Below are positions 1-64,000 of a DNA stretch of 64,000 bases, piece after piece. Every line of letters starts with the position of its first letter. Positions within the stretch are counted from its first letter, which is position 1. The notes beneath the pieces were generated by a model. That model was not told the origin of the DNA. It worked only from the letters and a program-made list of their open reading frames with translations, and made no database searches. The translations under genes and the position numbers were made by a program. Source of the stretch: Nitrospiria bacterium (GTDB lineage Bacteria; Nitrospirota; Nitrospiria; Nitrospirales; NS-4); the NCBI GenBank assembly GCA_041490525.1, contig JBGPTH010000001.1, forward strand, positions 44,115-108,114, read 5' to 3'.

Positions 1-111
1 ATCGGGCAATACCTCGCGGGGCATGCGGTCAGAGTCGGGGCCACGCTCACGAGCCCGCCCCGGGGCGCCCCGGCCTAGACGTGCCGCATCCCTCTTGCGA
101 CCGTCCGGGCG

Positions 112-882
112 ATGGACTATAGTACGGTTTTGATGGAATCCCGACTCAAGATCGCCCCCTCCATCCTGTCCTCTGACTTTGCGCACCTGGCTGATGAGAT
201 CGCCGCCGTCGAGCAGGCCGGCGCGGATTTGGTGCACGTGGATGTCATGGACGGCCATTTCGTGCCGAACCTGACGATCGGCCCCCTCATCGTCGAAGCG
301 ATCCGCAAGGTGACCAAGCTCCCGCTCGACGTGCATCTGATGATGACCAACCCCGACGACTTCATCGAGGAATTTGCCCGGGCCGGGGCCACCTATCTGA
401 CGGTGCACGTCGAGACCTGCCCGCACCTGCATCGGACGATCCAGGCCATCAAGGAAAAGGGTGTCCGCGCGGGAGTCACGCTGAATCCCGCGACCCCGAT
501 CGACAGCGTGACGGCGATCCTCCCGGATGTCGATTTGTTGCTGATCATGTCCGTGAACCCCGGGTTCGGGGGCCAGCGCTTCATCCCCCGCAGCCTGGAC
601 AAGATCCGGCAGGCGCGCGCGATGATCGATCGGACGGACCGGCCGGTCCTGCTCGAAGTCGATGGCGGCGTCAAGGCGGACAATGCCGGCGCGATCGTGG
701 CCGCGGGCGCGGACATCCTGGTGGCGGGCTCCGCCATCTTCGAGGCGCCGGGAGGCGACTACCGGAAGGCGATCGCCGATCTGCGCGCGGCCGCCGCCCC
801 CAATCTGAAGCCGGGCGAAGGCAACGGTCAACCTGCCGCCTCCAAAACGCAGGCCGGCGCGTCCCGCAAGGCCCGCCGATGA
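112..882 (+). CDS. rpe: ribulose-phosphate 3-epimerase
   Basis: 256-aa ORF. 'KIAPSILSSDFAHLADEI', 'HVDVMDGHFVPNLTIGP' and 'MSVNPGFGGQRF' are hallmark Rpe motifs. Stop overlaps the next start (ATGA at 879-882). Confidence 0.95.
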   Translation: MDYSTVLMESRLKIAPSILSSDFAHLADEIAAVEQAGADLVHVDVMDGHFVPNLTIGPLIVEAIRKVTKLPLDVHLMMTNPDDFIEEFARAGATYLTVHVETCPHLHRTIQAIKEKGVRAGVTLNPATPIDSVTAILPDVDLLLIMSVNPGFGGQRFIPRSLDKIRQARAMIDRTDRPVLLEVDGGVKADNAGAIVAAGADILVAGSAIFEAPGGDYRKAIADLRAAAAPNLKPGEGNGQPAASKTQAGASRKARR

Positions 883-2450
883 CGGATTGGGCGGCCCTCG
901 CCGAAAGCCTTCACCCCCACGAGGTCAAAGTCCTCACCGAACTTGACGCCGCCCCGGGCGAGGAGGGCCTCACCGAGGAGGCCCTGGCCAAGGGGAGCGG
1001 TCTCGAAGTGGCCCAGGTCAGCGCCGCCCTCGGGCGATTACAGGTGAAGGGCCTGGTCGCGATCCGCTCCGAGGTCACCCGGCAACTCGTGTCCCTCACC
1101 GAGACCGGCGAGCTCTACTTCGAACGGTATGCCCCCATCGTGCGCATCATCTCGGCCTTGCGAACCGCCGCCGAGACCGCCACGCACCTGACGATCAAGG
1201 ACCTCCAGGCGCGCGAAGGACTCGATCCCGGCGAGCTCAGCGGGGCCGTCGGGGAACTGAAGCAGGAGAACGTGATCCGAATCGTGGCCGGCGGCGTCGT
1301 GGAGCTGACCGGAGCCGCCTCGCGCACGGCCGAATCGCTGCAACGGCTGATCCAGCGGGTCAAGGGCGTCCCCGCCCTGCTGTCCGAGTTCGACCCGTCG
1401 GACCGGGCCCTCATCGAAAAGTTCGCCCAGAAGCGTGGGAAGCCGAAGGAGCCGTTCCGCGTGGACGATCGGGTGCTCCGCACATACGCGTTGACGGCGG
1501 ACCTCGGCAAGGCGGTGGCGCAGCAGATTCAGCGGGCCGGCGTGCGGGAGGAGGTCGCCCGCCTCACACCGGAGATGCTCAAGGACGGAAGCTGGCGCAG
1601 CACGCGCTTTCGGAAGTACACGATCGGGCTCAAGCCGGCCCGCATCCCGGCCGGCAAGAAACACCCCTATCGGGAGTTCCTCGATCTCGTCAAGGCCAAG
1701 CTCGTCGGCATGGGGTTCGAGGAGATGCGCGGCAACCTGGTGGAGAACGAGTTCTGGAACATGGACGCGCTGTTCATGCCGCAGTTCCATCCCGCGCGCG
1801 ACATTCACGACGTGTACTTCGTCAAGGAGCCCCGGCACTCGGCGCCGATCCCGGAGCCCTTCCTCACGCAGGTCGCGCAGACCCATGAAAACGGCTGGAA
1901 GACCGGCTCCAGCGGCTGGGGCTACCGGTTCGACCCGATGCGGACGCGCCGCCTCGTGCTCCGCAGCCAGGGCACGGCCGTCTCCGCGCGCACGCTGGCC
2001 GCCGGACCGAAGATCCCGGGCAAGTACTTTTCCATCGCCCGGTGCTTTCGCTACGATCAAGTGGACGCCACCCACGCCACCGACTTCTTCCAGATCGAAG
2101 GCATCGTCCTGGGGCCGGACATCAACTTCTGCACGCTGCTGGGCCTGCTCGATTTGTTTGCCCGCGAGGTCGCCCAGGCGCAGGAAAGCCGCTTTCTCCC
2201 CGCGTACTTCCCGTTCACCGAGCCCTCCGTCGAGCTGCACGTGCGGCATCCCCGCCTCGGCTGGATGGAGCTCGGCGGCGCCGGTCTCTTCCGCCCGGAA
2301 GTCACCCGTCCGCTCGGGGTGGACGTCCCGGTGATCGCCTGGGGCCTCGGTCTCGACCGCATGGCGATGGTCGCGCTGGAGATTCACGATATTCGTGACC
2401 TCTTTTCGGCGGACCTGGAAATGATCCGATCCAAACGGGTGCAGTTCTGA
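879..2450 (+). CDS. pheS: phenylalanine--tRNA ligase alpha subunit, archaeal/eukaryotic-cytosolic type
   Basis: 523-aa ORF. C-terminal class-II core ('FMPQFHPARDIHDVYF', 'LRSQGTAVSART', 'GAGLFRPEV', 'AWGLGLDRMAM'). The ~250-aa N-terminal extension and total length fit the archaeal/eukaryotic form, not the ~340-aa bacterial PheS. Confidence 0.9.
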   Translation: MTDWAALAESLHPHEVKVLTELDAAPGEEGLTEEALAKGSGLEVAQVSAALGRLQVKGLVAIRSEVTRQLVSLTETGELYFERYAPIVRIISALRTAAETATHLTIKDLQAREGLDPGELSGAVGELKQENVIRIVAGGVVELTGAASRTAESLQRLIQRVKGVPALLSEFDPSDRALIEKFAQKRGKPKEPFRVDDRVLRTYALTADLGKAVAQQIQRAGVREEVARLTPEMLKDGSWRSTRFRKYTIGLKPARIPAGKKHPYREFLDLVKAKLVGMGFEEMRGNLVENEFWNMDALFMPQFHPARDIHDVYFVKEPRHSAPIPEPFLTQVAQTHENGWKTGSSGWGYRFDPMRTRRLVLRSQGTAVSARTLAAGPKIPGKYFSIARCFRYDQVDATHATDFFQIEGIVLGPDINFCTLLGLLDLFAREVAQAQESRFLPAYFPFTEPSVELHVRHPRLGWMELGGAGLFRPEVTRPLGVDVPVIAWGLGLDRMAMVALEIHDIRDLFSADLEMIRSKRVQF

Positions 2451-2468
2451 ACGCCTGAGCGGAGCGCC

Positions 2469-4163
2469 ATGCCGACCATCTCCATAAATCGTCAGGACCT
2501 CGAACAGCTGATCGGGCGGCGCGCCACGGACAAGGATCTCGAGGCGTGGCTCCCGCTGGTCAAGGGCGAGATCAAGGATTACGACGCCGCCACCGGCGAG
2601 ACCCGGATCGAACTTCAAGACTCCAACCGCCCCGACCTCTGGTGCGTGGAGGGCATCGCCCGGCAGATCCGCTGCAAGCTCGCCGGAACCCCGCCCGCCT
2701 ACCCATACCTGAAAGCCGCGAAAGGCCGCCGCGACCAGGTGGTGGTGGAGAAGGGCCTGGAGGGCGTCCGCCCGTTCATCGGCGCCTGCAAGGCCCGCGG
2801 GTACCGGGTGACGGACGAGGGCTTGGCCCAGCTCATCCAGACCCAGGAGAAACTCGCCGACATCTTCGGACGGAAACGCCGGACGGTCTCCATCGGCCTG
2901 TACCGGCTTCCCTCGATCACCTTTCCGGTCACCTATGCGCTCGCCGACCCGGAGCGGACGAAGTTTCGCCCCCTCGGGTTTGACGCCCGGATGAGCCTGC
3001 GGGAAATCCTGGACATCCATCCGAAAGGGGTCGAGTACGCCCCGATCGTGGCGGGCCTCGACCGCCTTCCCCTGCTGCGCGACGCCAAGGGCGAGGTGCT
3101 GTCCTTTCCCCCCATCATCAACAGCCGGGACATCGGCGAGGTCCGCGCGGGCGACGCCGAGCTGTTCATTGAAGTGACCGGCACCGATCTCCGGATGGTG
3201 ATGCTGGCCGTGAACATCTTTGCCGCCAACCTGCATGACCGCGGGGCGACCATCGAGCCCGTCGAGATCGTCTATCCCTCCAAGACGCCCCTCGGGCGCA
3301 CCGTGCGGATGCCGCAGGCCATCGCCGGGCCGCGCAAGGTGACCCGAGCCGCCATCGCCGCGGCGCTCGGGACGGACCTCTCCCTCAAGGACATGCGGGC
3401 CAGCCTCCTTTCGTACGGGTACGCGGCGACGGCCGCCGGCCAGAGCCTCACGGTCACCTTGCCCGCCTATCGGAACGATTGCATGCACCCCGTGGACGTC
3501 ATCGAGGACGTGGCCATCAGCCAAGGCTACGGCACGTTCCGCCCCCGCATGCCCTCGGCCTTCACGGTGGGCGGGCTGTCGCGGATCGAGCAGCTCTCGG
3601 ACAAGGTGCGCGAGCTGATGATCGGCTATGGGTTCCAGGAGATCATCTCGAACATCCTGGGCTCGCGGGAGGACCTGGTCTCCCGGATGCGTCTGACCGC
3701 CGAGCATCCCGACTCCCGCCTGGTGGAGATCGACAACGTGCTCTCGCTCAGCAACGAATGCGTCCGCCAATGGATTCTTCCGTCGCTCCTGCGCGTGGAG
3801 GCCGCCTCATCCCGCAGCTTCTATCCCCATGTGCTCTTCGAGGTGGGCGAGGTCGCCCTGCCGGATTCCGGGACCGAGACCGGAAGCCGCACGGAGATGC
3901 GCGTGGGGGCCTTGCAGGCCCACGCGGGGGCAAACTTCTCGGAGACCCACTCGTATCTCGATGTCCTCTTCTTCTACCTGGGCAGACCGTACTCCGTGGA
4001 GCCGGTCGCCCATCCCTCATTCATCGACGGGAGGGTCGGACGGATCGAGCTGGGAGGGAAACCCGTGGGTCTGATCGGGGAACTGCACCCGGAAGTGTTG
4101 GAGCGGTGGCAAATCGCCATGCCGTGCAGCATGTTCGAGCTGGCGATCGCCCCGCTCTTGTAA
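2469..4163 (+). CDS. pheT: phenylalanine--tRNA ligase beta subunit, archaeal type
   Basis: 564-aa ORF 18 nt after pheS. N-terminus 'MPTISINRQDLEQLIG...DSNRPDLWCVEGIARQIR' resembles archaeal PheRS beta. Far shorter than the ~800-aa bacterial PheT. Confidence 0.85.
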   Translation: MPTISINRQDLEQLIGRRATDKDLEAWLPLVKGEIKDYDAATGETRIELQDSNRPDLWCVEGIARQIRCKLAGTPPAYPYLKAAKGRRDQVVVEKGLEGVRPFIGACKARGYRVTDEGLAQLIQTQEKLADIFGRKRRTVSIGLYRLPSITFPVTYALADPERTKFRPLGFDARMSLREILDIHPKGVEYAPIVAGLDRLPLLRDAKGEVLSFPPIINSRDIGEVRAGDAELFIEVTGTDLRMVMLAVNIFAANLHDRGATIEPVEIVYPSKTPLGRTVRMPQAIAGPRKVTRAAIAAALGTDLSLKDMRASLLSYGYAATAAGQSLTVTLPAYRNDCMHPVDVIEDVAISQGYGTFRPRMPSAFTVGGLSRIEQLSDKVRELMIGYGFQEIISNILGSREDLVSRMRLTAEHPDSRLVEIDNVLSLSNECVRQWILPSLLRVEAASSRSFYPHVLFEVGEVALPDSGTETGSRTEMRVGALQAHAGANFSETHSYLDVLFFYLGRPYSVEPVAHPSFIDGRVGRIELGGKPVGLIGELHPEVLERWQIAMPCSMFELAIAPLL

Positions 4164-4171
4164 CCTCCCTC

Positions 4172-5506
4172 ATGAAGACACCGCTGCTCGCCGGTCTCGC
4201 CGGCCTGGTCCTCCTCATCGTCATCCTCCTTTTCGCCCTCCCCTACCTCACGAACCTCGACACCATCCGGGGTCAGGTGGCCACGATCGCCTCCGAGACC
4301 CTCCATCGCCCAGTCGCCCTCCAACGCCTGAGCCTGCGGGCGATCCCCCGGCCAGGCCTCCAGATCGAGCGCCTGGGCATCGCTGATCACGATGGCACGC
4401 CCCTCGCGACGGTGGGCGCCATTCTCCTGGAGGTGAAACCTGTGCCACTGCTGTGGCGGGAAGTCATCGTGGACCGGGTCATCATCAAGCAGCCCGTCAT
4501 GACCCTGACCCGCCACCCCGATGGATCATTGAACCTCACACTCCCGCCGGCCGGTCCTTACGCCCCGACACCCCCCCAGGCCCTCCCACCGGTGACCGTA
4601 GCCCTGAGGGAAGCCCGTATCGAGGACGGTGAGGTGACGATCCAAGAACAGGCCCATCCCGGAGGCACCCCGTGGGTCCACCTCCAGGGACTGTCCATCG
4701 TCATGGACGAGGTGTCCATCGCGCCGGATGTCCCCAAGCCTGGCGGTGCTCCGACGCCGTTCTTTCACCTCCTGACCGTCCGAGGCATCCTGGCGGTTCG
4801 AGAGGGGCGGTACCGGTCCGTCACGGCGGAGAGCCTCAACTCCAATCTCGTATTGAAGGACGGGGTGGCGCGTCTGGAGGGAATCTCGGTCAAGGTGCTC
4901 GGCGGGAAAGGCAACGGGCGGGTGGTCGCCAACATGAGCGGGAACGTTCCTGAGTACGAGACGGCCCTCAGGCTGGACGGGCTCCAGTTGGACCGACTCT
5001 ATGACACGACGGGCCTCCCGCCCGGTCTTCTCTCCGGCACCGCCAGCACGCAGGAAGCGCTCACCACGCGCGGGCGCACCACGGACGAGTTTAAGCGTAC
5101 CCTGACGGGCTCCATCCGCTTCGAGGTCAAGGACGGAGGGGTCCGAAAGATGGACGCGCTCGGGAAGATCCTCTCGATCCTGAACGTCAGGCGCTTGCTG
5201 AGCGGCCGACTGCCGGACCTCACGCGCGAGGGCTTGCCGTTCGACCTCCTCTCGGGAACCCTCCGGTTCAAGAACGGGCTCATGACGACCGACGACATCA
5301 TGCTCCACGGGCCGGCCCTGGACGTGGCCGTCCGAGGCACCTTCAGCTTGCCAGACAACCACGCCCGGATGGTCGCCTCGGCCCTGGGGGTAGACTTCGA
5401 CGTGGAAGGCCCCGCCGACAACCTGGCGGTGTCGTCCCGGGCGGGCAAAGGGCTCTCAGAGGGCATCGGCAGCCTGCTGGAGAAAGGACTGGGACTGTTC
5501 CGATGA
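4172..5506 (+). CDS. AsmA family protein (outer-membrane assembly/lipid-transport-like)
   Basis: The listed ORF 3479-5506 overlaps pheT in another frame. The plausible start is ATG 4172 ('MKTPLLAGLAGLVLLIVILLFALPYL' signal-anchor). AsmA-like N-terminal ('RLSLRAIPRPGLQIERLGI') and C-terminal ('LRFKNGLMTTDDIMLHGPALDVAVRGTFSL') regions follow. Confidence 0.7.
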   Translation: MKTPLLAGLAGLVLLIVILLFALPYLTNLDTIRGQVATIASETLHRPVALQRLSLRAIPRPGLQIERLGIADHDGTPLATVGAILLEVKPVPLLWREVIVDRVIIKQPVMTLTRHPDGSLNLTLPPAGPYAPTPPQALPPVTVALREARIEDGEVTIQEQAHPGGTPWVHLQGLSIVMDEVSIAPDVPKPGGAPTPFFHLLTVRGILAVREGRYRSVTAESLNSNLVLKDGVARLEGISVKVLGGKGNGRVVANMSGNVPEYETALRLDGLQLDRLYDTTGLPPGLLSGTASTQEALTTRGRTTDEFKRTLTGSIRFEVKDGGVRKMDALGKILSILNVRRLLSGRLPDLTREGLPFDLLSGTLRFKNGLMTTDDIMLHGPALDVAVRGTFSLPDNHARMVASALGVDFDVEGPADNLAVSSRAGKGLSEGIGSLLEKGLGLFR

Positions 5507-5511
5507 AGTGG

Positions 5512-5533
5512 GGGGCACGGCATGCCGTGCCCC
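5512..5533. terminator. GC-rich perfect palindrome between convergent genes (candidate bidirectional terminator)
   Basis: ggggcacggcatgccgtgcccc is a perfect 22-nt palindrome. It lies between the AsmA-like stop (5506) and the rplT stop (5543). No clear U-tract on either strand. Confidence 0.5.
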
Positions 5534-5542
5534 TACAAGGCA

Positions 5543-5905
5543 TTACGCTCTCGCCATCTGTCCCTTAGCCGAGTCGATGAGCTTCGTGAACCCGGCGGGA
5601 TCGCGGATGGCCATGTCGGACAGCACCTTGCGATCCAGGGTAATCCCCGCCCCCTTGAGGGCGTGTATGAACCGGGAGTAGAGCAGACCGTGCGCCCGGC
5701 AGGCGGCGGTGATACGCGCAATCCACAGGCGCCGGAAGTCGCGCTTGCGGTTGCGGCGATCGCGATAGGCGTACTGCTGGGCCTTGTCCACCGCCTCGGT
5801 TGCGGTCCGGAACAGCTTGCTCTTGGCCCCATAGTAGCCCTTGGCGAGCTTGAGTCTCTTCTTGTGACGTGCGCGGGTCTTGGTCCCGCCTTTGGCCCGT
5901 GGCAT
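5543..5905 (-). CDS. rplT: 50S ribosomal protein L20
   Basis: '[33 protein letters not shown]...[18 protein letters not shown]' is the bL20 signature. Confidence 0.97.
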
Positions 5906-5932
5906 GGTGACGTTCTCCCTTTTCTCAGATGA

Positions 5933-6133
5933 TCAGTTCGGCAAGAGCGCAGAGATCCGGTACACATCGCCCGGCGCGACATGAACCGGTTTGCTAAGCC
6001 GGCGCTTGCGGCCCGGCCGTTTGCTGGTCAGGATGTGCCGCTTGTTGGATTGATGGCGCATGAGCTTTCCCGTTCCCGTCCGCCGAAACCGCTTCTTGAC
6101 GCCCTTGTGAGTCTTGAGTTTCTGCCTGGCCAT
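5933..6133 (-). CDS. rpmI: 50S ribosomal protein L35
   Basis: 'MARQKLKTHKGVKKRFRRTGTGKLMRHQSNKRHILTSK' matches bL35. Sits between infC and rplT as in the canonical operon. Confidence 0.95.
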   Translation of the reverse strand: MARQKLKTHKGVKKRFRRTGTGKLMRHQSNKRHILTSKRPGRKRRLSKPVHVAPGDVYRISALLPN

Positions 6134-6180
6134 GACGTTCTCCTACCTGATGATTGTCCGCACGGAATACGGTGAGGCGA

Positions 6181-6690
6181 TCACTTGGGCGCGATCACCA
6201 TGACCAGAAGGCGTCCCTCGAACCGGGGCGGCTGTTCGATCTGCCCGACCCCTCCCAACGAGGCGATCACCTTCTCCAACATCGTCCGGCCCATCTCTTG
6301 GTATGCCATCTCCCGCCCCCGAAACATCACCGTGACTTTGGTTTTGTTCCCCTCGGCCAGGAATTCCCTCATCTGCCGGACCTTCGTCTCCAGGTCGTGA
6401 CGATCGGTCCGGGGCCGCAGCTTGACCTCCTTGAGATGGGTCCCTTTCTGGTGCTGCTTAGCGGTATGAGCCTTCTTGCTGAGTTCGTACTTGTACTTTC
6501 CGAAGTCCATGATCTTGCACACCGGAGGCTGCGCCGTGGGGGCCACCTCGACAAGATCATAACCCATTTCTTCGGCCTTCTTTAACGCATCCGGCGTGGC
6601 CAGAATGCCGAGTTGCTCGCTCTCCGGCCCGATGACGCGCACCGGCGTGATCCGGATCTCCTTATTGATTCTCAGCTTTGGAATTGCGAT
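6181..6690 (-). CDS. infC: translation initiation factor IF-3 (non-AUG start)
   Basis: The ORF track begins at an internal GTG (6642, 'VRVIGPESEQLGI'). The conserved IF-3 N-terminus 'IAIPKLRINKEIRITPVRVIG' continues upstream in frame with no ATG/GTG/TTG. Candidate starts are ATC at 6690 or ATT at 6684, behind an AAGGAG Shine-Dalgarno at 6700-6705. C-terminal part 'VTVMFRGREMAY' is typical IF-3. Confidence 0.85.
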   Translation of the reverse strand: MAIPKLRINKEIRITPVRVIGPESEQLGILATPDALKKAEEMGYDLVEVAPTAQPPVCKIMDFGKYKYELSKKAHTAKQHQKGTHLKEVKLRPRTDRHDLETKVRQMREFLAEGNKTKVTVMFRGREMAYQEMGRTMLEKVIASLGGVGQIEQPPRFEGRLLVMVIAPK

Positions 6691-6705
6691 TGGATTCCAC
6701 TCCTT

Positions 6706-8697
6706 TCAATCGGGTTTAGGGCTTGGCGGGGGCGTCACGGCCCCTCGCCGCGAGACGTCGTCCTTCAAATGGTCCAGGACCGCCTCCACCGTCATGGCAC
6801 CGAGCGTCGCCCCGCCGCGGTTGCGGACCGACAGCGTCCCCGTCTGCACCTCGCGGTCCCCTGCGACGAGCATGTACGGCACCTTGGCCCGCTCGGCTTC
6901 CCGGATCTTCAACCCCAGTTTTTCGCTGCGGAGGTCGGCTTCGACCCGGTACCCGGCCTCTCTCAACCGACGCCCGACGGCGGCGGCGTACTCCGCCTGT
7001 TTGTCCGTGATCGCAAGGACCACGGCCTGGACCGGGGCCAGCCAGGTGGGGAAGGCGCCGGCGTAATGCTCGATCAGGATCCCGAAGAAGCGTTCGATCG
7101 ATCCCATTAAAGCGCGGTGAATCATGATCGGCCGGTGCGCCCGGCCGTCCTCCCCCATAAATTCCAATCCGAAGCGTTCGGGGTTGTTAAAGTCCACCTG
7201 AACGGTGGAGCACTGCCACGCGCGACCCAACACATCCTTGATTTTGATGTCGATCTTGGGGCCGTAGAAGACCCCTTCGCCGGGATCGATGCTGTAAGCA
7301 ACCCCACGGCTTTTCAGCGCCGACTCCAAGGCGCGGGTCGCCTGCTCCCATGCCGTTTCAGAGCCCACGGCTTTGGCGGGCCGGGTCGAGACGTACACCT
7401 GGTATTCATCGAATCCGAAGGTTTTCAGCACGAAGAAGGTGAAGTCCAGGACTCGGGCGACTTCCTCCTCAATCTGATCGGGCCGGCAGAACAGATGCGC
7501 GTCGTCCTGGGTGAACCCCCGCACGCGCATCAATCCGTGGAGGACCCCCGACCGCTCGTACCGGTACACCGTGCCCAGTTCGGCATAGCGAAGCGGCAGA
7601 TCCCGGTAGCTGCGCAGGCGGGAGGCGTAAATCATGACGTGAAAGGGACAGTTCATCGGCTTGAGCTGATAGTCGCTCCCTTCCACCTGCATCGGCGCGA
7701 ACATGTTCTCGCGGTAATACTCGGTGTGGCCGCTGGTCTTCCAGAGGTCCAGGCGGGCGACGTGGGGAGAATAGACCAGCTCGTAGCCGTGCTGCTGGTG
7801 CTGGTCCCGCCAGAAATTCTCGATCTGCAGCCGCACCGCGGCGCCCTTGGGAAGCCACAGGATCAGACCGGGACCCACCTCGTCGCTCACCGAGATCAGT
7901 TCCAGCTCCTTGCCGAGCTTACGGTGGTCCCGTTTCTTGATCTCCTCCAATTTGTGGAGATAGGCGTCCAGCTCCTGCTTGGTGGGAAAGGAGGTCCCAT
8001 AGATTCGCTGGAGCATGGGGTTGCGCTCGTTGCCCCGCCAATAGGCTCCGCCGGAGGTCAGCAACTTGATGGCGTGGATGCGGCCGGTGGAGGGCACGTG
8101 CGGCCCACGGCAGAGATCCACGAACTCCCCCTGGGTGTATAGGGAGACACGCTCGTCCGTGAACCCCTGGATCATCTCGCACTTAAAATCCTCTCCCCGC
8201 TCCTTGAAGAACGCGACGGCCCGTTCCCGGCTCATGTCGGTCCGCTGGAAGGGCCGGTCCGCCCTGAGGATTTCCTGAATGCGCGCTTCGATCTTTTCCA
8301 GATCCTCCGGCGTGAACGAGCGGTGATAGGCAAAATCGTAATAAAACCCGTCTTCAATGGAGGGGCCGATCGTGAGTTTGGCGGTCGGGAACAACTCCTT
8401 GACCGCCTGGGCCATGATGTGGGCGCTGCTGTGGCGGTAGACCTCTTTCCCTTCCGGCATTTCAAAGGTCACGGGCGCGATGGCCGCGTCCGTCTCGAGC
8501 CGGCGGGCCAGATCCACCGGGTTGCCGTCCACAAGGGCGGCAATCACCCCCTCCGGCACCGTCCCGCCCGCAAGAGCCAGCGCTTCCCCCGCCGTGAGGC
8601 CCTGCGGCGCCGTTCTCCGGCTCCCGTCAGGAAACTGCACCACGATGGATGACGAGATCGGCTCTTCCGACACGACGGCCATTGCGACTCCGAACAA
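6706..8697 (-). CDS. thrS: threonine--tRNA ligase
   Basis: 663-aa ORF. TGS domain ('IVVQFPDGS'), editing-domain 'HSSAHIMAQAV', class-II core ('RGFTQDDAHLF', 'FYGPKIDIK') and a C-terminal anticodon-binding region. An alternative start is M6 (8682). Confidence 0.95.
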   Translation of the reverse strand: MFGVAMAVVSEEPISSSIVVQFPDGSRRTAPQGLTAGEALALAGGTVPEGVIAALVDGNPVDLARRLETDAAIAPVTFEMPEGKEVYRHSSAHIMAQAVKELFPTAKLTIGPSIEDGFYYDFAYHRSFTPEDLEKIEARIQEILRADRPFQRTDMSRERAVAFFKERGEDFKCEMIQGFTDERVSLYTQGEFVDLCRGPHVPSTGRIHAIKLLTSGGAYWRGNERNPMLQRIYGTSFPTKQELDAYLHKLEEIKKRDHRKLGKELELISVSDEVGPGLILWLPKGAAVRLQIENFWRDQHQQHGYELVYSPHVARLDLWKTSGHTEYYRENMFAPMQVEGSDYQLKPMNCPFHVMIYASRLRSYRDLPLRYAELGTVYRYERSGVLHGLMRVRGFTQDDAHLFCRPDQIEEEVARVLDFTFFVLKTFGFDEYQVYVSTRPAKAVGSETAWEQATRALESALKSRGVAYSIDPGEGVFYGPKIDIKIKDVLGRAWQCSTVQVDFNNPERFGLEFMGEDGRAHRPIMIHRALMGSIERFFGILIEHYAGAFPTWLAPVQAVVLAITDKQAEYAAAVGRRLREAGYRVEADLRSEKLGLKIREAERAKVPYMLVAGDREVQTGTLSVRNRGGATLGAMTVEAVLDHLKDDVSRRGAVTPPPSPKPD

Positions 8698-8749
8698 AAA
8701 AGGACCCCCTCTCTGGATTCCGTCGGATGGGAGGGCCCTCGAATAAACG

Positions 8750-8824
8750 TGGTAGGCGCGGACGGTCTTGAACCGTCGACCTCTACCGTGTCAAGGTAGC
8801 GCTCTCCCCCTGAGCTACGCGCCT
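8750..8824 (-). tRNA. tRNA-Val (anticodon GAC)
   Basis: Minus-strand sequence AGGCGCG-TA-GCTC-AGGGGGA-GAGC-G-CTACC-TTGACAC-GGTAG-AGGTC-GACGG-TTCAAGA-CCGTC-CGCGCCT-A-CCA folds by hand into a full cloverleaf. It has a 7-bp acceptor stem, a GAC anticodon in a 7-nt loop, a TTCAAGA T-loop and an encoded CCA. Confidence 0.9.
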
Positions 8825-8987
8825 AAACTGAGGGCTCATGCTAATATGCGGGCGGCAGGATTGTCAAGGTCTAACCCTGCATGGAACCAGCAAGATTTGC
8901 GCACGATCGGCGGGTTTGTCACCGCACAAGTCGGCCCCGCGCGCCCGGATTTGTCGGCAGGGGACCCCGGTGGCAGGTGTCACTCGG

Positions 8988-9563
8988 CTAGGCTCTCTTT
9001 GAAACGGGGATCTTGAGGTCTTTGATCTTCTTGCGGAGGGTATTCCGGTTGAGACCCAGAAGAGCTGCAGCCTGAATCTGGTTCCCGCCGGTTTCTTCCA
9101 AGACGAGCGAGATCAGCGGTTTCTCGACCGCCTTGATCAGCAGAGGATGCAGATCGGACCCCGCTCCCAGCTTCATCCGCCGCACAAAATCCCGAAGTTT
9201 GGTCCCGAAATATTCATCGAAGCCGAGCCCCTGAGGCAGCCGTATAGCTCCCCCGGCGGCCCGGTGGCCGTTGGACAGGCCCTTCACCGTCTCGGTCGCC
9301 CTGCGCAGGAAGGCTTTCGTCCCCACCAGCGTCATCTGAGGAGAAGAGTCTGCCGCTTCGTCCAGCGTCTTCATCTCGTTCATCCAGTCCTTCCGCGCCT
9401 CGACAATCACGGCATCAAATCCATGCTTGGGAGCTTTCCGGACAGCGGCGTCGGCATCCTTGGCGATGGTGACGACGCATTCAGGGCAGTCCTGGCGATA
9501 GAGTTCGACCAGGTCTGGATCAGCGGTGAGCAAGAGCAGCTGAACAATATGTCGGGCAGGCAT
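8988..9563 (-). CDS. Fis-family HTH protein with degenerate receiver-like N-terminus
   Basis: The C-terminus '[25 protein letters not shown]' is a Fis-type HTH. The N-terminal ~110 aa has receiver-like strand/helix periodicity ('[11 protein letters not shown]', 'FDAVIVEA') but lacks the usual acidic pocket. Confidence 0.6.
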
Positions 9564-9683
9564 GAAGGCTCCGGACGTTCCTGCAGGAGAGCGGCGTACT
9601 AATACCAGTCCGACCGGAGCGTGTCAAGTAGACGGCGACCTCGGGGAAAATTTTTCACGCCGCCAAAGAAGATGAGGGACGGG

Positions 9684-12272
9684 TCAAGAAAACACCAGCC
9701 GGTCATCCTCCGCATCCACATGGACCGTCTGCCCCTCCTTGAGGGTTCCCTCGAGAAGGCGAAGGGCCAATGGGTTCAGGATCTCCTTCTGGATGACCCG
9801 CTTGAGCGGACGGGCGCCATACACGACGTCATACCCGGCCCAGGCCAGGTGGTGCTTGGCCCGGTCCGTCAGCTCCAACTCGATGTGCTTCTCCTTGAGG
9901 CGAGCGCTCACTTGCCGGACTTGCAACTCCACGATCGCCGCCAGTTGATCCGGGGTGAGTGAATGGAAGATCACGATGTCGTCGATTCGGTTCAAGAACT
10001 CCGGGCGAAAGGTGTCCCGTAAGATTTCGAGGGCACGGCTCCGCACCTCCGCCGCCGTCCCGGTGGCGGCCGTCTCCTGAATCTCCCGGCTCCCGACATT
10101 GGACGTCATGATGATGACCGCGTTTTTGAAGTCCACGGTTCGGCCCTTGCCGTCGGTGAGCCGTCCATCATCCAGCAATTGGAGAAGCACGTTGAGCACA
10201 TCCTGATGCGCCTTCTCAATTTCGTCGAACAGGATCACCGAATACGGCCGCCGGCGCACGGCCTCGCTGAGCTGGCCGCCCTCTTCGTAGCCCACATACC
10301 CGGGAGGGGCTCCGATGAGCCTGGCGACCGCGTGCTTTTCCATGTACTCCGACATGTCCAGCCGGACCATCGCCTGCTCGTCATCGAAGAGAAATTCCGC
10401 CAAGGCCCGCGCCACTTCGGTCTTCCCCACGCCGGTCGGCCCCAAAAAGATGAAGGAGCCCATCGGCCGATTGGGATCCTGGATCCCCGCCCGCGCGCGC
10501 CGGACGGCATTCGAGACCGCCACGATCGCTTCGTCCTGCCCGACGACCCGCTGCCGGAGGCGATCTTCCATCTGCAAGAGCTTCTTCGTCTCCGCCTCGA
10601 TGAGCCGGGTCACGGGGATCCCGGTCCACTTCGCGACGATCCGGCAGATGTCCTCATCGTCCACTTCCTCCTTCAGCAGCCTCGTCTCACCGGGCACCTG
10701 CTGCAGGCGCGCGTTTTCTTCCTCCATGCGCTTCGTCAGCTCCAGGATTCGTCCATAGCGCAGCTCCGCCGCCCGGCCCAGGTCCCCCTCGCGCTCGGCG
10801 CGTTCGGCCTCCTGCTTGGCGTTCTCCATCTCCTCCTTGATCTCGCGGAGCTTTTTGATGGACTCCTTTTCGGCCTGCCACTGGGACGTGAGGGTGTCGG
10901 TCTCCGCCCGCAATTGCGCGAGCTCGTGTTCGAGCTTCTCCAGACGGTCCTGGGCGGACGGGTCCTTGTCCCGGCGGAGCCCTTCCCGTTCGATCTCGAT
11001 CTGCCGGATGCGGCGCATGCGTTCGTCCAACGGGGTGGGCATGCTGTCGATCTCCATCCGCAGGCGGGAGGCCGACTCGTCGACGAGATCAATCGCTTTG
11101 TCCGGCAGGAACCGGTCCTTGATGTAGCGTTTCGACAGTGTGGCCGCGGCCACAAGGGCCGCGTCCTTGATCCGGACCCCATGGTGGACCTCGTACCGCT
11201 CCTTGAGGCCGCGCAGGATCGAGATCGTATCCTCCACCGAGGGTTCCGTCACCAGAACCGGTTGGAAGCGGCGCTCCAGTGCGGGGTCTTTCTCGATCCG
11301 TTTGCGATATTCGTCGATCGTCGTCGCTCCGACGCACCGGAGATCGCCCCTGGCCAGCGCCGGCTTCAGCATGTTGGAGGCATCCATGGCGCCCTCGGCC
11401 GCCCCGGCGCCCACCAGGGTGTGGAGTTCGTCGATGAAGAGAATGATCGTGCCGGCACCTTGTTCGACCTCTCGCAACACGGCCTTCAGCCGGTCCTCGA
11501 ATTCTCCGCGAAACTTGCTGCCGGCGATCAGCGCCCCCATGTCCAGCGCCACCACGCGCCGATTCTTGAGGCCCTCCGGGACGTCCCCGTTGACGATCCG
11601 CTGCGCCAATCCCTCCGCAATCGCCGTCTTCCCCACGCCAGGCTCGCCGATCAGGCAGGGGTTGTTTTTCGTCCGCCGGGAGAGGACCTGGATCACACGC
11701 CGAATCTCCTCGTCCCGACCGATGACCGGATCCAGTTTGCCCTTTCGGGCCAGCTCGGTCAGGTCGCGGCTGTACCGTGCCAGGGCTTGATATTTCTCTT
11801 CCGGCTCCTGGTCGGTCACGCGTTGAGTGCCCCGGATCGAGGAGAGTGCCGCGAAGATGCCGTCCTTGGTCACACCCTGCCGCTTGAACACGCCGGCAGC
11901 GGACCCCCCCGCGTCGGCGATGGCGAGCAAGACATGTTCCGTGCTGAGGTATTCGTCCTTGAAGCGTTCCGCCTCCTGCTCGGCTGCGCTGAATACGGCC
12001 TGGAGGCGCGGCGTGGCGGTGAGTTGGCCGGTCATCCCGGACCCAGAGACCTGCGGAATCTTCCGAAGCTCCTGCTCGAGGTCACGCCCAAGGGCGGCGG
12101 GGTCGGCCCCCAACTTGTGGAGGAGACGGGGGATCAGCCCGTCCTGTTGGCGAACCAGGGCGACCGCCAGATGCTCCACATCGAGTTGCTGGTGCCCATC
12201 CCGTTCAGCGAGCTTTTGAGCCTCGATCAGGGCTTCCTGGGCTTTGATGGTCAGCCGGTCAAACCGAATCAT
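9684..12272 (-). CDS. clpB: ATP-dependent chaperone ClpB
   Basis: 862 aa. Clp N-domain, two AAA+ modules (Walker A '[10 protein letters not shown]' and '[10 protein letters not shown]'), and a long coiled-coil middle domain between them that is typical of ClpB. Confidence 0.95.
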
Positions 12273-12367
12273 GGACTCTCCTTTTTGAGGGTAGCATTAA
12301 AATGGGAATAAGGCGGAGGGAGCAGAAGTCAAGGAATTGGACCAGTTTTTCAATAGCATTTTCCCTC

Positions 12368-12397
12368 TTGACAAGGCCCCCAGGTTCAGGGTATAAA
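12368..12397 (+). promoter_or_regulatory. candidate sigma-70 promoter for the Rrf2/sulfate-assimilation operon
   Basis: TTGACA (12368-12373), 18-nt spacer, TATAAA (12392-12397). About 45 nt upstream of ATG 12440, in an AT-rich clpB/rrf2 divergent spacer. Confidence 0.35.
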
Positions 12398-12439
12398 TTC
12401 AATACCCATGTTTTCCTATCGATGAAGTAGGAAATACAA

Positions 12440-12895
12440 ATGCACATCTCAGCAAAAGGGGAATACGGCATTATGGCTGCCCTGGATCTGGCGCTGGCCA
12501 ACGGGACGGCCCCAATCCAGGCAAAGACCATTGCCGAGCGGCAAGGGATCCCGGTACGGTTTCTCGAACACGTTTTGAGAGAGCTACGCCATGCAGGCTT
12601 GGTCCAAAGCGCACGCGGGGCCCACGGGGGCTACCGGTTGGCCCTCCCGGCCAGCAAGATCCGACTGGGGGATGTAATTCAGGCGGTCGAGGGCCCCATC
12701 GCGCTGACGATCCATGGGGCCCCACGAGGGAGAAACGGAAACGGCCGTCACACCTTGCACGGGTCCTTGGTCCAGGGTGTCTGGGATGAGGTTAAAGTGT
12801 CGGTTCTGGAGACGCTCAACCGCACGACGCTTGCCGATCTATGCCGGCAAGCCCGTGACCTCGAAGAGCAACGCGTCCTGATGTATCACATCTGA
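12440..12895 (+). CDS. Rrf2 family transcriptional regulator (CymR-like, no Fe-S Cys triad)
   Basis: 'MHISAKGEYGIMAALDLAL...IQAKTIAERQGIPVRFLEHVLRELRHAGLVQSARGAHGGYRLA' is the Rrf2 wHTH. There is only one Cys, so no IscR/NsrR-type cluster ligands. It sits directly upstream of the sulfate-reduction genes. Confidence 0.85.
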   Translation: MHISAKGEYGIMAALDLALANGTAPIQAKTIAERQGIPVRFLEHVLRELRHAGLVQSARGAHGGYRLALPASKIRLGDVIQAVEGPIALTIHGAPRGRNGNGRHTLHGSLVQGVWDEVKVSVLETLNRTTLADLCRQARDLEEQRVLMYHI

Positions 12896-12942
12896 TGACG
12901 TAGGGGCGGGGGGTTGACCCCGCCCTCTTAGGAGCCCTGACC

Positions 12943-15393
12943 ATGAAGACGCTATCCACCCAGACCATACAGACGGCCCCGATTCCGCCGGAGATCCTTG
13001 GTGAAATCGAGTCCTTTGAGGACGAAGTCGCTAAGCTGCTGAAGGGCGACGTGTCACTGGATATGTTCCGACCCTTCCGCCTCCAACACGGGATTTACGG
13101 CCAGCGCCAACCCGGCGTTCAGATGGTCCGCATCAAGATCCCCTTCGGCGGCCTGAACTCCAACCAGCTCCGCGTCATCGCCGAGCTGGCCGACCGGTAC
13201 GCCACCGGCGTGGGCCACGTCACCACCCGCCAGGACATCCAGCTGCACTTCGCGCCAATCGAGGATTGCGGCACGATCATGCGGCGGCTGGCCGCGGTCG
13301 GCGTCACGACCCGCGAGGCCTGCGGGAACACCGTCCGGAACGTCACCGCCTGTCATCTGGCCGGCGTCTGCCAAGGGGAAGTCTTCGACGTGACCCCTTA
13401 CGCCAAGGCGGTGTCCGCCCATCTCTTGCGCAACCCGCTGAATCAGAGCCTGCCGCGCAAGTTCAAGATCGCGTTCTCCGGGTGCCGGCATGATTGCGCC
13501 ATGACGCCCATCCATGACCTCGGCTTCCTGGCGGCGAAGAAGGCGGACGGGACCATCGGCTTCCGTGTGACGGCGGGCGGCGGGCTGGGCTCCGCCCCAC
13601 GGATCGCGCATCTCCTGCACGAATTCATGCCCATGGAGGACCTGCTCCCCACCTGCGATGCGATCATCAAGGTCTTCGACAACCTGGGCAATCGGAAGAA
13701 CCGCAACAAGGCCCGCATGAAGTTCGTAATCGAAAAACTCGGGTTCGAGGAATTCAAGCGCCGGTTCGAGACCGAGTACGCTGTCATCCGCAAGAGCTAT
13801 AACGGGAACCTGGACTTGCCGACGATCGCCGACGTCGCGCCCCAACTGATTCAGCCAGTCAAACCGAACGGCGGTAACGGCGCCAAAGGCAACGGCGGCC
13901 CGAGCAGCGAGTCCGAGACCCCGTACGAAATGTGGCGGCGCACGAACGTCGTCCCGCAGCGGCAGACGGGGTTCTCGGCCGCCTTCATCCGGCTGCCCAT
14001 GGGGGACATCACCTCCGCCCAGATGCTCGCGGTGGCCGACCTCATTGACGAGTTCGCCAACGGAAACATCCGGACCACGATCCAGCAAAACCTCTGCATC
14101 CGCTGGGTGCCCGACGGGAAGGTCCAGGATCTGTACCACCGGCTCGTCGCCGCCAACCTGGGCGACCCCGGCGCCGAACTCGTCGAAGACATCATCGCCT
14201 GCCCCGGCACCGACACGTGCGGCTTGGGGATCACCTCTTCCAAAGGACTGGCCCGGGCCCTGGCCGAGGTCTTCCCCGCCGGTAAGGTTCCGGAGGAGCT
14301 CCGGAACGAGTCGGTGAAGATCAGCGGCTGCCACAATTCGTGCGCCCAGCACCATATCGCCACCATCGGACTCCACGGGGTCGGCAAGCGGATCGGCAAG
14401 CACGTGGCCCCGCATTACGAACTGCATCTCGGCGGCCGGATCGACGGCCAACCCCGGATCGGCCAGATGACCGTCAAGCTGCCGGCCAAGAATGTCCCGG
14501 CGGCCGTCTCGCATCTCCTGGAGGTGTGGCGGCGGGACCGCCGCGAGGGGGAACGGCTCCTGGACTTCATAGTCCGCGCCGGCAAGGTCACGCTCAAAGA
14601 CGAACTCATTCCCTTCACCATCGTTCCGGGCTTCGAGGCGGATCCCTCCTACTACTACGACTGGGAGGGGGAAGAAGAATTCATCCTGGAGGACCTTGGC
14701 CCCGGTGAGTGCGCGGGAGGCGCCCTGGAGATGATCGAAAACCGAATCCTCGAAGCCGACCAGGAGCTGTACCAGGCCCGACTGCTCGAGGGGAAGGCGC
14801 AGCATGGAGCGGCGGTGAACAAGGCGTATCGGGCGGTGCTGGCCGCCGCCAAGGCGGTCCTGGTCACGGAAGGGATCGATCCGAACACCGATGCCGATAC
14901 GTTCGTTGAATTCGAACGGCGTTTCGGCGCTTCAGGGAAGGCCCCCTCCGCATACGCACGACCCACGGCCGGCATCGGCGACCTCGGCCCCAAGGAGACG
15001 ACGGCCGCGTTCGCGGCTGAGAAGATCACCTACGCCAAGGGCTTTGTGGAGGCGTGCCGGACCCTCTCGGAGGAGAAGAGCCAGGACCTCAAGCTCAAAG
15101 AGGCGTCCGCAGGCTTCCCCGCCCCGGAGACCGCTCCCCCCGCACCCGCGGCCGTCGCGGCCGGAAAGCCCGTCTCGACGCTGGACCTGCGCGGGGTAAT
15201 GTGCCCGATTAACTACGTCAAGACGAAGCTCAAGCTCGAACTGATGGAGCCGGGCGAACTCCTGGAGGTTTGGCTGGACGCGGGCGATCCAATCAGGAAC
15301 GTGCCCATGTCCTTGCGGAACGACGGCCAGAAGGTCCTGTCCGAGGTCCCCTCGGACACCTTCTTCAAAGTCACCGTGGAGAAGGTGGGATGA
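12943..15393 (+). CDS. assimilatory sulfite reductase (NirA/Sir type) fused to a helical domain and a C-terminal TusA/SirA-like domain
   Basis: 816 aa. Siroheme-[4Fe-4S] Cys motifs 'CPGTDTCGLG' and 'SGCHNSCAQH' lie in a duplicated nitrite/sulfite-reductase core (aa ~1-570). A helical insert covers aa ~585-700 (nt ~14695-15042). The last ~72 aa, 'LDLRGVMCPINYVKTKLKLELMEPGELLEVWLDAGDPIRNVPMSLRNDGQKV' (nt ~15175-15390), match the TusA fold with its reactive Cys. Confidence 0.85.
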   Translation: MKTLSTQTIQTAPIPPEILGEIESFEDEVAKLLKGDVSLDMFRPFRLQHGIYGQRQPGVQMVRIKIPFGGLNSNQLRVIAELADRYATGVGHVTTRQDIQLHFAPIEDCGTIMRRLAAVGVTTREACGNTVRNVTACHLAGVCQGEVFDVTPYAKAVSAHLLRNPLNQSLPRKFKIAFSGCRHDCAMTPIHDLGFLAAKKADGTIGFRVTAGGGLGSAPRIAHLLHEFMPMEDLLPTCDAIIKVFDNLGNRKNRNKARMKFVIEKLGFEEFKRRFETEYAVIRKSYNGNLDLPTIADVAPQLIQPVKPNGGNGAKGNGGPSSESETPYEMWRRTNVVPQRQTGFSAAFIRLPMGDITSAQMLAVADLIDEFANGNIRTTIQQNLCIRWVPDGKVQDLYHRLVAANLGDPGAELVEDIIACPGTDTCGLGITSSKGLARALAEVFPAGKVPEELRNESVKISGCHNSCAQHHIATIGLHGVGKRIGKHVAPHYELHLGGRIDGQPRIGQMTVKLPAKNVPAAVSHLLEVWRRDRREGERLLDFIVRAGKVTLKDELIPFTIVPGFEADPSYYYDWEGEEEFILEDLGPGECAGGALEMIENRILEADQELYQARLLEGKAQHGAAVNKAYRAVLAAAKAVLVTEGIDPNTDADTFVEFERRFGASGKAPSAYARPTAGIGDLGPKETTAAFAAEKITYAKGFVEACRTLSEEKSQDLKLKEASAGFPAPETAPPAPAAVAAGKPVSTLDLRGVMCPINYVKTKLKLELMEPGELLEVWLDAGDPIRNVPMSLRNDGQKVLSEVPSDTFFKVTVEKVG

Positions 15394-16088
15394 CGACGCC
15401 GGCGGGATCAGCAGATCTCAAAGCGCTCAGCGACTCGTTCGAGGCACAGGCCCCCCACGAGATCCTCGCCTACGCCCTCGAGACCTACTTTCCCGACATC
15501 GTGCTGGCCAGCAGCTTCGGCGCCGAGGACGTAGTCTTGATCGATATGGTGCATCGGATCAACCCAGGGACGCCGATCCTCTACCTGGACACGGATTTTC
15601 TCTTCAAGGAGACCTACGAGACCAGGGACCGGCTGATCCAGAAATACGGGATCGCCCCCATCCAGGTGAAATCCCTCCTCACGCCGGAGCACCAGGCCGA
15701 GCGGTTCGGCGACAAACTCTGGGAGCGTCACCCGAACGAGTGCTGCAACCAGCGCAAGGTCGAGCCGCTGACACGGGCGCTGAAGGGCTACAAGGCTTGG
15801 ATCTCGGGGATCCGGCGGGATCAATCGCCCGCGCGGGCGCATGCCGGGCTGGTCGAGTGGGACAGCCGGTTCGGGCTGGTGAAGTTCAACCCGCTGGCCC
15901 GGTGGAAGGTCGAGGACGTCTGGGGGTACATCAAGCTCCACGACGTCCCCTACAATCCGCTCCACGACCAAAACTATCCGAGCATCGGCTGCACGTACTG
16001 CACCCGTCCGGTCCAGCCCGGCGAGGACCCCCGGGCGGGGCGCTGGGCCGGCATGGCCAAAACCGAGTGCGGCCTGCATCCCAAATAA
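15390..16088 (+). CDS. cysH: adenylyl-sulfate (APS)/PAPS reductase, Fe-S subclass
   Basis: ATG 15390 overlaps the upstream stop (ATGA); the listed ORF start 15270 is an in-frame overrun. '[15 protein letters not shown]', the Cys pairs 'NECCNQRK' and 'GCTYCT', and the C-terminal 'KTECGLH' fit the [4Fe-4S] APS-reductase type. Confidence 0.9.
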
Positions 16089-16095
16089 TAACGTT

Positions 16096-16896
16096 ATGGA
16101 CACCCATCTCCGCCAGCTCGAAGATCAGAGCGTCTATATCTTTCGGGAGGCCTACAAGCATTTCGATCATCTTGCGATGCTGTGGTCCATGGGCAAGGAC
16201 TCCACAGTGCTCCTATGGCTCGCCCGCAAGGCCTTCTTCGGGCACGTCCCGTTTCCGCTGATCCACATCGACACCAGCTTCAAGATTCCCGCCATGATCG
16301 AATACCGTGACCGCATCGTCCGGGAATGGCGCCTGAACTTGATTATCGGCCAGAACAAGGAGGCCCTCGCAAACGGGATGAACCACACCATGGGACGGGT
16401 CACCTGCTGCACGGCCCTCAAGACGAACGGCCTCAAGAACCTCCTCGCCGAGAAGGGCTACACCGGCGTGATCCTGGGGGTGCGAGCCGACGAGGAAGGG
16501 ACGCGGGCCAAGGAACGGTATTTCTCCCCGCGCGACAAGCACGGCGACTGGAATTTTCGCGAGCAGCCGCCCGAACTCTGGGACCAGTTCAAGACCACCT
16601 TCCCCGAAGGGACGCACATCCGCATCCACCCGCTGCTGGACTGGACCGAGGTCAACATCTGGGAATACATCAAGGCCGAATCCATCCCGATCATCGACCT
16701 GTATTTCGATAAGGGTGAGGGCATCCGCTACCGGAGCCTTGGGTGCGCCCCCTGCACCGCTCCGATCAAGTCCACCGCCAGGACCGTCGACGAGATCATC
16801 GAGGAGCTGCGCCATACCACCGTCGCGGAGCGCTCCGGGCGCGCGCAGGACGAGGGGCGCGGGATGGAGCTGCTCCGCAAAGACGGCTACATGTGA
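16096..16896 (+). CDS. cysD: sulfate adenylyltransferase subunit 2
   Basis: PP-loop '[16 protein letters not shown]'. 266 aa. Immediately followed by cysN. Confidence 0.93.
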
Positions 16897-16904
16897 CGAA
16901 CGCC

Positions 16905-18740
16905 ATGCCGACCCTCACCCCACCCGCCGCGCGCGCCGGCGACCATCTCAATATCGTCATCGTCGGCCACGTGGATCACGGAAAATCGACGCTGCTCGGC
17001 CGCCTGTACGCCGACACCAACTCGCTCCCGGAAGGGAAGCTGGACAAGGTGCGGGACATCTGCCGCCGCCAGGGCAAGGAATTCGAGTACGCCTTCCTGT
17101 TCGACGCGTTCCTGGAGGAGCAGGAACAGGGCATCACGATCGATACCGCCCGCACCTTCTTTGCCTGGCGGGACCGGCACTACATCATCATTGATGCCCC
17201 CGGGCACAAGGAATTCCTCAAGAACATGATCTCCGGCGCGGCGCGCGCCGAAGCCGCGCTGCTGGTCATCGACGCCCAGGAGGGCGTCAAGGAACAGTCC
17301 AAGAAGCACGGGCATCTCCTATCCCTGCTCGGCGTCCGGCAGGTGGCCGTGGTGGTCAACAAGATGGACCTGGTCGGGTACCGACAGGACGTGTACGGGG
17401 CGATCGAGGCCGAATACCGGGCCTTCCTGGCCCAGTTTAACGTGACCCCGGAGCGGTTCGTCCCGGTCAGCGCGAAACTCGGTGACAACATCGCGAGTCC
17501 CAGCGTCCACATGCCCTGGTACACCGGTCCGACGGTGCTGGACACCCTCGGCCTGTTCCGGAAGGAGACGGCGCGGGAGCACCAGCCCCTGCGGTTTCCC
17601 GTGCAGGACGTGTACAAATTCGACGCCCGCCGGATCATCGCCGGGCGCATCGCCGCCGGGCGCATCAAGGTCGGCGACCGGCTCGTGTTCTCCCCGTCCA
17701 ACAAGTCCGCCAACGTCAAGTCGATCGAGGGATTCAACGTGGAACCGGTCCCGACCGAGGCGAAAGCCGGCCAGTCCACCGGGATTACGCTTGACGAGCA
17801 GATCTTCATCGAGCGGGGCGAGATTGCCTCGCTCGAGGACTCGGCCCCGCTGGTGTCCACCACCTTCCGGTGCAACCTCTTCTGGATGGGCCGACGCCCG
17901 CTGGAGGCCGGCAAGAAGTATCTCCTCCGGCTGGCGACCCGCGAGGTGGAATGCGAAGTGGCCATCATCCACCGGATCATTGATGCCGCCGACCTGGCCG
18001 CCCGCCAGACCCAGTCGATCGTGGGGCGGAACGAAGTGGCCGAACTCACGATCCGCGCCAAGGCCCCTCTCGCTTTCGACTTGTATGGCGACTTAGAGAC
18101 CACCGGCCGGTTCGTCCTGGTGGACCAGTACGACGTGTCCGGCGGCGGCATCGTCACCGAAGCGGTCCGGGACGAACAGACGGTGCTTCGCGAGGAGGCC
18201 CGCCGGCGGGACATCGCCTGGGTCAAGGGCGACGTCGGGCCCGATGATCGGGCCCGGCATTTCGGCCATCGCGCCGCCCTGGTGCTCATCACCGGCGATC
18301 GGCACACGGGCAAGTCCTTCCTGGCCCGGCGATTGGAGATCCGGCTGGTGGCCGACGGGCGCCACACCTATCTGTTGGACGGCGCCAATCTCAGGCGGGG
18401 CTTGGACACCGACTTGGTGGATGAGGACACGAAGGAGATGGTGCGTCGGTTCGGGGAAGTCGCCCGCCTGCTGATCGATACGGGGCTGATCGTGGTGTCG
18501 ACCACCAACACCTTCGGGCAAGCGGACCACCAGGCGATCCGGACTCTCGTACACCCCGCCCCGGTGATCGCCGTGCACATGAGCAAGACCGAGGACGCGC
18601 CTCCCCCCAACACCGACCTGGCCTTCGCCGGGCCCAAAGACTTTGAAGCCATCGCGGATCGGATCGTCGAGGAGTTGAAGCGGCAGGGCGTCCTGGCCCA
18701 GGCCATCGGCGCGAAACAGCAGTTCCACTACTCGATCTAA
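16905..18740 (+). CDS. cysN: sulfate adenylyltransferase subunit 1 fused to an APS-kinase-like domain
   Basis: Start ATG 16905 ('MPTLTPPAARAGDHLNIVIVGHVDHGKSTLLGRL'); the listed start 16743 overlaps cysD. GTPase motifs 'GHVDHGKS', 'DAPGHKEF' and 'NKMD' are present. The C-terminal ~170 aa are APS-kinase-like (Walker A 'GDRHTGKS', 'LLDGANLRRGL') with diverged substrate motifs. Confidence 0.9.
   Translation: MPTLTPPAARAGDHLNIVIVGHVDHGKSTLLGRLYADTNSLPEGKLDKVRDICRRQGKEFEYAFLFDAFLEEQEQGITIDTARTFFAWRDRHYIIIDAPGHKEFLKNMISGAARAEAALLVIDAQEGVKEQSKKHGHLLSLLGVRQVAVVVNKMDLVGYRQDVYGAIEAEYRAFLAQFNVTPERFVPVSAKLGDNIASPSVHMPWYTGPTVLDTLGLFRKETAREHQPLRFPVQDVYKFDARRIIAGRIAAGRIKVGDRLVFSPSNKSANVKSIEGFNVEPVPTEAKAGQSTGITLDEQIFIERGEIASLEDSAPLVSTTFRCNLFWMGRRPLEAGKKYLLRLATREVECEVAIIHRIIDAADLAARQTQSIVGRNEVAELTIRAKAPLAFDLYGDLETTGRFVLVDQYDVSGGGIVTEAVRDEQTVLREEARRRDIAWVKGDVGPDDRARHFGHRAALVLITGDRHTGKSFLARRLEIRLVADGRHTYLLDGANLRRGLDTDLVDEDTKEMVRRFGEVARLLIDTGLIVVSTTNTFGQADHQAIRTLVHPAPVIAVHMSKTEDAPPPNTDLAFAGPKDFEAIADRIVEELKRQGVLAQAIGAKQQFHYSI
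18720..18739. repeat. direct repeat copy 1 (native 3' end of cysN)
   Basis: cagttccactactcgatcta encodes the last codons of cysN ('QFHYSI'). An identical 20-mer recurs at 19083-19102. Imperfect similarity extends upstream (18708-18719 vs 19072-19082). Confidence 0.9.
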
Positions 18741-18790
18741 CGGCTCCTCTGCACCGGGCACGCTCACAGCCGAAACCCCCACCGTCCGCG

Positions 18791-19063
18791 AAACGGCGCT
18801 ACTGGTCGGCGCAAGTCACGGAGCAGAGCAACGCGTTGGATCTGGAGCAAGGCGTCTTCACGCTGGCGACTCCAGAAGCGATCGCCCTTTCGCTCAAGCG
18901 ATCAGCTGAAGCCAGCGCGCGCCGTAAGGGCACACCCTATCAGTCGGCCATGTCCATGCTGAATTTCTACATCAATCGGGCGGGCAAGAATTTGAGCGAC
19001 AAGCGCATGCGCGTGCTCAAGCGTGCGAAGGTCGAGCTGCGGAAATTGTTCGCCCGGGACTAG
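18791..19063 (+). pseudogene. DUF3175-family gene, apparently 5'-truncated
   Basis: 'KRRYWSAQVTEQSNALDLEQGVFTLATPEAIALSLKRSAEASARRKGTPYQSAMSMLNFYINRAGKNLSDKRMRVLKRAKVELRKLF' matches my memory of the ~90-100-aa DUF3175 family. The frame is open back to 18647, but there is no ATG/GTG upstream of the conserved region. Only the internal TTG at 18836 is available. Confidence 0.5.
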
Positions 19064-19082
19064 AAGGAGCTGGCGCCAAGCC

Positions 19083-19102
19083 CAGTTCCACTACTCGATC
19101 TA
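19083..19102. repeat. direct repeat copy 2 (relic cysN 3' end)
   Basis: Identical 20-mer cagttccactactcgatcta. With the preceding ggcgccaagcc it would read 'GAKPQFHYSI*' if one missing base were restored. That makes it a relic of the cysN C-terminus. Confidence 0.85.
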
Positions 19103-19317
19103 GTTAGATCCAGCCGCGCACGTCAGGAAGAGCCCCGTGCTCCCGCATCGCGCACATCCTGGTATTAGAGGCGCGCTGGACGCACAAGTTCCGGTAGAGA
19201 TGTGCTCGCTTGACGGGCGCAGTTGAGGCTCGCCCTGTTGCTGTCGAAGAAGGTCGCAGATAAGAGTTTATTGGGTCGGACCTCATTTCCAGTGATCTGA
19301 TTTCTTGCCGCTCTGTT

Positions 19318-20223
19318 CTACTCCTCAATCGCCAACACTCGATGGAGCTGCCTCGCAACCTCTTCAATACCCACTTCCCAAATGACCGCCTTCTTGTTCG
19401 CCAGACTTGGGCTATATTTATATACTTCCTTTACATCGACACCATGCCAAACTGGTAAAACCACATTCGACCTTTCCAGTATTTCACGCGTGAACACTGA
19501 CTCAAATTCCGTTCTTGTCCACCCCGTGTTCGATAGAAAATTCGGAGTGACAACCAATATGCACCTCCGACACTCCTTAATACCCTTCCCAATACTTTCT
19601 CTGAGATTATCGCCAACCTTCAATGAGTACTCGTCAAACCACACAATGCATCCTGGTTACTTACTTAACTTGCCTGCTAAAGGTCACGCGATCAAATCCT
19701 TGTCACGCGAATCATGCGAAATGAATGCCGCTGGTTTCTCTAGGACAGAAACCTCTTTAGCCCATTCAGGGCCAAAATACTCGATACTCAGACCACGTTC
19801 TGTGCCGATTTTCTCAAGCGTTGCTAGTTCCTCTGCTGAAAGGGAATTCTCAGAATAAATAAAAATTCGCCCGCAGAATTTAAGGTTAGAAGCATTCAGC
19901 TCTTTGCTTCTAGGGAAAGCTGATTGAATGATAAATCCACCGCACCGAGATAAAACATCCTGGATAACGTTCTCGTGGATCGCTTCTAAGATATACCCAA
20001 GTGGGTTTGGTACTTTACCCATGTAGAACGCTAAATAGATCGCACCTGAAGAAAAATCTAAGTACATCCTTACCCGAACCTTTGTATTCCCTGTCTTAGA
20101 AGACAATTCAGTCGTTTGAGTTACGGTAACTGCAGGCCGCTGATGCAAGAAGAAATAATCCTTCACCGTTCCCATAACCGATGCTACCTTTGTTATTCCT
20201 AGGAACCCATGGGCTCTGACCAC
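19318..20223 (-). pseudogene. N-terminal unknown domain + C-terminal TIR domain protein, interrupted by two in-frame stops
   Basis: ORF 19684-20223 ends '...KPAAFISHDSRDKDLIA' and ORF 19318-19644 begins 'VWFDEYSLKVGDNLRESIGKGIKECRRCILVVTPNFLSNTGWTRTEFESV...LPVWHGV'. Read in the same frame, the gap gives LIA-TGA(19684-19686)-PLAGKLSK-TAA(19657-19659)-PGCI-VWFDEY. This is one continuous TIR domain ('FISH..D', 'VW.DE..L..GD', conserved Glu in 'TEFE'). The region is AT-rich. Confidence 0.75.
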
Positions 20224-20238
20224 ATTGCAAGCGATAAG

Positions 20239-20475
20239 TTAGCTAAGATACTTTTTTAGCTGCTCACATGCTTCTACTGAAACAATGTGGAAGTCTGGTC
20301 CGATCTTAGCAATTAGTAGCTCAGCTTCCTGCGGTAGAAAACACTTGTGTCCTGTGACAAGCAGAATCCTCGCACTTTGTAGCTCTGGGTAATGGCGGCG
20401 AATTTGGACAAGCTCATAGAGCGCTTCCTGCGCCTTCACGCATGTGATCATCGAGTATGCACGCTGCGGGAGCAC
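20239..20475 (-). CDS. hypothetical small protein (70-78 aa) at the edge of the AT-rich islet, possibly a gene fragment
   Basis: ORF 15 nt upstream of the TIR gene on the same strand, with the same AT-rich composition. The likely ATG is at 20451 ('MITCVKAQEALYELVQIRRHYPELQSARILLVTGHKCF...'). No family recognised. Confidence 0.35.
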   Translation of the reverse strand: MLPQRAYSMITCVKAQEALYELVQIRRHYPELQSARILLVTGHKCFLPQEAELLIAKIGPDFHIVSVEACEQLKKYLS

Positions 20476-20523
20476 AGGGCTCCCCTGTTGCCGACGTGCC
20501 CATTATGATATGTTGGTTAAATT

Positions 20524-21546
20524 ATGACAACCACGATGCAGGCCCTGATCGCCAAGGTCGGGAAAGGCGAGAAAGGGGCCAAGGACCTCACCCACGAAGA
20601 GGCCAAGGAAGCCATGCGGCTTCTGCTGGAGGGCCAGGCCACCCCGACACAGCTCGGGGCGTTTCTGCTCGCAATGCGGATCAAGTCGGAGTCGGTGAGC
20701 GAGTTGGCGGCGTTCACGGCGGTGGCCCGCACGTACGTGTCTCCCCTCGCGATCCCGGCCGATCTGAAACACGTGGACCTCCCCACCTACGCCGGCAAAC
20801 GGGACAGCTGGCACGTTCTGCTGCCCGCCGCGATCGTGGCCGCGGCCGCCGGCACGACGGTCCTCCTCCATGGTTACGACGGCGTGCCGGGCCGCCTCTC
20901 GACGGCCGCCGTCGCGGCGCGTCTGGGCATCCCTGTGGATCTGCCTCCCAAGGAGGTCGCGGAGCGCGTCATCGGGACGGGGCTGGGGTACCTGGATATC
21001 GCATTGCTCCATCCCCCCGTGTACCGCATGTTGGAATTGCGGAAAGAGCTCGGCGTGCGGACCTTCTTTCAGCCGGTCGCGCGGCTCCTGAATCCCGGAC
21101 GGGCACATGCTTCCATGATCGGCATGTCCCACCCGCCCTATTTCGAGAAGATCGCCGAGGCGATGCGGATGCTGGGAACGCCCCGGGCCCTGATCCTTCG
21201 CGGGCTCGAAGGGGAGCCGGAGGTGTCCCTGAGTTCGGTCACCAAGGCCATCGAAATAAGGGACGACCGGATCACCCCTATGACCCTGCAGCCGAAAGAC
21301 TTCGGCATGGCGGTCGAGCGGGTCGAGGATCTGGCCTCCCCAGGCCTCGACGGCGAGGCCGCCCTCATCAGGAAGATCCTGAGCAACGATCTCCGGGGCA
21401 GCAGGCAGGACTGGGTCGTCATGAACGCCGCGGCGATTCTCTACGTCGGCGGGAAATTCCCCTCCCTCCGCGCCGCCGTCCCCCCGGCCCGAGAAACCTT
21501 ACAGTCCGGCGCCGCCATAAAGAAACTCCTGGAGGTCGCCCAGTAA
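20524..21546 (+). CDS. anthranilate phosphoribosyltransferase family protein (TrpD paralogue, TrpD2-like)
   Basis: 340 aa. N-terminal helical bundle 'LTHEEAKEAMRLLLEGQATPTQLGAFLLAMRIKSES' plus a glycosyltransferase-family-3 body. The canonical PRPP loop 'GTGGD' seems replaced ('PTYAGKRDS'). No trp genes are nearby. Confidence 0.65.
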   Translation: MTTTMQALIAKVGKGEKGAKDLTHEEAKEAMRLLLEGQATPTQLGAFLLAMRIKSESVSELAAFTAVARTYVSPLAIPADLKHVDLPTYAGKRDSWHVLLPAAIVAAAAGTTVLLHGYDGVPGRLSTAAVAARLGIPVDLPPKEVAERVIGTGLGYLDIALLHPPVYRMLELRKELGVRTFFQPVARLLNPGRAHASMIGMSHPPYFEKIAEAMRMLGTPRALILRGLEGEPEVSLSSVTKAIEIRDDRITPMTLQPKDFGMAVERVEDLASPGLDGEAALIRKILSNDLRGSRQDWVVMNAAAILYVGGKFPSLRAAVPPARETLQSGAAIKKLLEVAQ

Positions 21547-21548
21547 GA

Positions 21549-21584
21549 GGCCGCGAGGCGCAGGCGGGCTGCCGGATCGCGGCC
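21549..21584. terminator. stem-loop between convergent genes
   Basis: ggccgcga (21549-21556) pairs with tcgcggcc (21577-21584) around a GC-rich 20-nt loop. Lies between the TrpD-like stop (21546) and the kinase stop (21614). Confidence 0.3.
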
Positions 21585-21613
21585 CTCTTCCCGGAAGATC
21601 ACGGCTCCCCGGT

Positions 21614-24574
21614 TCATCCCCGGCCGCCGGGACCCGTTCCTTCCAACGCCTCCCCTTCCCGCGGGCGTCGCTGGGTCTTCAAGGGGTTGATGGGCAGATT
21701 CACGAAGAAGGTCGTTCCGCGGCCCACCGTGCTCTCCACTTCCACGTAGCCCCCGTGCTCCTGGACAATTTGATGGACGATGGTCAGGCCCAGACCCGTC
21801 CCCTCCCGCTCCTCGCTTTCATGCTTGGTGGAGTAGAACGGGTCGAAGATGTGGTCCAGATCATCCGGAGCGATGCCGCACCCGGTGTCCCCCACCTCGA
21901 TCTGGACCCAGGACTCGCCGGCAGGTTTGGCCAGCGGGCGCGTTTTCACGACCAGCAGGCCGCCGCCCTCTCCCATGGCATCCATGGCGTTGAGGACCAG
22001 GTTGAGAACCACCTGTTTGATCTGCTGGCGGTCCAGCATCACCCGGGGGAGGTTCCCGGCCAGGTCCTTCTCCAGAGTCACGGACTTGCTGGTGGCCTTG
22101 ACCCCGACAAAATACACGCAGGAGTCGACAAGTTCGTTGACGTTTTCTTCGGTCAACTTGGGTTCCATGTACCGGGCATAGTCCAGGATCTCCTGGATCA
22201 GTCGCTCGATACGAGCCACATCCTCAGACACCACCGAACCGAAGCGGCCGATGAAGTCGGGGTCGTCCTTGCGTTCCGGCGTGAGCTGGATGAACGTCTT
22301 GATCGAGGTCAGCGGGTTCCGCACCTCGTGGGCGAACCCCCCGGCGATGGTCTCCAAAGACCGGAGCCGATCGGTCCGTCGCATGAGCGTCTTTTGCCGC
22401 CGAACATCCTCATGCAGCAGCGCGTTATCCAGCGCGATTGCCAGATTCTGCCCGAGGGCGGAGAGCAGTTCAAGATCCTCCTCCGAGTACATCTCGCGGT
22501 TGGATTTATGCCCGAGGTTCAGGAACCCGATCACTACTTCCTTGTTCACGAGGGGAATGCACAGCTCCGATTCGATTTGGGACAGGGTATCCAGGATCCC
22601 TTTGAGCTTGACGATATCCTGGACGGGGACGGCGTCCATATTGTGTTCCAATTCCTCTCGCAGGATGGGGCCGCTCGTGTCGAACAGGAATTGGACGAAG
22701 GGAACCCTTGAGAGGATCTTGACCTCCCGCAGGCGCTTCTCATCGACTCCGTGCCCAGCCGCGAGGAAAAAATATCCCCCCTCCTTATCCAGGAGAAACA
22801 GAGAGACCTTCTTGATCCCCATCACCTTCGACAGGGTCTCCATGATCTTCGCGTTCAGGGCCTGCAGGTCCAGGATGGCGACCATGGCCTTACTGAATTC
22901 CGTGAGCGTCTCATACGCATCATAGCGTTTCTTGAACAGGGCCTTCCCGATCGCCTTTTCCATCTTTTTCTGGAGATTCGCCAGCAGGTCTGCAAGGAGA
23001 GAAAAGGTGGCGACGAGGATCCCGGCCAACACGTACTGAGTCGTCCCGGTAAACAGGAAGATGAGCAAGAGCGTGAGAAAATAAAACGAACAAATGAGCG
23101 CCAGGGGACGGGTATAGGGCAGAAACTTCCGATTGGTGAGGGTCAGGGAGATGTCCAGCAGCTGGAATTTCAAAATCGCATAGGTGACCAGGCAGGCCCA
23201 CAGGCTCACGAAGAGATAGCCCATGGGATAGGACTCGAACCCGTAATTCTGAACGAAGTCCAGGGTGGCGCCAAAGCCGAGGACGAAGGACCAGAAGATA
23301 TATTTCAGCCTCCTCGCTTCCAGGGGGGCGCTCTGTTCCCTGGCTTTATACCCCTGATGAAGCCGGTGCAACGACAACCCGCTCACCATCGCGAAATAGA
23401 TCAAAAACGAAGGATGCAGCACACCGGCTTTGGGATAGTGACCCCAGAAGTACGAATACTGGCCGTCCAGGAGATAGGTCGTCGGGACGAGCGACAGGAA
23501 CGCCGTACTGATCAGGTAACACGCCCAGATCAGCCGGTTCCCTTCCTTGAGTCGGAGCACACTGACGGTGAAATGGTAGAAAAAGGCCGGGATATAGACC
23601 ACGCCGACATACACAAATTTCCCCCAGAACAGGGCCTCCGCCGGCTCCTTGGAGGAATAGACCATGAAGAAGCCGAACAGCCAGAGGCACGCTCCCAAGC
23701 AGACCAGCCCAAAGGTAATGTGGGCCACCTCCCGTGGACTCTTGAACAGAACCCAGAGGCCGCAGGCGAAAACCAGGGTCCCGACCAAGAGAGGGGGCAT
23801 CGAAGCGAGCATGGCCCGCTCGCTGATCACGATGGCCAGGTACGCCGGCACAAAGATCAGGCCGAGGAGCACGACGTACGTCAATCCCTTGTGGAGCACC
23901 ACCGTGATGTCCATGAGACGGTAACGGACGATGGCGTACGTCATGATAATGGGATAAAACATGATGCCGAAATTTCCATACGGGTAGAAATCTATTCCGT
24001 AGATGGGCAGGTAATCCAGCGACCCCGTAAAATAGCCCAGGGAGACGGCTGCAAAGAAATATTTATACTGATTCCGTTTGAGGCCCGAGGCGAACCGGAA
24101 GAGCTTGAAGACCTGGTAATGCGCGTAGATGACAAGCCAAACCCACCATATGAAAAAGAGATGAAACAAGGCGGAGCCAGGAATCGAATAATAAAAGGAG
24201 GAGAACACGAAGCGGACCCCGCCGAAAAACCAGGGCGAGACCAGAATCAGAGGAAAGAACACCGCCCCGACCGCATAATTGACGAGGAGGAGCTTTCGTT
24301 GCCGCAGTTCGCAAAACGTCGTCACGAAGTGGAAGAAGAGAATGGGGATCCACACGACGCCGAATGCGAAGGCCACCCGCCACGCGAGGAGGGCCATGGC
24401 CTCGTCCCTCTCCAGGGCAATCCACATGCCGCCGAAGCCCCACACCGCGACCGACCCGGTAAACAGGAACCACAGCCTCTTCAGGTTGCTGGACCGGTCC
24501 GTGGAAAGGACAAAGATCCCCATGGCCAAGGAGCTGAGCCCGGTCAACAGCCCGGATAGCGCAAAGAGGTTCAT
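21614..24574 (-). CDS. sensor histidine kinase with tandem 7TM modules, GAF, HisKA, HATPase
   Basis: 986 aa. The first ~530 aa are polytopic, with two homologous modules ending 'YAIVRYRLMDITVVL' and 'YAILKFQLLDISLTL'. A GAF-like region, the H-box 'GGFAHEVRNPLTSI' and an ATPase domain ('DTGCGI', 'GTGLGL') follow. Confidence 0.85.
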   Translation of the reverse strand: MNLFALSGLLTGLSSLAMGIFVLSTDRSSNLKRLWFLFTGSVAVWGFGGMWIALERDEAMALLAWRVAFAFGVVWIPILFFHFVTTFCELRQRKLLLVNYAVGAVFFPLILVSPWFFGGVRFVFSSFYYSIPGSALFHLFFIWWVWLVIYAHYQVFKLFRFASGLKRNQYKYFFAAVSLGYFTGSLDYLPIYGIDFYPYGNFGIMFYPIIMTYAIVRYRLMDITVVLHKGLTYVVLLGLIFVPAYLAIVISERAMLASMPPLLVGTLVFACGLWVLFKSPREVAHITFGLVCLGACLWLFGFFMVYSSKEPAEALFWGKFVYVGVVYIPAFFYHFTVSVLRLKEGNRLIWACYLISTAFLSLVPTTYLLDGQYSYFWGHYPKAGVLHPSFLIYFAMVSGLSLHRLHQGYKAREQSAPLEARRLKYIFWSFVLGFGATLDFVQNYGFESYPMGYLFVSLWACLVTYAILKFQLLDISLTLTNRKFLPYTRPLALICSFYFLTLLLIFLFTGTTQYVLAGILVATFSLLADLLANLQKKMEKAIGKALFKKRYDAYETLTEFSKAMVAILDLQALNAKIMETLSKVMGIKKVSLFLLDKEGGYFFLAAGHGVDEKRLREVKILSRVPFVQFLFDTSGPILREELEHNMDAVPVQDIVKLKGILDTLSQIESELCIPLVNKEVVIGFLNLGHKSNREMYSEEDLELLSALGQNLAIALDNALLHEDVRRQKTLMRRTDRLRSLETIAGGFAHEVRNPLTSIKTFIQLTPERKDDPDFIGRFGSVVSEDVARIERLIQEILDYARYMEPKLTEENVNELVDSCVYFVGVKATSKSVTLEKDLAGNLPRVMLDRQQIKQVVLNLVLNAMDAMGEGGGLLVVKTRPLAKPAGESWVQIEVGDTGCGIAPDDLDHIFDPFYSTKHESEEREGTGLGLTIVHQIVQEHGGYVEVESTVGRGTTFFVNLPINPLKTQRRPREGEALEGTGPGGRG

Positions 24575-24685
24575 GAATCCTCTTCCAGATTTCGAACGAG
24601 GGAGGGTGTCAAGGGAGGGGCGCCGGTCGGCCCCCTACGGGCCTGGGTGAGCTGGAGGGAAAGATCAGCCGCAAGGAAATATTTA

Positions 24686-26035
24686 TTAGGCGAATGCATG
24701 CTCAGGGGCGTATGCCCAATAACATGCCTCCAACGCCCTGAACAGATACTCCAAACTCCGTTGGGCTGCATGCTCGACTTTTTGCTGCAGCTCGACGGAG
24801 GTCGCATGAAGCTTCATGACCTCGAGGGCCTGAAACGGGTGAAGGTCGTCATAGGCGGCATGGGCTTCCACCCAATAGTAGGCCTTCCTATCGAGAAACA
24901 CCCCGTCCTTGCCGTGATATTTGTCAAACCCTTTGACCATAAACGTGGCAATCCCTTGAGTCACCCCCTCGATGGCGTAATTCGTGGCAGCGATCGCCTC
25001 GACAAAGCTGCCTCGGTTGGTGACGGACCACAACCAATGCGTGAGGGCCTCAACGTCAGGAAGGATGGGGGTCGTAAACAGCTCCTCCCTGGGCACGCCA
25101 AATCCCATCGCCATGTCAATCCATTGATCGGCATGTCTCTTTTCAACACGCAGATTATCAATGAGAAAGGCCCGGGAGACCGGGTCGGGGGCTTTCGCCA
25201 GAAACGTGGCCATGAACTGAGGGAAGTACTCGATGAAGGGATAGAGCTGGATATTCCATCCCTTGACTTGCCTGAGGCTTAATTGACCTGTCGAGGTCTC
25301 TTGAAGCAATTTCGTCTGCCAGACGGCCTGCCGGTAGGGCTCGAGGCGTTGGTCCATCTCGACGACCCACACGGGATCGGGAGTGAACTTCCGGCCTCTT
25401 GTGGATTTCCTCCTCTGAAGCTTGTAGACGGAGCCTGCGGTCGGCATCGGCCCGGAGACGGAGAACACCGGACGAGGCCAGCCCCGCCGTTCAGGAGCCT
25501 CGCCGGCGATATGGGCCGCCTCGACCGCCAAATGGTCCTCGGACACACGAAGCCGGAGCACCGACTGTTCCAACGTGGAGGCATTTTCTTTGAGTTCCTG
25601 AAGCGCTGAGCTTAAAATCCTTTCTTCCCAGTTGCGCAAGCTGGCAAATTTGATACCGGCGGCATAGGGGCCGGGCGAGGCAGATCCATTTGTTGAGTGA
25701 CAAAAGACGACCTGTCCAGAAAGGTTCAGGTGACACACCTCACCAAACGAACATTGAAGGGCCAGCGGAGTGCCAACCCGCAATGCCGTGTCGCTCAGGA
25801 CCAGCAGGCCTCCTCGAGTGATATCCCGGGTACAGCCTGAGACATTTTTCTCTTGTATCTGAAGGAGGACCGGAATGCGAAGGGCGTCCCGGTCATAGCG
25901 GCGCCCTTGAGACGCAAGACGGCGACGCTCCGGTGAAAAGGCGATCATCTGAGTCCGCCGCTTCGCGATTCGCTGATCCTTACATTCGATCGAAGCGGGC
26001 ACCCTCCGCCGTTCGAAGAAGCTAGATATACTCAT
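24686..26035 (-). CDS. PilZ domain fused to a heme-oxygenase-like (iron-containing redox enzyme / CADD-PqqC-TenA fold) domain
   Basis: 449 aa. PilZ spans aa ~36-140 (nt ~25616-25930) with 'RRYDR' (RxxxR) and 'DITRGG' (DxSxxG-like). The aa ~215-445 region (nt ~24701-25393) is all-helical with carboxylate/His motifs 'PFIEYF', 'VEKRH', 'AIEGV' and 'VEAHAAYDDLH', spaced as in heme-oxygenase-like diiron enzymes. Confidence 0.6.
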   Translation of the reverse strand: MSISSFFERRRVPASIECKDQRIAKRRTQMIAFSPERRRLASQGRRYDRDALRIPVLLQIQEKNVSGCTRDITRGGLLVLSDTALRVGTPLALQCSFGEVCHLNLSGQVVFCHSTNGSASPGPYAAGIKFASLRNWEERILSSALQELKENASTLEQSVLRLRVSEDHLAVEAAHIAGEAPERRGWPRPVFSVSGPMPTAGSVYKLQRRKSTRGRKFTPDPVWVVEMDQRLEPYRQAVWQTKLLQETSTGQLSLRQVKGWNIQLYPFIEYFPQFMATFLAKAPDPVSRAFLIDNLRVEKRHADQWIDMAMGFGVPREELFTTPILPDVEALTHWLWSVTNRGSFVEAIAATNYAIEGVTQGIATFMVKGFDKYHGKDGVFLDRKAYYWVEAHAAYDDLHPFQALEVMKLHATSVELQQKVEHAAQRSLEYLFRALEACYWAYAPEHAFA

Positions 26036-26289
26036 GGCGCTCCTCCACCCCCAATATTCTACAGGGAAGGCCCGGGAACACCCTTACTGCTCTGCCGCAA
26101 CTCAGGCGGGCGCCCCCTATGCCCCCCACAGGCCGGTCCTCCCGATCCAGGCATCAGGGCCGATCAGCCCAAATGCCTGAGCCTTGGGGTAAATGTGTGA
26201 GATGTCATTATGATTAAAAGCGTAGTGGAAAGTAAAGGAGAAAATCCGGAGGCGGCAGGACAGCCCTAAACGTTAGTGATGCGGGGGGA

Positions 26290-26315
26290 GCGCTTCCCAC
26301 GGAGGCGGGAAGCGC
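26290..26315 (-). terminator. hairpin immediately after the stop of the 1,197-aa gene
   Basis: gcgcttccc (26290-26298) pairs with gggaagcgc (26307-26315) around an 8-nt loop. It lies 5 nt past the stop at 26321. No U-tract, so it could be a terminator or an RNA-stability element. Confidence 0.3.
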
Positions 26316-26320
26316 GGCGC

Positions 26321-29300
26321 TTACCTTTTTCGCTTGTCCAAATCCATCACCATGGCCGCAATGGCGCTGTGCGCGATGCCCAGCAAGATGGTGGCTTCCT
26401 CGAGGGTCAGGACTTCCTCGGGGTGGATCATGGGGTTGCGGTGCAGGAGGCGCACCTGTTCGAGCACCGCCAGGATTTTGGGGTCGGCATCGCTCCGCTT
26501 CAGGGCTCTGAGGTACGCCCCCCAGTCCCGCGAGACAGGCTTCGGACGGGTTTTCATCACGACCGTGTAGTACTCACGAATTACCGCCTCGACAGCCCTG
26601 AGAATGTGGATCCCCGCCGCAGTGGGAATGTCGAAGGCCAGGCATCGGCCTGCCTGGCGCAGATCGGCCAGTGCCTCGCCGGGAACGTTGTTCCTCACCG
26701 ACTCCGGAAGGAGGTGCTCCGCCCGCTCGATGAGGTCGGGCGTCGAATAGATGCCCTTCCGGGGGACCAGGTAGGCGTCGAGGGCCTGGGCCTCGGCGGA
26801 CAAGATCGTCTCGAACTCCCGGATGGCGTTGGTGAGGCTGAAGGCCATCCCATGGTCCAACTCCTTCTCCTGGCCTTGGGGTTCGCGGTCCTTGGGAAGA
26901 GCCCGTAAGAGTTTCGTGATCTCGGCCAGCAGTTTAAGCCCTGCCGATTTGCTCTTGACGAGCGGGACGGTGCGGTCGTTGAGGAACGACTTCAACTCGG
27001 TTTGGGCCTGGATCAGGGGCAGGAAGACCTCCCTCAGACTCGTTCCTGTTTTGATCTCGGCCAGCGGGTGCAGCGTGGCGCCCAACCGATAAAACAGATT
27101 CTCATCGACTCGTTGCATGCCCCCCCGCATCTCCGGAATGACGGCCGGTCCCCGATGTTGGGGCAGCCCTCCGCCTGTGTCAAGGGCGGGTTCACCCAGG
27201 AGGATGCGCTCGGGGCTGACCTGGACGATGCCGATCTCAGCCATCGCCTCCGGTTTCTCCACCACGGCCAGGTAGGCCTGGTTGGCGAACGTGGAATAAA
27301 TTCTGGGGGGCACCGCGCCGCTGGCGATCAGCAACTGCGCCAGTTCCTGCTGATCGAAGGCTCGAAACACCCCTTCCCCTTCAGCCCGTTTCATTTTCCC
27401 CCACACGAACAGCAACTGCCTGGCTTCCTCGGCGACCTCCGGCCGGTCCGCTTTCTGCATAAGACCCCGATAGATCGAAAAGAACTCGGCGTGGGGTTTC
27501 AGGGTGGTGATGACCATCCGTCCTTTCGGGGAGAGCACCCGCATGAGCTCCCCCAGCGTGTACGAAGGATCTTGTACATGGCCGATGACCAGGTTGCAGA
27601 TGATCCGATCGAACTGGTGGCTGCGAAAGGGCAGGGGCATGTTGAGGTCCCCGCACACCAGCGAGGCGTCCAGGACCGACGGGGGCTTGGATTCGGCAGG
27701 GACCTTGCCGCGAATGGCGGCGGCGGTCTGCGCAAGATTGAGCCGGGTCTGGATGAGCGCGCTCGAAAGAAAGTCCATCCCCACATAGCGGAGCCGTTCA
27801 GTAGGCAGAACGGGGGCCTTCCGGTGATGATACGCTTGATTGATCAAGAGGAACATGCCGAAATTTCCATGGCCGCATCCCGCATCCAGTATCCGCCCCC
27901 CCCGCTCAAGCCCCCCTGCCACCCGATAGAGGTGGTCCAGCAGTTGCCAGTACTCGGGCACATTCGCGATGGTCTGAAAGTGGTCTAGGCAGTCTCTCCA
28001 AAACTCCATCGCGTCGGCTTTCGTCAGGCGATGGCGGGCCCTGGCGCGGTCATCCTCGATCCGGATCTGGCGGCCGATCGCCCGCTGCGAGGGCTCCAGC
28101 ATGCGCCCTCCCTGGGGCAGGCGAACCCGTTCCCGGCAGCAGGCGACGAGCTGCCGGCAGAGGGCCCGCGCCTGTCTCGAACGTTCACGGAAGGGAGGGA
28201 GCACGACCGACACGTGGGGGGCGTCGATCGCTTTGGCCCGGAGGACGGCCTGGACCTCTTTTACCGATTCCAGGCGAACCCAGGGATCACGGTCTGCCGT
28301 GAAGAAGGCGACCGGGACCGCGACCTGTTCCGCATCCCGGAGGGTCGCTCGCAAATCGGAATATCCCTCCTTGATCGCATCGCCCAGGAAGCGGTCCGCA
28401 TCCACGTTCACCCCGAGGACATTGAGCACGCCGCGCCGAACCCCGCGCAGGAAGGTGATGATTAGGTCTTCCTGGTGGGCCGCCAACAAGGTGGCCTGAA
28501 GATCCACGACCCCGGCCAGAAGGATCGCCAGGTCCACCCAGGTTGTCTGCGAGACTCTCTTCAAAGCGACCCGTCCTGCCAGCCCCCTGGCCACGAGCAC
28601 GATGGGGCTGGTCGGCCACATGCCCTTCGCATAATCGATGACGGCGCCGAGGTCCTGGTTCATCCCGCTCAAGGTCGCATTCACCGCATCGCCGTCACTG
28701 TCGCCCGGGTGATTAGTGTGGTCATAGCGCAGAACCTGAAACCCATTGCTGGCCAAGTAATACGCCAGCGCGACGTACTCCCGCTTCGTCTCTCCGAACC
28801 CGGGAGCGATGATGACGAGCGGAGTACCGGGTCCGGCCCCCTCGGGGCAGTCGTGGGAGGCATCGATGCGCTGCCCGGCGGCATTCCGACATTCCCTCTG
28901 CCCGCTGGTGACCGTGACGGGCTCAGGTTCTTCGCCCAACCCTTCCCGCGACGCCAGGAAATGCCCCACCAGGGCGACGAACCTTCTCTGGCTCTCGTAG
29001 TTGGGGTGGAGAAACCGCACTCCAAAGCAGAACATGCCGGACGAGGCAAGCCCGCCGCGGTCCTGCCGGGCCGTCGGATCGGGAGCGCTCCAGACGATTT
29101 CTCCCACGACGCTCCGGTCGCCGGCCTTCTCCGGTTCGTTCACCGCCCGGGGGACCGATTGCTCCGGCCAAGGGAGATACACGAGCACACGGCGGCCAAG
29201 CAGGTCCGGCGGCATATCCATCCGCAGGCAGACGCCGGTGACGCCCAGGTTCACGGTCAGGGCCTTGAGCGGTCCGATGTCGGGGAATGCTTCGAACGGT

Positions 29301-29914
29301 TCAAAGCTGAGGGGAACGGCCAGATTGACCCGAGGCACCAGCCGACGCTCGGGCAAGTCCGTTTCTTCCGCGCCTGGAGCCTCCGGCTGGCTGGCCTCGG
29401 GAGCGACGGTGACCGGTCCGGGAGCGACGGCGTCCGGGAGAAGGGTCGTGGTCTCGGTGGGGCTCAGGACCCCGACGATCTTGACGGTAATGGCCCGCTC
29501 TCGGAGTCCTTCCAGGAGAGAGGCGAGGATCCGGGTCTTCGTCGAATCAAGAGGTTCAAACTCCACGGCAATGCCCAGTCTTGGTTTCAGGCTGGCAGCC
29601 CCCTCCGTCCCGGGGATCTCGCGGAGACTCCGAACCCTCCCTCGAATCTCCAACACCCCCGCCTCCGTCAGGAGACCCACTTGGACGGGTTGATTGTCAG
29701 TGGCCGGTCCGGCGCCATCGAAAGCCATGAAGACCCCGCCCCCGCTGATGGTCAGCGCGGTCCCGTGCCAGGAGGTTTCACGAAGGCTCAATTGGGCCTC
29801 CAGGCGAACTTCCAGGCGAGGCCACCGACGTCGTTCGGGACGCGGTCCGGGTATTTCAATTTTCGGCATAAGCGACCATCGCGGGCACACACCAAACGTT
29901 GGGAATGAGCGCAC
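26321..29914 (-). CDS. giant multidomain protein: PilZ - PilZ - LuxD-like alpha/beta fold (no nucleophile Ser) - class I SAM methyltransferase - unknown region - HEPN-like C-terminus
   Basis: 1,197-aa ORF from GTG 29914; the first ATG at 29869 gives 'MPKIEIPGP'. PilZ-1 spans aa 26-125 ('RRWPR', 'TISGGG'). PilZ-2 spans aa 188-310 ('RLVPR', 'NLGVTG'). The alpha/beta domain spans aa 340-590 ('LVIIAPGFGETKREYVALAYYLASNGFQVLRYDH', elbow 'VARGLAGRVAL'). The methyltransferase spans aa 640-885 ('ILDAGCGHGNFG', 'YVGMDF', 'LSPKGRMVITT'). The aa 1075-1190 helical domain carries 'HRNPMIH' (Rx4H). Confidence 0.7.
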   Translation of the reverse strand: MRSFPTFGVCPRWSLMPKIEIPGPRPERRRWPRLEVRLEAQLSLRETSWHGTALTISGGGVFMAFDGAGPATDNQPVQVGLLTEAGVLEIRGRVRSLREIPGTEGAASLKPRLGIAVEFEPLDSTKTRILASLLEGLRERAITVKIVGVLSPTETTTLLPDAVAPGPVTVAPEASQPEAPGAEETDLPERRLVPRVNLAVPLSFEPFEAFPDIGPLKALTVNLGVTGVCLRMDMPPDLLGRRVLVYLPWPEQSVPRAVNEPEKAGDRSVVGEIVWSAPDPTARQDRGGLASSGMFCFGVRFLHPNYESQRRFVALVGHFLASREGLGEEPEPVTVTSGQRECRNAAGQRIDASHDCPEGAGPGTPLVIIAPGFGETKREYVALAYYLASNGFQVLRYDHTNHPGDSDGDAVNATLSGMNQDLGAVIDYAKGMWPTSPIVLVARGLAGRVALKRVSQTTWVDLAILLAGVVDLQATLLAAHQEDLIITFLRGVRRGVLNVLGVNVDADRFLGDAIKEGYSDLRATLRDAEQVAVPVAFFTADRDPWVRLESVKEVQAVLRAKAIDAPHVSVVLPPFRERSRQARALCRQLVACCRERVRLPQGGRMLEPSQRAIGRQIRIEDDRARARHRLTKADAMEFWRDCLDHFQTIANVPEYWQLLDHLYRVAGGLERGGRILDAGCGHGNFGMFLLINQAYHHRKAPVLPTERLRYVGMDFLSSALIQTRLNLAQTAAAIRGKVPAESKPPSVLDASLVCGDLNMPLPFRSHQFDRIICNLVIGHVQDPSYTLGELMRVLSPKGRMVITTLKPHAEFFSIYRGLMQKADRPEVAEEARQLLFVWGKMKRAEGEGVFRAFDQQELAQLLIASGAVPPRIYSTFANQAYLAVVEKPEAMAEIGIVQVSPERILLGEPALDTGGGLPQHRGPAVIPEMRGGMQRVDENLFYRLGATLHPLAEIKTGTSLREVFLPLIQAQTELKSFLNDRTVPLVKSKSAGLKLLAEITKLLRALPKDREPQGQEKELDHGMAFSLTNAIREFETILSAEAQALDAYLVPRKGIYSTPDLIERAEHLLPESVRNNVPGEALADLRQAGRCLAFDIPTAAGIHILRAVEAVIREYYTVVMKTRPKPVSRDWGAYLRALKRSDADPKILAVLEQVRLLHRNPMIHPEEVLTLEEATILLGIAHSAIAAMVMDLDKRKR

Positions 29915-30244
29915 TCGTTCATATCACAGAGGTCGTACCTTGTCCATGGATATCCCGGCGCCGGCCGTGTGTAAATACTTGAAAAGGTAGGACATCCTTA
30001 GGGAGCGCGCGCGAGCAACTTGTGTCGGCTCCCCAGGATAGTCCAAGAGGAGCGGCTTGCTCTTCAGGGGCCCTCTGGGACCCCGTCGTGGGAGCTCATG
30101 GTCGGAAGGAAAGTTGGGGCCTCCCGGTGAAGGAGGCCGGGCAAATCTTCGTTGGTCCCGGCCACGAGAAAATTTTACTTACATTGTATCAAGGCCGTCA
30201 CATCAGGTAGGGACAGCGGTCGGTGGTCAAATAATAATTAGGTG

Positions 30245-30273
30245 TTGCAATTCATTATGGAAAAGGATATAGT
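30245..30273 (+). promoter_or_regulatory. candidate sigma-70 promoter for the REC-HD-GYP gene, overlapped by an inverted repeat
   Basis: TTGCAA (30245-30250), 17-nt spacer, TATAGT (30268-30273), about 80 nt upstream of ATG 30352. The inverted repeat GGATA-N7-TATCC (30265-30281) overlaps the -10 element. Confidence 0.4.
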
Positions 30274-30351
30274 TTCTATCCTGAGGACTGATTTGCTTAC
30301 CCGGTCCCGTCATCTGAGGGGTCTCTCCTAACCTCTTCTAAGGAGCGGACG

Positions 30352-31389
30352 ATGATTACTGATTCCGCGAAGTTGAGCATCCCCGACGAGCGCAAAGAGT
30401 CACTGGCCCGACAAGAGTCTCCCAAGCCCACCATCCTCATCGTAGAGGATGAGGCCGGCCCGCGAGAGGCCCTCAAGATGATTCTCCGGCCCTTCTTCAA
30501 TCTCTATGCGGTGGATAACGCCGAGGTCGCCTTGCAAATGCTCAAAGAGCGGCCGATCGACCTGGTCACCCTGGACCTGAAACTCCCGGCCCTGCAAGGA
30601 ACCGACCTATTACGGGAAATCAAGCGGGAGCATGAATTTGTGGAAGTGGTCATCATCACCGGGTATGGGAGCCTGCAGTCGGCCTTGGAAGGAATCCGGT
30701 GCGGGGCGGCGGCCTACCTGCTCAAGCCCTTCAACGTCACGGAACTGATCGACGTTATCAACAAGGCGCTCGAGAAAAAAAATCATCTCGACGGCTTGCG
30801 CGACACCCTCAGGACGTTCGGGAGCCTGTGGGCCACGGAACTGGATTCGACGACGGCCTGTAAGAATCTCGGGAGACTGCTCGAGGCCAAGGACCAGGAA
30901 CTGGTCCGCCATTCCCGCCGCGTCGCTTTCTACGCCTCCCTGCTGGCGGAGCACTTGGATCTGACCTCCGAGGACCGGGTGGCCCTGCAGATCGGTGCCT
31001 TTTTGCATGACATCGGGAAGGTCGGGATCGACGACCGTATCCTGATGAACCCTAGCAAGTTGAGCGACCGGGAATCCGAACTGGTCAAATGCCACCCCGA
31101 CATCGGCGCACGCATGGTGAGCACGCTGCCCTTGCCGGAAGCGGTGGCCCGGATCATCCGCCACCACCATGAGCAGTACGACGGCTCGGGCTATCCGGAC
31201 GGGTTGCAAGGCGAGGGGATCCCCTTTCTCGCCAGGATTGTCTGCCTGGCCAACGTGTTCGATAAGCTGATCACCAACCCTCCCTCCCAAGGCGCCCTGA
31301 CCATCGAAGAAGCCAGGCAATACGTGCGGCAACAGGCCGGGATCCTGTTTGACCCGAGGCTCGCTGAGCTGTTCGCGCAGGTCGTGTGA
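30352..31389 (+). CDS. response regulator with HD-GYP c-di-GMP phosphodiesterase domain (RpfG-like)
   Basis: Receiver ('ILIVEDE', 'IDLVTLDLKLP') followed by HD-GYP ('HDIGKVGI', 'HHHEQYDGSGYPDGL'). Confidence 0.9.
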   Translation: MITDSAKLSIPDERKESLARQESPKPTILIVEDEAGPREALKMILRPFFNLYAVDNAEVALQMLKERPIDLVTLDLKLPALQGTDLLREIKREHEFVEVVIITGYGSLQSALEGIRCGAAAYLLKPFNVTELIDVINKALEKKNHLDGLRDTLRTFGSLWATELDSTTACKNLGRLLEAKDQELVRHSRRVAFYASLLAEHLDLTSEDRVALQIGAFLHDIGKVGIDDRILMNPSKLSDRESELVKCHPDIGARMVSTLPLPEAVARIIRHHHEQYDGSGYPDGLQGEGIPFLARIVCLANVFDKLITNPPSQGALTIEEARQYVRQQAGILFDPRLAELFAQVV

Positions 31390-31611
31390 TGACCACGCCG
31401 GGCGGATCGTTCGCACGATAGGGCATCGGTCGTATTGCCCGCTTAGCCCTCCGCCCTACGACATAGCACCCGCGGTTTTGTAAGGGCCTCGCGCCATTCC
31501 CACCACCCCCACCACCTCCTGTGCTGGTTTGCCGCTCCGGGGACCGTTAAGGGCCCTGGCCGGTCGTCCTGACCCCGGAGCCGATGGGGGGACCGCCCTG
31601 GGAGGGTCTGC

Positions 31612-34128
31612 ATGAAAGGCCGACACGGCGACGCGAAGCGCTCTCCCGGTCCTCGCAAGGGCCGGATGGCAAAAAGCCGAACTCCTACCAAAGACCAGCT
31701 CCTCAAAGAACTGGCCGCCCTTCGAAAGCGGATGGCGGCCCTGGCCGCGTCGGAAACCCAGCAGGCCGAAGCCGCTCTCCGGACGGCCAAGGAGGAATGG
31801 GAACAGTCCTTCAACGCGCTGACGGACGATGTCTGCATCCTCGACCTTGCGGGTCTGATCCTCAGGGCCAACAAGGCCATGCGGGACCGGTTCGAGCACC
31901 TGCACGGAAACCTCATGGGCCTGGACTATCGCCTGGTGTACTACGGCACGGAGGCCCCGGACTACCATCCTCCGTGGGAGGCGGTCCTCTCGGGCGCCAG
32001 CTCCGTCGTGGTCGAACATTGGTTTCCGAAACTGGACGGGTGGTTTCAGGTCTCCTGCTATCCCCTCTACGATGTCGGGGGGAGACAATGGGGCGCCGTC
32101 TCGGTGGTCAAGGATATTACCGAGCGCAAGCGGATCGAAGAGGCCCTGCGCGACATCGCGCAACGGGCCCCCGCAGCCGGAAGCGCGGCCTTCTTCCGGT
32201 CGCTGGTCAAGCACCTGGCGAAGGCCTTGGAGGTCGATTACGCCTTCATCGCCGAGTTCACCGGCGGCGCGGGAGAGGACGTCCGCACGGTCGCGGTCTG
32301 TGCGCACGGCGAGATCAAAGAGAACTTCGTGTATCACCTGCCGGAGACCCCGGGCGCCAAGATCGTGAGCAGCAATCTGTGCTGCTACGCCAGTGGCGTC
32401 CGCCAGCAGTTTCCCAATGACCCCCTGCTGGCCGAATGGGAAGTTGAAAGTTTTATCGGCAGCCCGCTCTTCAACTCGGCCGGCCGGTCGGTGGGATTGG
32501 TCGTGGCGATGGACTCCGCACCCTTGCGCAACCGCCAGCTCGCGGAATCCATCCTGGGCGTGTTCACCGTGCGCGCGTCGGTCGAGCTGGAGCGCAAGCG
32601 GGCGGAGGAGGCCCTGCGCGACAGCGAGGAGCGGTACCGCGCCATTGCGGAAAACACGTACGATCTGATCTCGGAGACGAGCGAGACGGGCCAGTACCTC
32701 TACCTGAGCCCGAACCACAAGGATGTGCTGGGGTACGAGCCGCGCGAACTGCAGGGGCAATCCATCTTCGAGCGCGTCCATCCGGACGACCTTCCCGGGG
32801 TCCAGACGGAATTCGAGCACGGCATGAGAACCCTGAAACCGGGCCAGGCCGAATTCCGGTTGCGCACCAAGACCGGAGAGTGGCGCTGGTTTGACGGCAC
32901 CGGCAAGGCGTTTCGGACGGCGACCGGCGAGGTTCGGGCGGTCGTCGTGTCCCGGGACATCACCGACCGCAAACAGATCGAAGAGGAGCGCCTCCGCGCC
33001 AGCAAACTGGAATCCCTCGGGGTCTTCGCCGGCGGGATCGCCCATGATTTTAACAATCTCCTCGCCGCCATCATCGGCAATATCTCCCTGGCCAAGCTGT
33101 CGGTCGAACCCGGCAATGAGTTGCACAAAAGCCTGGCGGAGGCGGAAAAAGCGTCCCTCAAAGCCAAGGGGCTCACCCAGCAACTGCTCACCTTCGCCAA
33201 GGGCGGGGCGCCGGTGAAGAGGCCGACGTCGATCGGAGACTTACTGAGAGAGTCGGCCGGCTTTGCGCTGCGAGGGTCCAATGTCCGGCCCGAATTTTCG
33301 CTGCCGGACAATCTCTGGCCGGTGGAAGTCGATGAGGGCCAGATGAGCCAGGTCATCCATAACCTGGTGCTCAACGCGCAGCAGGCCATGCCGGAGGGGG
33401 GCATCATCACGATCGGGGGCGAGAACCTCACGGTCGGCGCCGACCGGGCGGAGCAGGCGCTCCCGCTCCGGGAAGGCAAGTACGTCAAGCTCGCCATCCG
33501 GGACCAGGGCAGCGGGATCGCCAAAGAACACCTGCCCAAGATCTTTGATCCGTATTTCACCACCAAACAGAAAGGCAGCGGCCTGGGCCTGGCGACCTCC
33601 TACTCCATCATCAAGAACCACGAGGGCCACATCTCGGTCGACTCGGAGGTGGGCGTGGGTACCACCTTCGTCCTCTATCTTCCGGCCTTCCCCCTCCCGC
33701 TCCCGGCTCCGGTGGAGATCGAGGAAAAACCGCGGACCGGCCGGGGGAAGATCCTGATCATGGATGACGAGGAACCCATTCGAGACCTGCTGGTGCGGAT
33801 CATGACCCATTGCGGGTACGAGGCCGAGACGGCCCGCGACGGCGCCGAAACGATCGCCCTGTATAAACAGGCCAAAGACGCCGGGCGCCCCTTCGAAGCC
33901 GTGATCATGGATTTGACCATTCCGGGCGGGATGGGCGGCAAGGACACGATCGCCAAACTGATCGAAATCGATTCTCAGGTGAAAGCCATCGTCTCGAGCG
34001 GGTACGCCCACGATCCGGTCATGGCCAACTACAAGCAATACGGGTTCAGGGGGGTGGTCGCCAAGCCCTATAAAATCACCGAACTGAGTGAAGTGCTTGA
34101 AACCGTCATCCTGGGCCGGGCCCAATAG
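31612..34128 (+). CDS. PAS-GAF-PAS hybrid sensor histidine kinase with C-terminal receiver
   Basis: 838 aa. PAS-like repeats, a GAF-like block, the H-box 'GGIAHDFNNLLAAI', an ATPase domain ('DQGSGI', 'GSGLGL') and a receiver ('ILIMDDE', 'FEAVIMDLTIPGG'). The start could be ATG 31666 instead. Confidence 0.85.
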   Translation: MKGRHGDAKRSPGPRKGRMAKSRTPTKDQLLKELAALRKRMAALAASETQQAEAALRTAKEEWEQSFNALTDDVCILDLAGLILRANKAMRDRFEHLHGNLMGLDYRLVYYGTEAPDYHPPWEAVLSGASSVVVEHWFPKLDGWFQVSCYPLYDVGGRQWGAVSVVKDITERKRIEEALRDIAQRAPAAGSAAFFRSLVKHLAKALEVDYAFIAEFTGGAGEDVRTVAVCAHGEIKENFVYHLPETPGAKIVSSNLCCYASGVRQQFPNDPLLAEWEVESFIGSPLFNSAGRSVGLVVAMDSAPLRNRQLAESILGVFTVRASVELERKRAEEALRDSEERYRAIAENTYDLISETSETGQYLYLSPNHKDVLGYEPRELQGQSIFERVHPDDLPGVQTEFEHGMRTLKPGQAEFRLRTKTGEWRWFDGTGKAFRTATGEVRAVVVSRDITDRKQIEEERLRASKLESLGVFAGGIAHDFNNLLAAIIGNISLAKLSVEPGNELHKSLAEAEKASLKAKGLTQQLLTFAKGGAPVKRPTSIGDLLRESAGFALRGSNVRPEFSLPDNLWPVEVDEGQMSQVIHNLVLNAQQAMPEGGIITIGGENLTVGADRAEQALPLREGKYVKLAIRDQGSGIAKEHLPKIFDPYFTTKQKGSGLGLATSYSIIKNHEGHISVDSEVGVGTTFVLYLPAFPLPLPAPVEIEEKPRTGRGKILIMDDEEPIRDLLVRIMTHCGYEAETARDGAETIALYKQAKDAGRPFEAVIMDLTIPGGMGGKDTIAKLIEIDSQVKAIVSSGYAHDPVMANYKQYGFRGVVAKPYKITELSEVLETVILGRAQ

Positions 34129-34145
34129 CGCCGCGAGTCGGTCCC

Positions 34146-34751
34146 TCAGGGCTTGAGCGTCACCCTCCGCATCACATCCTGCTCCTGGATCTTCCCCAGC
34201 ACCTCCAGCCCCTCCGCGACCTGCCCAAACACGGTGTACTTTCCGTCCAGGAACGGCTGGGCCTCCAAGCACAGATAAAACTGGCTGTCCGCGCTGTCCG
34301 GATCGCGGGTGCGGGCCATGCCCACTGTTCCGGCGACGTGCTTCCGTTCATTGAATTCCGCCGGGATCGTGCGCCCGGATCCCCCTGTCCCGTCGCCTGC
34401 GGGATCGCCCCCCAGGACCAGAAACCTCGGGATCACGCGGTGGAAGAGCAGGCCGTTGTAAAAACCCTTCTTCACCAGTTCGGTGAATCGGGCCACGGTC
34501 TTCGGCGCGACATCCGGGAACAGCTCGATGGTGATCTTGCCGCGGTCGGTCTCGATGAGGACTTGCGGGGAGGGTTTCGCCTGAGGGGTTCCGGAAGAGG
34601 ATCCGCCCTTCTCAGGTTTCGGGAGCGGGGCGGCGGGGAGCGGGGGGTTCTCGGCCGGCATCGCGGTTCGGGCCGACCACGGGCTCAGCACGGCCGCCAG
34701 CAGCACCAGGCAGGCCAGGCCGGTGAACCGGCTGCGCCGTGGCGGGGTCAT
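34146..34751 (-). CDS. peptidyl-prolyl cis-trans isomerase, cyclophilin type (secreted)
   Basis: Signal peptide 'GLACLVLLAAVLSPWSA'. 'FHRVIPRFLVLGGDP' and 'VGMARTRDPDSADSQFYLC' are cyclophilin motifs. Confidence 0.9.
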   Translation of the reverse strand: MTPPRRSRFTGLACLVLLAAVLSPWSARTAMPAENPPLPAAPLPKPEKGGSSSGTPQAKPSPQVLIETDRGKITIELFPDVAPKTVARFTELVKKGFYNGLLFHRVIPRFLVLGGDPAGDGTGGSGRTIPAEFNERKHVAGTVGMARTRDPDSADSQFYLCLEAQPFLDGKYTVFGQVAEGLEVLGKIQEQDVMRRVTLKP

Positions 34752-34777
34752 GGCTCGCCTCCGGCGTCCCCTGCCCC

Positions 34778-35365
34778 CTATTTCTCCACGATCGTTACGG
34801 TCATTTCAATCCGCTCGTTCGGCAAGTCATTCGCCCCGCGCGGCGCGTTGACGATCTTATCCGCCACCTCCAAACCTCGAATCACCTCCCCGAAGGCGGT
34901 GTACTGGCGGTCGAGAAAGGGAGAGTCCTTGACCACGATGAAGAACTGCGATCCGGCGCTGTCCGGATGATTGGAGCGGGCCATGGACACGATGCCGCGC
35001 TTGTGGGGCTTCTCGTTGAACTCGGCCTTCAGCTTGTGCGACGGGCCGCCCATTCCGTACTCGCTCTTCTTGTTGGGATCCTTGGTATTGGGATCCCCGC
35101 CCTGAATCATGAACCCCGGAATCACCCGGTGAAAGAGCGTCTCGTTGTAGAAGCCTGACTTGGCCAGCGTGATGAAATTCTCCATGTGCCTCGGCGCCAG
35201 CTCCGGGAAAAATTTGATCTCCATCTCGCCGAATTTGGTCTTGATGATCGCGTGGGGCTCCATTTTCCCTCCTCCGGTTGGCTTTTTGTCCTCGGCGGCA
35301 GATGCATTCCCCACGAAGGCCATGAGCAGCAACGCCAGCATGGCTAGACGGTTCTGGTATCGCAT
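34778..35365 (-). CDS. peptidyl-prolyl cis-trans isomerase, cyclophilin type (secreted), tandem paralogue
   Basis: Signal peptide 'LAMLALLLMAFVGNASA'. Motifs 'FHRVIPGFMIQGGDP' and 'VSMARSNHPDSAGSQFFIV'. Confidence 0.9.
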   Translation of the reverse strand: MRYQNRLAMLALLLMAFVGNASAAEDKKPTGGGKMEPHAIIKTKFGEMEIKFFPELAPRHMENFITLAKSGFYNETLFHRVIPGFMIQGGDPNTKDPNKKSEYGMGGPSHKLKAEFNEKPHKRGIVSMARSNHPDSAGSQFFIVVKDSPFLDRQYTAFGEVIRGLEVADKIVNAPRGANDLPNERIEMTVTIVEK

Positions 35366-36075
35366 GGGTCCTCCTTGTCTCGTTTCAACGCCTCGAGGGC
35401 TTGCCTCGCAGCCCTCTGCTCGGCGTCCTTCTTGGTCCTTCCGTGACCGACCCCGTACCGTTGGTTCCGGATCAGGATCTCGACCTCGAACCGCTTCTCG
35501 TGATCCGGGCCCGTTTCCCGGATCGTCCGGTAGTGCGGGAGGACCTCAAACTCACGCTGACACACTTCCTGGAGGTCGGTCTTGAAATCCGTCTTACCGA
35601 ACAGCGTCCGGTCACAGCCGAGCAGTTCCTCCCGGAACACGGCCGTCACGCACCCTCGCGCGGCCTCCAGCCCGCCGTCGAGGTACACCCCCGCAAGGAC
35701 CGCTTCGAGCGCGTCCGCCAGGATGGACGCCTTCTCGTGCCCCTGGGTGACCCGCTCCCCGCGTCCCAGGCGGAGCGCCTCGCCGAGCCCGATCCGGCGC
35801 GCCACCCCGGACAGGGTCTTCTCGCTGACCAGCCGTGACCGCAGCTTCGACAGCTCCCCCTCGGCGGCGTCAGGAAACGCCGCGAGGAGATAATCGCTCA
35901 CGACGAGATTTAAAACCGCGTCACCCAGAAACTCCAGCCGCTCGTTGTCGTGCTCCCCCGCTCCGCGCGCTTCATTGAGGTAGGAGGCGTGGGTGAGAGC
36001 CTCCACCAACAGGGGCTCCTGCCGAAACCGGTATCCGAGCCGGTGTTGAAGGGCCTCCAGCCCGCCCGCCGGCAT
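35344..36075 (-). CDS. rnc: ribonuclease III
   Basis: RNase III signature 'NERLEFLGDAVLNLVVSDYL' plus a C-terminal dsRBD ('HEKRFEVEILI...GHGRTKKDAEQRAA'). Confidence 0.95.
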   Translation of the reverse strand: MPAGGLEALQHRLGYRFRQEPLLVEALTHASYLNEARGAGEHDNERLEFLGDAVLNLVVSDYLLAAFPDAAEGELSKLRSRLVSEKTLSGVARRIGLGEALRLGRGERVTQGHEKASILADALEAVLAGVYLDGGLEAARGCVTAVFREELLGCDRTLFGKTDFKTDLQEVCQREFEVLPHYRTIRETGPDHEKRFEVEILIRNQRYGVGHGRTKKDAEQRAARQALEALKRDKEDPCDTRTV

Positions 36076-36081
36076 GGGCCG

Positions 36082-37335
36082 TTACACCGCACAACGGGTA
36101 AAGACGAGGCAGGCGTTGACGCCCCCGAACCCGAAGGAGTTGGACAGGACGGTGCGAACCTCGGTTCGTCGGGCGACATTGGGGATGTAGTCCAGGTCGC
36201 ACTCGGGATCGGGCACCTCCTGATTGATGGTGGGGGGCAGGACCCCGCGGTGGATGGCCAGGATGCTGAAGACCGCTTCGATCCCGCCGGCGGCGCCCAG
36301 GAGGTGCCCGGTCATGGACTTCGTCGAGCTGACCGGCAGGCGGCCCGCATGCTCCCCGAACACCTGCTTCAGGGCGACAGTCTCGATCCGGTCGGCCATC
36401 GTGGAGGTGGCGTGGGCATTGACGTACTCCACCGCCTCCGGCGAAAGGCCACCATCCGCCAGGGCCAGGCGCATGCACCGCACGGCCCCTCGGCCGTCCT
36501 CGGGAGGCGCCGTGATGTGATGGGCGTCGGCCGTCATCCCGTAGCCCACCACCTCGGCATAGATCCGGGCGCCGCGCCGGCGAGCCGACTCCAGCTCCTC
36601 CAGGACGACCACGCCGGCACCCTCCCCCAGCACGAACCCATCGCGTTCCTTGTCGAAGGGGCGGCTGGCGCGTTCCGGTTCGGCGTTCCGCGTCGAGAGG
36701 GCCTTGGCCGAGGCGAACCCCGCCACGCCCAGCGGGGTGATCGCCGCCTCCGCGCCGCCGGCGACCATCGCATCCGCCTCGCCATGCTGGATGATCCGGA
36801 AGGCATCCCCGATGCAGTGATTACCTGTGGCGCAGGCCGTGACCGCGCAGGAATTCGGTCCGCGCGCACCGAGCCGTATCGACACCTGGCCCGAGGCCAG
36901 GTTGATGATCACCATCGGAATGAAAAACGGGGAGACCCGACCGGGCCCCTTCTCGAGGAGAATTTTATGGTAATGCTCGATGGCCGGGAGCCCGCCGATC
37001 CCGGAACCGATATAGACGCCGACCCGATCTGCGTTCTCCTCAGTGATCTTGAGACCCGCGTCCTCCACCGCCATCAGGCTCGCCCCGACGGCAAAATGGA
37101 TGAAGGCGTCCATCTTCTTGATGTCCTTCTTATCCATGTAGTCGCCGGGTTCGAAATCCTTGACCTCACCGGCGATCTGGCAGTCCTGGTCGGCGGGATC
37201 GAATTTCGTGATGCGGGCGATCCCCGAGCGCCCGGCGCACAGCGCGCTCCACGTCTTCTCGACCCCCGTGCCCAGCGGCGTGATGAGGCCGAGGCCCGTG
37301 ACGACGACCCGTCTCTTCAGGATAGCGGTGCCCAT
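36082..37335 (-). CDS. fabF: 3-oxoacyl-ACP synthase II
   Basis: Start at '[22 protein letters not shown]' (37335); the longer listed ORF would overlap acpP. Active-site region '[15 protein letters not shown]' and '[14 protein letters not shown]'. Confidence 0.93.
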
Positions 37336-37360
37336 ACCGGCGTGAAGCGAGGCGGCCCCG

Positions 37361-37603
37361 TCAGATATTTTCTTGGATATATTCCACGGCATCCTTGACG
37401 GTCAGGATTTTCTCCGCCTTGTCGTCCGGGATCTCGATTTCGAAGGCCTCCTCGAAGCGCATCACCAGCTCCACGGTATCCAGCGAATCCGCGCCGAGGT
37501 CTTCAACGAACTTGGCGTCAGGGACTACATCCTCCTCATCGACGCCTAACTCCTCCGCAATGATCTTTTTGATGCGCCCCTCAACATCTGCCATAGATCT
37601 CAC
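37361..37603 (-). CDS. acpP: acyl carrier protein
   Basis: '[26 protein letters not shown]' carries the DSLD phosphopantetheine-attachment motif. Confidence 0.97.
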
Positions 37604-37649
37604 TCCCTCCTCCTTCCCGGCTCCTGCCAGCGCGAGGCCGAGACCGGCC

Positions 37650-38393
37650 TCACCCCATCATCATCCCGCCGTTCACGTGCAACACGTGCCCCGTGATATA
37701 CGCCGCCTCAGGCGACACCAGGAAGAGCACGGCGTGCGCCACCTCCAGTGGGCTCCCCAGCCGCCCGAGGGGAATCTGCTTGAGGAGAGCCTCCCTGACC
37801 TCCCCGCTGAGCCCCTGGGTCATGGCCGTCTCGATGAATCCCGGCGCCACCGCGTTCGCGGTGATCCCCCGGCTGGCGTATTCTCGGGCCACCGTCTTGG
37901 TGAATCCGATCACGGCCGCTTTCGAGGCCGCGTAATTGGCCTGCCCGGCATTGCCCATGACCCCGACGACCGAGGCGATATTGACCATCGCGCCCCCGCG
38001 CTGTTTGGACATCGCGGGGAGCACGGCCTTGGTGCAATGGAACGTCCCCTTGAGGTTGACGTCGAGCACCAGGTTCCAGTCCTCCTCCTTCATGCGCAGC
38101 AGCAGCCCATCGCGCGTGATGCCCGCATTGTTGACGAGGATGTCGATGCGTCCGAACTCGGCCAGGACCTGGTCGGCCATCGCCTTGACGTCCACCCAAT
38201 CGGCCACGTTGGCCTTGATCGCCAGGGCCCGGCGCCCGTAGCTCTTGACCGCCGACACCGTCTCCTGCGCGCGGGCCACATCCATGTCCACCACCGCCAC
38301 ATCCGCCCCCGCCCCGGCCAGGGTCTCGGCGATGGCCCGCCCGATCCCCTGGGCGGCCCCCGTCACGATCGCGATCTTGCCTTCAATTCGCAT
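37650..38393 (-). CDS. fabG: 3-oxoacyl-ACP reductase
   Basis: Start ATG 38393 ('[22 protein letters not shown]'); the listed 315-aa ORF is an upstream overrun. 'NNAGI' and 'YAASKAA' (YxxxK) are present. Confidence 0.92.
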
Positions 38394-38425
38394 GACAGGC
38401 CTGTCGCCGTCCCTCCCAAAGCCGC

Positions 38426-39364
38426 TCAGGCGGCCAGGGCCTCGACCGTCGCCGCCAGGCTGGCCGGGTCTTGCACGTTGAGCAGCCGCAGCTCCGGGTC
38501 GATCCGCTTCGCCAGCCCCGTCAGGACCTTTCCGGGCCCGACCTCGACCAGCGTGCGCACCCCGATCCTCCGGAGGCCCCGCACCGACTCCTCCCACAAG
38601 ACCGGTGAGGCAAGCTGCCGGACCAGGGAGGCCCGCACATCCGAGACCGTCCGGATCGGCTTCGCATCGGCATTATTGACCAGCGGGACGGTGAGGTCGT
38701 TCAACGGGACACACGCCACGTCGACCGCCAACCGATCGGCCGCCTCCCGCATGAGGCTCGTGTGGACCGGCACACTGACCGGCAAGAGCACGGTCTTCCG
38801 GCACCCTTTCGCCTTTGCCAGACGCACGGCCTCCTCGACCGCGGCCTTCTCTCCCGCAATGACGATCTGGCCGGGGCCATTGAAGTTCGCGGGCGCCACC
38901 ACGCCCAGCGCCGAGGCCTCCCGGCAGACCTCCGTCACCATGGTCCCGTCCACACCAAGGAGCGCATAGACCAACCCTCTCCCCGCGGGCACGGCCTCCT
39001 GCATGTAGCGCCCCCGCTTGCGGACCAGCACCACGGCATCCGGGAACGCCAATCCGCCGGCGGCCACGAGCGCGGAGAATTCCCCCAAGCTGTGCCCCGC
39101 CACGGCGATCGGCCGAATACCCGCCCGGTCGAGGCCCCGCAGGGCGATCACGCTGACCGTCAGCAGCGCGGGTTGCGTGAACTCGGTCAGGTTGAGCTGC
39201 TCGATCGGTCCGTTGAAGCACAGCGCCGCCAGATCGAAGCCCAGCGCTTGTCCGGCCTGGGCGAAGACCGCCCGCGCCTCCTGATCGCGCTCATAAAATT
39301 CCCGTCCCATCCCGACGCCCTGCGACCCCTGACCGGGAAAGATAAAGCCGATTCCCGAATTCAT
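38426..39364 (-). CDS. fabD: malonyl CoA-ACP transacylase
   Basis: Start ATG 39364 ('MNSGIGFIFPGQGSQGVGMG'). Active site 'GHSLGEFSALV'. Confidence 0.93.
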   Translation of the reverse strand: MNSGIGFIFPGQGSQGVGMGREFYERDQEARAVFAQAGQALGFDLAALCFNGPIEQLNLTEFTQPALLTVSVIALRGLDRAGIRPIAVAGHSLGEFSALVAAGGLAFPDAVVLVRKRGRYMQEAVPAGRGLVYALLGVDGTMVTEVCREASALGVVAPANFNGPGQIVIAGEKAAVEEAVRLAKAKGCRKTVLLPVSVPVHTSLMREAADRLAVDVACVPLNDLTVPLVNNADAKPIRTVSDVRASLVRQLASPVLWEESVRGLRRIGVRTLVEVGPGKVLTGLAKRIDPELRLLNVQDPASLAATVEALAA

Positions 39365-39453
39365 AGGGCTACCATATGATGGAATCCCGGTCCCCTTGTC
39401 AACAGCAAACTGGCCCTCGACGGTTCCCCGCGGACACCGGCCGGAGGATCGCG

Positions 39454-40278
39454 CTACACGATGAATTCCCCGCCATCCACGCAGATGACATTGCCCGTCA
39501 CCCACTGCGCCTTGGGATGGGCCAGCAGTCCGATCGCCTCGGCCACGTCCTGCGGGGTCGTGAGCCGTCCGGCCGGATTATTCCGCACCGCCGTCTGAAG
39601 CATCCCCTCCGACCCCGGAATCTTCCGGAGGGCCGGCGTGTCCGTGACCCCCGCCATGATGGCATTGACCGTGATTCCCAGCGGGCCCAACTCAAGCGTC
39701 AGTTGCCGGACGTGCGACTCCAGGGCCGCTTTGGCGGCGGACACCGCCCCGTACGTCTTCCAGACCCGCGCCCCGCCGGCGCTGGTCATGGCGAAGATCC
39801 GCCCTCCACGTCCCAGGAGCTTGCGCGCGACCAGATCCTGGGTCCAGTACACGAGACTGTTGGCCATCACGTCGAGCGTCATGTCCATCTGGGCCTTCGT
39901 GAGGCTGTCCTCCGGCACAGCCGCGATGAAGGGCTTCAGGGTTCCGAACGCCAGCGAATGAAGGAGGACCTGGATGGAGGTCCCCCCGCCGGGTCCGCCC
40001 CCCCGCCCCTGAAAGGCGTCCAGCACCTCTCGGCGCTTGTCGGGATCGGCGGCGTTCACATTGAAGAAGAGGGCCTCCTGCCCTTTCGCCCGAATGGCGG
40101 CGGTGATCCGTTCGACGTTTTCCACCGTCGACTTTCGGTCCAGGTGCACCCCCAGGATATGCATCCCTAGCCCGGCGAGTTCCAGCGAGACCGCCTCTCC
40201 GAACCCGCTGGAGGCCCCCAGAATCAACGCCCACTGCCCAGCCAACGGCGACACGCTTCGATCGACGTTCCCGGCCAT
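39454..40278 (-). CDS. SDR-family enoyl-ACP reductase candidate (FabL-like)
   Basis: 'LILGASSGFGEAV' dinucleotide loop. 'YGAVSAAK' has the Y-x6-K spacing of FabI/FabL-type enoyl reductases rather than Y-x3-K. The C-terminal 'VNAIMAGVTDTPALRKIP...NPAGRLTTPQDVAEAIGLL...WVTGNVICVDGG' resembles B. subtilis FabL from memory. The gene is embedded between fabH and fabD. Confidence 0.55.
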   Translation of the reverse strand: MAGNVDRSVSPLAGQWALILGASSGFGEAVSLELAGLGMHILGVHLDRKSTVENVERITAAIRAKGQEALFFNVNAADPDKRREVLDAFQGRGGGPGGGTSIQVLLHSLAFGTLKPFIAAVPEDSLTKAQMDMTLDVMANSLVYWTQDLVARKLLGRGGRIFAMTSAGGARVWKTYGAVSAAKAALESHVRQLTLELGPLGITVNAIMAGVTDTPALRKIPGSEGMLQTAVRNNPAGRLTTPQDVAEAIGLLAHPKAQWVTGNVICVDGGEFIV

Positions 40279-40288
40279 TACACCTCCC

Positions 40289-41269
40289 CTACCACTTCAC
40301 CACGGCGGAGGCCCAGGTCAGGCCGGACCCGAAGGCGGCCATGAGGATCCGGTTTCCCGGTTTGATCCGTCCCGCGCGCACCGCCTGATCCAACGCCAGC
40401 GGGATCGAGGCCGCCGAGGTGTTGCCGAATCGATCCAGGTTGGTGACCATCCGCTCCTTCTCCAGACCCAGCCGTTCCACCACGGCGTTGAGAATCCGCA
40501 CGTTGGCCTGATGGGGGATGAACAGGTCCACGTCCTTCACGTCCATCTGGTTGGCGGCCAGGGCCTCCCGCGCCGTCGCTTCCAGCGTCTTGACGGCCAC
40601 CTTGAAGGTCTCATGGCCCTTCATCTTCATGAACTGCTGCCGGTCGTCCAGCATCTGCTTCGACGCCGGCGCCCGGGAACCCCCGCCGGGCACGCAGACC
40701 AGATCCCACAGGTCCCCATCGGAGTGCAGGTGCGTGGAGAGGATGCCCCGGTCATCGGGCGAGAGTTCGATCAGGGCCGCCCCCGCGCCGTCCCCGAACA
40801 GGACGCAGGTGTTCCGGTCCGTCCAGTCAATGATCGCAGACATGACCTCGGTCCCGATCAACAGGACCCGCTGGTAGGTGCCGGAGCGGACATAGAGGTC
40901 GGCCACCGACAGGCCGAAGAGAAACCCGGAACAGGCCGCGGCCAGATCGAAGGCGCTCGCGCGGCGCGCGTTCAGATTGCGCTGGATCAGGCAGGCGGTG
41001 GAGGGCAGCGGCATGTCGGGCGTGCACGTGGCGACCAGGATGAGGTCGAGGTCGGCCGCGTCCCACCCACCCACCGCCAGGGCCTCCCGGGCCGCCTCGG
41101 TCCCGAGATCCGAGCTCGCCACGCCCTCGGCCACCACGCGGCGCTCCCGAATTCCGGTCCGTTCCGCGATCCACTCGTCCGAGGTGACGACCAGGCGCTC
41201 AAGGTCCGCATTACGCATGACGCGGGGGGGGACGGCCGACCCGGTGGCCACGATCCGGGCTCTCCTCAT
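40289..41269 (-). CDS. fabH: 3-oxoacyl-ACP synthase III
   Basis: Start ATG 41269 ('MRRARIVATGSAVPPRVMRNADLE'), overlapping the plsX stop by 4 nt. Motifs 'AACSGFLFGL', 'IPHQANVRI' and 'GNTSAASIPLAL'. Confidence 0.93.
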   Translation of the reverse strand: MRRARIVATGSAVPPRVMRNADLERLVVTSDEWIAERTGIRERRVVAEGVASSDLGTEAAREALAVGGWDAADLDLILVATCTPDMPLPSTACLIQRNLNARRASAFDLAAACSGFLFGLSVADLYVRSGTYQRVLLIGTEVMSAIIDWTDRNTCVLFGDGAGAALIELSPDDRGILSTHLHSDGDLWDLVCVPGGGSRAPASKQMLDDRQQFMKMKGHETFKVAVKTLEATAREALAANQMDVKDVDLFIPHQANVRILNAVVERLGLEKERMVTNLDRFGNTSAASIPLALDQAVRAGRIKPGNRILMAAFGSGLTWASAVVKW

Positions 41270-42297
41270 TGGGCCTCCTTGCCCTTGATCCCGTACAGCG
41301 CCACACTCTCCTCGATGTCCCGCTGGATACGCTCGTTGACGCGGCCTTCGTAGAATTCCTTCGCCACCCGGATCGCATTCTTGACGGCCCGCCCGGATGA
41401 GCGGCCGTGGGCGATGATGCAGATCCCGTTGACCCCCAGGAGGGGCGCACCCCCGAACTCCGCATAGTCCATTCGCCGCTTGTACCGGCCGAAGGCAGGC
41501 CGGAGCAGGGAATAGCCCATCCGGCTCAGGAACGATCCCGCGGCGATCTCCTTGATGAGCATCTTCTTCAGAGCCTCGGCTACGCCCTCCGTGATCTTGA
41601 GCGCCACGTTGCCGATGAAGCCGTCGCACACAACCACGTCAGCCGCGCCGGTAAAGATCTCACGCCCTTCGACGTTGCCCACGAAGTTCAGCGGGCTCTC
41701 CTTGAGTCGCTTGAAGGTTTCCTTCGTCACCTCGTTCCCCTTGGTGTCCTCCTCCCCGATGCTCAACAGGCCGATCGTGGGATGCGCCTTGTTCAGGACG
41801 TGCTGGGCATACTCGTGTCCCATGAGCGCGAACTGGATCAGATGGTGCGCGGTGCAGTCCACCGTCGCGCCCACGTCCAGGAGGATCGATTGTCCCGTCA
41901 GAGTCGGCAAGAGCGTCGCGATGGCCGGACGCTCCACCCCTTTCAGGACCCCGAGGAGGAAGAACGAAGTGATGACCGTCGCGCCCGTATTGCCGGCGCT
42001 GATGACCGCCACCGCCTCACCCTGCTTGACCAATTCGGCGGCGACCCAGATCGAAGAATCCCGTTTGCGGCGGACCACCTGGGACGGGCGCTCATGCATC
42101 TCGACCCGCTGCGAGGCGTGGTGCACACTCAGGCCGGGGAGACCGGTCAGGCCCTGGCGGCGCAGTTCTTCCGTGATCAGGCCTTCAACGCCGACGAGCA
42201 CGACCTCCACCCCGTACTCGCGCACCGCGAGCGCGGCCCCCTCGACCTCGGCGGCCGGGGCGTGATCGCCTCCCATGGCATCCAACGCGACCTTCAT
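41266..42297 (-). CDS. plsX: phosphate acyltransferase PlsX
   Basis: 'MKVALDAMGGDHAPAAEVEGA' and a 343-aa length in the conserved rpmF-plsX-fabH context. Confidence 0.93.
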   Translation of the reverse strand: MKVALDAMGGDHAPAAEVEGAALAVREYGVEVVLVGVEGLITEELRRQGLTGLPGLSVHHASQRVEMHERPSQVVRRKRDSSIWVAAELVKQGEAVAVISAGNTGATVITSFFLLGVLKGVERPAIATLLPTLTGQSILLDVGATVDCTAHHLIQFALMGHEYAQHVLNKAHPTIGLLSIGEEDTKGNEVTKETFKRLKESPLNFVGNVEGREIFTGAADVVVCDGFIGNVALKITEGVAEALKKMLIKEIAAGSFLSRMGYSLLRPAFGRYKRRMDYAEFGGAPLLGVNGICIIAHGRSSGRAVKNAIRVAKEFYEGRVNERIQRDIEESVALYGIKGKEAQ

Positions 42298-42314
42298 GCC
42301 CAGCGCAGACCTCG

Positions 42315-42500
42315 TCAGGACTCCTTGACGGCGATGACCTCTTGGCCCTTATAGGTCCCGCACGTCAGACAGGTAAAGTGCGGCGGCTTCGGCTGGTGGC
42401 ACTGGGGACACACGGACAGACTCTGCGGACGGATCCTGACCTTGGACGTGCGGCGCTTGTCACGCCGGGATTTGGAGTGCTTGTGTTTTGGGTTCGGCAT
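42315..42500 (-). CDS. rpmF: 50S ribosomal protein L32
   Basis: 'MPNPKHKHSKSRRDKRR...CPQCHQPKPPHFTCLTCGTYKG' is bL32 with a Zn ribbon. Confidence 0.95.
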   Translation of the reverse strand: MPNPKHKHSKSRRDKRRTSKVRIRPQSLSVCPQCHQPKPPHFTCLTCGTYKGQEVIAVKES

Positions 42501-42539
42501 AGGTCCTTCCTCTTGCCTCTTGGCATCGAACGGACGGGC

Positions 42540-43061
42540 TTATTTCTTCCTTAAATATTCCCGGAGCCCCGCCAGCCTCGGATCGGGCGGCGGTGCGCAC
42601 GCACAGGTCTCCACATTGAGGTCCTGGCCGCACTGGCCGCACAGCCCCCGACAATCCGACCGACACAGGGGGCTGAATGGAATCGCCAAGAGCACCTCCT
42701 GGCGCACGAGATCGTCCAGGACGACCACGTTATCCGTATAGTAGTAATCCTCCGCTTCATCTTCGGGCATCTGGTGCTCCCCGGGAGCCGGCGGAGGCGG
42801 CCCGGGAAGGAATTGGGCGGCCACGGGGATGTCCAGCGGGGCGTGAAACGGGCGCAGGCACCGCATGCACTCAAAGGTCACGGGCGCGGTGAGCCGGCCG
42901 GTCGCGCAGATGGCCTCCCCAGCTTTGGCCAAGTGCAGCTCGCCAGAGACCCGCTCCCGAAAGCGCGTCCCCGGAGCGCTCAGGTCCAGATCTTCCGCAT
43001 CCTCGGCGATGGAAACCCGGAGCCCTTCTTCCGGTATGTGAGTGACATCCACCTGGGTCAT
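42540..43061 (-). CDS. yceD: YceD/DUF177 family protein
   Basis: The C-terminal 'CRSDCRGLCGQCGQDLN' Cys cluster and the position upstream of rpmF are typical of DUF177. Confidence 0.8.
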   Translation of the reverse strand: MTQVDVTHIPEEGLRVSIAEDAEDLDLSAPGTRFRERVSGELHLAKAGEAICATGRLTAPVTFECMRCLRPFHAPLDIPVAAQFLPGPPPPAPGEHQMPEDEAEDYYYTDNVVVLDDLVRQEVLLAIPFSPLCRSDCRGLCGQCGQDLNVETCACAPPPDPRLAGLREYLRKK

Positions 43062-43127
43062 GGCCCCCCCTCATCAGAGAGTCACGACGAATTCGATCCC
43101 CTTGAGCCCAAACAGGGTGCGCCAAGC

Positions 43128-43355
43128 CTACCGCTCTTCAGCGAAAGCCACGAGCGCAATCGTCCGCGCGCGCTTGATGGCGATCGTCAACTCCCGTTGA
43201 TGCGCCATGCAATTGCCCGACACCCGGCGGGGAATGATCCGGCCCCGTTCGGTAAGGAAGTTCCGAATCAGGTTGACGTCCTTGTAATCAATCGCGATCT
43301 TGTCGTTACAAAACCGGCAGACCCGCCGGCGCTGAAAGAATCGTCCTCGCTCCAC
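43128..43355 (-). CDS. rpsR: 30S ribosomal protein S18
   Basis: '[55 protein letters not shown]' matches bS18. Confidence 0.96.
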
Positions 43356-43422
43356 CTACGTGACCTCCAAACCGGGCTTGCTTGACCCGGCGTGACCCAA
43401 CGCAATATGCGGAATGCCGAAT

Positions 43423-43827
43423 TCAGATCGCTTCGTCGGCCTCGACATGGCCGATTTCCTCGAGCGATTCCCTCGTGTCGCGCTCGCCGGCGTGGTCCGT
43501 CCGTTTCGGCAGGAACCGGACGTTCTCGGCGACGACCTCATGCTTCGTAACCTTCTGGCCCTCTTTGGTCTCGAATTTCCGCATCTGCAGGCGCCCCTCA
43601 ATCAGAGCCCCGTTGCCCTTACTGAGGTACTGGCCGCAAGTCTCGGCCTGCTTGCCGAACACCACGATGTCGACGAAACAGACATCCTCGCGGATCTCCT
43701 CCCCCTGCCGGTAGCGGCGGTTGACCGCCAGCCCGAAATTGGCCACAGGAGTCCCGTTGGGCGCGTACCGGATCTCCGGATCCCGCGTCAGGTTCCCCAT
43801 GAGGATGATCTTATTAAACCCTGCCAT
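43423..43827 (-). CDS. ssb: single-stranded DNA-binding protein (short form)
   Basis: OB-fold 'FNKIILMGNLTRDPEIRYAPNGTPVANFGLAVNRRY...GALIEGRLQMRKFETKEG'. 134 aa. The tail ends 'HVEADEAI' instead of the canonical acidic D-D-D-I-P-F tip. Confidence 0.88.
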   Translation of the reverse strand: MAGFNKIILMGNLTRDPEIRYAPNGTPVANFGLAVNRRYRQGEEIREDVCFVDIVVFGKQAETCGQYLSKGNGALIEGRLQMRKFETKEGQKVTKHEVVAENVRFLPKRTDHAGERDTRESLEEIGHVEADEAI

Positions 43828-44161
43828 GCTCCAGCGCTCGGGCGGGTTCGTGTCCGGACGGGCGAGGGGGAAACTCCTTGAGCTTAACGGTCAGGAACTT
43901 CATCACGGCATCGTCCAGCCGGAAGAACCGCTCCAGGTCCGCGACGACGGCCCCGTTCCCTCGGTAATTCAGTTGGACGAAGACGCCTTTTTTTTCGTGT
44001 TTGACCTCGTAAGCCAGCTTCCGCTTGCCCCAGCTTTCGAGGCCCTCCACCGTCCCCCCGGCCTTTTCCACCGTTCCTTTGACTTTCTCGAGGACTTGCT
44101 GGACCTCATCATCGGGCAGTGACGGTCGGATGATGAAGACAGACTCGTAAAACTGCGCCAT
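43814..44161 (-). CDS. rpsF: 30S ribosomal protein S6
   Basis: 'MAQFYESVFIIRPSL...VEGLESWGKRKLAYEV' matches bS6. First gene of rpsF-ssb-rpsR. Confidence 0.95.
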   Translation of the reverse strand: MAQFYESVFIIRPSLPDDEVQQVLEKVKGTVEKAGGTVEGLESWGKRKLAYEVKHEKKGVFVQLNYRGNGAVVADLERFFRLDDAVMKFLTVKLKEFPPRPSGHEPARALEHGRV

Positions 44162-44274
44162 GTCGGCTCGCCTCCCTCATGGATCTAAAGCCCCGGAACC
44201 GGGTCCGGAGCAAGGTACCGCCAAATGGGCCTCACCGTAGCACAGCCTTCCTGCATAATCAAGGTGACGCGGGG

Positions 44275-45363
44275 TTAGACATTAAATCGGAAGAACATCA
44301 CGTCTCCGTCCTTGACCATGTAGTCGCGCCCTTCCAACCGGAATAACCCCTTCTCCTTGACGGCCGCCTCGGATCCGCAGGCGATCAGGTCGTCGTAATG
44401 GTAGACCTCGGCCCGGATAAATCCCCGTTCCATATCGGAGTGGACCTTGCCGGCCGCCTGCGCCGCCTTCGTTCCCTGGCGAACGGTCCAAGCCCTCGAC
44501 TCGGTCTCCCCCGCCGTGAAGAAGGTAATCAGCCCCAACAAGTCATAGGCCGTTCGGACAAGCCGGACGAGGCCGGACTCTCCCATCCCGAGTTCCCGGA
44601 GGTATTCCGCGCGCTCGTCCGGGTCCAGCGCGGCCACCTCGGCCTCGATGCGCCCGCAGAGCTTCACCAATTTGGCCCCACGGGCGCGCGCCACCTCTTC
44701 GACCAGGCCGACGTTCGGGTCATTCATCTGGTCTTCGCTCACGTTGGCCGCATAGATCACGGGTTTGGACGTCAACAGTTGATAATCGCGCACCCAGGTC
44801 TGCTCCTCCACGGAGAATGTCCGGAGGCCGAGCCACTCCCCCTTCCCCAGGCCATCGATGAGGGAGTCGAGGAAGGTCTTCTCCTTGGCCGCCGGCGCCT
44901 CCCCGGCCCGCACCCTTTTCTCGAGCCGGTCGCGCCGCCGCTCCAGGGCCTCCAGGTCGGCCAGGATCAACTCGGTTTCAACCAACTCCATGTCGCGTTT
45001 GGGATCCACCGGGCCCACGACATGCATCACATCGGGATCATGAAAGCAGCGCACCACATGCACGAGGAGATCGGCCTCACGGACCTGGCTCAGGAACTGG
45101 TTGCCCAGCCCCTCCCCATGGCTCGCCCCCTGGACCAGGCCGGCGAGGTCACGGAATTCGATCGTGGTGGGGGTGATTTTCCTGGATTTGAAGATCTCCA
45201 CCAGCCGCGCCAACCGCTCATCGGGCACGGCCGCGACCCCTATGTTGGTCTCGATCGTGGAGAACGGGTAGTTGGCCACGGTGGCCTTTCCCCCCACCAG
45301 GGCGTTGAAGATGGTGGATTTGCCCACATTGGGCAACCCGATGATGCCGCAATTTAATGCCAT
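44275..45363 (-). CDS. ychF: redox-regulated ATPase YchF
   Basis: 'CGIIGLPNVGKSTIFNAL' P-loop. 362 aa. C-terminal TGS-like 'VHSDMERGFIRAEV'. Confidence 0.95.
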   Translation of the reverse strand: MALNCGIIGLPNVGKSTIFNALVGGKATVANYPFSTIETNIGVAAVPDERLARLVEIFKSRKITPTTIEFRDLAGLVQGASHGEGLGNQFLSQVREADLLVHVVRCFHDPDVMHVVGPVDPKRDMELVETELILADLEALERRRDRLEKRVRAGEAPAAKEKTFLDSLIDGLGKGEWLGLRTFSVEEQTWVRDYQLLTSKPVIYAANVSEDQMNDPNVGLVEEVARARGAKLVKLCGRIEAEVAALDPDERAEYLRELGMGESGLVRLVRTAYDLLGLITFFTAGETESRAWTVRQGTKAAQAAGKVHSDMERGFIRAEVYHYDDLIACGSEAAVKEKGLFRLEGRDYMVKDGDVMFFRFNV

Positions 45364-45394
45364 CGTGTGTCTCGAGTCAGGGAAAGCGGCATGG

Positions 45395-45964
45395 CTACTT
45401 GGCGGGCGGGCGGTTGAACCGGTTCATGGCGACCTTCAGCCCCTCGGTCGCCCAACACCCCAACGCCTGGGCGGCCAGTGCGACCGCCTCCTCCAGAATC
45501 GCGCGCTCGCTGGCGGGGACGGGGGCCAAAACGTAGTCCGCGGGGTCCTTCCCTGCCGGAGGGCGCCCCACGCCGATTTTTAGGCGGGCGAACCGGTCCG
45601 TTCCCAGTACGGTGATGATGGAGAGAACCCCGTTGTGCCCGCCGTGTCCCCCGCGGCCCTTGAGACGCACGCGGCCGGGGTCAAGATCGAGGTCGTCGTG
45701 AACAACGATGACGTCGGAGAGGGCCAGCCCAAGACCGTCGAGGAGGTCGGCCACGAGGGGCCCGCTACGGTTCATGAAGCCCTGGGGCTTAGCGAGGATG
45801 ACGTCCTCACCGGCCACGCGCCCCTGAGCCCTGGCGACCAGGCCGTGCCGCTTAAAGGTCAGCCCGGCCACGCCCGCCACCGAATCCACAACCCAAAACC
45901 CCATGTTGTGTCTGGTGTGGGCATAGGCTGGCCCCGGATTGCCGAGGCCGACGATCAGCCGCAA
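45395..45964 (-). CDS. pth: peptidyl-tRNA hydrolase
   Basis: 'MRLIVGLGNPGPAYAHTRHNMGFWV' and 'GGHGGHNGVLSI' are Pth motifs. Confidence 0.95.
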   Translation of the reverse strand: MRLIVGLGNPGPAYAHTRHNMGFWVVDSVAGVAGLTFKRHGLVARAQGRVAGEDVILAKPQGFMNRSGPLVADLLDGLGLALSDVIVVHDDLDLDPGRVRLKGRGGHGGHNGVLSIITVLGTDRFARLKIGVGRPPAGKDPADYVLAPVPASERAILEEAVALAAQALGCWATEGLKVAMNRFNRPPAK

Positions 45965-45966
45965 CG

Positions 45967-46770
45967 CTACTTCTTTTTCTCCACCTTGGATTCCTTACCT
46001 TCCTTCGCTTCTTTCTTCTCCTCTTTGCCTTCAGCCGCAGGGGCCGGCGCAGCCACAGCTTTGGCGCCCGGCTTGGCCGCTGCCGCTGCCGCACCCTCCT
46101 CCGTCACCTCCTCTTCCTTGCCCTTTCCGATAACCTCCGGCTCCACCGCCCCTTCCCCGGCCGGTGTCGTCGCCAGGAGGGCTTCAAGTTTGGCCTCGGA
46201 AATCGGCGCGGCAATGCTGATCACCATCATCTCGGGATCGTCCAGGATCCTGATCCCGGGAGGCAGCGCGATCTCCTTGACGTGAATGCCCTGGTTGATC
46301 TTGAGCGGGGTCGGATCCACCACAATGGACGAGGGGATCTGACTCGGCAGGCACTCGATGTGCAAGTCGCGCACGTTGTGCTGCAGGATGCCGCCCTCGG
46401 CGACACCCACCGGAATGCCTTCGGTCGCCGTCACCGGCACGCGGACGCGGACCGGCCGGTCCATCGCCACCTCAAAGAGGTCGGCGTGTAGGATCGTCCC
46501 GGTGATCGGGTCCACCTGGTAGTCGCGAAGCATGGCCGTCCGCTTCATGGGCGGGCCGTCTCCGGCAATGTTGAGATTGAGCAACGTATTGGACCCGGCC
46601 TTTGAATGGAGGACCTTGCGGATCTCCCCGGGTTCCATCGTCAAGGCCAGACATTCCCCCTGGCCGTAGAGGATCCCGGGAATCTTGCCCTCTCGCCGCA
46701 GGGTTCGGGCCACGCCCTTCCCCACCACCGTGCGGCGTTGCACCTTCATGTCATACTGCATGTGACCCAT
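45967..46770 (-). CDS. rplY: 50S ribosomal protein L25/general stress protein Ctc with Ala/Lys/Glu-rich tail
   Basis: Likely start ATG 46770 ('MGHMQYDMKVQRRTVVGKGVARTLRREGKIPGILYG') behind GGAGAGAA; the listed start 46890 is an overrun. The C-terminal low-complexity tail reads 'AAAAAAKPGAKAVAAPAPAAEGKEEKKEAKEGKESKVEKKK'. Confidence 0.88.
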   Translation of the reverse strand: MGHMQYDMKVQRRTVVGKGVARTLRREGKIPGILYGQGECLALTMEPGEIRKVLHSKAGSNTLLNLNIAGDGPPMKRTAMLRDYQVDPITGTILHADLFEVAMDRPVRVRVPVTATEGIPVGVAEGGILQHNVRDLHIECLPSQIPSSIVVDPTPLKINQGIHVKEIALPPGIRILDDPEMMVISIAAPISEAKLEALLATTPAGEGAVEPEVIGKGKEEEVTEEGAAAAAAKPGAKAVAAPAPAAEGKEEKKEAKEGKESKVEKKK

Positions 46771-46793
46771 TTCTCTCCCCTCGTCTCTCCGCG

Positions 46794-47732
46794 TTACACA
46801 AACAAGGAACTGACGGATTCCTCCTCGTGAATCCGCTTGATGGCCTCCCCCAGCAACGGCGCCACGGACAGGACCCGCAACATGGGACACGTGCGCTCCT
46901 TCCCGTTGAGGGGGATGGTATTGGTGACGACCACCTCCTCCAGCTTCGAGGCGTTCAACCGGTCCAGCGCGGGGCCCGAGAGCACGGGATGCGTGCAGGC
47001 CGCCCAGACGCGACGGGCTCCGTGCTCCATGCAGGCCCGCGCCCCCTGGGCGATCGTCCCAGCGGTGTCGATCATGTCGTCCAGCAGCAGGGCGTCGCGT
47101 CCGGAGACGTCGCCGATAATATACATTACGTGGGCTTCATTCGGCCCTTCCCGCCGCTTGTCGATGATCGCGAGGTTGGCCTGGAGGCGCTTGGCGAAGG
47201 CCCGGGCCCGCTCCACTCCTCCCGCATCCGGCGAGACCACGACCAGATCCTGCCCCCCCCGGCGCCCGACATAGTCCAACAGGACTGGGGCCGCGTAGAG
47301 ATGGTCCACGGGGATCTTGAAAAACCCCTGGATCTGGCCGGCATGAAGGTCCATGGTGAGCACCCGATCCGCCCCGGCGGTGGTGATCAGATCCGCCACG
47401 AGCTTCGCGGAGATCGGCACGCGCGGCTGGTCCTTGCGGTCCTGGCGCCCGTATCCGTAATATGGGATGACCGCCGTGATCCGGTAGGCCGACGACCGTT
47501 TCAAGGCATCGATCATGAGCAGCAGCTCCATCACATGCTTGTTGACCGGGTCGCAGCACGACTGGAACAGGAAGACATCCTTGCCCCGCACATTCTCGTT
47601 GATCTGGATCCGGATCTCGCCATCGCTGAAGGTGGTCACGAGGGCGTCCCCTTGCTCCACCCCCAGGTAGTCGCACACCTCCTTCAGGAGCCCCGGGTTC
47701 GACAGCCCCGCAAAGACTTTTAGTTCATACAC
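46794..47732 (-). CDS. prs: ribose-phosphate pyrophosphokinase
   Basis: '[13 protein letters not shown]', '[12 protein letters not shown]' and '[11 protein letters not shown]' are PRPP-synthetase motifs. Confidence 0.95.
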
Positions 47733-47784
47733 GGCGCCCCTCCGCCTGATGGGACCAGGCTCCTACCGGCTCCAGAAAAAATAC

Positions 47785-47814
47785 ATTATGAACATTCTTG
47801 AATTGGGAAGTCAA
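47785..47814 (-). promoter_or_regulatory. candidate sigma-70 promoter for prs
   Basis: Minus strand: TTGACT (47809-47814), 18-nt spacer, CATAAT (47785-47790). About 50 nt upstream of ATG 47732, in a locally AT-rich spacer. Confidence 0.3.
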
Positions 47815-47825
47815 ATGGAAGGCGC

Positions 47826-48734
47826 CTAGCTGCAGGGGACGGACCGTGTCTGCGTCACCCAGACACGCCAGCCCGACCGGCGATCCAATCCTTCGGCCGC
47901 CGCCCGGGCCGCCCTCTCCGAGGGAAACACCCCGAACACGGTTGAGCCGCTTCCTGAAAGCATGGCGGCCTGAGCGCCGCGATCAAGGAGCAGACGCCGG
48001 ATGTCGCCGAGCACCGGGTATTCCCGTTCCATGACCGGTGCGAAATCGTTGGCCGCCAAGGCGAGCAGATCGCTCCACTTCACCGCCGGAGGGCTGTCGG
48101 GTTCCTGGGTGGAAAAGAGTAGGGCCGGGCGAAAAAGCTGGCCGGGCTCCTCCCCTGTCCGTGAGGCCGCCAGCCGCGCATAGGCCCACGCCGTGGAGAT
48201 CGCGATGCCGGGATTCACCAGAACGAGCCAGCCTCCGCCCTCCAGGTGAAGCGGCAAGACCCGCTCTCCACGTCCCTCGACGAGCGCCGTGTGGCCGAAA
48301 AAAAAGAACGGCACATCGCTGCCGATCCCCTGCCCGAGGGCGGCCATGTCGGCCCGGGACCACCCCGTGTCGAAGAGGATTGCCAAGGCCCGGATGGTTG
48401 CGGCCGCATCGCTGCTGCCCCCGCCGACCCCGGCCGCCACGGGGAGCCGCTTGCGGAGGACGAGGCGAATGCCTCCCGGCCTCCCCACTTGTGTAAGGAC
48501 CCGCTCCGCCGCGCGGTAGGCCAGATTCCTCGCATCAGTCGGTAGGTCCGCCCCTTCGCAGAAGAATCGGATCCCCGGAGCGCCCCTGTCTTCCTCGGCC
48601 ACCACCGTATCCGCCAGGTCGATGGCCTGCATGATCGACCAGAGGTTATGGTAGCCGTCCGGCCGCCGGTCCAACACGCGAAGGACAAGATTGATTTTCC
48701 CGGGCGCGTCCACCGCGACACCGTGGCTACTCAC
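47826..48734 (-). CDS. ispE: 4-(cytidine 5'-diphospho)-2-C-methyl-D-erythritol kinase
   Basis: 'APGKINLVLRVLDRRPDGYHNL' and the GHMP motif 'PVAAGVGGGSSDAAA'. Confidence 0.92.
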   Translation of the reverse strand: MSSHGVAVDAPGKINLVLRVLDRRPDGYHNLWSIMQAIDLADTVVAEEDRGAPGIRFFCEGADLPTDARNLAYRAAERVLTQVGRPGGIRLVLRKRLPVAAGVGGGSSDAAATIRALAILFDTGWSRADMAALGQGIGSDVPFFFFGHTALVEGRGERVLPLHLEGGGWLVLVNPGIAISTAWAYARLAASRTGEEPGQLFRPALLFSTQEPDSPPAVKWSDLLALAANDFAPVMEREYPVLGDIRRLLLDRGAQAAMLSGSGSTVFGVFPSERAARAAAEGLDRRSGWRVWVTQTRSVPCS

Positions 48735-50166
48735 CCTCGTCCCCCTCGTCCTCCTCCGGAGGCTCGTCCGACCCGTTCCCGCGTTTGATCCCGTATTTCT
48801 CCAGGCGGTAGCGGAACGACCGGGTATTGAGCTTCAGCAGGCGTGCCGCCGCGTTCTTGCGGCCGCCGCTACGCTCCAACGCTTTGACCAGCAAGCCTCG
48901 CTCAAAGCCGTTCAGCAGGCCTTCGAGGTCGAGCCCCTCCTGAGGGAGACTCGTCGGGAGCGTCGTCCCTGCCTCGGACGAGGGCCGGAGCCAGTCCCCA
49001 AGATCAGCGAGGGTGATCTCGGGCCCCGGCGCCAGTGCCACCGCCCGTTCCATTACATTGACCAGCTCACGGACGTTGCCCTTCCACTCATACTGCTGGA
49101 GCGCTTTCATAGCCTCAGGCGCAATGGTCAAGCCGGGCTTGTTCGCCCGCCGGCCGAAGTGCCCCAGGAAGTGTTGGAGGAGCAAGGGGATATCCTCGGG
49201 GCGCGACCGAAGCGGGGGGAGCGTGATAGGGATCACCTCCAACCGATAGTAGAGGTCCTCGCGAAACAGCCCCTGGGCCACCGCCTTGTTCAAGTCCCGG
49301 TTCGTCGCCGCGATGATCCGAACGTCCACTTTGATGTTGCGGGTTCCACCGACCCGTCGGAACTCCCGCTCCTGGATCACGCGCAAGAGCTTGGCCTGGA
49401 TCCCCGGGGGAATCTCCCCGATCTCGTCAAGGAACAGGGTGCCTCCGCTGGCCACCTCGAAAAGCCCTTCCTTGTTGGACACCGCGCCCGTGAACGAGCC
49501 CCGCATGTGTCCGAACAGCTCGCTTTCCAGCAGGGGCTCCGGGAGCGCCGCACAACACACCGTCACGAAGGCGCGATCCCGGCGGAGGCTGTTGTTGTGG
49601 ATGGCGCGCGCGGCGAGCTCCTTCCCCGTGCCGCTCTCCCCGCAGAGCAGAACGGTGCTGTTGGTCTCCGCCACGCGGCGGATGATGGCGAAGACCTTGT
49701 GCATCGCCTCGCTCTCCCCGATGATGTTCTCGAAAGCGCCCCGCCCCTTCAACTCCCGCTTCAACAGGAGGTTTTCGGCCGTGAGCCGCTTGGCATCGAC
49801 GGCCTTGCGGACGATGAGCTCCACGTGGTCGTTGTTGAAGGGCTTGGGCAGGACATCGTAGGCCCCCAGCTTCATGGCCTCGATCCCGACATCGAACGTG
49901 GCGAAGGCGGTCAGCACCACGACCACCGTGTCTGGAGAGATTTCTTTCACCGTTTTGAGGACATCCATCCCCCCGATGGGGCCCGGCATTTTGAGGTCCG
50001 TGAGGACGACATCAAAGATGTCCGCTTCGATCATCCGGACGGCTTGCTCGCCGGTCTCGGCCAAGGCCACGCTGTGACCGGCACGCTCCAGGAAGGTACT
50101 CAAAACCTCGCGCATCCCTCTCTCGTCGTCCACGACCAGAATTTTCGCCGAGGCCGGTTCCATCAC
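48727..50166 (-). CDS. pilR: sigma-54-dependent response regulator (NtrC family, PilR-like by context)
   Basis: Receiver ('ILVVDDE', 'FDVVLTDLKMPG'), AAA+ domain ('GESGTGKELAARAIH', 'GSFTGA' sigma-54 contact loop) and a C-terminal Fis-type HTH ('GGRKNAAARLLKLNTRSFRYRLEK'). It follows a PilS-like kinase and pilB/pilC. Confidence 0.8.
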   Translation of the reverse strand: MMEPASAKILVVDDERGMREVLSTFLERAGHSVALAETGEQAVRMIEADIFDVVLTDLKMPGPIGGMDVLKTVKEISPDTVVVVLTAFATFDVGIEAMKLGAYDVLPKPFNNDHVELIVRKAVDAKRLTAENLLLKRELKGRGAFENIIGESEAMHKVFAIIRRVAETNSTVLLCGESGTGKELAARAIHNNSLRRDRAFVTVCCAALPEPLLESELFGHMRGSFTGAVSNKEGLFEVASGGTLFLDEIGEIPPGIQAKLLRVIQEREFRRVGGTRNIKVDVRIIAATNRDLNKAVAQGLFREDLYYRLEVIPITLPPLRSRPEDIPLLLQHFLGHFGRRANKPGLTIAPEAMKALQQYEWKGNVRELVNVMERAVALAPGPEITLADLGDWLRPSSEAGTTLPTSLPQEGLDLEGLLNGFERGLLVKALERSGGRKNAAARLLKLNTRSFRYRLEKYGIKRGNGSDEPPEEDEGDEGE

Positions 50167-51869
50167 GGCGTCTTCACCTCCGCGTGATCCCGGATCGGCA
50201 GCAGGAGCCGCACGCGCGTCCCCTGCCCCGGCGCCGTGTCCACGTGCACTGCGCCCTCATGCGCATCCATGATCCGGTGCACCACCGACAGGCCGAGCCC
50301 GGTGCCGCCCTCCTTCGTCGTGAAGAAGGGATAGAAGATTTTCCTGAGATGGTCCTCGGGGATACCGCAGCCGGTGTCCTCGAACACAATCTCGACCCGC
50401 TCCCCCTCCAGCGTGCCCGCCGGGGCCGTCGCCCGGCTGGTGGTCACCGTCAACGTCCCCCCTTGGGGCATGGCCTGACAGGCGTTCAGGCCGAGATTCC
50501 AGCACACCTGGCGCATCTGATCGGGGTCCAGCATGGTCGTCGTGACGCCCTTCTCGGCCAGGCGGCGGACAAACCGGATCGACGTGTCGTAAGGAGGCGT
50601 CTGCTCCAGCATCCGGATGGTCTCGTCGACGAACTCGCTGACGTGGCACGGCTTGAGGTTCAACGGGCGGGGCCGGGCGTACTGGAGAAAACCGTTCACG
50701 ATCCCGTTCAACCGCTCGGTTTCGCGCAGGACGAGGTCCAGCAGGGACCGGTTGGCATCCGCGGGGCGCAGATCCTTGCGGAGCACCTGGATCGCGCCGG
50801 ACAGGGAGGCAAGAGGATTCCGGACCTCATGTGCCATGCCCGCCGACATCTCCCCGATCGTCGCCAGCCACTGTTTGCGACGCACCTCTTCTTCCATCTT
50901 CTTGAGGGGGGTGAGGTCCTGGAAGACCCCGACGAGCCCGGTGCGCACGCCCCGCTGGTGCAGGGGTGAGAGGCTCATGCCCAGGATCAGGCGGCTGCCG
51001 TCCTTGCGGCGTCCCATCTCCTCGATCCGACCCGGAAGATTAGACGGCTGCAGGGCTTTCGTGCTGATGGAGGCGGGCCAGCCGAAGACCTCCCACCAGA
51101 GGCGATCGCGGACCTCGGCCTCTGTACACCCCATGATCTCCTCGGCCCTCCGATTGAATGAGGTGACCAGTCCCCCAGAGCTGGTCGTGAAGACCCCGCT
51201 CTCGATGCTTTCCAGAATGCATCGGTGAAACTCCTGCAGCCCCAAAATGTCGCGGTCCTTCTCCTCTAGGCGCTCCCCGGCGCTCTGGAGTTTCCGCGCC
51301 AGGGTCCCGCTCAGATACCCGACCATCACGAACCCGAGGAGATTGATTGACAGGTTGTAGAAAATCTCGGGCACCGCCAGGCTGGTCGTCGGCAGCCACG
51401 ACAGGGACGGGAAGAGATGATAGGTGACGCGATAATACTGCAGGTCGACGATCACCCCGTAGAGGATCCCGGCCGACGAGGCCACCACGAGGGTCCCGTT
51501 GTTGGACAGGAGCACGCTGGCAGAGATGATCGACAGGATATAGAGGAGCGAGAACGGGCTTTCCACTCCCCCGGTGACCGCCACCAGGGCGGTCTCAATC
51601 AGAATGTCGCCCGCAAGCTGGAAGTAGGCAAACGGCACCAGCGCCCGGATGCGGTTGATGACCAGGCCGTACACCGCGGTGAGCAAGGCGGTCCCGCCGA
51701 TCAGGGCATAATAGACGGGAATCGAATGGGGGTTCTTGCCGATCTGGAAATAGATCGACACCCCCAGCGTCAGGGTCACGATGAGGACCCGGATGCCCAT
51801 GAGCCATTTGAGCTTGCGGCGGAGAAGGTCCATACATTTCGTCGACCCGCACGGGCCCTCAGCCCACAA
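50163..51869 (-). CDS. pilS: sensor histidine kinase, PilS-like (polytopic N-terminus, PAS, HisKA, HATPase)
   Basis: Roughly six N-terminal TM helices, a PAS-like region, the H-box 'SAGMAHEVRNPLASL' and an ATPase domain ('DTGCGI', 'GTGLGL'). Overlaps pilR by 4 nt. Confidence 0.75.
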   Translation of the reverse strand: MWAEGPCGSTKCMDLLRRKLKWLMGIRVLIVTLTLGVSIYFQIGKNPHSIPVYYALIGGTALLTAVYGLVINRIRALVPFAYFQLAGDILIETALVAVTGGVESPFSLLYILSIISASVLLSNNGTLVVASSAGILYGVIVDLQYYRVTYHLFPSLSWLPTTSLAVPEIFYNLSINLLGFVMVGYLSGTLARKLQSAGERLEEKDRDILGLQEFHRCILESIESGVFTTSSGGLVTSFNRRAEEIMGCTEAEVRDRLWWEVFGWPASISTKALQPSNLPGRIEEMGRRKDGSRLILGMSLSPLHQRGVRTGLVGVFQDLTPLKKMEEEVRRKQWLATIGEMSAGMAHEVRNPLASLSGAIQVLRKDLRPADANRSLLDLVLRETERLNGIVNGFLQYARPRPLNLKPCHVSEFVDETIRMLEQTPPYDTSIRFVRRLAEKGVTTTMLDPDQMRQVCWNLGLNACQAMPQGGTLTVTTSRATAPAGTLEGERVEIVFEDTGCGIPEDHLRKIFYPFFTTKEGGTGLGLSVVHRIMDAHEGAVHVDTAPGQGTRVRLLLPIRDHAEVKTP

Positions 51870-53061
51870 CCGACGCCATCTTGAAAATAGGCAGGTACAT
51901 CGCGATCACGATGAACCCGATCACGACACCCAGGAACACCATCAGGGCCGGTTCCAGCAGGGAGGTCAGACCGGCCACGGCCGCATCGACCTCGTCGTCG
52001 TAAAATTCGGCGATCTTGATCAGCATGGAGTCCAAGGCGCCGGTCGCCTCACCGACCGAAATCATCTGGACCACCATGGGGGGAAACACGTCGGTTTTTC
52101 CGATCGGGTCGGCGAGGGTCTTTCCTTCGCCCACGCTGGTCCGGGCCGCCAGGATGGCGTTTTCCACGACCTTATTGCCGGAGGCCCGCGCCACGACCTC
52201 GAGGGCGTCCATGATCGGCACGCCACTCTGGAGCATGGTCCCCAGGGTCCGCGTAAACTGGGCCACGGCGACTTTACGGATCAGGTCGCCCACCACCGGT
52301 ATTTTGAGCGCATAGGTGTCGATCTTCAGCCGACCGTCTGGGGTGCCATAGTACCGCTTCAGCGCCCACAGGCCCACCGCGGCCCCCACGGCCATGAAGA
52401 TGATGTACCGCTGCAGGAATTCGCTGAGCGAAATCACGAACTGGGTCGGCCCCGGGAGGGTCCCCCCGACCTCCGTGAACATCTTCGCAAAGATCGGAAT
52501 CACCCAGACCATCAGGACCGCCACCACGATGACGGCCACGCTCACGATGGCGGCGGGATAATACATGGCCGCCTTGATCTGCGCCTTCAGCTTCAGCGCC
52601 TTTTCCATCTGCACGGCCAGCCGGTTCAGGATCGTATCCAGGATCCCGCCGATCTCGCCGGCCTGCACCATGTTGCAATACAGGTTGTCGAAGACCCGGG
52701 GGTGCTTCTTCAGGGCATCCGTGTAGGTCTTTCCGGACTCCACATCCATCCGCACGTCGGTCAACAGCTTGCCGAGGGACTTGTTGTCGCACTGCGTGGA
52801 GAGAATTTCGAGGCACTGCACCAGGGGCAGCCCGGCATCGATCATGGTGGCGAACTGACGGGTGAAGATCACCAGGTCCTTGTCCGTGATCTTCTGCTTC
52901 TTGTCGCCGAAAACCTTGGGCTTTTCCTTCTCTTCGATCGTGGCGACCGTGATACCCTGAGACCGGAGTTGGGAGATGGCCGCATCCCTGTCGGCCGCGC
53001 TGAGTTCCCCTCGGGCCGTCTGCCCCCCTCTGCCTCTCCCGGCGTACGCGAAAACTGCCAT
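51859..53061 (-). CDS. pilC: type IV pilus platform protein (GspF/PilC family)
   Basis: 400 aa with two T2SS-F repeats ('FTRQFATMIDAGLPLVQCL', 'FTRTLGTMLQSGVPIMDAL') and three TM segments. Confidence 0.9.
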   Translation of the reverse strand: MAVFAYAGRGRGGQTARGELSAADRDAAISQLRSQGITVATIEEKEKPKVFGDKKQKITDKDLVIFTRQFATMIDAGLPLVQCLEILSTQCDNKSLGKLLTDVRMDVESGKTYTDALKKHPRVFDNLYCNMVQAGEIGGILDTILNRLAVQMEKALKLKAQIKAAMYYPAAIVSVAVIVVAVLMVWVIPIFAKMFTEVGGTLPGPTQFVISLSEFLQRYIIFMAVGAAVGLWALKRYYGTPDGRLKIDTYALKIPVVGDLIRKVAVAQFTRTLGTMLQSGVPIMDALEVVARASGNKVVENAILAARTSVGEGKTLADPIGKTDVFPPMVVQMISVGEATGALDSMLIKIAEFYDDEVDAAVAGLTSLLEPALMVFLGVVIGFIVIAMYLPIFKMASVVG

Positions 53062-53096
53062 GAAGTCACCTCACTTGGTTGGCAACGGAACCCGGA

Positions 53097-54938
53097 TCAG
53101 TCGGCTGCGGAGCAGGCTTCCACTTCGGAGATCGTCGTGGTCCCTTCCGCGATTTTGGTCAGGCCGCTCATGCGAAGCGTCTTGACGCCGTCCTCGATCG
53201 AGATCTTCTTGATCTCGTCCTGCGAAAGTCCCTGGAGAATGCCCGCCCGGATCCGTTCCGTGATGGGCATCACCTGATAGAGCGCCACGCGCCCCTTGTA
53301 CCCCGTCTTGTTGCAATTCGCGCACCCTTGTCCTTTGTGGGGCTTGGCCACGGCGATCTCCGCATCCGTCATGCCGATCTTTCGCAGGACGTCCGGCGTC
53401 ACCTCCGGATCCGGAATCTTGCAGTCCTTGCAGATGCGCCGCGCCAGTCGTTGGGCGATGACCAGGACCACAGAGGAGGAAACCAGGAACGGCTCGATCC
53501 CCATGTTCAAGAGGCGGTTGATAGTGGACGGGGCGTCGTTGGTATGGAGCGAGGCCAGCACCAAATGGCCGGTCAGCGCCGCCTTGACCCCGATTTCCCC
53601 CGTCTCGTAGTCCCGGATCTCCCCGATCATGATGATGTCGGGGTCCTGGCGCAGGAAGGCCTTGAGCGCCGCCGAGAAGGTCAGGCCGATGTCCGGCAAC
53701 ACCTGCACCTGGTTGATCCCCATAAAGTTGAACTCGACCGGGTCCTCGGCGGTGCAGATGTTCACCTCGGGGGTATTGAGGGCCTGCAGGGCCGAATAGA
53801 GGGTGGTGGTCTTCCCGCTCCCCGTCGGCCCGGTCACCAGGATCATCCCGTACGGAGAGGCCAGGGCGCTATTGAACTCGTTCCGCTGCATGTTTTCCAG
53901 GCCGAGCTTGGTCATGTCGAGCTGGATGGTGGCCTTATCCAGGATGCGCATGCAGGCCTTCTCCCCGAATAGGGTTGGCATGACCGAGACGCGGAAGTCC
54001 ACATCGCGCTTGTGCCCCAGCTTCAGCTTGATGCGCCCGTCCTGGGGGAGGCGGCGCTCGGCGATGTCCAGCTTCGCCATGATCTTGACGCGGGACACGA
54101 TCGCGCTTTTGACCTTCAAGGGCAGGTTCATGACCGTCATCATGTTGCCGTCCAGCCGGTACCGGACCCGGAAGACGTTTTCGTACGGCTCGATATGGAT
54201 GTCGCTGGCCCCCGCCTTCAGGGCATTGATCAGAATGCCGTGGACCAGCTTGACGATCGGGGCCTCGACCTGGGTAAGGACCCCGGCGTCGTCCTGGTCC
54301 TCTGCCACCTCGACGGAGTCCAGGGCATCCCCGACGGTCTTATCGAAGTCCTCGACATCGACCATCATATTGTCGTCCTGCTGGCCGAGATCGGCCAGTT
54401 GGTCGTCCTGATCGATATCGGAGACCGTGTAGTCTTTGACCTCCAGGAGCTTGGACGCGGGCTTGGCCTCACCGCCCCCAAGCCCCATTGCGGCGCCCCC
54501 GCCGTAGTATTTCCTGATCGCTTCAACCAGCGCCGGTTCGCTGGCAATGACGGGCTCGATCGTGTAATTCGTCCGGAACTTCAAATCGTCGATGGCGAAC
54601 ACATTGGTAGGATCCGACATCGCCACGCTCAGTCGGGCTCCGACCCGCTTGAGCGGCAGAATCATGTGTTTCTTGACCAATTCGACGGGGACCAGCTTGA
54701 TGATGGTGGGATCGATCGGGGGATGCACCTTGAGGTCCACGGCCTGAACCCGGTACTGCTGGGCGAGGAACCAGAGAAGCGTGTCCTCCTCGATGAACCC
54801 CATCTTGACCAGCATAGCCCCCAGCTTGCCGGTCCCTTTCTGTTGTTTTTGAAGAGCAATCGCCTCGTTCAACTGCTTCTCGGTGATCAACTTCGCCCCG
54901 ACAAGCAGCCTGCCCATCCTGTCAGCAACTACGGCCAT
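53097..54938 (-). CDS. pilB: type IV pilus assembly ATPase (GspE/PilB family) with MshEN-type N-terminal domain
   Basis: Walker A 'GPTGSGKTTTLY', Asp/His boxes and the tetracysteine 'CKDCK...CANCNKTGYKGR'. N-terminal aa 7-61 carry two copies of the MshEN-like motif. Confidence 0.9.
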   Translation of the reverse strand: MAVVADRMGRLLVGAKLITEKQLNEAIALQKQQKGTGKLGAMLVKMGFIEEDTLLWFLAQQYRVQAVDLKVHPPIDPTIIKLVPVELVKKHMILPLKRVGARLSVAMSDPTNVFAIDDLKFRTNYTIEPVIASEPALVEAIRKYYGGGAAMGLGGGEAKPASKLLEVKDYTVSDIDQDDQLADLGQQDDNMMVDVEDFDKTVGDALDSVEVAEDQDDAGVLTQVEAPIVKLVHGILINALKAGASDIHIEPYENVFRVRYRLDGNMMTVMNLPLKVKSAIVSRVKIMAKLDIAERRLPQDGRIKLKLGHKRDVDFRVSVMPTLFGEKACMRILDKATIQLDMTKLGLENMQRNEFNSALASPYGMILVTGPTGSGKTTTLYSALQALNTPEVNICTAEDPVEFNFMGINQVQVLPDIGLTFSAALKAFLRQDPDIIMIGEIRDYETGEIGVKAALTGHLVLASLHTNDAPSTINRLLNMGIEPFLVSSSVVLVIAQRLARRICKDCKIPDPEVTPDVLRKIGMTDAEIAVAKPHKGQGCANCNKTGYKGRVALYQVMPITERIRAGILQGLSQDEIKKISIEDGVKTLRMSGLTKIAEGTTTISEVEACSAAD

Positions 54939-54973
54939 AGGACTCCCCAGTGATCAAAAACTTATCGGCTTTA

Positions 54974-54989
54974 TGAAAGGATTATGCCA
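54974..54989 (-). promoter_or_regulatory. sigma-54-like -24/-12 element upstream of pilB (weak -12)
   Basis: Minus strand TGGCAT-aatcc-TTTCA versus the consensus TGGCAC-N5-TTGCA. GG is intact but the -12 reads TC instead of GC. About 35 nt upstream of ATG 54938. A sigma-54 activator gene is in the same gene string. Confidence 0.25.
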
Positions 54990-54993
54990 GGGA

Positions 54994-55033
54994 TTTGTAA
55001 CATAATTTTATTACAAAGTGACAATTATTGTCA
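54994..55033. promoter_or_regulatory. two adjacent perfect palindromes in the AT-rich pilB upstream region
   Basis: TTTGTAA-N10-TTACAAA (54994-55017) and TGACAAT-T-ATTGTCA (55019-55033). Both were read directly from the sequence and lie just upstream of the promoter-like elements. Confidence 0.5.
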
Positions 55034-55106
55034 ATGAGAACCTACGAAGTCCCCTTCCATGCCCTGAGGCCCACCGGCCTTGCCCGCTTATGGCTCCGCT
55101 GGAGCA

Positions 55107-55643
55107 CTAGACCAGGTCGGGATGGTAGGCTCGGATTCCCCGGTAAATATAGTGAAGTCCCGACGCGACGGTCAGGGCCAGCATGAAGTGCCTCAGCAAG
55201 ATCAATTGGCCGAGGTCTTTCTGGAGGTAGATGAGGATGAGGGCCAGCACTAAGTAAGTGAGCTGGGCCATGGTGGTGCCTTTGCCGAGAACCGACGGAA
55301 CGACCTCGATCGGCGTCTGGGTCATATGCAGGACCAGTGTGCCGGCCACGATGATCAGGTCCCGGCTGACGATCACGATTGCCACCCACCCCGGCATGAG
55401 GTGGAGGATCGACAGGGTGGCGAAGGTCGTAGCCAGGAGGAACTTGTCGGCCAAAGGATCGAGATAGGCACCCAGCTTGGTGCGCTGGTTCGCCAGCCGG
55501 GCGATGACCCCGTCGAGAATGTCCGTCACGCCGGCGACGAGGAGCGTCACGAGAGCCCACCCATAAAACCCATACATGAGAAATCCGACCAGGAACGGGA
55601 TGAGCAGGATGCGGAGGATAGTGAGGGAATTGGGGAGATTCAT
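55107..55643 (-). CDS. pgsA: CDP-diacylglycerol--glycerol-3-phosphate 3-phosphatidyltransferase
   Basis: CDP-alcohol phosphatidyltransferase motif 'DILDGVIARLANQRTKLGAYLDPLADK'. The likely start is 'MNLPNSLTILRILLIPF' (ATG 55643); the listed ORF start is 55745. Confidence 0.88.
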   Translation of the reverse strand: MNLPNSLTILRILLIPFLVGFLMYGFYGWALVTLLVAGVTDILDGVIARLANQRTKLGAYLDPLADKFLLATTFATLSILHLMPGWVAIVIVSRDLIIVAGTLVLHMTQTPIEVVPSVLGKGTTMAQLTYLVLALILIYLQKDLGQLILLRHFMLALTVASGLHYIYRGIRAYHPDLV

Positions 55644-55738
55644 CAAGTCTTGGGGAGCGTTGTTCCTACGGCGCTGGTACTGGCTATTGTAGGGGAGCAT
55701 GCCTCCGGTGTCAACGTGGCTCTCGCTCCCTCGGTTCC

Positions 55739-55768
55739 TTGACAATCCGCGTCAATCTCCGATAAAGT
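55739..55768 (+). promoter_or_regulatory. candidate sigma-70 promoter for the sulfur-carrier cluster
   Basis: TTGACA (55739-55744), 18-nt spacer, TAAAGT (55763-55768). This placement makes ATG 55769 an unlikely start and favours ATG 55811 for the ThiS-like gene. Confidence 0.4.
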
Positions 55769-55810
55769 ATGGATTTTCTGAGGGTTCGCTATGGTTTGGG
55801 AACGGGAACG

Positions 55811-56011
55811 ATGCGCGTTGTGATCAATGGAAAGGCCGAAGAGGTACTTGGCGGCACCGTCCTGGAGATCCTCAAGGCCAAGGGTGTAGAGCCGCACATG
55901 GTGGCGGTGGAGCTCAACGCCAAGATTTTGGAACGGGAGGAGCTCAGCCGGACCACGGTCAAAGAGGGTGACGCCCTCGAACTCCTCTTTTATATGGGCG
56001 GAGGCCGGTAG
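55811..56011 (+). CDS. ThiS-family sulfur-carrier protein, C-terminus ...MGGGR
   Basis: 66 aa. 'MRVVINGKAEEVLGGTVLEILKAKGVEPHMVAVELNAKILEREELSRTTVKEGDALELLFYMGGGR' aligns along its whole length with ThiS (beta-grasp). The Gly-Gly is followed by one or two extra residues. Confidence 0.8.
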   Translation: MRVVINGKAEEVLGGTVLEILKAKGVEPHMVAVELNAKILEREELSRTTVKEGDALELLFYMGGGR

Positions 56012-56938
56012 GTGACTCCCCGGTATTCAACCATCACCGAGCTGATCGGCAACACCCCTCTCGTCCGCCTCAATAGGATCTCCAAGGAGGGATCCGCCAC
56101 CATCTATGCGAAGGTGGAATATTTCAATCCCGGCGGGTCGGTCAAGGACCGGATCTGCCTCAACATGATCAATGAGGCCGAGCGACAGGGGCGGCTCAAG
56201 CCGGGGGCCACGATCGTGGAGCCCACGAGCGGCAACACCGGCATCGGCCTGGCCCTCATCTCCGCCGTGCGCGGCTACAAGCTGATCCTCGTGATGCCGG
56301 AGAGCATGAGCATGGAACGGGCCAGCCTGCTTTCTTCCTACGGGGCGCAGCTCGTCCTGACCGCCGCCTGGGAAGGCATGAAGGGCTCCATCAAGGAAGC
56401 CGAGAGTCTGGCGGCCGCGAACCCGGAGTCCTTCATGCCGGATCAATTTTCGAATCCGGCGAATCCGGCCATGCACCGGAAGACCACGGCCGTCGAGATC
56501 TGGGAAGCGATGGAGGGCCAGATCGACGCCTTCGTGGCGGCCGTCGGGACCGGGGGAACGATCACGGGATGCGGCGAGGTCTTCAAGGAGAGAAACCCGA
56601 AGATCAAGGTCATCGCCGTGGAACCCGCCGGCTCGCCCGTCCTCTCAGGGGGCGACCCGGGTCCCCACCGGATTCAGGGGATCGGCGCGGGGTTCATTCC
56701 CAAGGTCCTGAACCGCTCGATCCTGGACGGCGTGATGACCGTCACCGACGAGGAGGCCTATCAGACCGCGAAGCTGCTGGCCAAGAAGGAAGGGCTCCTC
56801 GTCGGCATCTCCTCGGGGGCCAACGTCGCCGCCGCCCAGAAGGTGGCCGCGGAGCTTGGACCCGATAAGAATGTGGTCACGATCCTCTGCGACACCGGCG
56901 AGCGCTACATCAGCATCGAAAAATATTTTCATATCTAA
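56012..56938 (+). CDS. cysteine synthase family PLP enzyme (CysK/CysM)
   Basis: GTG start abutting the carrier gene's stop. 'ELIGNTPLVRLNRI', 'NPGGSVKDRI' (PLP Lys) and 'TSGNTGIGLA' are O-acetyl/O-phosphoserine sulfhydrylase motifs. Confidence 0.9.
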   Translation: MTPRYSTITELIGNTPLVRLNRISKEGSATIYAKVEYFNPGGSVKDRICLNMINEAERQGRLKPGATIVEPTSGNTGIGLALISAVRGYKLILVMPESMSMERASLLSSYGAQLVLTAAWEGMKGSIKEAESLAAANPESFMPDQFSNPANPAMHRKTTAVEIWEAMEGQIDAFVAAVGTGGTITGCGEVFKERNPKIKVIAVEPAGSPVLSGGDPGPHRIQGIGAGFIPKVLNRSILDGVMTVTDEEAYQTAKLLAKKEGLLVGISSGANVAAAQKVAAELGPDKNVVTILCDTGERYISIEKYFHI

Positions 56939-56952
56939 CGAAAGCATCTCGC

Positions 56953-57771
56953 ATGCCCTTCTCACCGGACTCGGAAGAACAGCTCACCCGCTACAGCCGG
57001 CACATTCTCCTTCCGGAGGTCGGCGGGAAAGGACAGCAAAAGATCAGCCAGGCCCGGGTGCTCATCGTCGGCGCCGGGGGGCTGGGGTCTCCGGCGGCCT
57101 TTTATCTGGCCGCGGCGGGCGTGGGGACGGTCGGTCTCATCGACGGCGACGTGGTGGACCTGTCCAACCTCCAGCGGCAGGTGATCCATCAGACCGACGA
57201 CGTCGGGCGGCCGAAGGTGGACTCGGCCCGGGCCAAGATTGAGGCCCTCAACCCCAACGTGGCGGTCGAGACCCATTACACGCGCCTCACGGCGGAGAAT
57301 GCGCTGAATCTCCTCGGCCGCTACGACATCGTCGTGGACGGCGTGGACAACTTCTCGTCGAAGTTCCTCATCAACGACGCGTGCTTCTTCGCCCAAAAGC
57401 CCCTCGTGCACGGCGGCATCATCCGATTTGACGGGCGGGTGTTCACCATCCTGCCCGGAAAGAGCGCGTGCTTCCGCTGCATCTTCAAGCAACCGCCGCC
57501 CCCGGGGACGGTCGCGAGCTGCCAGGAGGCCGGCGTGATCGGCGCGCTCGCGGGCGTCATCGGCACCATCCAGGCGACAGAAGTCCTGAAATGGATTCTG
57601 GGCCGGGGGCGCCTGCTCACCGACCGGCTCCTGGACTACGACGCGCGCCAGACCCGCTTCCGCGAAATCAAGGTCGCCAGGAACCCGCGATGCGCCTTGT
57701 GCGGGGAGCATCCCGAGATCACCCGGTTGTTCGAGTACGAACCGGAGGCCTGCGCGGTCAAGACCTCGTGA
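56953..57771 (+). CDS. ThiF/MoeB/HesA-family E1-like adenylyltransferase (copy 1, no rhodanese domain)
   Basis: 'RYSRHILLPEVGGKGQQKISQARVLIVGAGGLGSPAAFYLAAAGVG', 'DLSNLQRQ', and the Zn CxxC pairs 'CFRC' and 'CALCG'. 272 aa. Confidence 0.88.
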   Translation: MPFSPDSEEQLTRYSRHILLPEVGGKGQQKISQARVLIVGAGGLGSPAAFYLAAAGVGTVGLIDGDVVDLSNLQRQVIHQTDDVGRPKVDSARAKIEALNPNVAVETHYTRLTAENALNLLGRYDIVVDGVDNFSSKFLINDACFFAQKPLVHGGIIRFDGRVFTILPGKSACFRCIFKQPPPPGTVASCQEAGVIGALAGVIGTIQATEVLKWILGRGRLLTDRLLDYDARQTRFREIKVARNPRCALCGEHPEITRLFEYEPEACAVKTS

Positions 57772-57778
57772 GGATGCC

Positions 57779-59026
57779 ATGACTGCCGCCAAGATCAAAG
57801 GGCTGGTCTGCCGCGAATGCGGCAAGGAATACCCCCCGGTCTCCCTCCACGTCTGCGAGATGTGCTTCGGCCCCCTCGAGGTCCAATACGACTACGAGGC
57901 GATCAAGCGGAGCATCTCCCGAAAGAAGATCGAGGCGGGACCCAAAAGCCTCTGGCGCTACGTGGACCTCCTGCCCATTCAGGGGGAGCCCACGGTGGGG
58001 CTCTATGCCGGTTTCACCCCGCTCATCCACGCCAGAAACCTCGGCGATGAGCTGGGCCTGGACAAGCTGTACATCAAGAACGATACGGTGAACCATCCGA
58101 CCCTGTCGTTCAAGGACCGCGTGGTCTCGGTGGCGCTCACGCGCGCGCGCGAGCTGGGCTACGACACGGTCGCCTGCGCCTCGACCGGCAATCTCGCCAA
58201 CTCGGTCGCGGCTCATGCCGCCGCCGCCAAGATGCACTGCTACGTCTTCATCCCCCACGACCTGGAAGCCTCCAAGGTCCTAGGCAACCTCGTGTACCGG
58301 CCCCACGTCGTGGAGGTCGAGGGCAATTACGACGACGTCAACCGGCTCTGCAGCGAGATCGCGGGCGAGCACAAGTGGGCCTTCGTCAATGTCAACATCC
58401 GCCCCTATTACGCCGAAGGGTCCAAGACCCTGGCCTACGAGGTCGTCGAGCAGCTCGGCTGGGTGGCCCCGGATCAGATCGTCATCCCGATGGCCTCCGG
58501 TTCGCTGCTGACGAAGGTGTGGAAGGGCCTGAAGGAACTCCATAATCTGGGCCTCATCGACCGCCTGACCACCCGGATCCACGGGGCGCAGGCCGAGGGG
58601 TGTGCCCCCATCGCGACGGCCTACAAGCAGGGCCGTGACTACTTCAAGCCGGTCAAGCCCAAGACCATCGCCAAGTCGCTCGCCATCGGCAATCCCGCCG
58701 ATGGGTACTACGCGCTGAAAGCCACCGCCGAGAGCGGCGGGGCCATGGACGATGTGACGGATGAGGAGATCATCGAGGGCATGATGCTCCTGGCGCAAAC
58801 CGAGGGCATCTTCGCCGAGACGGCCGGGGGGGTGACGATCGGTGTGCTCAAGAAACTGGTGAAACACGGGATCATCAAGCGGTCCGATGTCACGGTGGCC
58901 CTGATCACCGGCAACGGCCTGAAGACCCAGGAAGCGGTCGTCAACGCCGTCGGCCGCCCCACGCGGATCACCCCCAGCCTGGTCCAATTTGAGCAGACGT
59001 TCAACCTCGGCAAACACGCGGAGTAA
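57779..59026 (+). CDS. threonine synthase-like PLP enzyme with N-terminal Zn ribbon
   Basis: 'CRECGKEYPPVSLHVCEMCFGPLEV' Zn ribbon. 'NHPTLSFKDRVVS' (PLP Lys) and 'ACASTGNLANS' fit the ThrC family. Immediately followed by a CysO-like carrier gene. Confidence 0.85.
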   Translation: MTAAKIKGLVCRECGKEYPPVSLHVCEMCFGPLEVQYDYEAIKRSISRKKIEAGPKSLWRYVDLLPIQGEPTVGLYAGFTPLIHARNLGDELGLDKLYIKNDTVNHPTLSFKDRVVSVALTRARELGYDTVACASTGNLANSVAAHAAAAKMHCYVFIPHDLEASKVLGNLVYRPHVVEVEGNYDDVNRLCSEIAGEHKWAFVNVNIRPYYAEGSKTLAYEVVEQLGWVAPDQIVIPMASGSLLTKVWKGLKELHNLGLIDRLTTRIHGAQAEGCAPIATAYKQGRDYFKPVKPKTIAKSLAIGNPADGYYALKATAESGGAMDDVTDEEIIEGMMLLAQTEGIFAETAGGVTIGVLKKLVKHGIIKRSDVTVALITGNGLKTQEAVVNAVGRPTRITPSLVQFEQTFNLGKHAE

Positions 59027-59032
59027 ACCGCC

Positions 59033-59335
59033 ATGGTGAAAGTCCGTATTCCCACTCCCCTGCGTCCGCTGACCGGCGGGAAGGGAGAAGTGGAGACCCA
59101 GGCCGGCGACATCGTCTCGATGATCGAGTCGCTGAACGGGCAATTCCCCGGCCTCAAGGACCGGGTCTGCGACGAGAAGGGCGAGATCCGACGGTTCGTG
59201 AACATCTACCTGAACGAGGAGGACATCCGGTTCATGAAAGGCAAGGACACGCCCCTCAAGGCGGGCGACGTGGTCTCCATCGTCCCCGCGATCGCCGGTG
59301 GAGCCCCGGCAGGCCGCCAGAGAGGATTCAATTGA
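59033..59335 (+). CDS. CysO/MoaD-family sulfur-carrier protein with 10-aa extension after Gly-Gly
   Basis: 'MVKVRIPTPLRPLTGGKGEVE...IRRFVNIYLNEEDIRF...GDVVSIVPAIAGG-APAGRQRGFN' closely resembles my memory of M. tuberculosis CysO ('IPTILRPHTGG...HRFVNIYVNDEDVRF...ILPAVAGG'). Confidence 0.85.
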   Translation: MVKVRIPTPLRPLTGGKGEVETQAGDIVSMIESLNGQFPGLKDRVCDEKGEIRRFVNIYLNEEDIRFMKGKDTPLKAGDVVSIVPAIAGGAPAGRQRGFN

Positions 59336-59577
59336 TGGCCCATCTGCGCTTTCATCTGCGGTTTCCCGAAGACAAGATCAAGGAGCCGGTCCTCTGCCAG
59401 ATCAATCGGGAGTTCCCCAAGGTCGACACCAACATCCGCCGGGCGGACGTTCGGGAGAAAACCGGCTGGATGGACGTGGAGTTCGCGGGTCCGACCGCGG
59501 AGATCGAGCGCGCCATCGAGGGCATCAGGAAGAAGGGGGTCATCGTGGACCCCATCGAGCTGAATGTCGTAGAATGA
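59335..59577 (+). CDS. NIL-domain (ferredoxin-fold) protein
   Basis: 80 aa from ATG 59335 (TGATG overlap with the carrier stop). 'HLRFHLRFPEDKIKEPVLCQINREFPKVDTNIRRADV...GWMDVEFAG' resembles the NIL domain found at MetN C-termini. Confidence 0.6.
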   Translation: MAHLRFHLRFPEDKIKEPVLCQINREFPKVDTNIRRADVREKTGWMDVEFAGPTAEIERAIEGIRKKGVIVDPIELNVVE

Positions 59578-59594
59578 TTGTGAGGAGGAGGAAA

Positions 59595-59611
59595 GGGTTA
59601 AACGTTAACCC
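59595..59611 (+). terminator. short hairpin after the NIL gene
   Basis: GGGTTAA-acg-TTAACCC, 18 nt after the stop at 59577. The flank is AT-rich but not a clean U-tract. Confidence 0.25.
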
Positions 59612-59678
59612 TTAAACGTAAAACTGAATCGGAATTTCGTCCGTTTAACGTATAACGATTCACGAATAACGAGCAACC

Positions 59679-60482
59679 ATGGAGTTCACGGACAAACAGA
59701 TCGAGCGGTACAGCCGCCACATCATCCTGCAGGAGGTGGGCGGGAAAGGCCAGAAGAAGCTGACCGCCTCGAAGGTGTTCATCATCGGCGCCGGCGGGCT
59801 CGGCTCCCCCGCCGCCCTCTATCTGGCCGCGGCGGGCATCGGGACGATCGGGCTCATTGACGGCGATGTCGTGGACCTGTCCAACCTTCAGCGGCAGATT
59901 CTCCACACCACCCAGAGCATCGGCAAATTAAAAGTCGAGTCCGGGCGCGAGATGCTCGCCGCGATCAACCCGGATGTCACGATCAAGACGTACCCGATGA
60001 CCCTCAATGCCGAGAACATCCTGGACCTCATCCAGGATTACGACGTCGTCCTGGACGGCTCGGACAACTTCACCACGCGTTATCTGGTGAACGACGCCTG
60101 TTTCTTCGCCCGAAAGCCGCTGATCTCCGGCAGCATCTTCCGGTTCGAGGGCCAGCTCACCACCATCAAGCCGCGGGAGGGCTTCCCCTGCTACCGGTGC
60201 CTGTATGCCGAACCCCCTCCGGCCGGCCTCGTCCCGAACTGCCAGGAAGCCGGCGTGCTCGGGGTCCTCGCCGGCACAATCGGCACGCTGCAGGCCGCCG
60301 AGGCGATCAAGGAGATCGTCGGGATCGGGACATCGCTGGCCGGTTTCATTCTGATCTATGACGCCCTGGAGATGACTTTCCGGAAGACCCGCATACCAAA
60401 AGATTCGTCCTGCCCGCTCTGCGGGCCCACCCCGCGCATCAAGGACCTGTCGGGCGACTACTCGGTGTCGTGCTCTCTCTGA
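59679..60482 (+). CDS. ThiF/MoeB/HesA-family E1-like adenylyltransferase (copy 2, no rhodanese domain)
   Basis: 'RYSRHIILQEVGGKGQKKLTASKVFIIGAGGLGSPAALYLAAAGIG', 'DLSNLQRQ', 'CYRC' and 'CPLCG'. A clear paralogue of 56953-57771. Confidence 0.88.
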   Translation: MEFTDKQIERYSRHIILQEVGGKGQKKLTASKVFIIGAGGLGSPAALYLAAAGIGTIGLIDGDVVDLSNLQRQILHTTQSIGKLKVESGREMLAAINPDVTIKTYPMTLNAENILDLIQDYDVVLDGSDNFTTRYLVNDACFFARKPLISGSIFRFEGQLTTIKPREGFPCYRCLYAEPPPAGLVPNCQEAGVLGVLAGTIGTLQAAEAIKEIVGIGTSLAGFILIYDALEMTFRKTRIPKDSSCPLCGPTPRIKDLSGDYSVSCSL

Positions 60483-60955
60483 CGATCCCCAAAAAGATCC
60501 TTGCGGAGATGGTGGAAGAGGCGAGGAAGCTCGTACCCCACGAGTGCTGCGGGCTGCTGGCGGGGAAGGACGGACGGGTCACGCACCACTACAAGATCAC
60601 GAACATCGTGGCAAGCCAGGACGCGGGGGTGCAGGAGATGTTCGACCAGGCAAAGGTGGCGCATCTGGAGCGCCTATCGCCTGAGGAACGCGCGGACATC
60701 GCCTTCTGGATGGACCCCAAGGACATGTTCGCCGCGCAAAAGGACATGCGCGCGCAGGGCACCGACATGCTCGCCAGCTATCACTCCCACCCGGTGTCCC
60801 CGGCTCGGCCCTCTCCCACCGATATCAAAGCGCTGGCCTCCTACCCGGACCTCGTCCACCTCATCGTGTCGCTTCAGGACGCCACCCAACCGGCCATCAA
60901 CGCCTTCCGCATCGCGGAGGACGCCGCCACGCCGGTGGCCTACCAGACGAGCTGA
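60470..60955 (+). CDS. JAMM/MPN+ metalloprotease (Mec+/CysO-hydrolase-like)
   Basis: GTG start overlapping the E1 gene by 13 nt. 'PHECCGLLAG' (catalytic Glu) and 'SYHSHPVSPARPSPTDI' (HxHx7Sx2D JAMM motif). Confidence 0.88.
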   Translation: MLSLTIPKKILAEMVEEARKLVPHECCGLLAGKDGRVTHHYKITNIVASQDAGVQEMFDQAKVAHLERLSPEERADIAFWMDPKDMFAAQKDMRAQGTDMLASYHSHPVSPARPSPTDIKALASYPDLVHLIVSLQDATQPAINAFRIAEDAATPVAYQTS

Positions 60956-60969
60956 GCCCCCCTCACCCT

Positions 60970-60997
60970 CCCCTCTCCCTCAGGGGGCGAGGGGTTT
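60970..60997 (+). terminator. rho-independent-type terminator after the JAMM gene
   Basis: CCCCTC-t-CCC-tca-GGG-ggc-GAGGGG followed by TTT. Starts 15 nt past the stop at 60955, in the convergent junction with modC. Confidence 0.45.
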
Positions 60998-61021
60998 GAT
61001 CAGCGCGGAATCAGCCGGAGC

Positions 61022-61065
61022 GCGGATTCTATCGCGGAATTAAGCGGATTCTATCGCGGAATTAA
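61022..61065. repeat. perfect 22-bp tandem duplication spanning the modC stop
   Basis: gcggattctatcgcggaattaa occurs twice back to back (61022-61043 and 61044-61065). The second copy contains the last modC codons and stop (minus strand ...ATT CCG CGA TAG). Confidence 0.9.
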
Positions 61066-62145
61066 ATGGATAGCGGAGGCTTTGATGGTGGCCGTGACGG
61101 GCGCGCCGGGGGCCAACCCCAGGTCCTGCGCAGACTGGCGGGTGACCAGCGCCGTCAGCGCAAAGCCGCAGTCGATGGACACGCGCGAGACCGGTCCGGC
61201 CGGATGGACGGCGGTGACCCGACCGGGCAGGTGGTTCCGGGCGCTGCTGCTCGGACCGGCGCCGGTCTCGACGGTCACGTCCTCGGCCCGAATGCACATG
61301 TAAAACTCCTCGCCCTTCCCGGAGGTCTCCAGGGCCCACAGCCGTACGCCCCCCACCTCCAGCCCCACCAGGTCCTCCTTGCGGTCGGCGAGCCGCCCCA
61401 TCATCACCGTCTCCACCCCGACGATGGCGGCTACCTCGGTATCGACCGGCCGGCTGAAGACCTCCTCCGGAGACCCGGTCTGAAGCACGCGCCCGCCGGC
61501 CATGACCGCCACCTCGTCCGCCAAGGCCAGCACCTCGACCCAGTCATGGGTGACGCAGATGGCCGGGGTGCCCTGCCCGCGCAACAGTCCCCGCAACTCC
61601 CCCCGCACCTGCTCGCGGGTCGGCGCATCCAGGGCGGACAACGGCTCGTCCAGCAGCAACAGCCGCGGGCGGCGCATCAGCACCCTCGCGAGCGCCACGC
61701 GCTGCTGCTGACCCCCGGAGAGCTGGCTCGGGCGACGCTCTTCCAATCCCTTCAGGCGCAGGAGCCTGAGCAGGTCCTCCAGCCGGGCCTCGCGTTCCTT
61801 TCCGGAAATCCCCGTCCGCGAATAGGTGATGTTGCGGGCGACGGTGAGATGGGGAAAGAGCGCGTACTCCTGGAAGAGATAGCCGATGGCGCGGGCCTGC
61901 GGCGGCCTCATGACCCCGGATTCCGTGTCGAACCAGGTCTCGCCGCCAAAGCTGATCCGCCCGCGCGCGGGGCGTTCCAGGCCGGCCAGGCAGCGCAGCA
62001 CCGTCGTCTTGCCGGCCCCCGACGGGCCGAACAGGACCGTCACGTGCGGCCGCCCGACCGGCATTCGAAGGGCCGCCCGGATGGTCTGGCCCCCGCCGTA
62101 CACCATCTCGAAGTCGGCCGTTATCTCATCGGCCATACGGCCCAC
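61051..62145 (-). CDS. modC: molybdate ABC transporter ATP-binding protein with C-terminal TOBE domains
   Basis: 'GPSGAGKTTVLRCLAGL', 'LSGGQQQRVALARVL' and 'LLLLDEPLSALD'. The ~130-aa C-terminal TOBE/Mop-like region and the modA-modB-modC order support the call. Confidence 0.85.
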   Translation of the reverse strand: MGRMADEITADFEMVYGGGQTIRAALRMPVGRPHVTVLFGPSGAGKTTVLRCLAGLERPARGRISFGGETWFDTESGVMRPPQARAIGYLFQEYALFPHLTVARNITYSRTGISGKEREARLEDLLRLLRLKGLEERRPSQLSGGQQQRVALARVLMRRPRLLLLDEPLSALDAPTREQVRGELRGLLRGQGTPAICVTHDWVEVLALADEVAVMAGGRVLQTGSPEEVFSRPVDTEVAAIVGVETVMMGRLADRKEDLVGLEVGGVRLWALETSGKGEEFYMCIRAEDVTVETGAGPSSSARNHLPGRVTAVHPAGPVSRVSIDCGFALTALVTRQSAQDLGLAPGAPVTATIKASAIHLIPR

Positions 62146-62795
62146 ACGTTCCGGTTGATCGCATAGACGACCGACAGCACGAGAAACGAAAATACCAGCA
62201 GCACGAGGGCCGTCTGCGCGGCGCCGGCATAGTTGAGCGCCTGCACCTCGTCATAGATGTCGATGGAGACGGTGCGGGTCGCGCCGGGAATATTCCCGCC
62301 CACCATCAGGACCACGCCGAATTCGCCCAACGTATGGGCGAAGCTGAGGACGACGCCGCTCACCACGCCCGCGACCGACATCGGGAGCGTCACCCGGACG
62401 AACGTCGCCAGCCGGGACACCCCGAGCGTCCACGAGGCCTCGACGAGCTTCGGGTCCACCGCCCCGAACGCGGCGGTGAAGGGCTGGACGGCGAAGGGAA
62501 GACTGTAGAGGACGGAGGCGACCACGAGCCCCTCGAACGTGAAGACCAGGGGGTGGCCGACGGCCGCCTGGTACCATTCCCCGATCGGGCTCCTCGGGCC
62601 GATCGCCACGAGCAGGTAGAAGCCCAGAACCGTGGGCGGAAGGACCAGCGGCAGCGCGACGACCGATTCCACGAGAAACTTCCAACGCCGGCGCGAGTAG
62701 GTCAGCCAGTACGCGATCGGTAGCCCCACCACGATGAGAATCACGGCGGTCAGGGCCGCCAGCTTCAGCGTCAGGACGATCGCGCCCCAGTTCAT
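62121..62795 (-). CDS. modB: molybdate ABC transporter permease
   Basis: 224 aa with five or six TM helices and an EAA-like loop ('EASWTLGVSRLATFVRVTLP'). Overlaps both modA and modC. Confidence 0.85.
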   Translation of the reverse strand: MNWGAIVLTLKLAALTAVILIVVGLPIAYWLTYSRRRWKFLVESVVALPLVLPPTVLGFYLLVAIGPRSPIGEWYQAAVGHPLVFTFEGLVVASVLYSLPFAVQPFTAAFGAVDPKLVEASWTLGVSRLATFVRVTLPMSVAGVVSGVVLSFAHTLGEFGVVLMVGGNIPGATRTVSIDIYDEVQALNYAGAAQTALVLLVFSFLVLSVVYAINRNVWAVWPMR

Positions 62796-63589
62796 GACGG
62801 AGGCTTTTCCGGCAGCAGGAAGCCGTACCGTTTGAGGACGGCGGCCCCGACCGGGCCTTTCACGAACTCCAGGAAGTCCTGCGCCCCTTTCGGGTTCTTC
62901 GCGCTTTTCAAGATCACCGCGCCCTGCTCGATCGCGGGGTAAGCCTCCTGCGGAACCTCATAGAAGTTCCCGAGTGGCTTGATCATCGGCGACACGGCCA
63001 GCGACATGGCGAGGATCCCGATTTCGGCCGAGCCGGACTGGACGAAATGCGCCGTCTGCACGATGTTCTCTCCCAGGAGGAGTTTGTTTTTCACCGCGTC
63101 GTAGATCTTATAGTGTTCCATCGCCGCTACCGCGGACTGGCCGTAGGGCGCCTGCTTTGGGTTCGCGATGGCGATTTTTTTGACCGACGAATGCTGGAGC
63201 GCCTTCATCCCCATGTACCGGACATCGATCGGCGACCCCTTGGGCACCCACAGCACGATCCGCCCGGTCGCATACGAGTAAAGAGACTTGGGATCGGCCC
63301 GCCCGGCCTCCACCAGCTTCTTCGGGTAGGCCGTGTTCGCCGAGAAAAAGAGGTCGAACCGCGCGCCGGTCGAGATCAGCAGGAAGAAGTTTCCGGAGGA
63401 GCCCAAGGAGAGCTTGACCTGATCGCCGGTGATCTGTTCGTACTCCGCCGCCAGGTCCTTGAACGCGAAATTCAAATCCGCCGCCGCCGCGACGGTGATC
63501 TCCCCCGCCTGGGCGCCGCTGCCCCCTGCGCCGACGAGGAGCGCGCTCAGCACGAGGGCCCCCAGAATGCCGTCAATCCATGTCCGCAT
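62792..63589 (-). CDS. modA: molybdate ABC transporter substrate-binding protein
   Basis: Signal peptide, then 'ITVAAAADLNFAFKDLAAEYEQITGDQVKLSLGSSGNFF...DLFFSAN', the typical ModA pattern. Confidence 0.85.
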   Translation of the reverse strand: MRTWIDGILGALVLSALLVGAGGSGAQAGEITVAAAADLNFAFKDLAAEYEQITGDQVKLSLGSSGNFFLLISTGARFDLFFSANTAYPKKLVEAGRADPKSLYSYATGRIVLWVPKGSPIDVRYMGMKALQHSSVKKIAIANPKQAPYGQSAVAAMEHYKIYDAVKNKLLLGENIVQTAHFVQSGSAEIGILAMSLAVSPMIKPLGNFYEVPQEAYPAIEQGAVILKSAKNPKGAQDFLEFVKGPVGAAVLKRYGFLLPEKPPS

Positions 63590-63609
63590 GCATCCCCCTG
63601 CCGGCCCCT

Positions 63610-64000
63610 TCAGCGCTCCTTGATCACCATCACCTCCGTCGCCTTCATGAGGGCCACGGCCGTGTCCCCGACCTTGAGCCCCAGGTCATCCAGCGCGTCG
63701 CGGGTGATCACCGCCGTGATCTTGTGTTCGCCCACGTCGAGATTGACCTGGGCCAGGATCGCGTCCCGCTTGATCGACGAGACCCTGCCCACCAGCTTGT
63801 TCCGCCCGCTGACGCCTTCGCCCTCGGCCTTCTTCCCCAGCCACTTGTCAAGCAGGGACTTCTTGAATCGGTACCGGCCCCCGATCTTCGAGCTCGGGAC
63901 CTTCCCCTGCCACAGGTAGCGGTAAAAGGTCGGCAGGCCCAGGCGCAAATACTTGGCGGCCTCCCGCGCGGTCAGGACGTCCTGGGGACCCTCGGGGACA
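63610..64000 (-). CDS. excisionase/MerR-type HTH + TOBE (Mop) domain protein, 5' end beyond the window
   Basis: The frame is open to the window edge ('...VLTAREAAKYLRLGLPTFYRYLWQGKVPSSKIGGRYRF' is the HTH). C-terminal 'NKLVGRVSSIKRDAILAQVNLDVGEHKITAVITRDALDDLGLKVGDTAVALMKATEVMV' is a TOBE domain. Upstream of modABC, so a ModE-like regulator is plausible. Confidence 0.7.
   Translation of the reverse strand, partial: VPEGPQDVLTAREAAKYLRLGLPTFYRYLWQGKVPSSKIGGRYRFKKSLLDKWLGKKAEGEGVSGRNKLVGRVSSIKRDAILAQVNLDVGEHKITAVITRDALDDLGLKVGDTAVALMKATEVMVIKER

Follow-up and report, generated by a model that had tools for sequence, protein, structure and literature searches.

The window, a 64,000-nucleotide stretch of Nitrospiria DNA, contains an operon that, in our judgement, rather probably moves reduced sulfur into amino acids via protein thiocarboxylates and not via free sulfide, using two modules that share one protease. 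Its most likely product is homocysteine, from which methionine is made, with cysteine as a probable second one; the sulfur would travel on small ubiquitin-like proteins.

Organization and conservation of the operon

An ORF check of the window confirmed the eight genes that an earlier note on this DNA had described at 55811–60955, all co-directional on the plus strand, with coordinates and order as given there. The cluster comprises the following features.

55739..55768, + strand: promoter-like site, sigma-70-type (TTGACA, 18 nt, TAAAGT), ~45 nt upstream of the first gene
55811..56011, + strand: ThiS/HcyS-type sulfur-carrier protein, 66 aa (PF02597; TIGR01683, 55 bits)
56012..56938, + strand: CysK-type PLP cysteine synthase (O-acetylserine sulfhydrylase type), 308 aa (PALP; TIGR01139 cysK)
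56953..57771, + strand: E1a, ThiF/MoeB-type adenylyltransferase, 272 aa (ThiF family, no rhodanese domain)
57779..59026, + strand: MetM-type ThrC homologue, 415 aa (PALP; thrC TIGR00260, 294 bits), proposed O-phosphohomoserine-dependent homocysteine synthase
59033..59335, + strand: MetO/CysO-type (MoaD-family) sulfur-carrier protein, 100 aa (PF02597, ThiS/MoaD family)
59335..59577, + strand: stand-alone NIL-domain protein, 80 aa (PF09383, 51 bits)
59578..59678, no strand: spacer between the NIL and E1b genes, 101 nt, roughly 41% G+C, with two inverted 7-nt repeat arrays
59679..60482, + strand: E1b, second ThiF/MoeB-type adenylyltransferase, 267 aa (ThiF family, no rhodanese domain)
60470..60955, + strand: JAMM/MPN+ metalloprotease, 161 aa (Prok-JAB PF14464, 76 bits)

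Locus comparison revealed the identical eight-gene order in 38 loci, the window included, from Nitrospira to Leptospirillum; the arrangement far exceeds chance. Nitrospira tepida-type contigs keep the eight genes among quite different flanking genes, and in Leptospirillum metK and ahcY lie directly 5' of the cluster. The locus is a single operon, conserved in the Nitrospirales (nitrite-oxidising Nitrospira-type bacteria) and in Leptospirillum. In the aligned Nitrospirales loci the motif CTTGACAA-N17-TA(A/C)CGT is kept at an equal distance upstream of the ThiS-like gene; it is absent from the three Leptospirillum-clade loci (L044, L045 and L047). In the window's cluster neither a SAM riboswitch nor another known RNA element was found.

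The AT-rich gap of about 100 nt pointed out earlier is indeed present as the spacer at 59578..59678, whose left array consists of CGTnnnn and whose right array of ACGnnnn repeats. About two thirds of the distinct NIL–E1b gaps of at least 60 nt hold such heptad arrays, and in other Nitrospira this gap is just 0–15 nt long and free of them. Since arrays of this kind also turn up between other genes in Nitrospira loci, the spacer is probably a generic intergenic element.

A MetM-type enzyme and its carrier

The ThrC-like protein has an N-terminal zinc ribbon of four cysteines (C11, C14, C26 and C29) and a PLP lysine, K112. It is 59–99% identical to 82 clade members, but its identity to canonical ThrC does not exceed 41.5%. 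Forty positions, each at least 95% conserved inside the clade, separate the two, including T88L, S155N, R160Y, N188S and GNAGN to ASGSL (T. thermophilus numbering); in the T. thermophilus enzyme, four of the changed residues make up the phosphate pocket. The clade also carries the zinc ribbon and an 8-residue insert. Ribbon and substitutions place the protein, for which the earlier note had weighed ThrC against MetM-like enzymes, on the MetM-like side, and the conclusion that the gene is MetM-like and not an ordinary threonine synthase is well supported at the level of sequence.

A homologue from Nonomuraea, 53% identical and located behind a SAM riboswitch, agrees with the clade at 38 of the 40 positions and keeps no canonical ThrC residue there; the likeness to Streptomyces albulus MetM is drawn with this homologue as a proxy and from secondary citations. 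The adjacent CysO-like carrier shares 49% identity with the MetO-like protein of Nonomuraea, so that the pairing of the ThrC-like enzyme with this carrier, noted earlier, recurs in a riboswitch-controlled actinomycete pair. The best solved match of the carrier is M. tuberculosis CysO (3DWG_C, 71 bits). Its C-terminus reads PAIAGG followed by a 10-residue variable tail, and across loci the tails vary from 0 to 11 residues.

Several observations would also fit a threonine synthase, possibly the only one in the genome and possibly bifunctional, with the carrier, E1 and JAMM genes serving something else. The protein scores above the thrC cut-off (294 against 167 bits, TIGR00260), all its relatives are named 'threonine synthase' in public sources, no canonical thrC was found in the window or in the Nitrospirales loci (each up to ~21 kb), and a lineage member from Microcystis converts O-phosphohomoserine to threonine in vitro and also deaminates threonine (PMC12172450). 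We nevertheless consider this reading improbable. The Microcystis reaction is slow, with a very low Vmax of 0.018 µmol/mg/min (PMC12172450), and the 40 clade-specific substitutions argue against it, as does the control of clade members in other phyla by methionine-related elements: a SAM riboswitch lies directly upstream in 14 of the 23 non-Nitrospirales loci, and one clade locus has a Met T-box with specifier AUG. Moreover, canonical ThrC occurs in the same gene string as a clade member in 11 loci. These canonical proteins are 60–67% identical to T. thermophilus ThrC, and in the one of these loci with annotated neighbours (L050) HomK (TIGR02535, 564 bits) and aspartate kinase come after canonical ThrC. 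In all loci the ThrC-like gene is tightly coupled in translation to the GG-ended carrier. The Microcystis enzyme forms threonine from O-phosphohomoserine, and therefore water can serve as the nucleophile; the MetM-type enzyme may thus have a dual role in threonine and homocysteine formation.

E1 enzymes, protease and the proposed route to homocysteine

E1b is 52.6% identical to E1a; among solved structures it comes closest to E. coli MoeB (1JW9) and ThiF (1ZFN). In the domain search neither E1 had any domain besides ThiF, in agreement with the earlier statement that both lack rhodanese. E1a and E1b each belong to a stable clade of their own, the E1a clade being monophyletic over 43 sequences; because of this separation, and because the ThiS-like and cysK genes are adjacent or overlapping, we infer that each carrier is paired with its own E1. 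The JAMM gene overlaps the E1b end by 13 nt and encodes an intact motif (H105-x-H107-x7-S115-x2-D118). The carriers are capped after Gly-Gly, and therefore the protease is required.

For the second module, a thiocarboxylate route to homocysteine is well supported by the predicted functions. The JAMM protease would trim the MoaD/CysO-type carrier to its Gly-Gly end, after which an E1, probably E1b, would adenylate the carrier for conversion to the thiocarboxylate. This would act as the nucleophile on O-phosphohomoserine in a gamma-replacement by the MetM-type ThrC homologue, and by analogy with CysO/Mec+ and HcyS/HcyD the JAMM protease would free homocysteine from the carrier adduct.

The best NCBIfam names for these proteins are SAMP1 (53 bits), the SAMP-activating E1 UbaA (321 and 330 bits) and desampylase (72 bits), which raises the alternative of a ubiquitin-like conjugation system, similar to archaeal SAMP/UbaA/desampylase, that modifies or regulates CysK and the ThrC-like enzyme and does not carry sulfur; archaeal SAMPs are known to do both jobs (PMC4443979). 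Such a function is very unlikely here. All three scores fall below the curated cut-offs (60, 450 and 130), an E2- or E3-like gene was not found in the cluster, the closest characterised relatives, CysO and MetO-type carriers, carry sulfur, and the regulatory and neighbourhood evidence indicates methionine biosynthesis.

The NIL protein

The NIL protein embedded in the cluster, already noticed in the first reading, was recovered by the PF09383 match. The true start codon of its gene, the ATG at 59335 rather than the TTG at 59332, shares one base with the stop codon of the CysO-like carrier. Across phyla NIL genes adjoin MetM-like and MetO-like genes, in L048 and L054 inside SAM-riboswitch units, and NIL is fused to carriers (L078, P0422, P0456, P0489, P0507, P0420 and P0386), to JAMM (P0397) and to the MetM-like enzyme (P0442). 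The MetM-like system thus has in the NIL protein a third, conserved partner.

An AF2 model (pLDDT 80) best matched MetN C2/NIL domains with TM 0.70–0.75. The NIL protein shares its Pfam family and predicted fold with two domains that, like it, are found in methionine or homocysteine systems: the C2 domain of MetN, from a methionine ABC transporter, and the NIL domain in MA1822, which is the ferredoxin subunit of L-aspartate-semialdehyde sulfurtransferase. In contrast to both, the NIL protein of the cluster stands alone, lacking an ATPase or ferredoxin domain, and its type accompanies carriers, JAMM and the MetM-like enzyme, to which it is fused in other organisms. The MA1822 NIL domain binds methionine and regulates activity (PMC12068725). 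We propose that NIL is a methionine-binding regulatory or adaptor partner, which probably senses methionine; it would bind the machinery and most likely throttle carrier maturation or use.

The first module

The synthase labelled 'CysK/M' earlier belongs on the CysK side: it scores 461 bits with TIGR01139 cysK (cut-off 351), and its nearest solved structures are 2EGU (386 bits) and M. tuberculosis CysK1 2Q3B (350 bits). The CysM half of that label did not hold, as cysM models score under their cut-offs; M. tuberculosis CysM was missing from the best 60 solved-structure matches. The cysK gene begins immediately after the stop codon of the ThiS-like gene in the window, and across loci the two genes either abut or overlap. 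E1a, encoded next, has the motifs G40xGGxG, the zinc motifs C173xxC and C247xxC, and a conserved Cys190.

The ThiS-like carrier ends in FYMGGG-R, a Gly-Gly end with one capping residue, and in every Nitrospirales locus it ends in F[YF]MGGG plus 1–2 variable residues. The closest solved structure, Geobacter metallireducens 'ThiS' (2K5P/3CWI), ends in FMGGGK, whereas the matched ThiS chains readable to their end, from T. thermophilus (2CU3), B. subtilis (1TYG_B) and E. coli (1F0Z), stop at Gly-Gly. The capped carrier, E1a and the CysK-type synthase would turn O-acetylserine into cysteine via a thiocarboxylate, and we infer that the first module probably makes cysteine in this way.

Judged by its sequence the CysK is ordinary, perhaps simply a sulfide user, and the ThiS-like protein scores above the cut-off of the NCBI thiS model (55 against 37 bits). 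It is conceivable, though on balance unlikely, that the thiocarboxylate pathway is confined to the second module and that the first three genes are a housekeeping ThiS/ThiF pair for thiamine (or a general sulfur-carrier pair) beside a sulfide-dependent CysK; the cysK equivalog score is standard, the closest structures are sulfide-using CysK enzymes, and Iyer et al. 2006 read the recurrent ThiS/cysteine-synthase adjacency as sulfur supply from cysteine to ThiS (PMC1779556). Against this stand the constant cap, shared by the closest solved relative, the abutting or overlapping cysK start, and the persistence of E1a as a clade distinct from the neighbouring E1b from Nitrospira to Leptospirillum. 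In addition, JAB proteases are never in thiamine/Moco operons (PMC1779556), and none of the loci checked had thiG, thiH, thiO or thiE within or close to the cluster. Of the parallel cysteine and homocysteine routes suggested in the earlier note, the homocysteine side is well supported, by its MetM/MetO likeness and the riboswitches, and the cysteine side is the more tentative one.

Sulfur supply

The window also holds a sulfate-assimilation operon at 12.4–18.7 kb, 37–43 kb from the cluster, with the following genes.

12440..12895, + strand: Rrf2-family regulator (CymR/IscR-like) at the operon head (PF02082, 122 bits)
12943..15393, + strand: sulfite/nitrite-reductase-family (assimilatory)::TusA fusion, 816 aa (NIR_SIR, NIR_SIR_ferr, TusA PF01206)
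15270–16088 (ORF), + strand: cysH, true start probably near 15400
16096–16896, + strand: cysD
16743–18740, + strand: cysN/C-like gene

The regulator scores above the cut-off of TIGR00738 and below that of the CymR model (102 bits). In the SiR::TusA fusion, which also occurs in the Nitrospirota homologues listed, the TusA domain is C-terminal (residues 746–814), and the Cys motif CP[LIM]N is retained in 117 of 120 homologues. Rhodanese-less E1 operons accompany SirA/TusA proteins (Iyer et al. 2006, PMC1779556), and in L078 a DsrE-like gene comes after the E1. By analogy, the SiR::TusA fusion is a candidate sulfur donor that could pass sulfur to the rhodanese-less E1–carrier complexes; its gene is 43 kb off and is tied to the cluster by co-occurrence and analogy. 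Alternatively, sulfide would attack the acyl-adenylates directly.

Comparison with known systems

In Wolinella succinogenes, HcyS, HcyF, HcyD and MetY carry out homocysteine synthesis. The first carrier resembles HcyS in being of ThiS type with residue(s) past Gly-Gly that JAMM must remove, and the E1s, as there, lack rhodanese. As in Wolinella and the class 4e operons (PMC1779556), there is a tie to sulfate assimilation and a SirA/TusA-type protein, although here the sulfate genes are at a distance and TusA is fused to sulfite reductase. Unlike in Wolinella, the operon has no MetY; its PLP enzymes are CysK and the ThrC homologue.

The CysO/CysM/Mec+/MoeZ system of M. tuberculosis, which makes cysteine, is similar to the route proposed here in that a carrier thiocarboxylate attacks a PLP-bound aminoacrylate and JAMM releases the amino acid, in the presence of a JAMM protein, and in the CysO relationship of the MoaD-like carrier. 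As a precedent, however, it fails in three of its four defining features: the synthase is CysK-type, whereas M. tuberculosis CysM is O-phosphoserine-specific; this synthase adjoins a ThiS-type carrier, the CysO-like one sitting with the ThrC homologue; and the E1s lack the rhodanese domain of MoeZ.

The MetM/MetO precedent from S. albulus is real (Hasebe et al. 2024, as cited in the GapMind 2026 preprint 10.1101/2024.10.14.618325 and in PMC12172450). It makes homocysteine from O-phosphohomoserine, likewise joins a ThrC-homologous PLP enzyme to an adjoining MoaD/CysO-type GG carrier and requires a JAMM hydrolase and an E1; like the Nonomuraea pair and unlike the window's cluster, its metM is preceded by a SAM riboswitch. 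In its Streptomyces entry GapMind lists MoeZ and Mec, encoded elsewhere (10.1101/2024.10.14.618325), whereas the operon described here encodes E1 and JAMM itself, with E1s free of rhodanese, adds the conserved NIL partner and has a second carrier/E1/CysK module attached.

Beyond the earlier reading, our analysis adds NIL as a conserved partner of the MetM-like enzyme and SiR::TusA as a concrete sulfur candidate. The novelty of the operon lies in a new arrangement of recently described pathways, together with an extra, probably methionine-sensing, partner protein.

Gene cluster organization and conservation

The eight ORFs that the earlier note had read from the DNA were all recovered, in the same order, on the + strand at 55811–60955. 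We consider it fairly probable that the cluster as a whole directs carrier-bound sulfur to homocysteine and cysteine; of its parts, the homocysteine arm is likely, the cysteine arm stands at about even chances, and a sulfur relay through a TusA domain is less probable than either. Families were assigned with Pfam and NCBIfam models, as follows.

55739–55768: promoter-like site, TTGACA-18-TAAAGT, just upstream of the first gene
55811–56011, +: ThiS family carrier, 66 aa (Pfam/NCBIfam)
56012–56938, +: PLP enzyme, cysK equivalog, 308 aa (461 bits, cut-off 351; cysM models below their cut-offs)
56953–57771, +: E1a, the first ThiF-family adenylyltransferase, 272 aa (Pfam/NCBIfam)
57779–59026, +: ThrC-like PLP enzyme, 415 aa, with an N-terminal CxxC...CxxC ribbon
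59033–59335, +: MoaD/ThiS-family carrier, 100 aa (PF02597)
59335–59577, +: NIL domain protein, 80 aa (PF09383)
59679–60482, +: E1b, the second ThiF-family adenylyltransferase, 267 aa (Pfam/NCBIfam)
60470–60955, +: Prok-JAB (JAMM) protease, 161 aa (PF14464, 76 bits)

The junctions along the cluster measure, in order, 0, 14, 7 and 6 nt, a 1-nt overlap, a 101-nt gap and a 13-nt overlap. Both E1 proteins contain only ThiF domains within their 272 and 267 aa, which bears out the earlier claim that neither has a rhodanese domain, and in each the GxGGxG motif, two CxxC pairs and the CQEAG cysteine are all intact. The ThrC-like enzyme keeps the PLP lysine in SFK(112)DR, and the metal site of the JAMM protease (H-x-H-x7-S-x2-D) is intact as HSHPx6SPTD.

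The proteins closest to the ThrC-like one (78–99% identity) belong to genomes and metagenomes of Nitrospirales and Nitrospira; an exact-sequence look-up of this protein gave no match. One 97%-identical match is labelled Candidatus Methylomirabilis, all others Nitrospirota. Clusters of the same order occur in contigs syntenic with the window and also in Nitrospira tepida-type contigs with quite different flanks. Scanning one genome per species yielded 80 loci (L numbers below), which were annotated by phmmer with the eight window proteins. The full order ThiS-CysK-E1a-ThrC-MoaD-NIL-E1b-JAMM is present in 38 loci, the window included, spanning Nitrospira, other Nitrospirales, Leptospirillum (L047) and L044/L045; in the other Nitrospirales loci, a contig end interrupts the order or ORF calling has split it (L042, L049). 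The position of the promoter-like site is conserved across the aligned Nitrospirales loci, the Leptospirillum clade excepted. E1a and E1b are 52.6% identical and form separate clades of 43 and 42 sequences with zero mixing, so the two genes have been kept apart since before the split of Nitrospira and Leptospirillum.

The cluster is flanked by type IV pilus genes (pilB, pilC, pilS-like; 50163–54938) on one side and by modABC-type molybdate transport genes (61051–63589) on the other. Elsewhere the window holds a housekeeping block (5543–12272, −, and 8753–8824) of ribosomal protein L20, IF-3, threonyl-tRNA synthetase, one tRNA and ClpB, and a 1197-aa protein unrelated to the cluster (26321–29914, −) with PilZ, acyltransferase/hydrolase and methyltransferase domains, near which lie two-component and HD-domain response-regulator genes.

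Placement of the two PLP enzymes

Judged by its residues, the ThrC-like enzyme is of the MetM type rather than a standard threonine synthase. Solved enzymes of the latter kind align to it only from residue ~55 on (190–223 bits), and it shares no more than 41.5% identity with canonical ThrC, as against 53% with a riboswitch-controlled homologue from Nonomuraea gerenzanensis, the actinomycete that serves here as a proxy for Streptomyces albulus MetM/MetO. This homologue was matched by a tblastn search of a plasmid collection, in a record of 11.85 Mb. The 53% identity holds from end to end and takes in the zinc ribbon; next comes a MoaD-like gene with 49% identity to that of the window, and a SAM riboswitch (RF00162, 68.7 bits) precedes the pair. 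The same riboswitch arrangement is found upstream of metM in Streptomyces albulus (PMC12172450).

For the residue comparison, 82 distinct clade members were set against 15 canonical ThrC (4 solved and 11 from the same loci). Columns were taken as clade-specific when the clade agreed on one residue to 95% or more and the canonical enzymes on a different one to 85% or more. Forty such columns separate the two, including T88L, S155N, N157R, R160Y, N188S, GNAGN to ASGSL and D323T (T. thermophilus numbering), and the clade also has the zinc ribbon and an 8-residue insert. In all or nearly all 82 members, the canonical T88, S155, R160, N188 and GNAGN appear as L139, N206, Y211, S240 and ASGSL. We take T88, S155, R160 and N188 to form the wall of the phosphate pocket in T. 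thermophilus ThrC; these four and the GNAGN loop, all invariant in canonical enzymes, would surround the substrate phosphate and PLP. At 38 of the 40 columns the Nonomuraea protein agrees with the clade, and at none does it show the canonical residue.

Unlike in these residues, the enzyme resembles canonical ThrC in exceeding the cut-off of the TIGR00260 thrC model (294 bits, cut-off 167). The canonical neighbour in locus L050 scores 325 bits, and the model does not discriminate between the two groups, both being far above the cut-off. In public sources, every name given to members of the MetM-like clade is "threonine synthase". Because all names agree in this and the model passes both groups, we conclude that the clade is systematically misnamed. 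The enzyme would combine O-phosphohomoserine with a carrier thiocarboxylate to form homocysteine. A residual or second activity is possible beside this MetM-type function: in vitro, a Microcystis member of the lineage slowly forms threonine from O-phosphohomoserine, and it acts as a threonine deaminase too (PMC12172450).

The cluster synthase is CysK-type by model score and closest structures. The cysM models reach 307–308 bits, below their cut-offs, and M. tuberculosis CysM is absent from the best 60 solved matches. The earlier note had left the placement of both PLP enzymes open between two families each; the 40 columns put the ThrC-like enzyme with MetM, and for the synthase, which it had called CysK/M, the CysK half of the label holds (461 bits) and the CysM half does not.

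Regulation and neighbours in other genomes

No Rfam match (riboswitch, T-box or other known RNA) was obtained in or near the cluster of the window. Of 23 loci from outside Nitrospirales that were scanned, 14 carry a SAM riboswitch just ahead of the clade gene; L007 has one in addition to these 14, and in L048 and L054 the riboswitch lies upstream of the NIL gene, followed by the clade gene. In an actinobacterial MAG (L067), a T-box at 7670–7924 precedes the string MetM-like, carrier, E1, CysK; by our alignment to the Rfam consensus, its specifier appears to read AUG, the methionine codon. The same locus has a TPP riboswitch at 1330–1478, 6 kb upstream on the opposite strand.

Eleven Thermodesulfovibrionia- or Magnetobacteriaceae-type loci contain the string MetM-like, carrier, NIL, followed by a canonical ThrC (L050, L051, L056–L058, L061, L065, L066, L069, L073, L077). 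These canonical enzymes are 60–67% identical to T. thermophilus ThrC and 35–39% to their clade neighbour. Neighbours beyond ThrC were annotated in L050 (7992–15001), where HomK (TIGR02535, 564 bits), the alternative homoserine phosphotransferase of GapMind 2026, an aspartate kinase and a LeuA/homocitrate-synthase-like gene follow. We read this string as an O-phosphohomoserine branch-point operon, leading to threonine and, presumably, to homocysteine. In the Leptospirillum MAG (L047, 3438–5990), the genes just before the eight-gene cluster are metK (SAM synthetase) and ahcY (S-adenosylhomocysteine hydrolase). E1 proteins with an N-terminal ThiS-family beta-grasp domain adjoin the MetM-like system in NC10 (L048, 3037–4128) and Dehalococcoidia (L081, 9692–10876).

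The earlier note had proposed parallel routes to cysteine and homocysteine. The clade residues and the riboswitches of relatives make the homocysteine route probable; the cysteine route could equally well hold or fail.

Carriers, their processing and the CysK module

The MoaD-like carrier (59033–59335; PF02597) has M. tuberculosis CysO as its best solved relative (71 bits) and is 49% identical to the MetO-like protein of Nonomuraea. Its gene follows the ThrC homologue, in agreement with the earlier claim that a CysO-like carrier is paired with the ThrC-like enzyme rather than with the cysteine synthase. Across loci, it ends in PAIAGG exactly or with 1–11 additional unconserved residues, 10 in the window. 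The ThiS-like carrier ends, in every Nitrospirales locus, in F[YF]MGGG plus 1–2 unconserved residues. Its nearest solved relative is the Geobacter metallireducens "ThiS" (2K5P/3CWI, 49.9 bits; C-terminus FMGGGK), and the matched ThiS chains with readable ends (T. thermophilus 2CU3, B. subtilis 1TYG_B, E. coli 1F0Z) terminate at Gly-Gly. Like thiamine ThiS, it scores above the cut-off of the TIGR01683 thiS equivalog (55 bits, cut-off 37); unlike it, it carries the 1–2 residue cap in all loci and has a JAMM protease in its operon. No thi genes (thiG/thiH/thiE) lie near the cluster in the loci checked.

Thiamine and Moco operons are never found with JAB proteases (Iyer et al. 2006, PMC1779556). 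According to the same authors, G. metallireducens and Wolinella are two of the genomes that have ThiS/MoaD-JAB-E1 operons for sulfur assimilation, in which the E1 has no rhodanese and a SirA/TusA protein is always present (PMC1779556). The capped and tailed Gly-Gly ends of both carriers imply that the JAMM protease is required for their maturation. In the CysO/Mec+ and HcyS/HcyD systems, a JAMM-type protease releases the amino acid from the carrier, and by analogy the protease here may also free the amino acid from the carrier adduct.

In the window, cysK starts directly at the stop of the ThiS-like carrier gene, and in Nitrospira the two overlap by 4 nt. In other lineages, compact clusters have one carrier with both MetM-like and CysK/CysM-like genes (for example L078, L067 and L063), and in NC10 (L048) a cysteine-synthase/carrier/JAMM/E1 set adjoins a riboswitch-NIL-MetM-like-carrier set; cysteine and homocysteine modules are thus recurrently co-located. 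We infer that the CysK of the cluster uses the thiocarboxylate of the ThiS-like carrier.

The NIL protein

The NIL protein that the earlier note had seen embedded in the cluster is real (59335–59577; PF09383, 51 bits, cut-off 24). Its gene adjoins the MetM-like and carrier genes in MAGs of Nitrospirota, Verrucomicrobiota, Dehalococcoidia, NC10 and Pseudomonadota, and is absent from the actinomycete loci among those surveyed. Conserved positions lie in fP..ikeP, niRrA and G...lEl.G; a role as persulfide carrier was rejected, there being zero conserved cysteine. The AlphaFold model (pLDDT 80) has the order beta-alpha-beta-beta-alpha-beta, and its best Foldseek matches are the MetN C2/NIL domains 2QRR, 2QSW, 3CED, 3DHX and 6CVL (TM 0.70–0.75), so that a MetN-C2-like fold is predicted in addition to the domain match.

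In locus L078 (3622–4152), carrier and NIL are joined in a single chain of 176 aa that has AIAGG inside it; its cluster comprises MetM-like, CysM-like, JAMM, carrier::NIL, E1 and DsrE-like genes. A search with the NIL protein against 1.84 billion protein cluster representatives gave 292 matches, in which the following fusions were confirmed by Pfam.

Domain fusions of NIL among cluster representatives
MoaD-type carrier::NIL (internal ..AIAGG, Lys/Arg-rich linker, NIL): P0422, P0456, P0489, P0507, P0420
ThiS-type carrier (..HYMAGG)::NIL: P0386
JAMM::NIL: P0397
MetM-like C-terminus::NIL: P0442
Tandem NIL-NIL: P0362 and others

In the carrier::NIL fusions, NIL is C-terminal and directly follows Gly-Gly, through a Lys/Arg-rich linker. 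Some fusions could be artefacts of gene calling, but they occur independently and share less than 50% identity with one another, which speaks for their being genuine. They point to a physical cooperation of NIL with carrier, protease and PLP enzyme, and the domain thereby gains a concrete set of partners: carrier, JAMM protease and MetM-like enzyme. In the homocysteine-forming L-ASST, the NIL domain of subunit MA1822 binds methionine and regulates activity (PMC12068725). Our favoured reading is that NIL would sense methionine and govern the maturation or use of the carrier.

Intergenic repeats

The gap between the NIL and E1b genes (59578–59678) contains two inverted heptad arrays, a left-hand one of CGTnnnn and a right-hand one of ACGnnnn. 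Analogous arrays are present in many Nitrospira loci (for instance L001 11760–11862, L021 9766–9882, L011 6852–6942, L016 7130–7159 and L040 7067–7098), with varying units (TTCACG, TGACG, ATCAC, CAGC, AGGGG) and constant geometry, the left being the reverse complement of the right whatever the unit. Lag-7 self-identity is 0.41–0.56 in 14 of 21 distinct gaps, and the arrays have no Rfam match. A role specific to this cluster, as an RNA structure or as a protein-binding array tied to NIL, was rejected. The window's gap folds no better than shuffled sequences (z = −0.9), many Nitrospira have no gap at this place, and TRF locates the same heptads between CysK and E1a, between E1b and JAMM, and at other sites. 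On these three grounds, we regard the arrays as a generic intergenic repeat of Nitrospira, possibly a stabilising or processing hairpin, rather than a definite pathway component.

Sulfur supply

The window also carries a complete assimilatory sulfate-reduction operon (12440–18740, +) of an Rrf2-family regulator, SiR::TusA, cysH, cysD and a cysN/C-like gene. SiR::TusA (12943–15393, +) is a sulfite-reductase-family protein of 816 aa, with a C-terminal TusA domain at residues 746–814 and its Cys in the motif CPIN. The helical middle region matches HEPN (PF05168) in some homologues. The best 120 homologues are about 67–94% identical, the named ones all belong to Nitrospirota, and nearly all have the TusA domain; 117 of the 120 retain the Cys motif CP[LIM]N, and the other three are truncated. 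The conserved fusion, the rule of Iyer et al. (PMC1779556) and the DsrE-like gene in L078 make SiR::TusA, by analogy, the strongest candidate for a sulfur donor to the E1-carrier complexes, which lack rhodanese. In a simpler alternative, sulfide would react directly with the acyl-adenylate. The SiR::TusA fusion is our proposed answer to how E1 enzymes without rhodanese obtain sulfur.

Comparison with known systems

Like MetM/MetO, the homocysteine module combines a ThrC-homologous PLP enzyme distinct from canonical ThrC (40 positions, zinc ribbon, 8-aa insert) with an adjacent MoaD/ThiS-family carrier with a Gly-Gly end (...AIAGG plus tail), a comparison that runs through the Nonomuraea proxy (enzyme 53%, carrier 49% identity). 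The window cluster differs in lacking the SAM riboswitch found upstream of S. albulus metM (PMC12172450). The module belongs to the MetM/MetO enzyme clade and likely works as MetM/MetO does.

The CysO/CysM/Mec+/MoeZ system of M. tuberculosis shares a JAMM hydrolase with intact metal site, but the synthase here is CysK-type and not the O-phosphoserine-specific CysM, the carrier abutting cysK is ThiS-type with the CysO-like one following the ThrC homologue, and the E1 proteins have no rhodanese fusion. That system is a mechanistic analogue and not the family of the cluster. HcyS/HcyF/HcyD/MetY of Wolinella (Iyer class 4e) has in common a capped ThiS-type carrier, a rhodanese-less E1 and a JAMM protease; it differs in MetY, since the sole PLP enzymes of the cluster are CysK and the ThrC homologue. 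Class 4e neighbourhoods include sulfate-assimilation and SirA/TusA genes, which in the window lie 37–43 kb from the cluster, with TusA fused to the sulfite reductase. The first module would, at about even odds, work like HcyS/HcyF/HcyD, with CysK replacing MetY. The archaeal SAMP/UbaA/desampylase models all score below their cut-offs (SAMP1 53, cut-off 60; UbaA 321 and 330, cut-off 450; desampylase 72, cut-off 130).

Proposed pathway and implications

A further scheme, which we put forward tentatively and regard as rather unlikely in full, is a closed protein-bound relay that would deliver sulfur to cysteine and homocysteine with no free sulfide. Sulfite would be reduced on SiR, and the fused TusA would hand the sulfur straight to the rhodanese-less E1-carrier complexes. 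NIL would sense methionine and decide whether the JAMM protease matures or releases the carrier; in the many organisms with carrier::NIL, NIL would itself be the carrier's C-terminal pro-domain, removed after Gly-Gly in the style of ubiquitin fusions. If true, this would be a product-controlled proteolytic activation of a sulfur-carrier protein, with NIL as a new kind of regulator.

In the literature searched, the coverage of which was incomplete and therefore gives weak evidence of novelty, no description was found of the Nitrospira cluster, the NIL association or the SiR::TusA fusion. Relative to that search, the fixed Nitrospirales operon of two carriers, two E1 and one protease, NIL as a conserved and often fused partner, and the co-occurring SiR::TusA fusion are apparently new. 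The route to homocysteine through a ThrC homologue and a sulfur carrier was described only in 2024, in Streptomyces. Our results indicate that it is widespread, in Nitrospirota, NC10, Chloroflexota, Verrucomicrobiota and Actinobacteria, and that it is part of a fixed operon in Nitrospira, the chief nitrite oxidisers of soils and wastewater plants. Because members of the clade are named threonine synthase and the thrC model is blind to the difference between the two clades, metabolic reconstructions may wrongly report a missing methionine pathway in such organisms.
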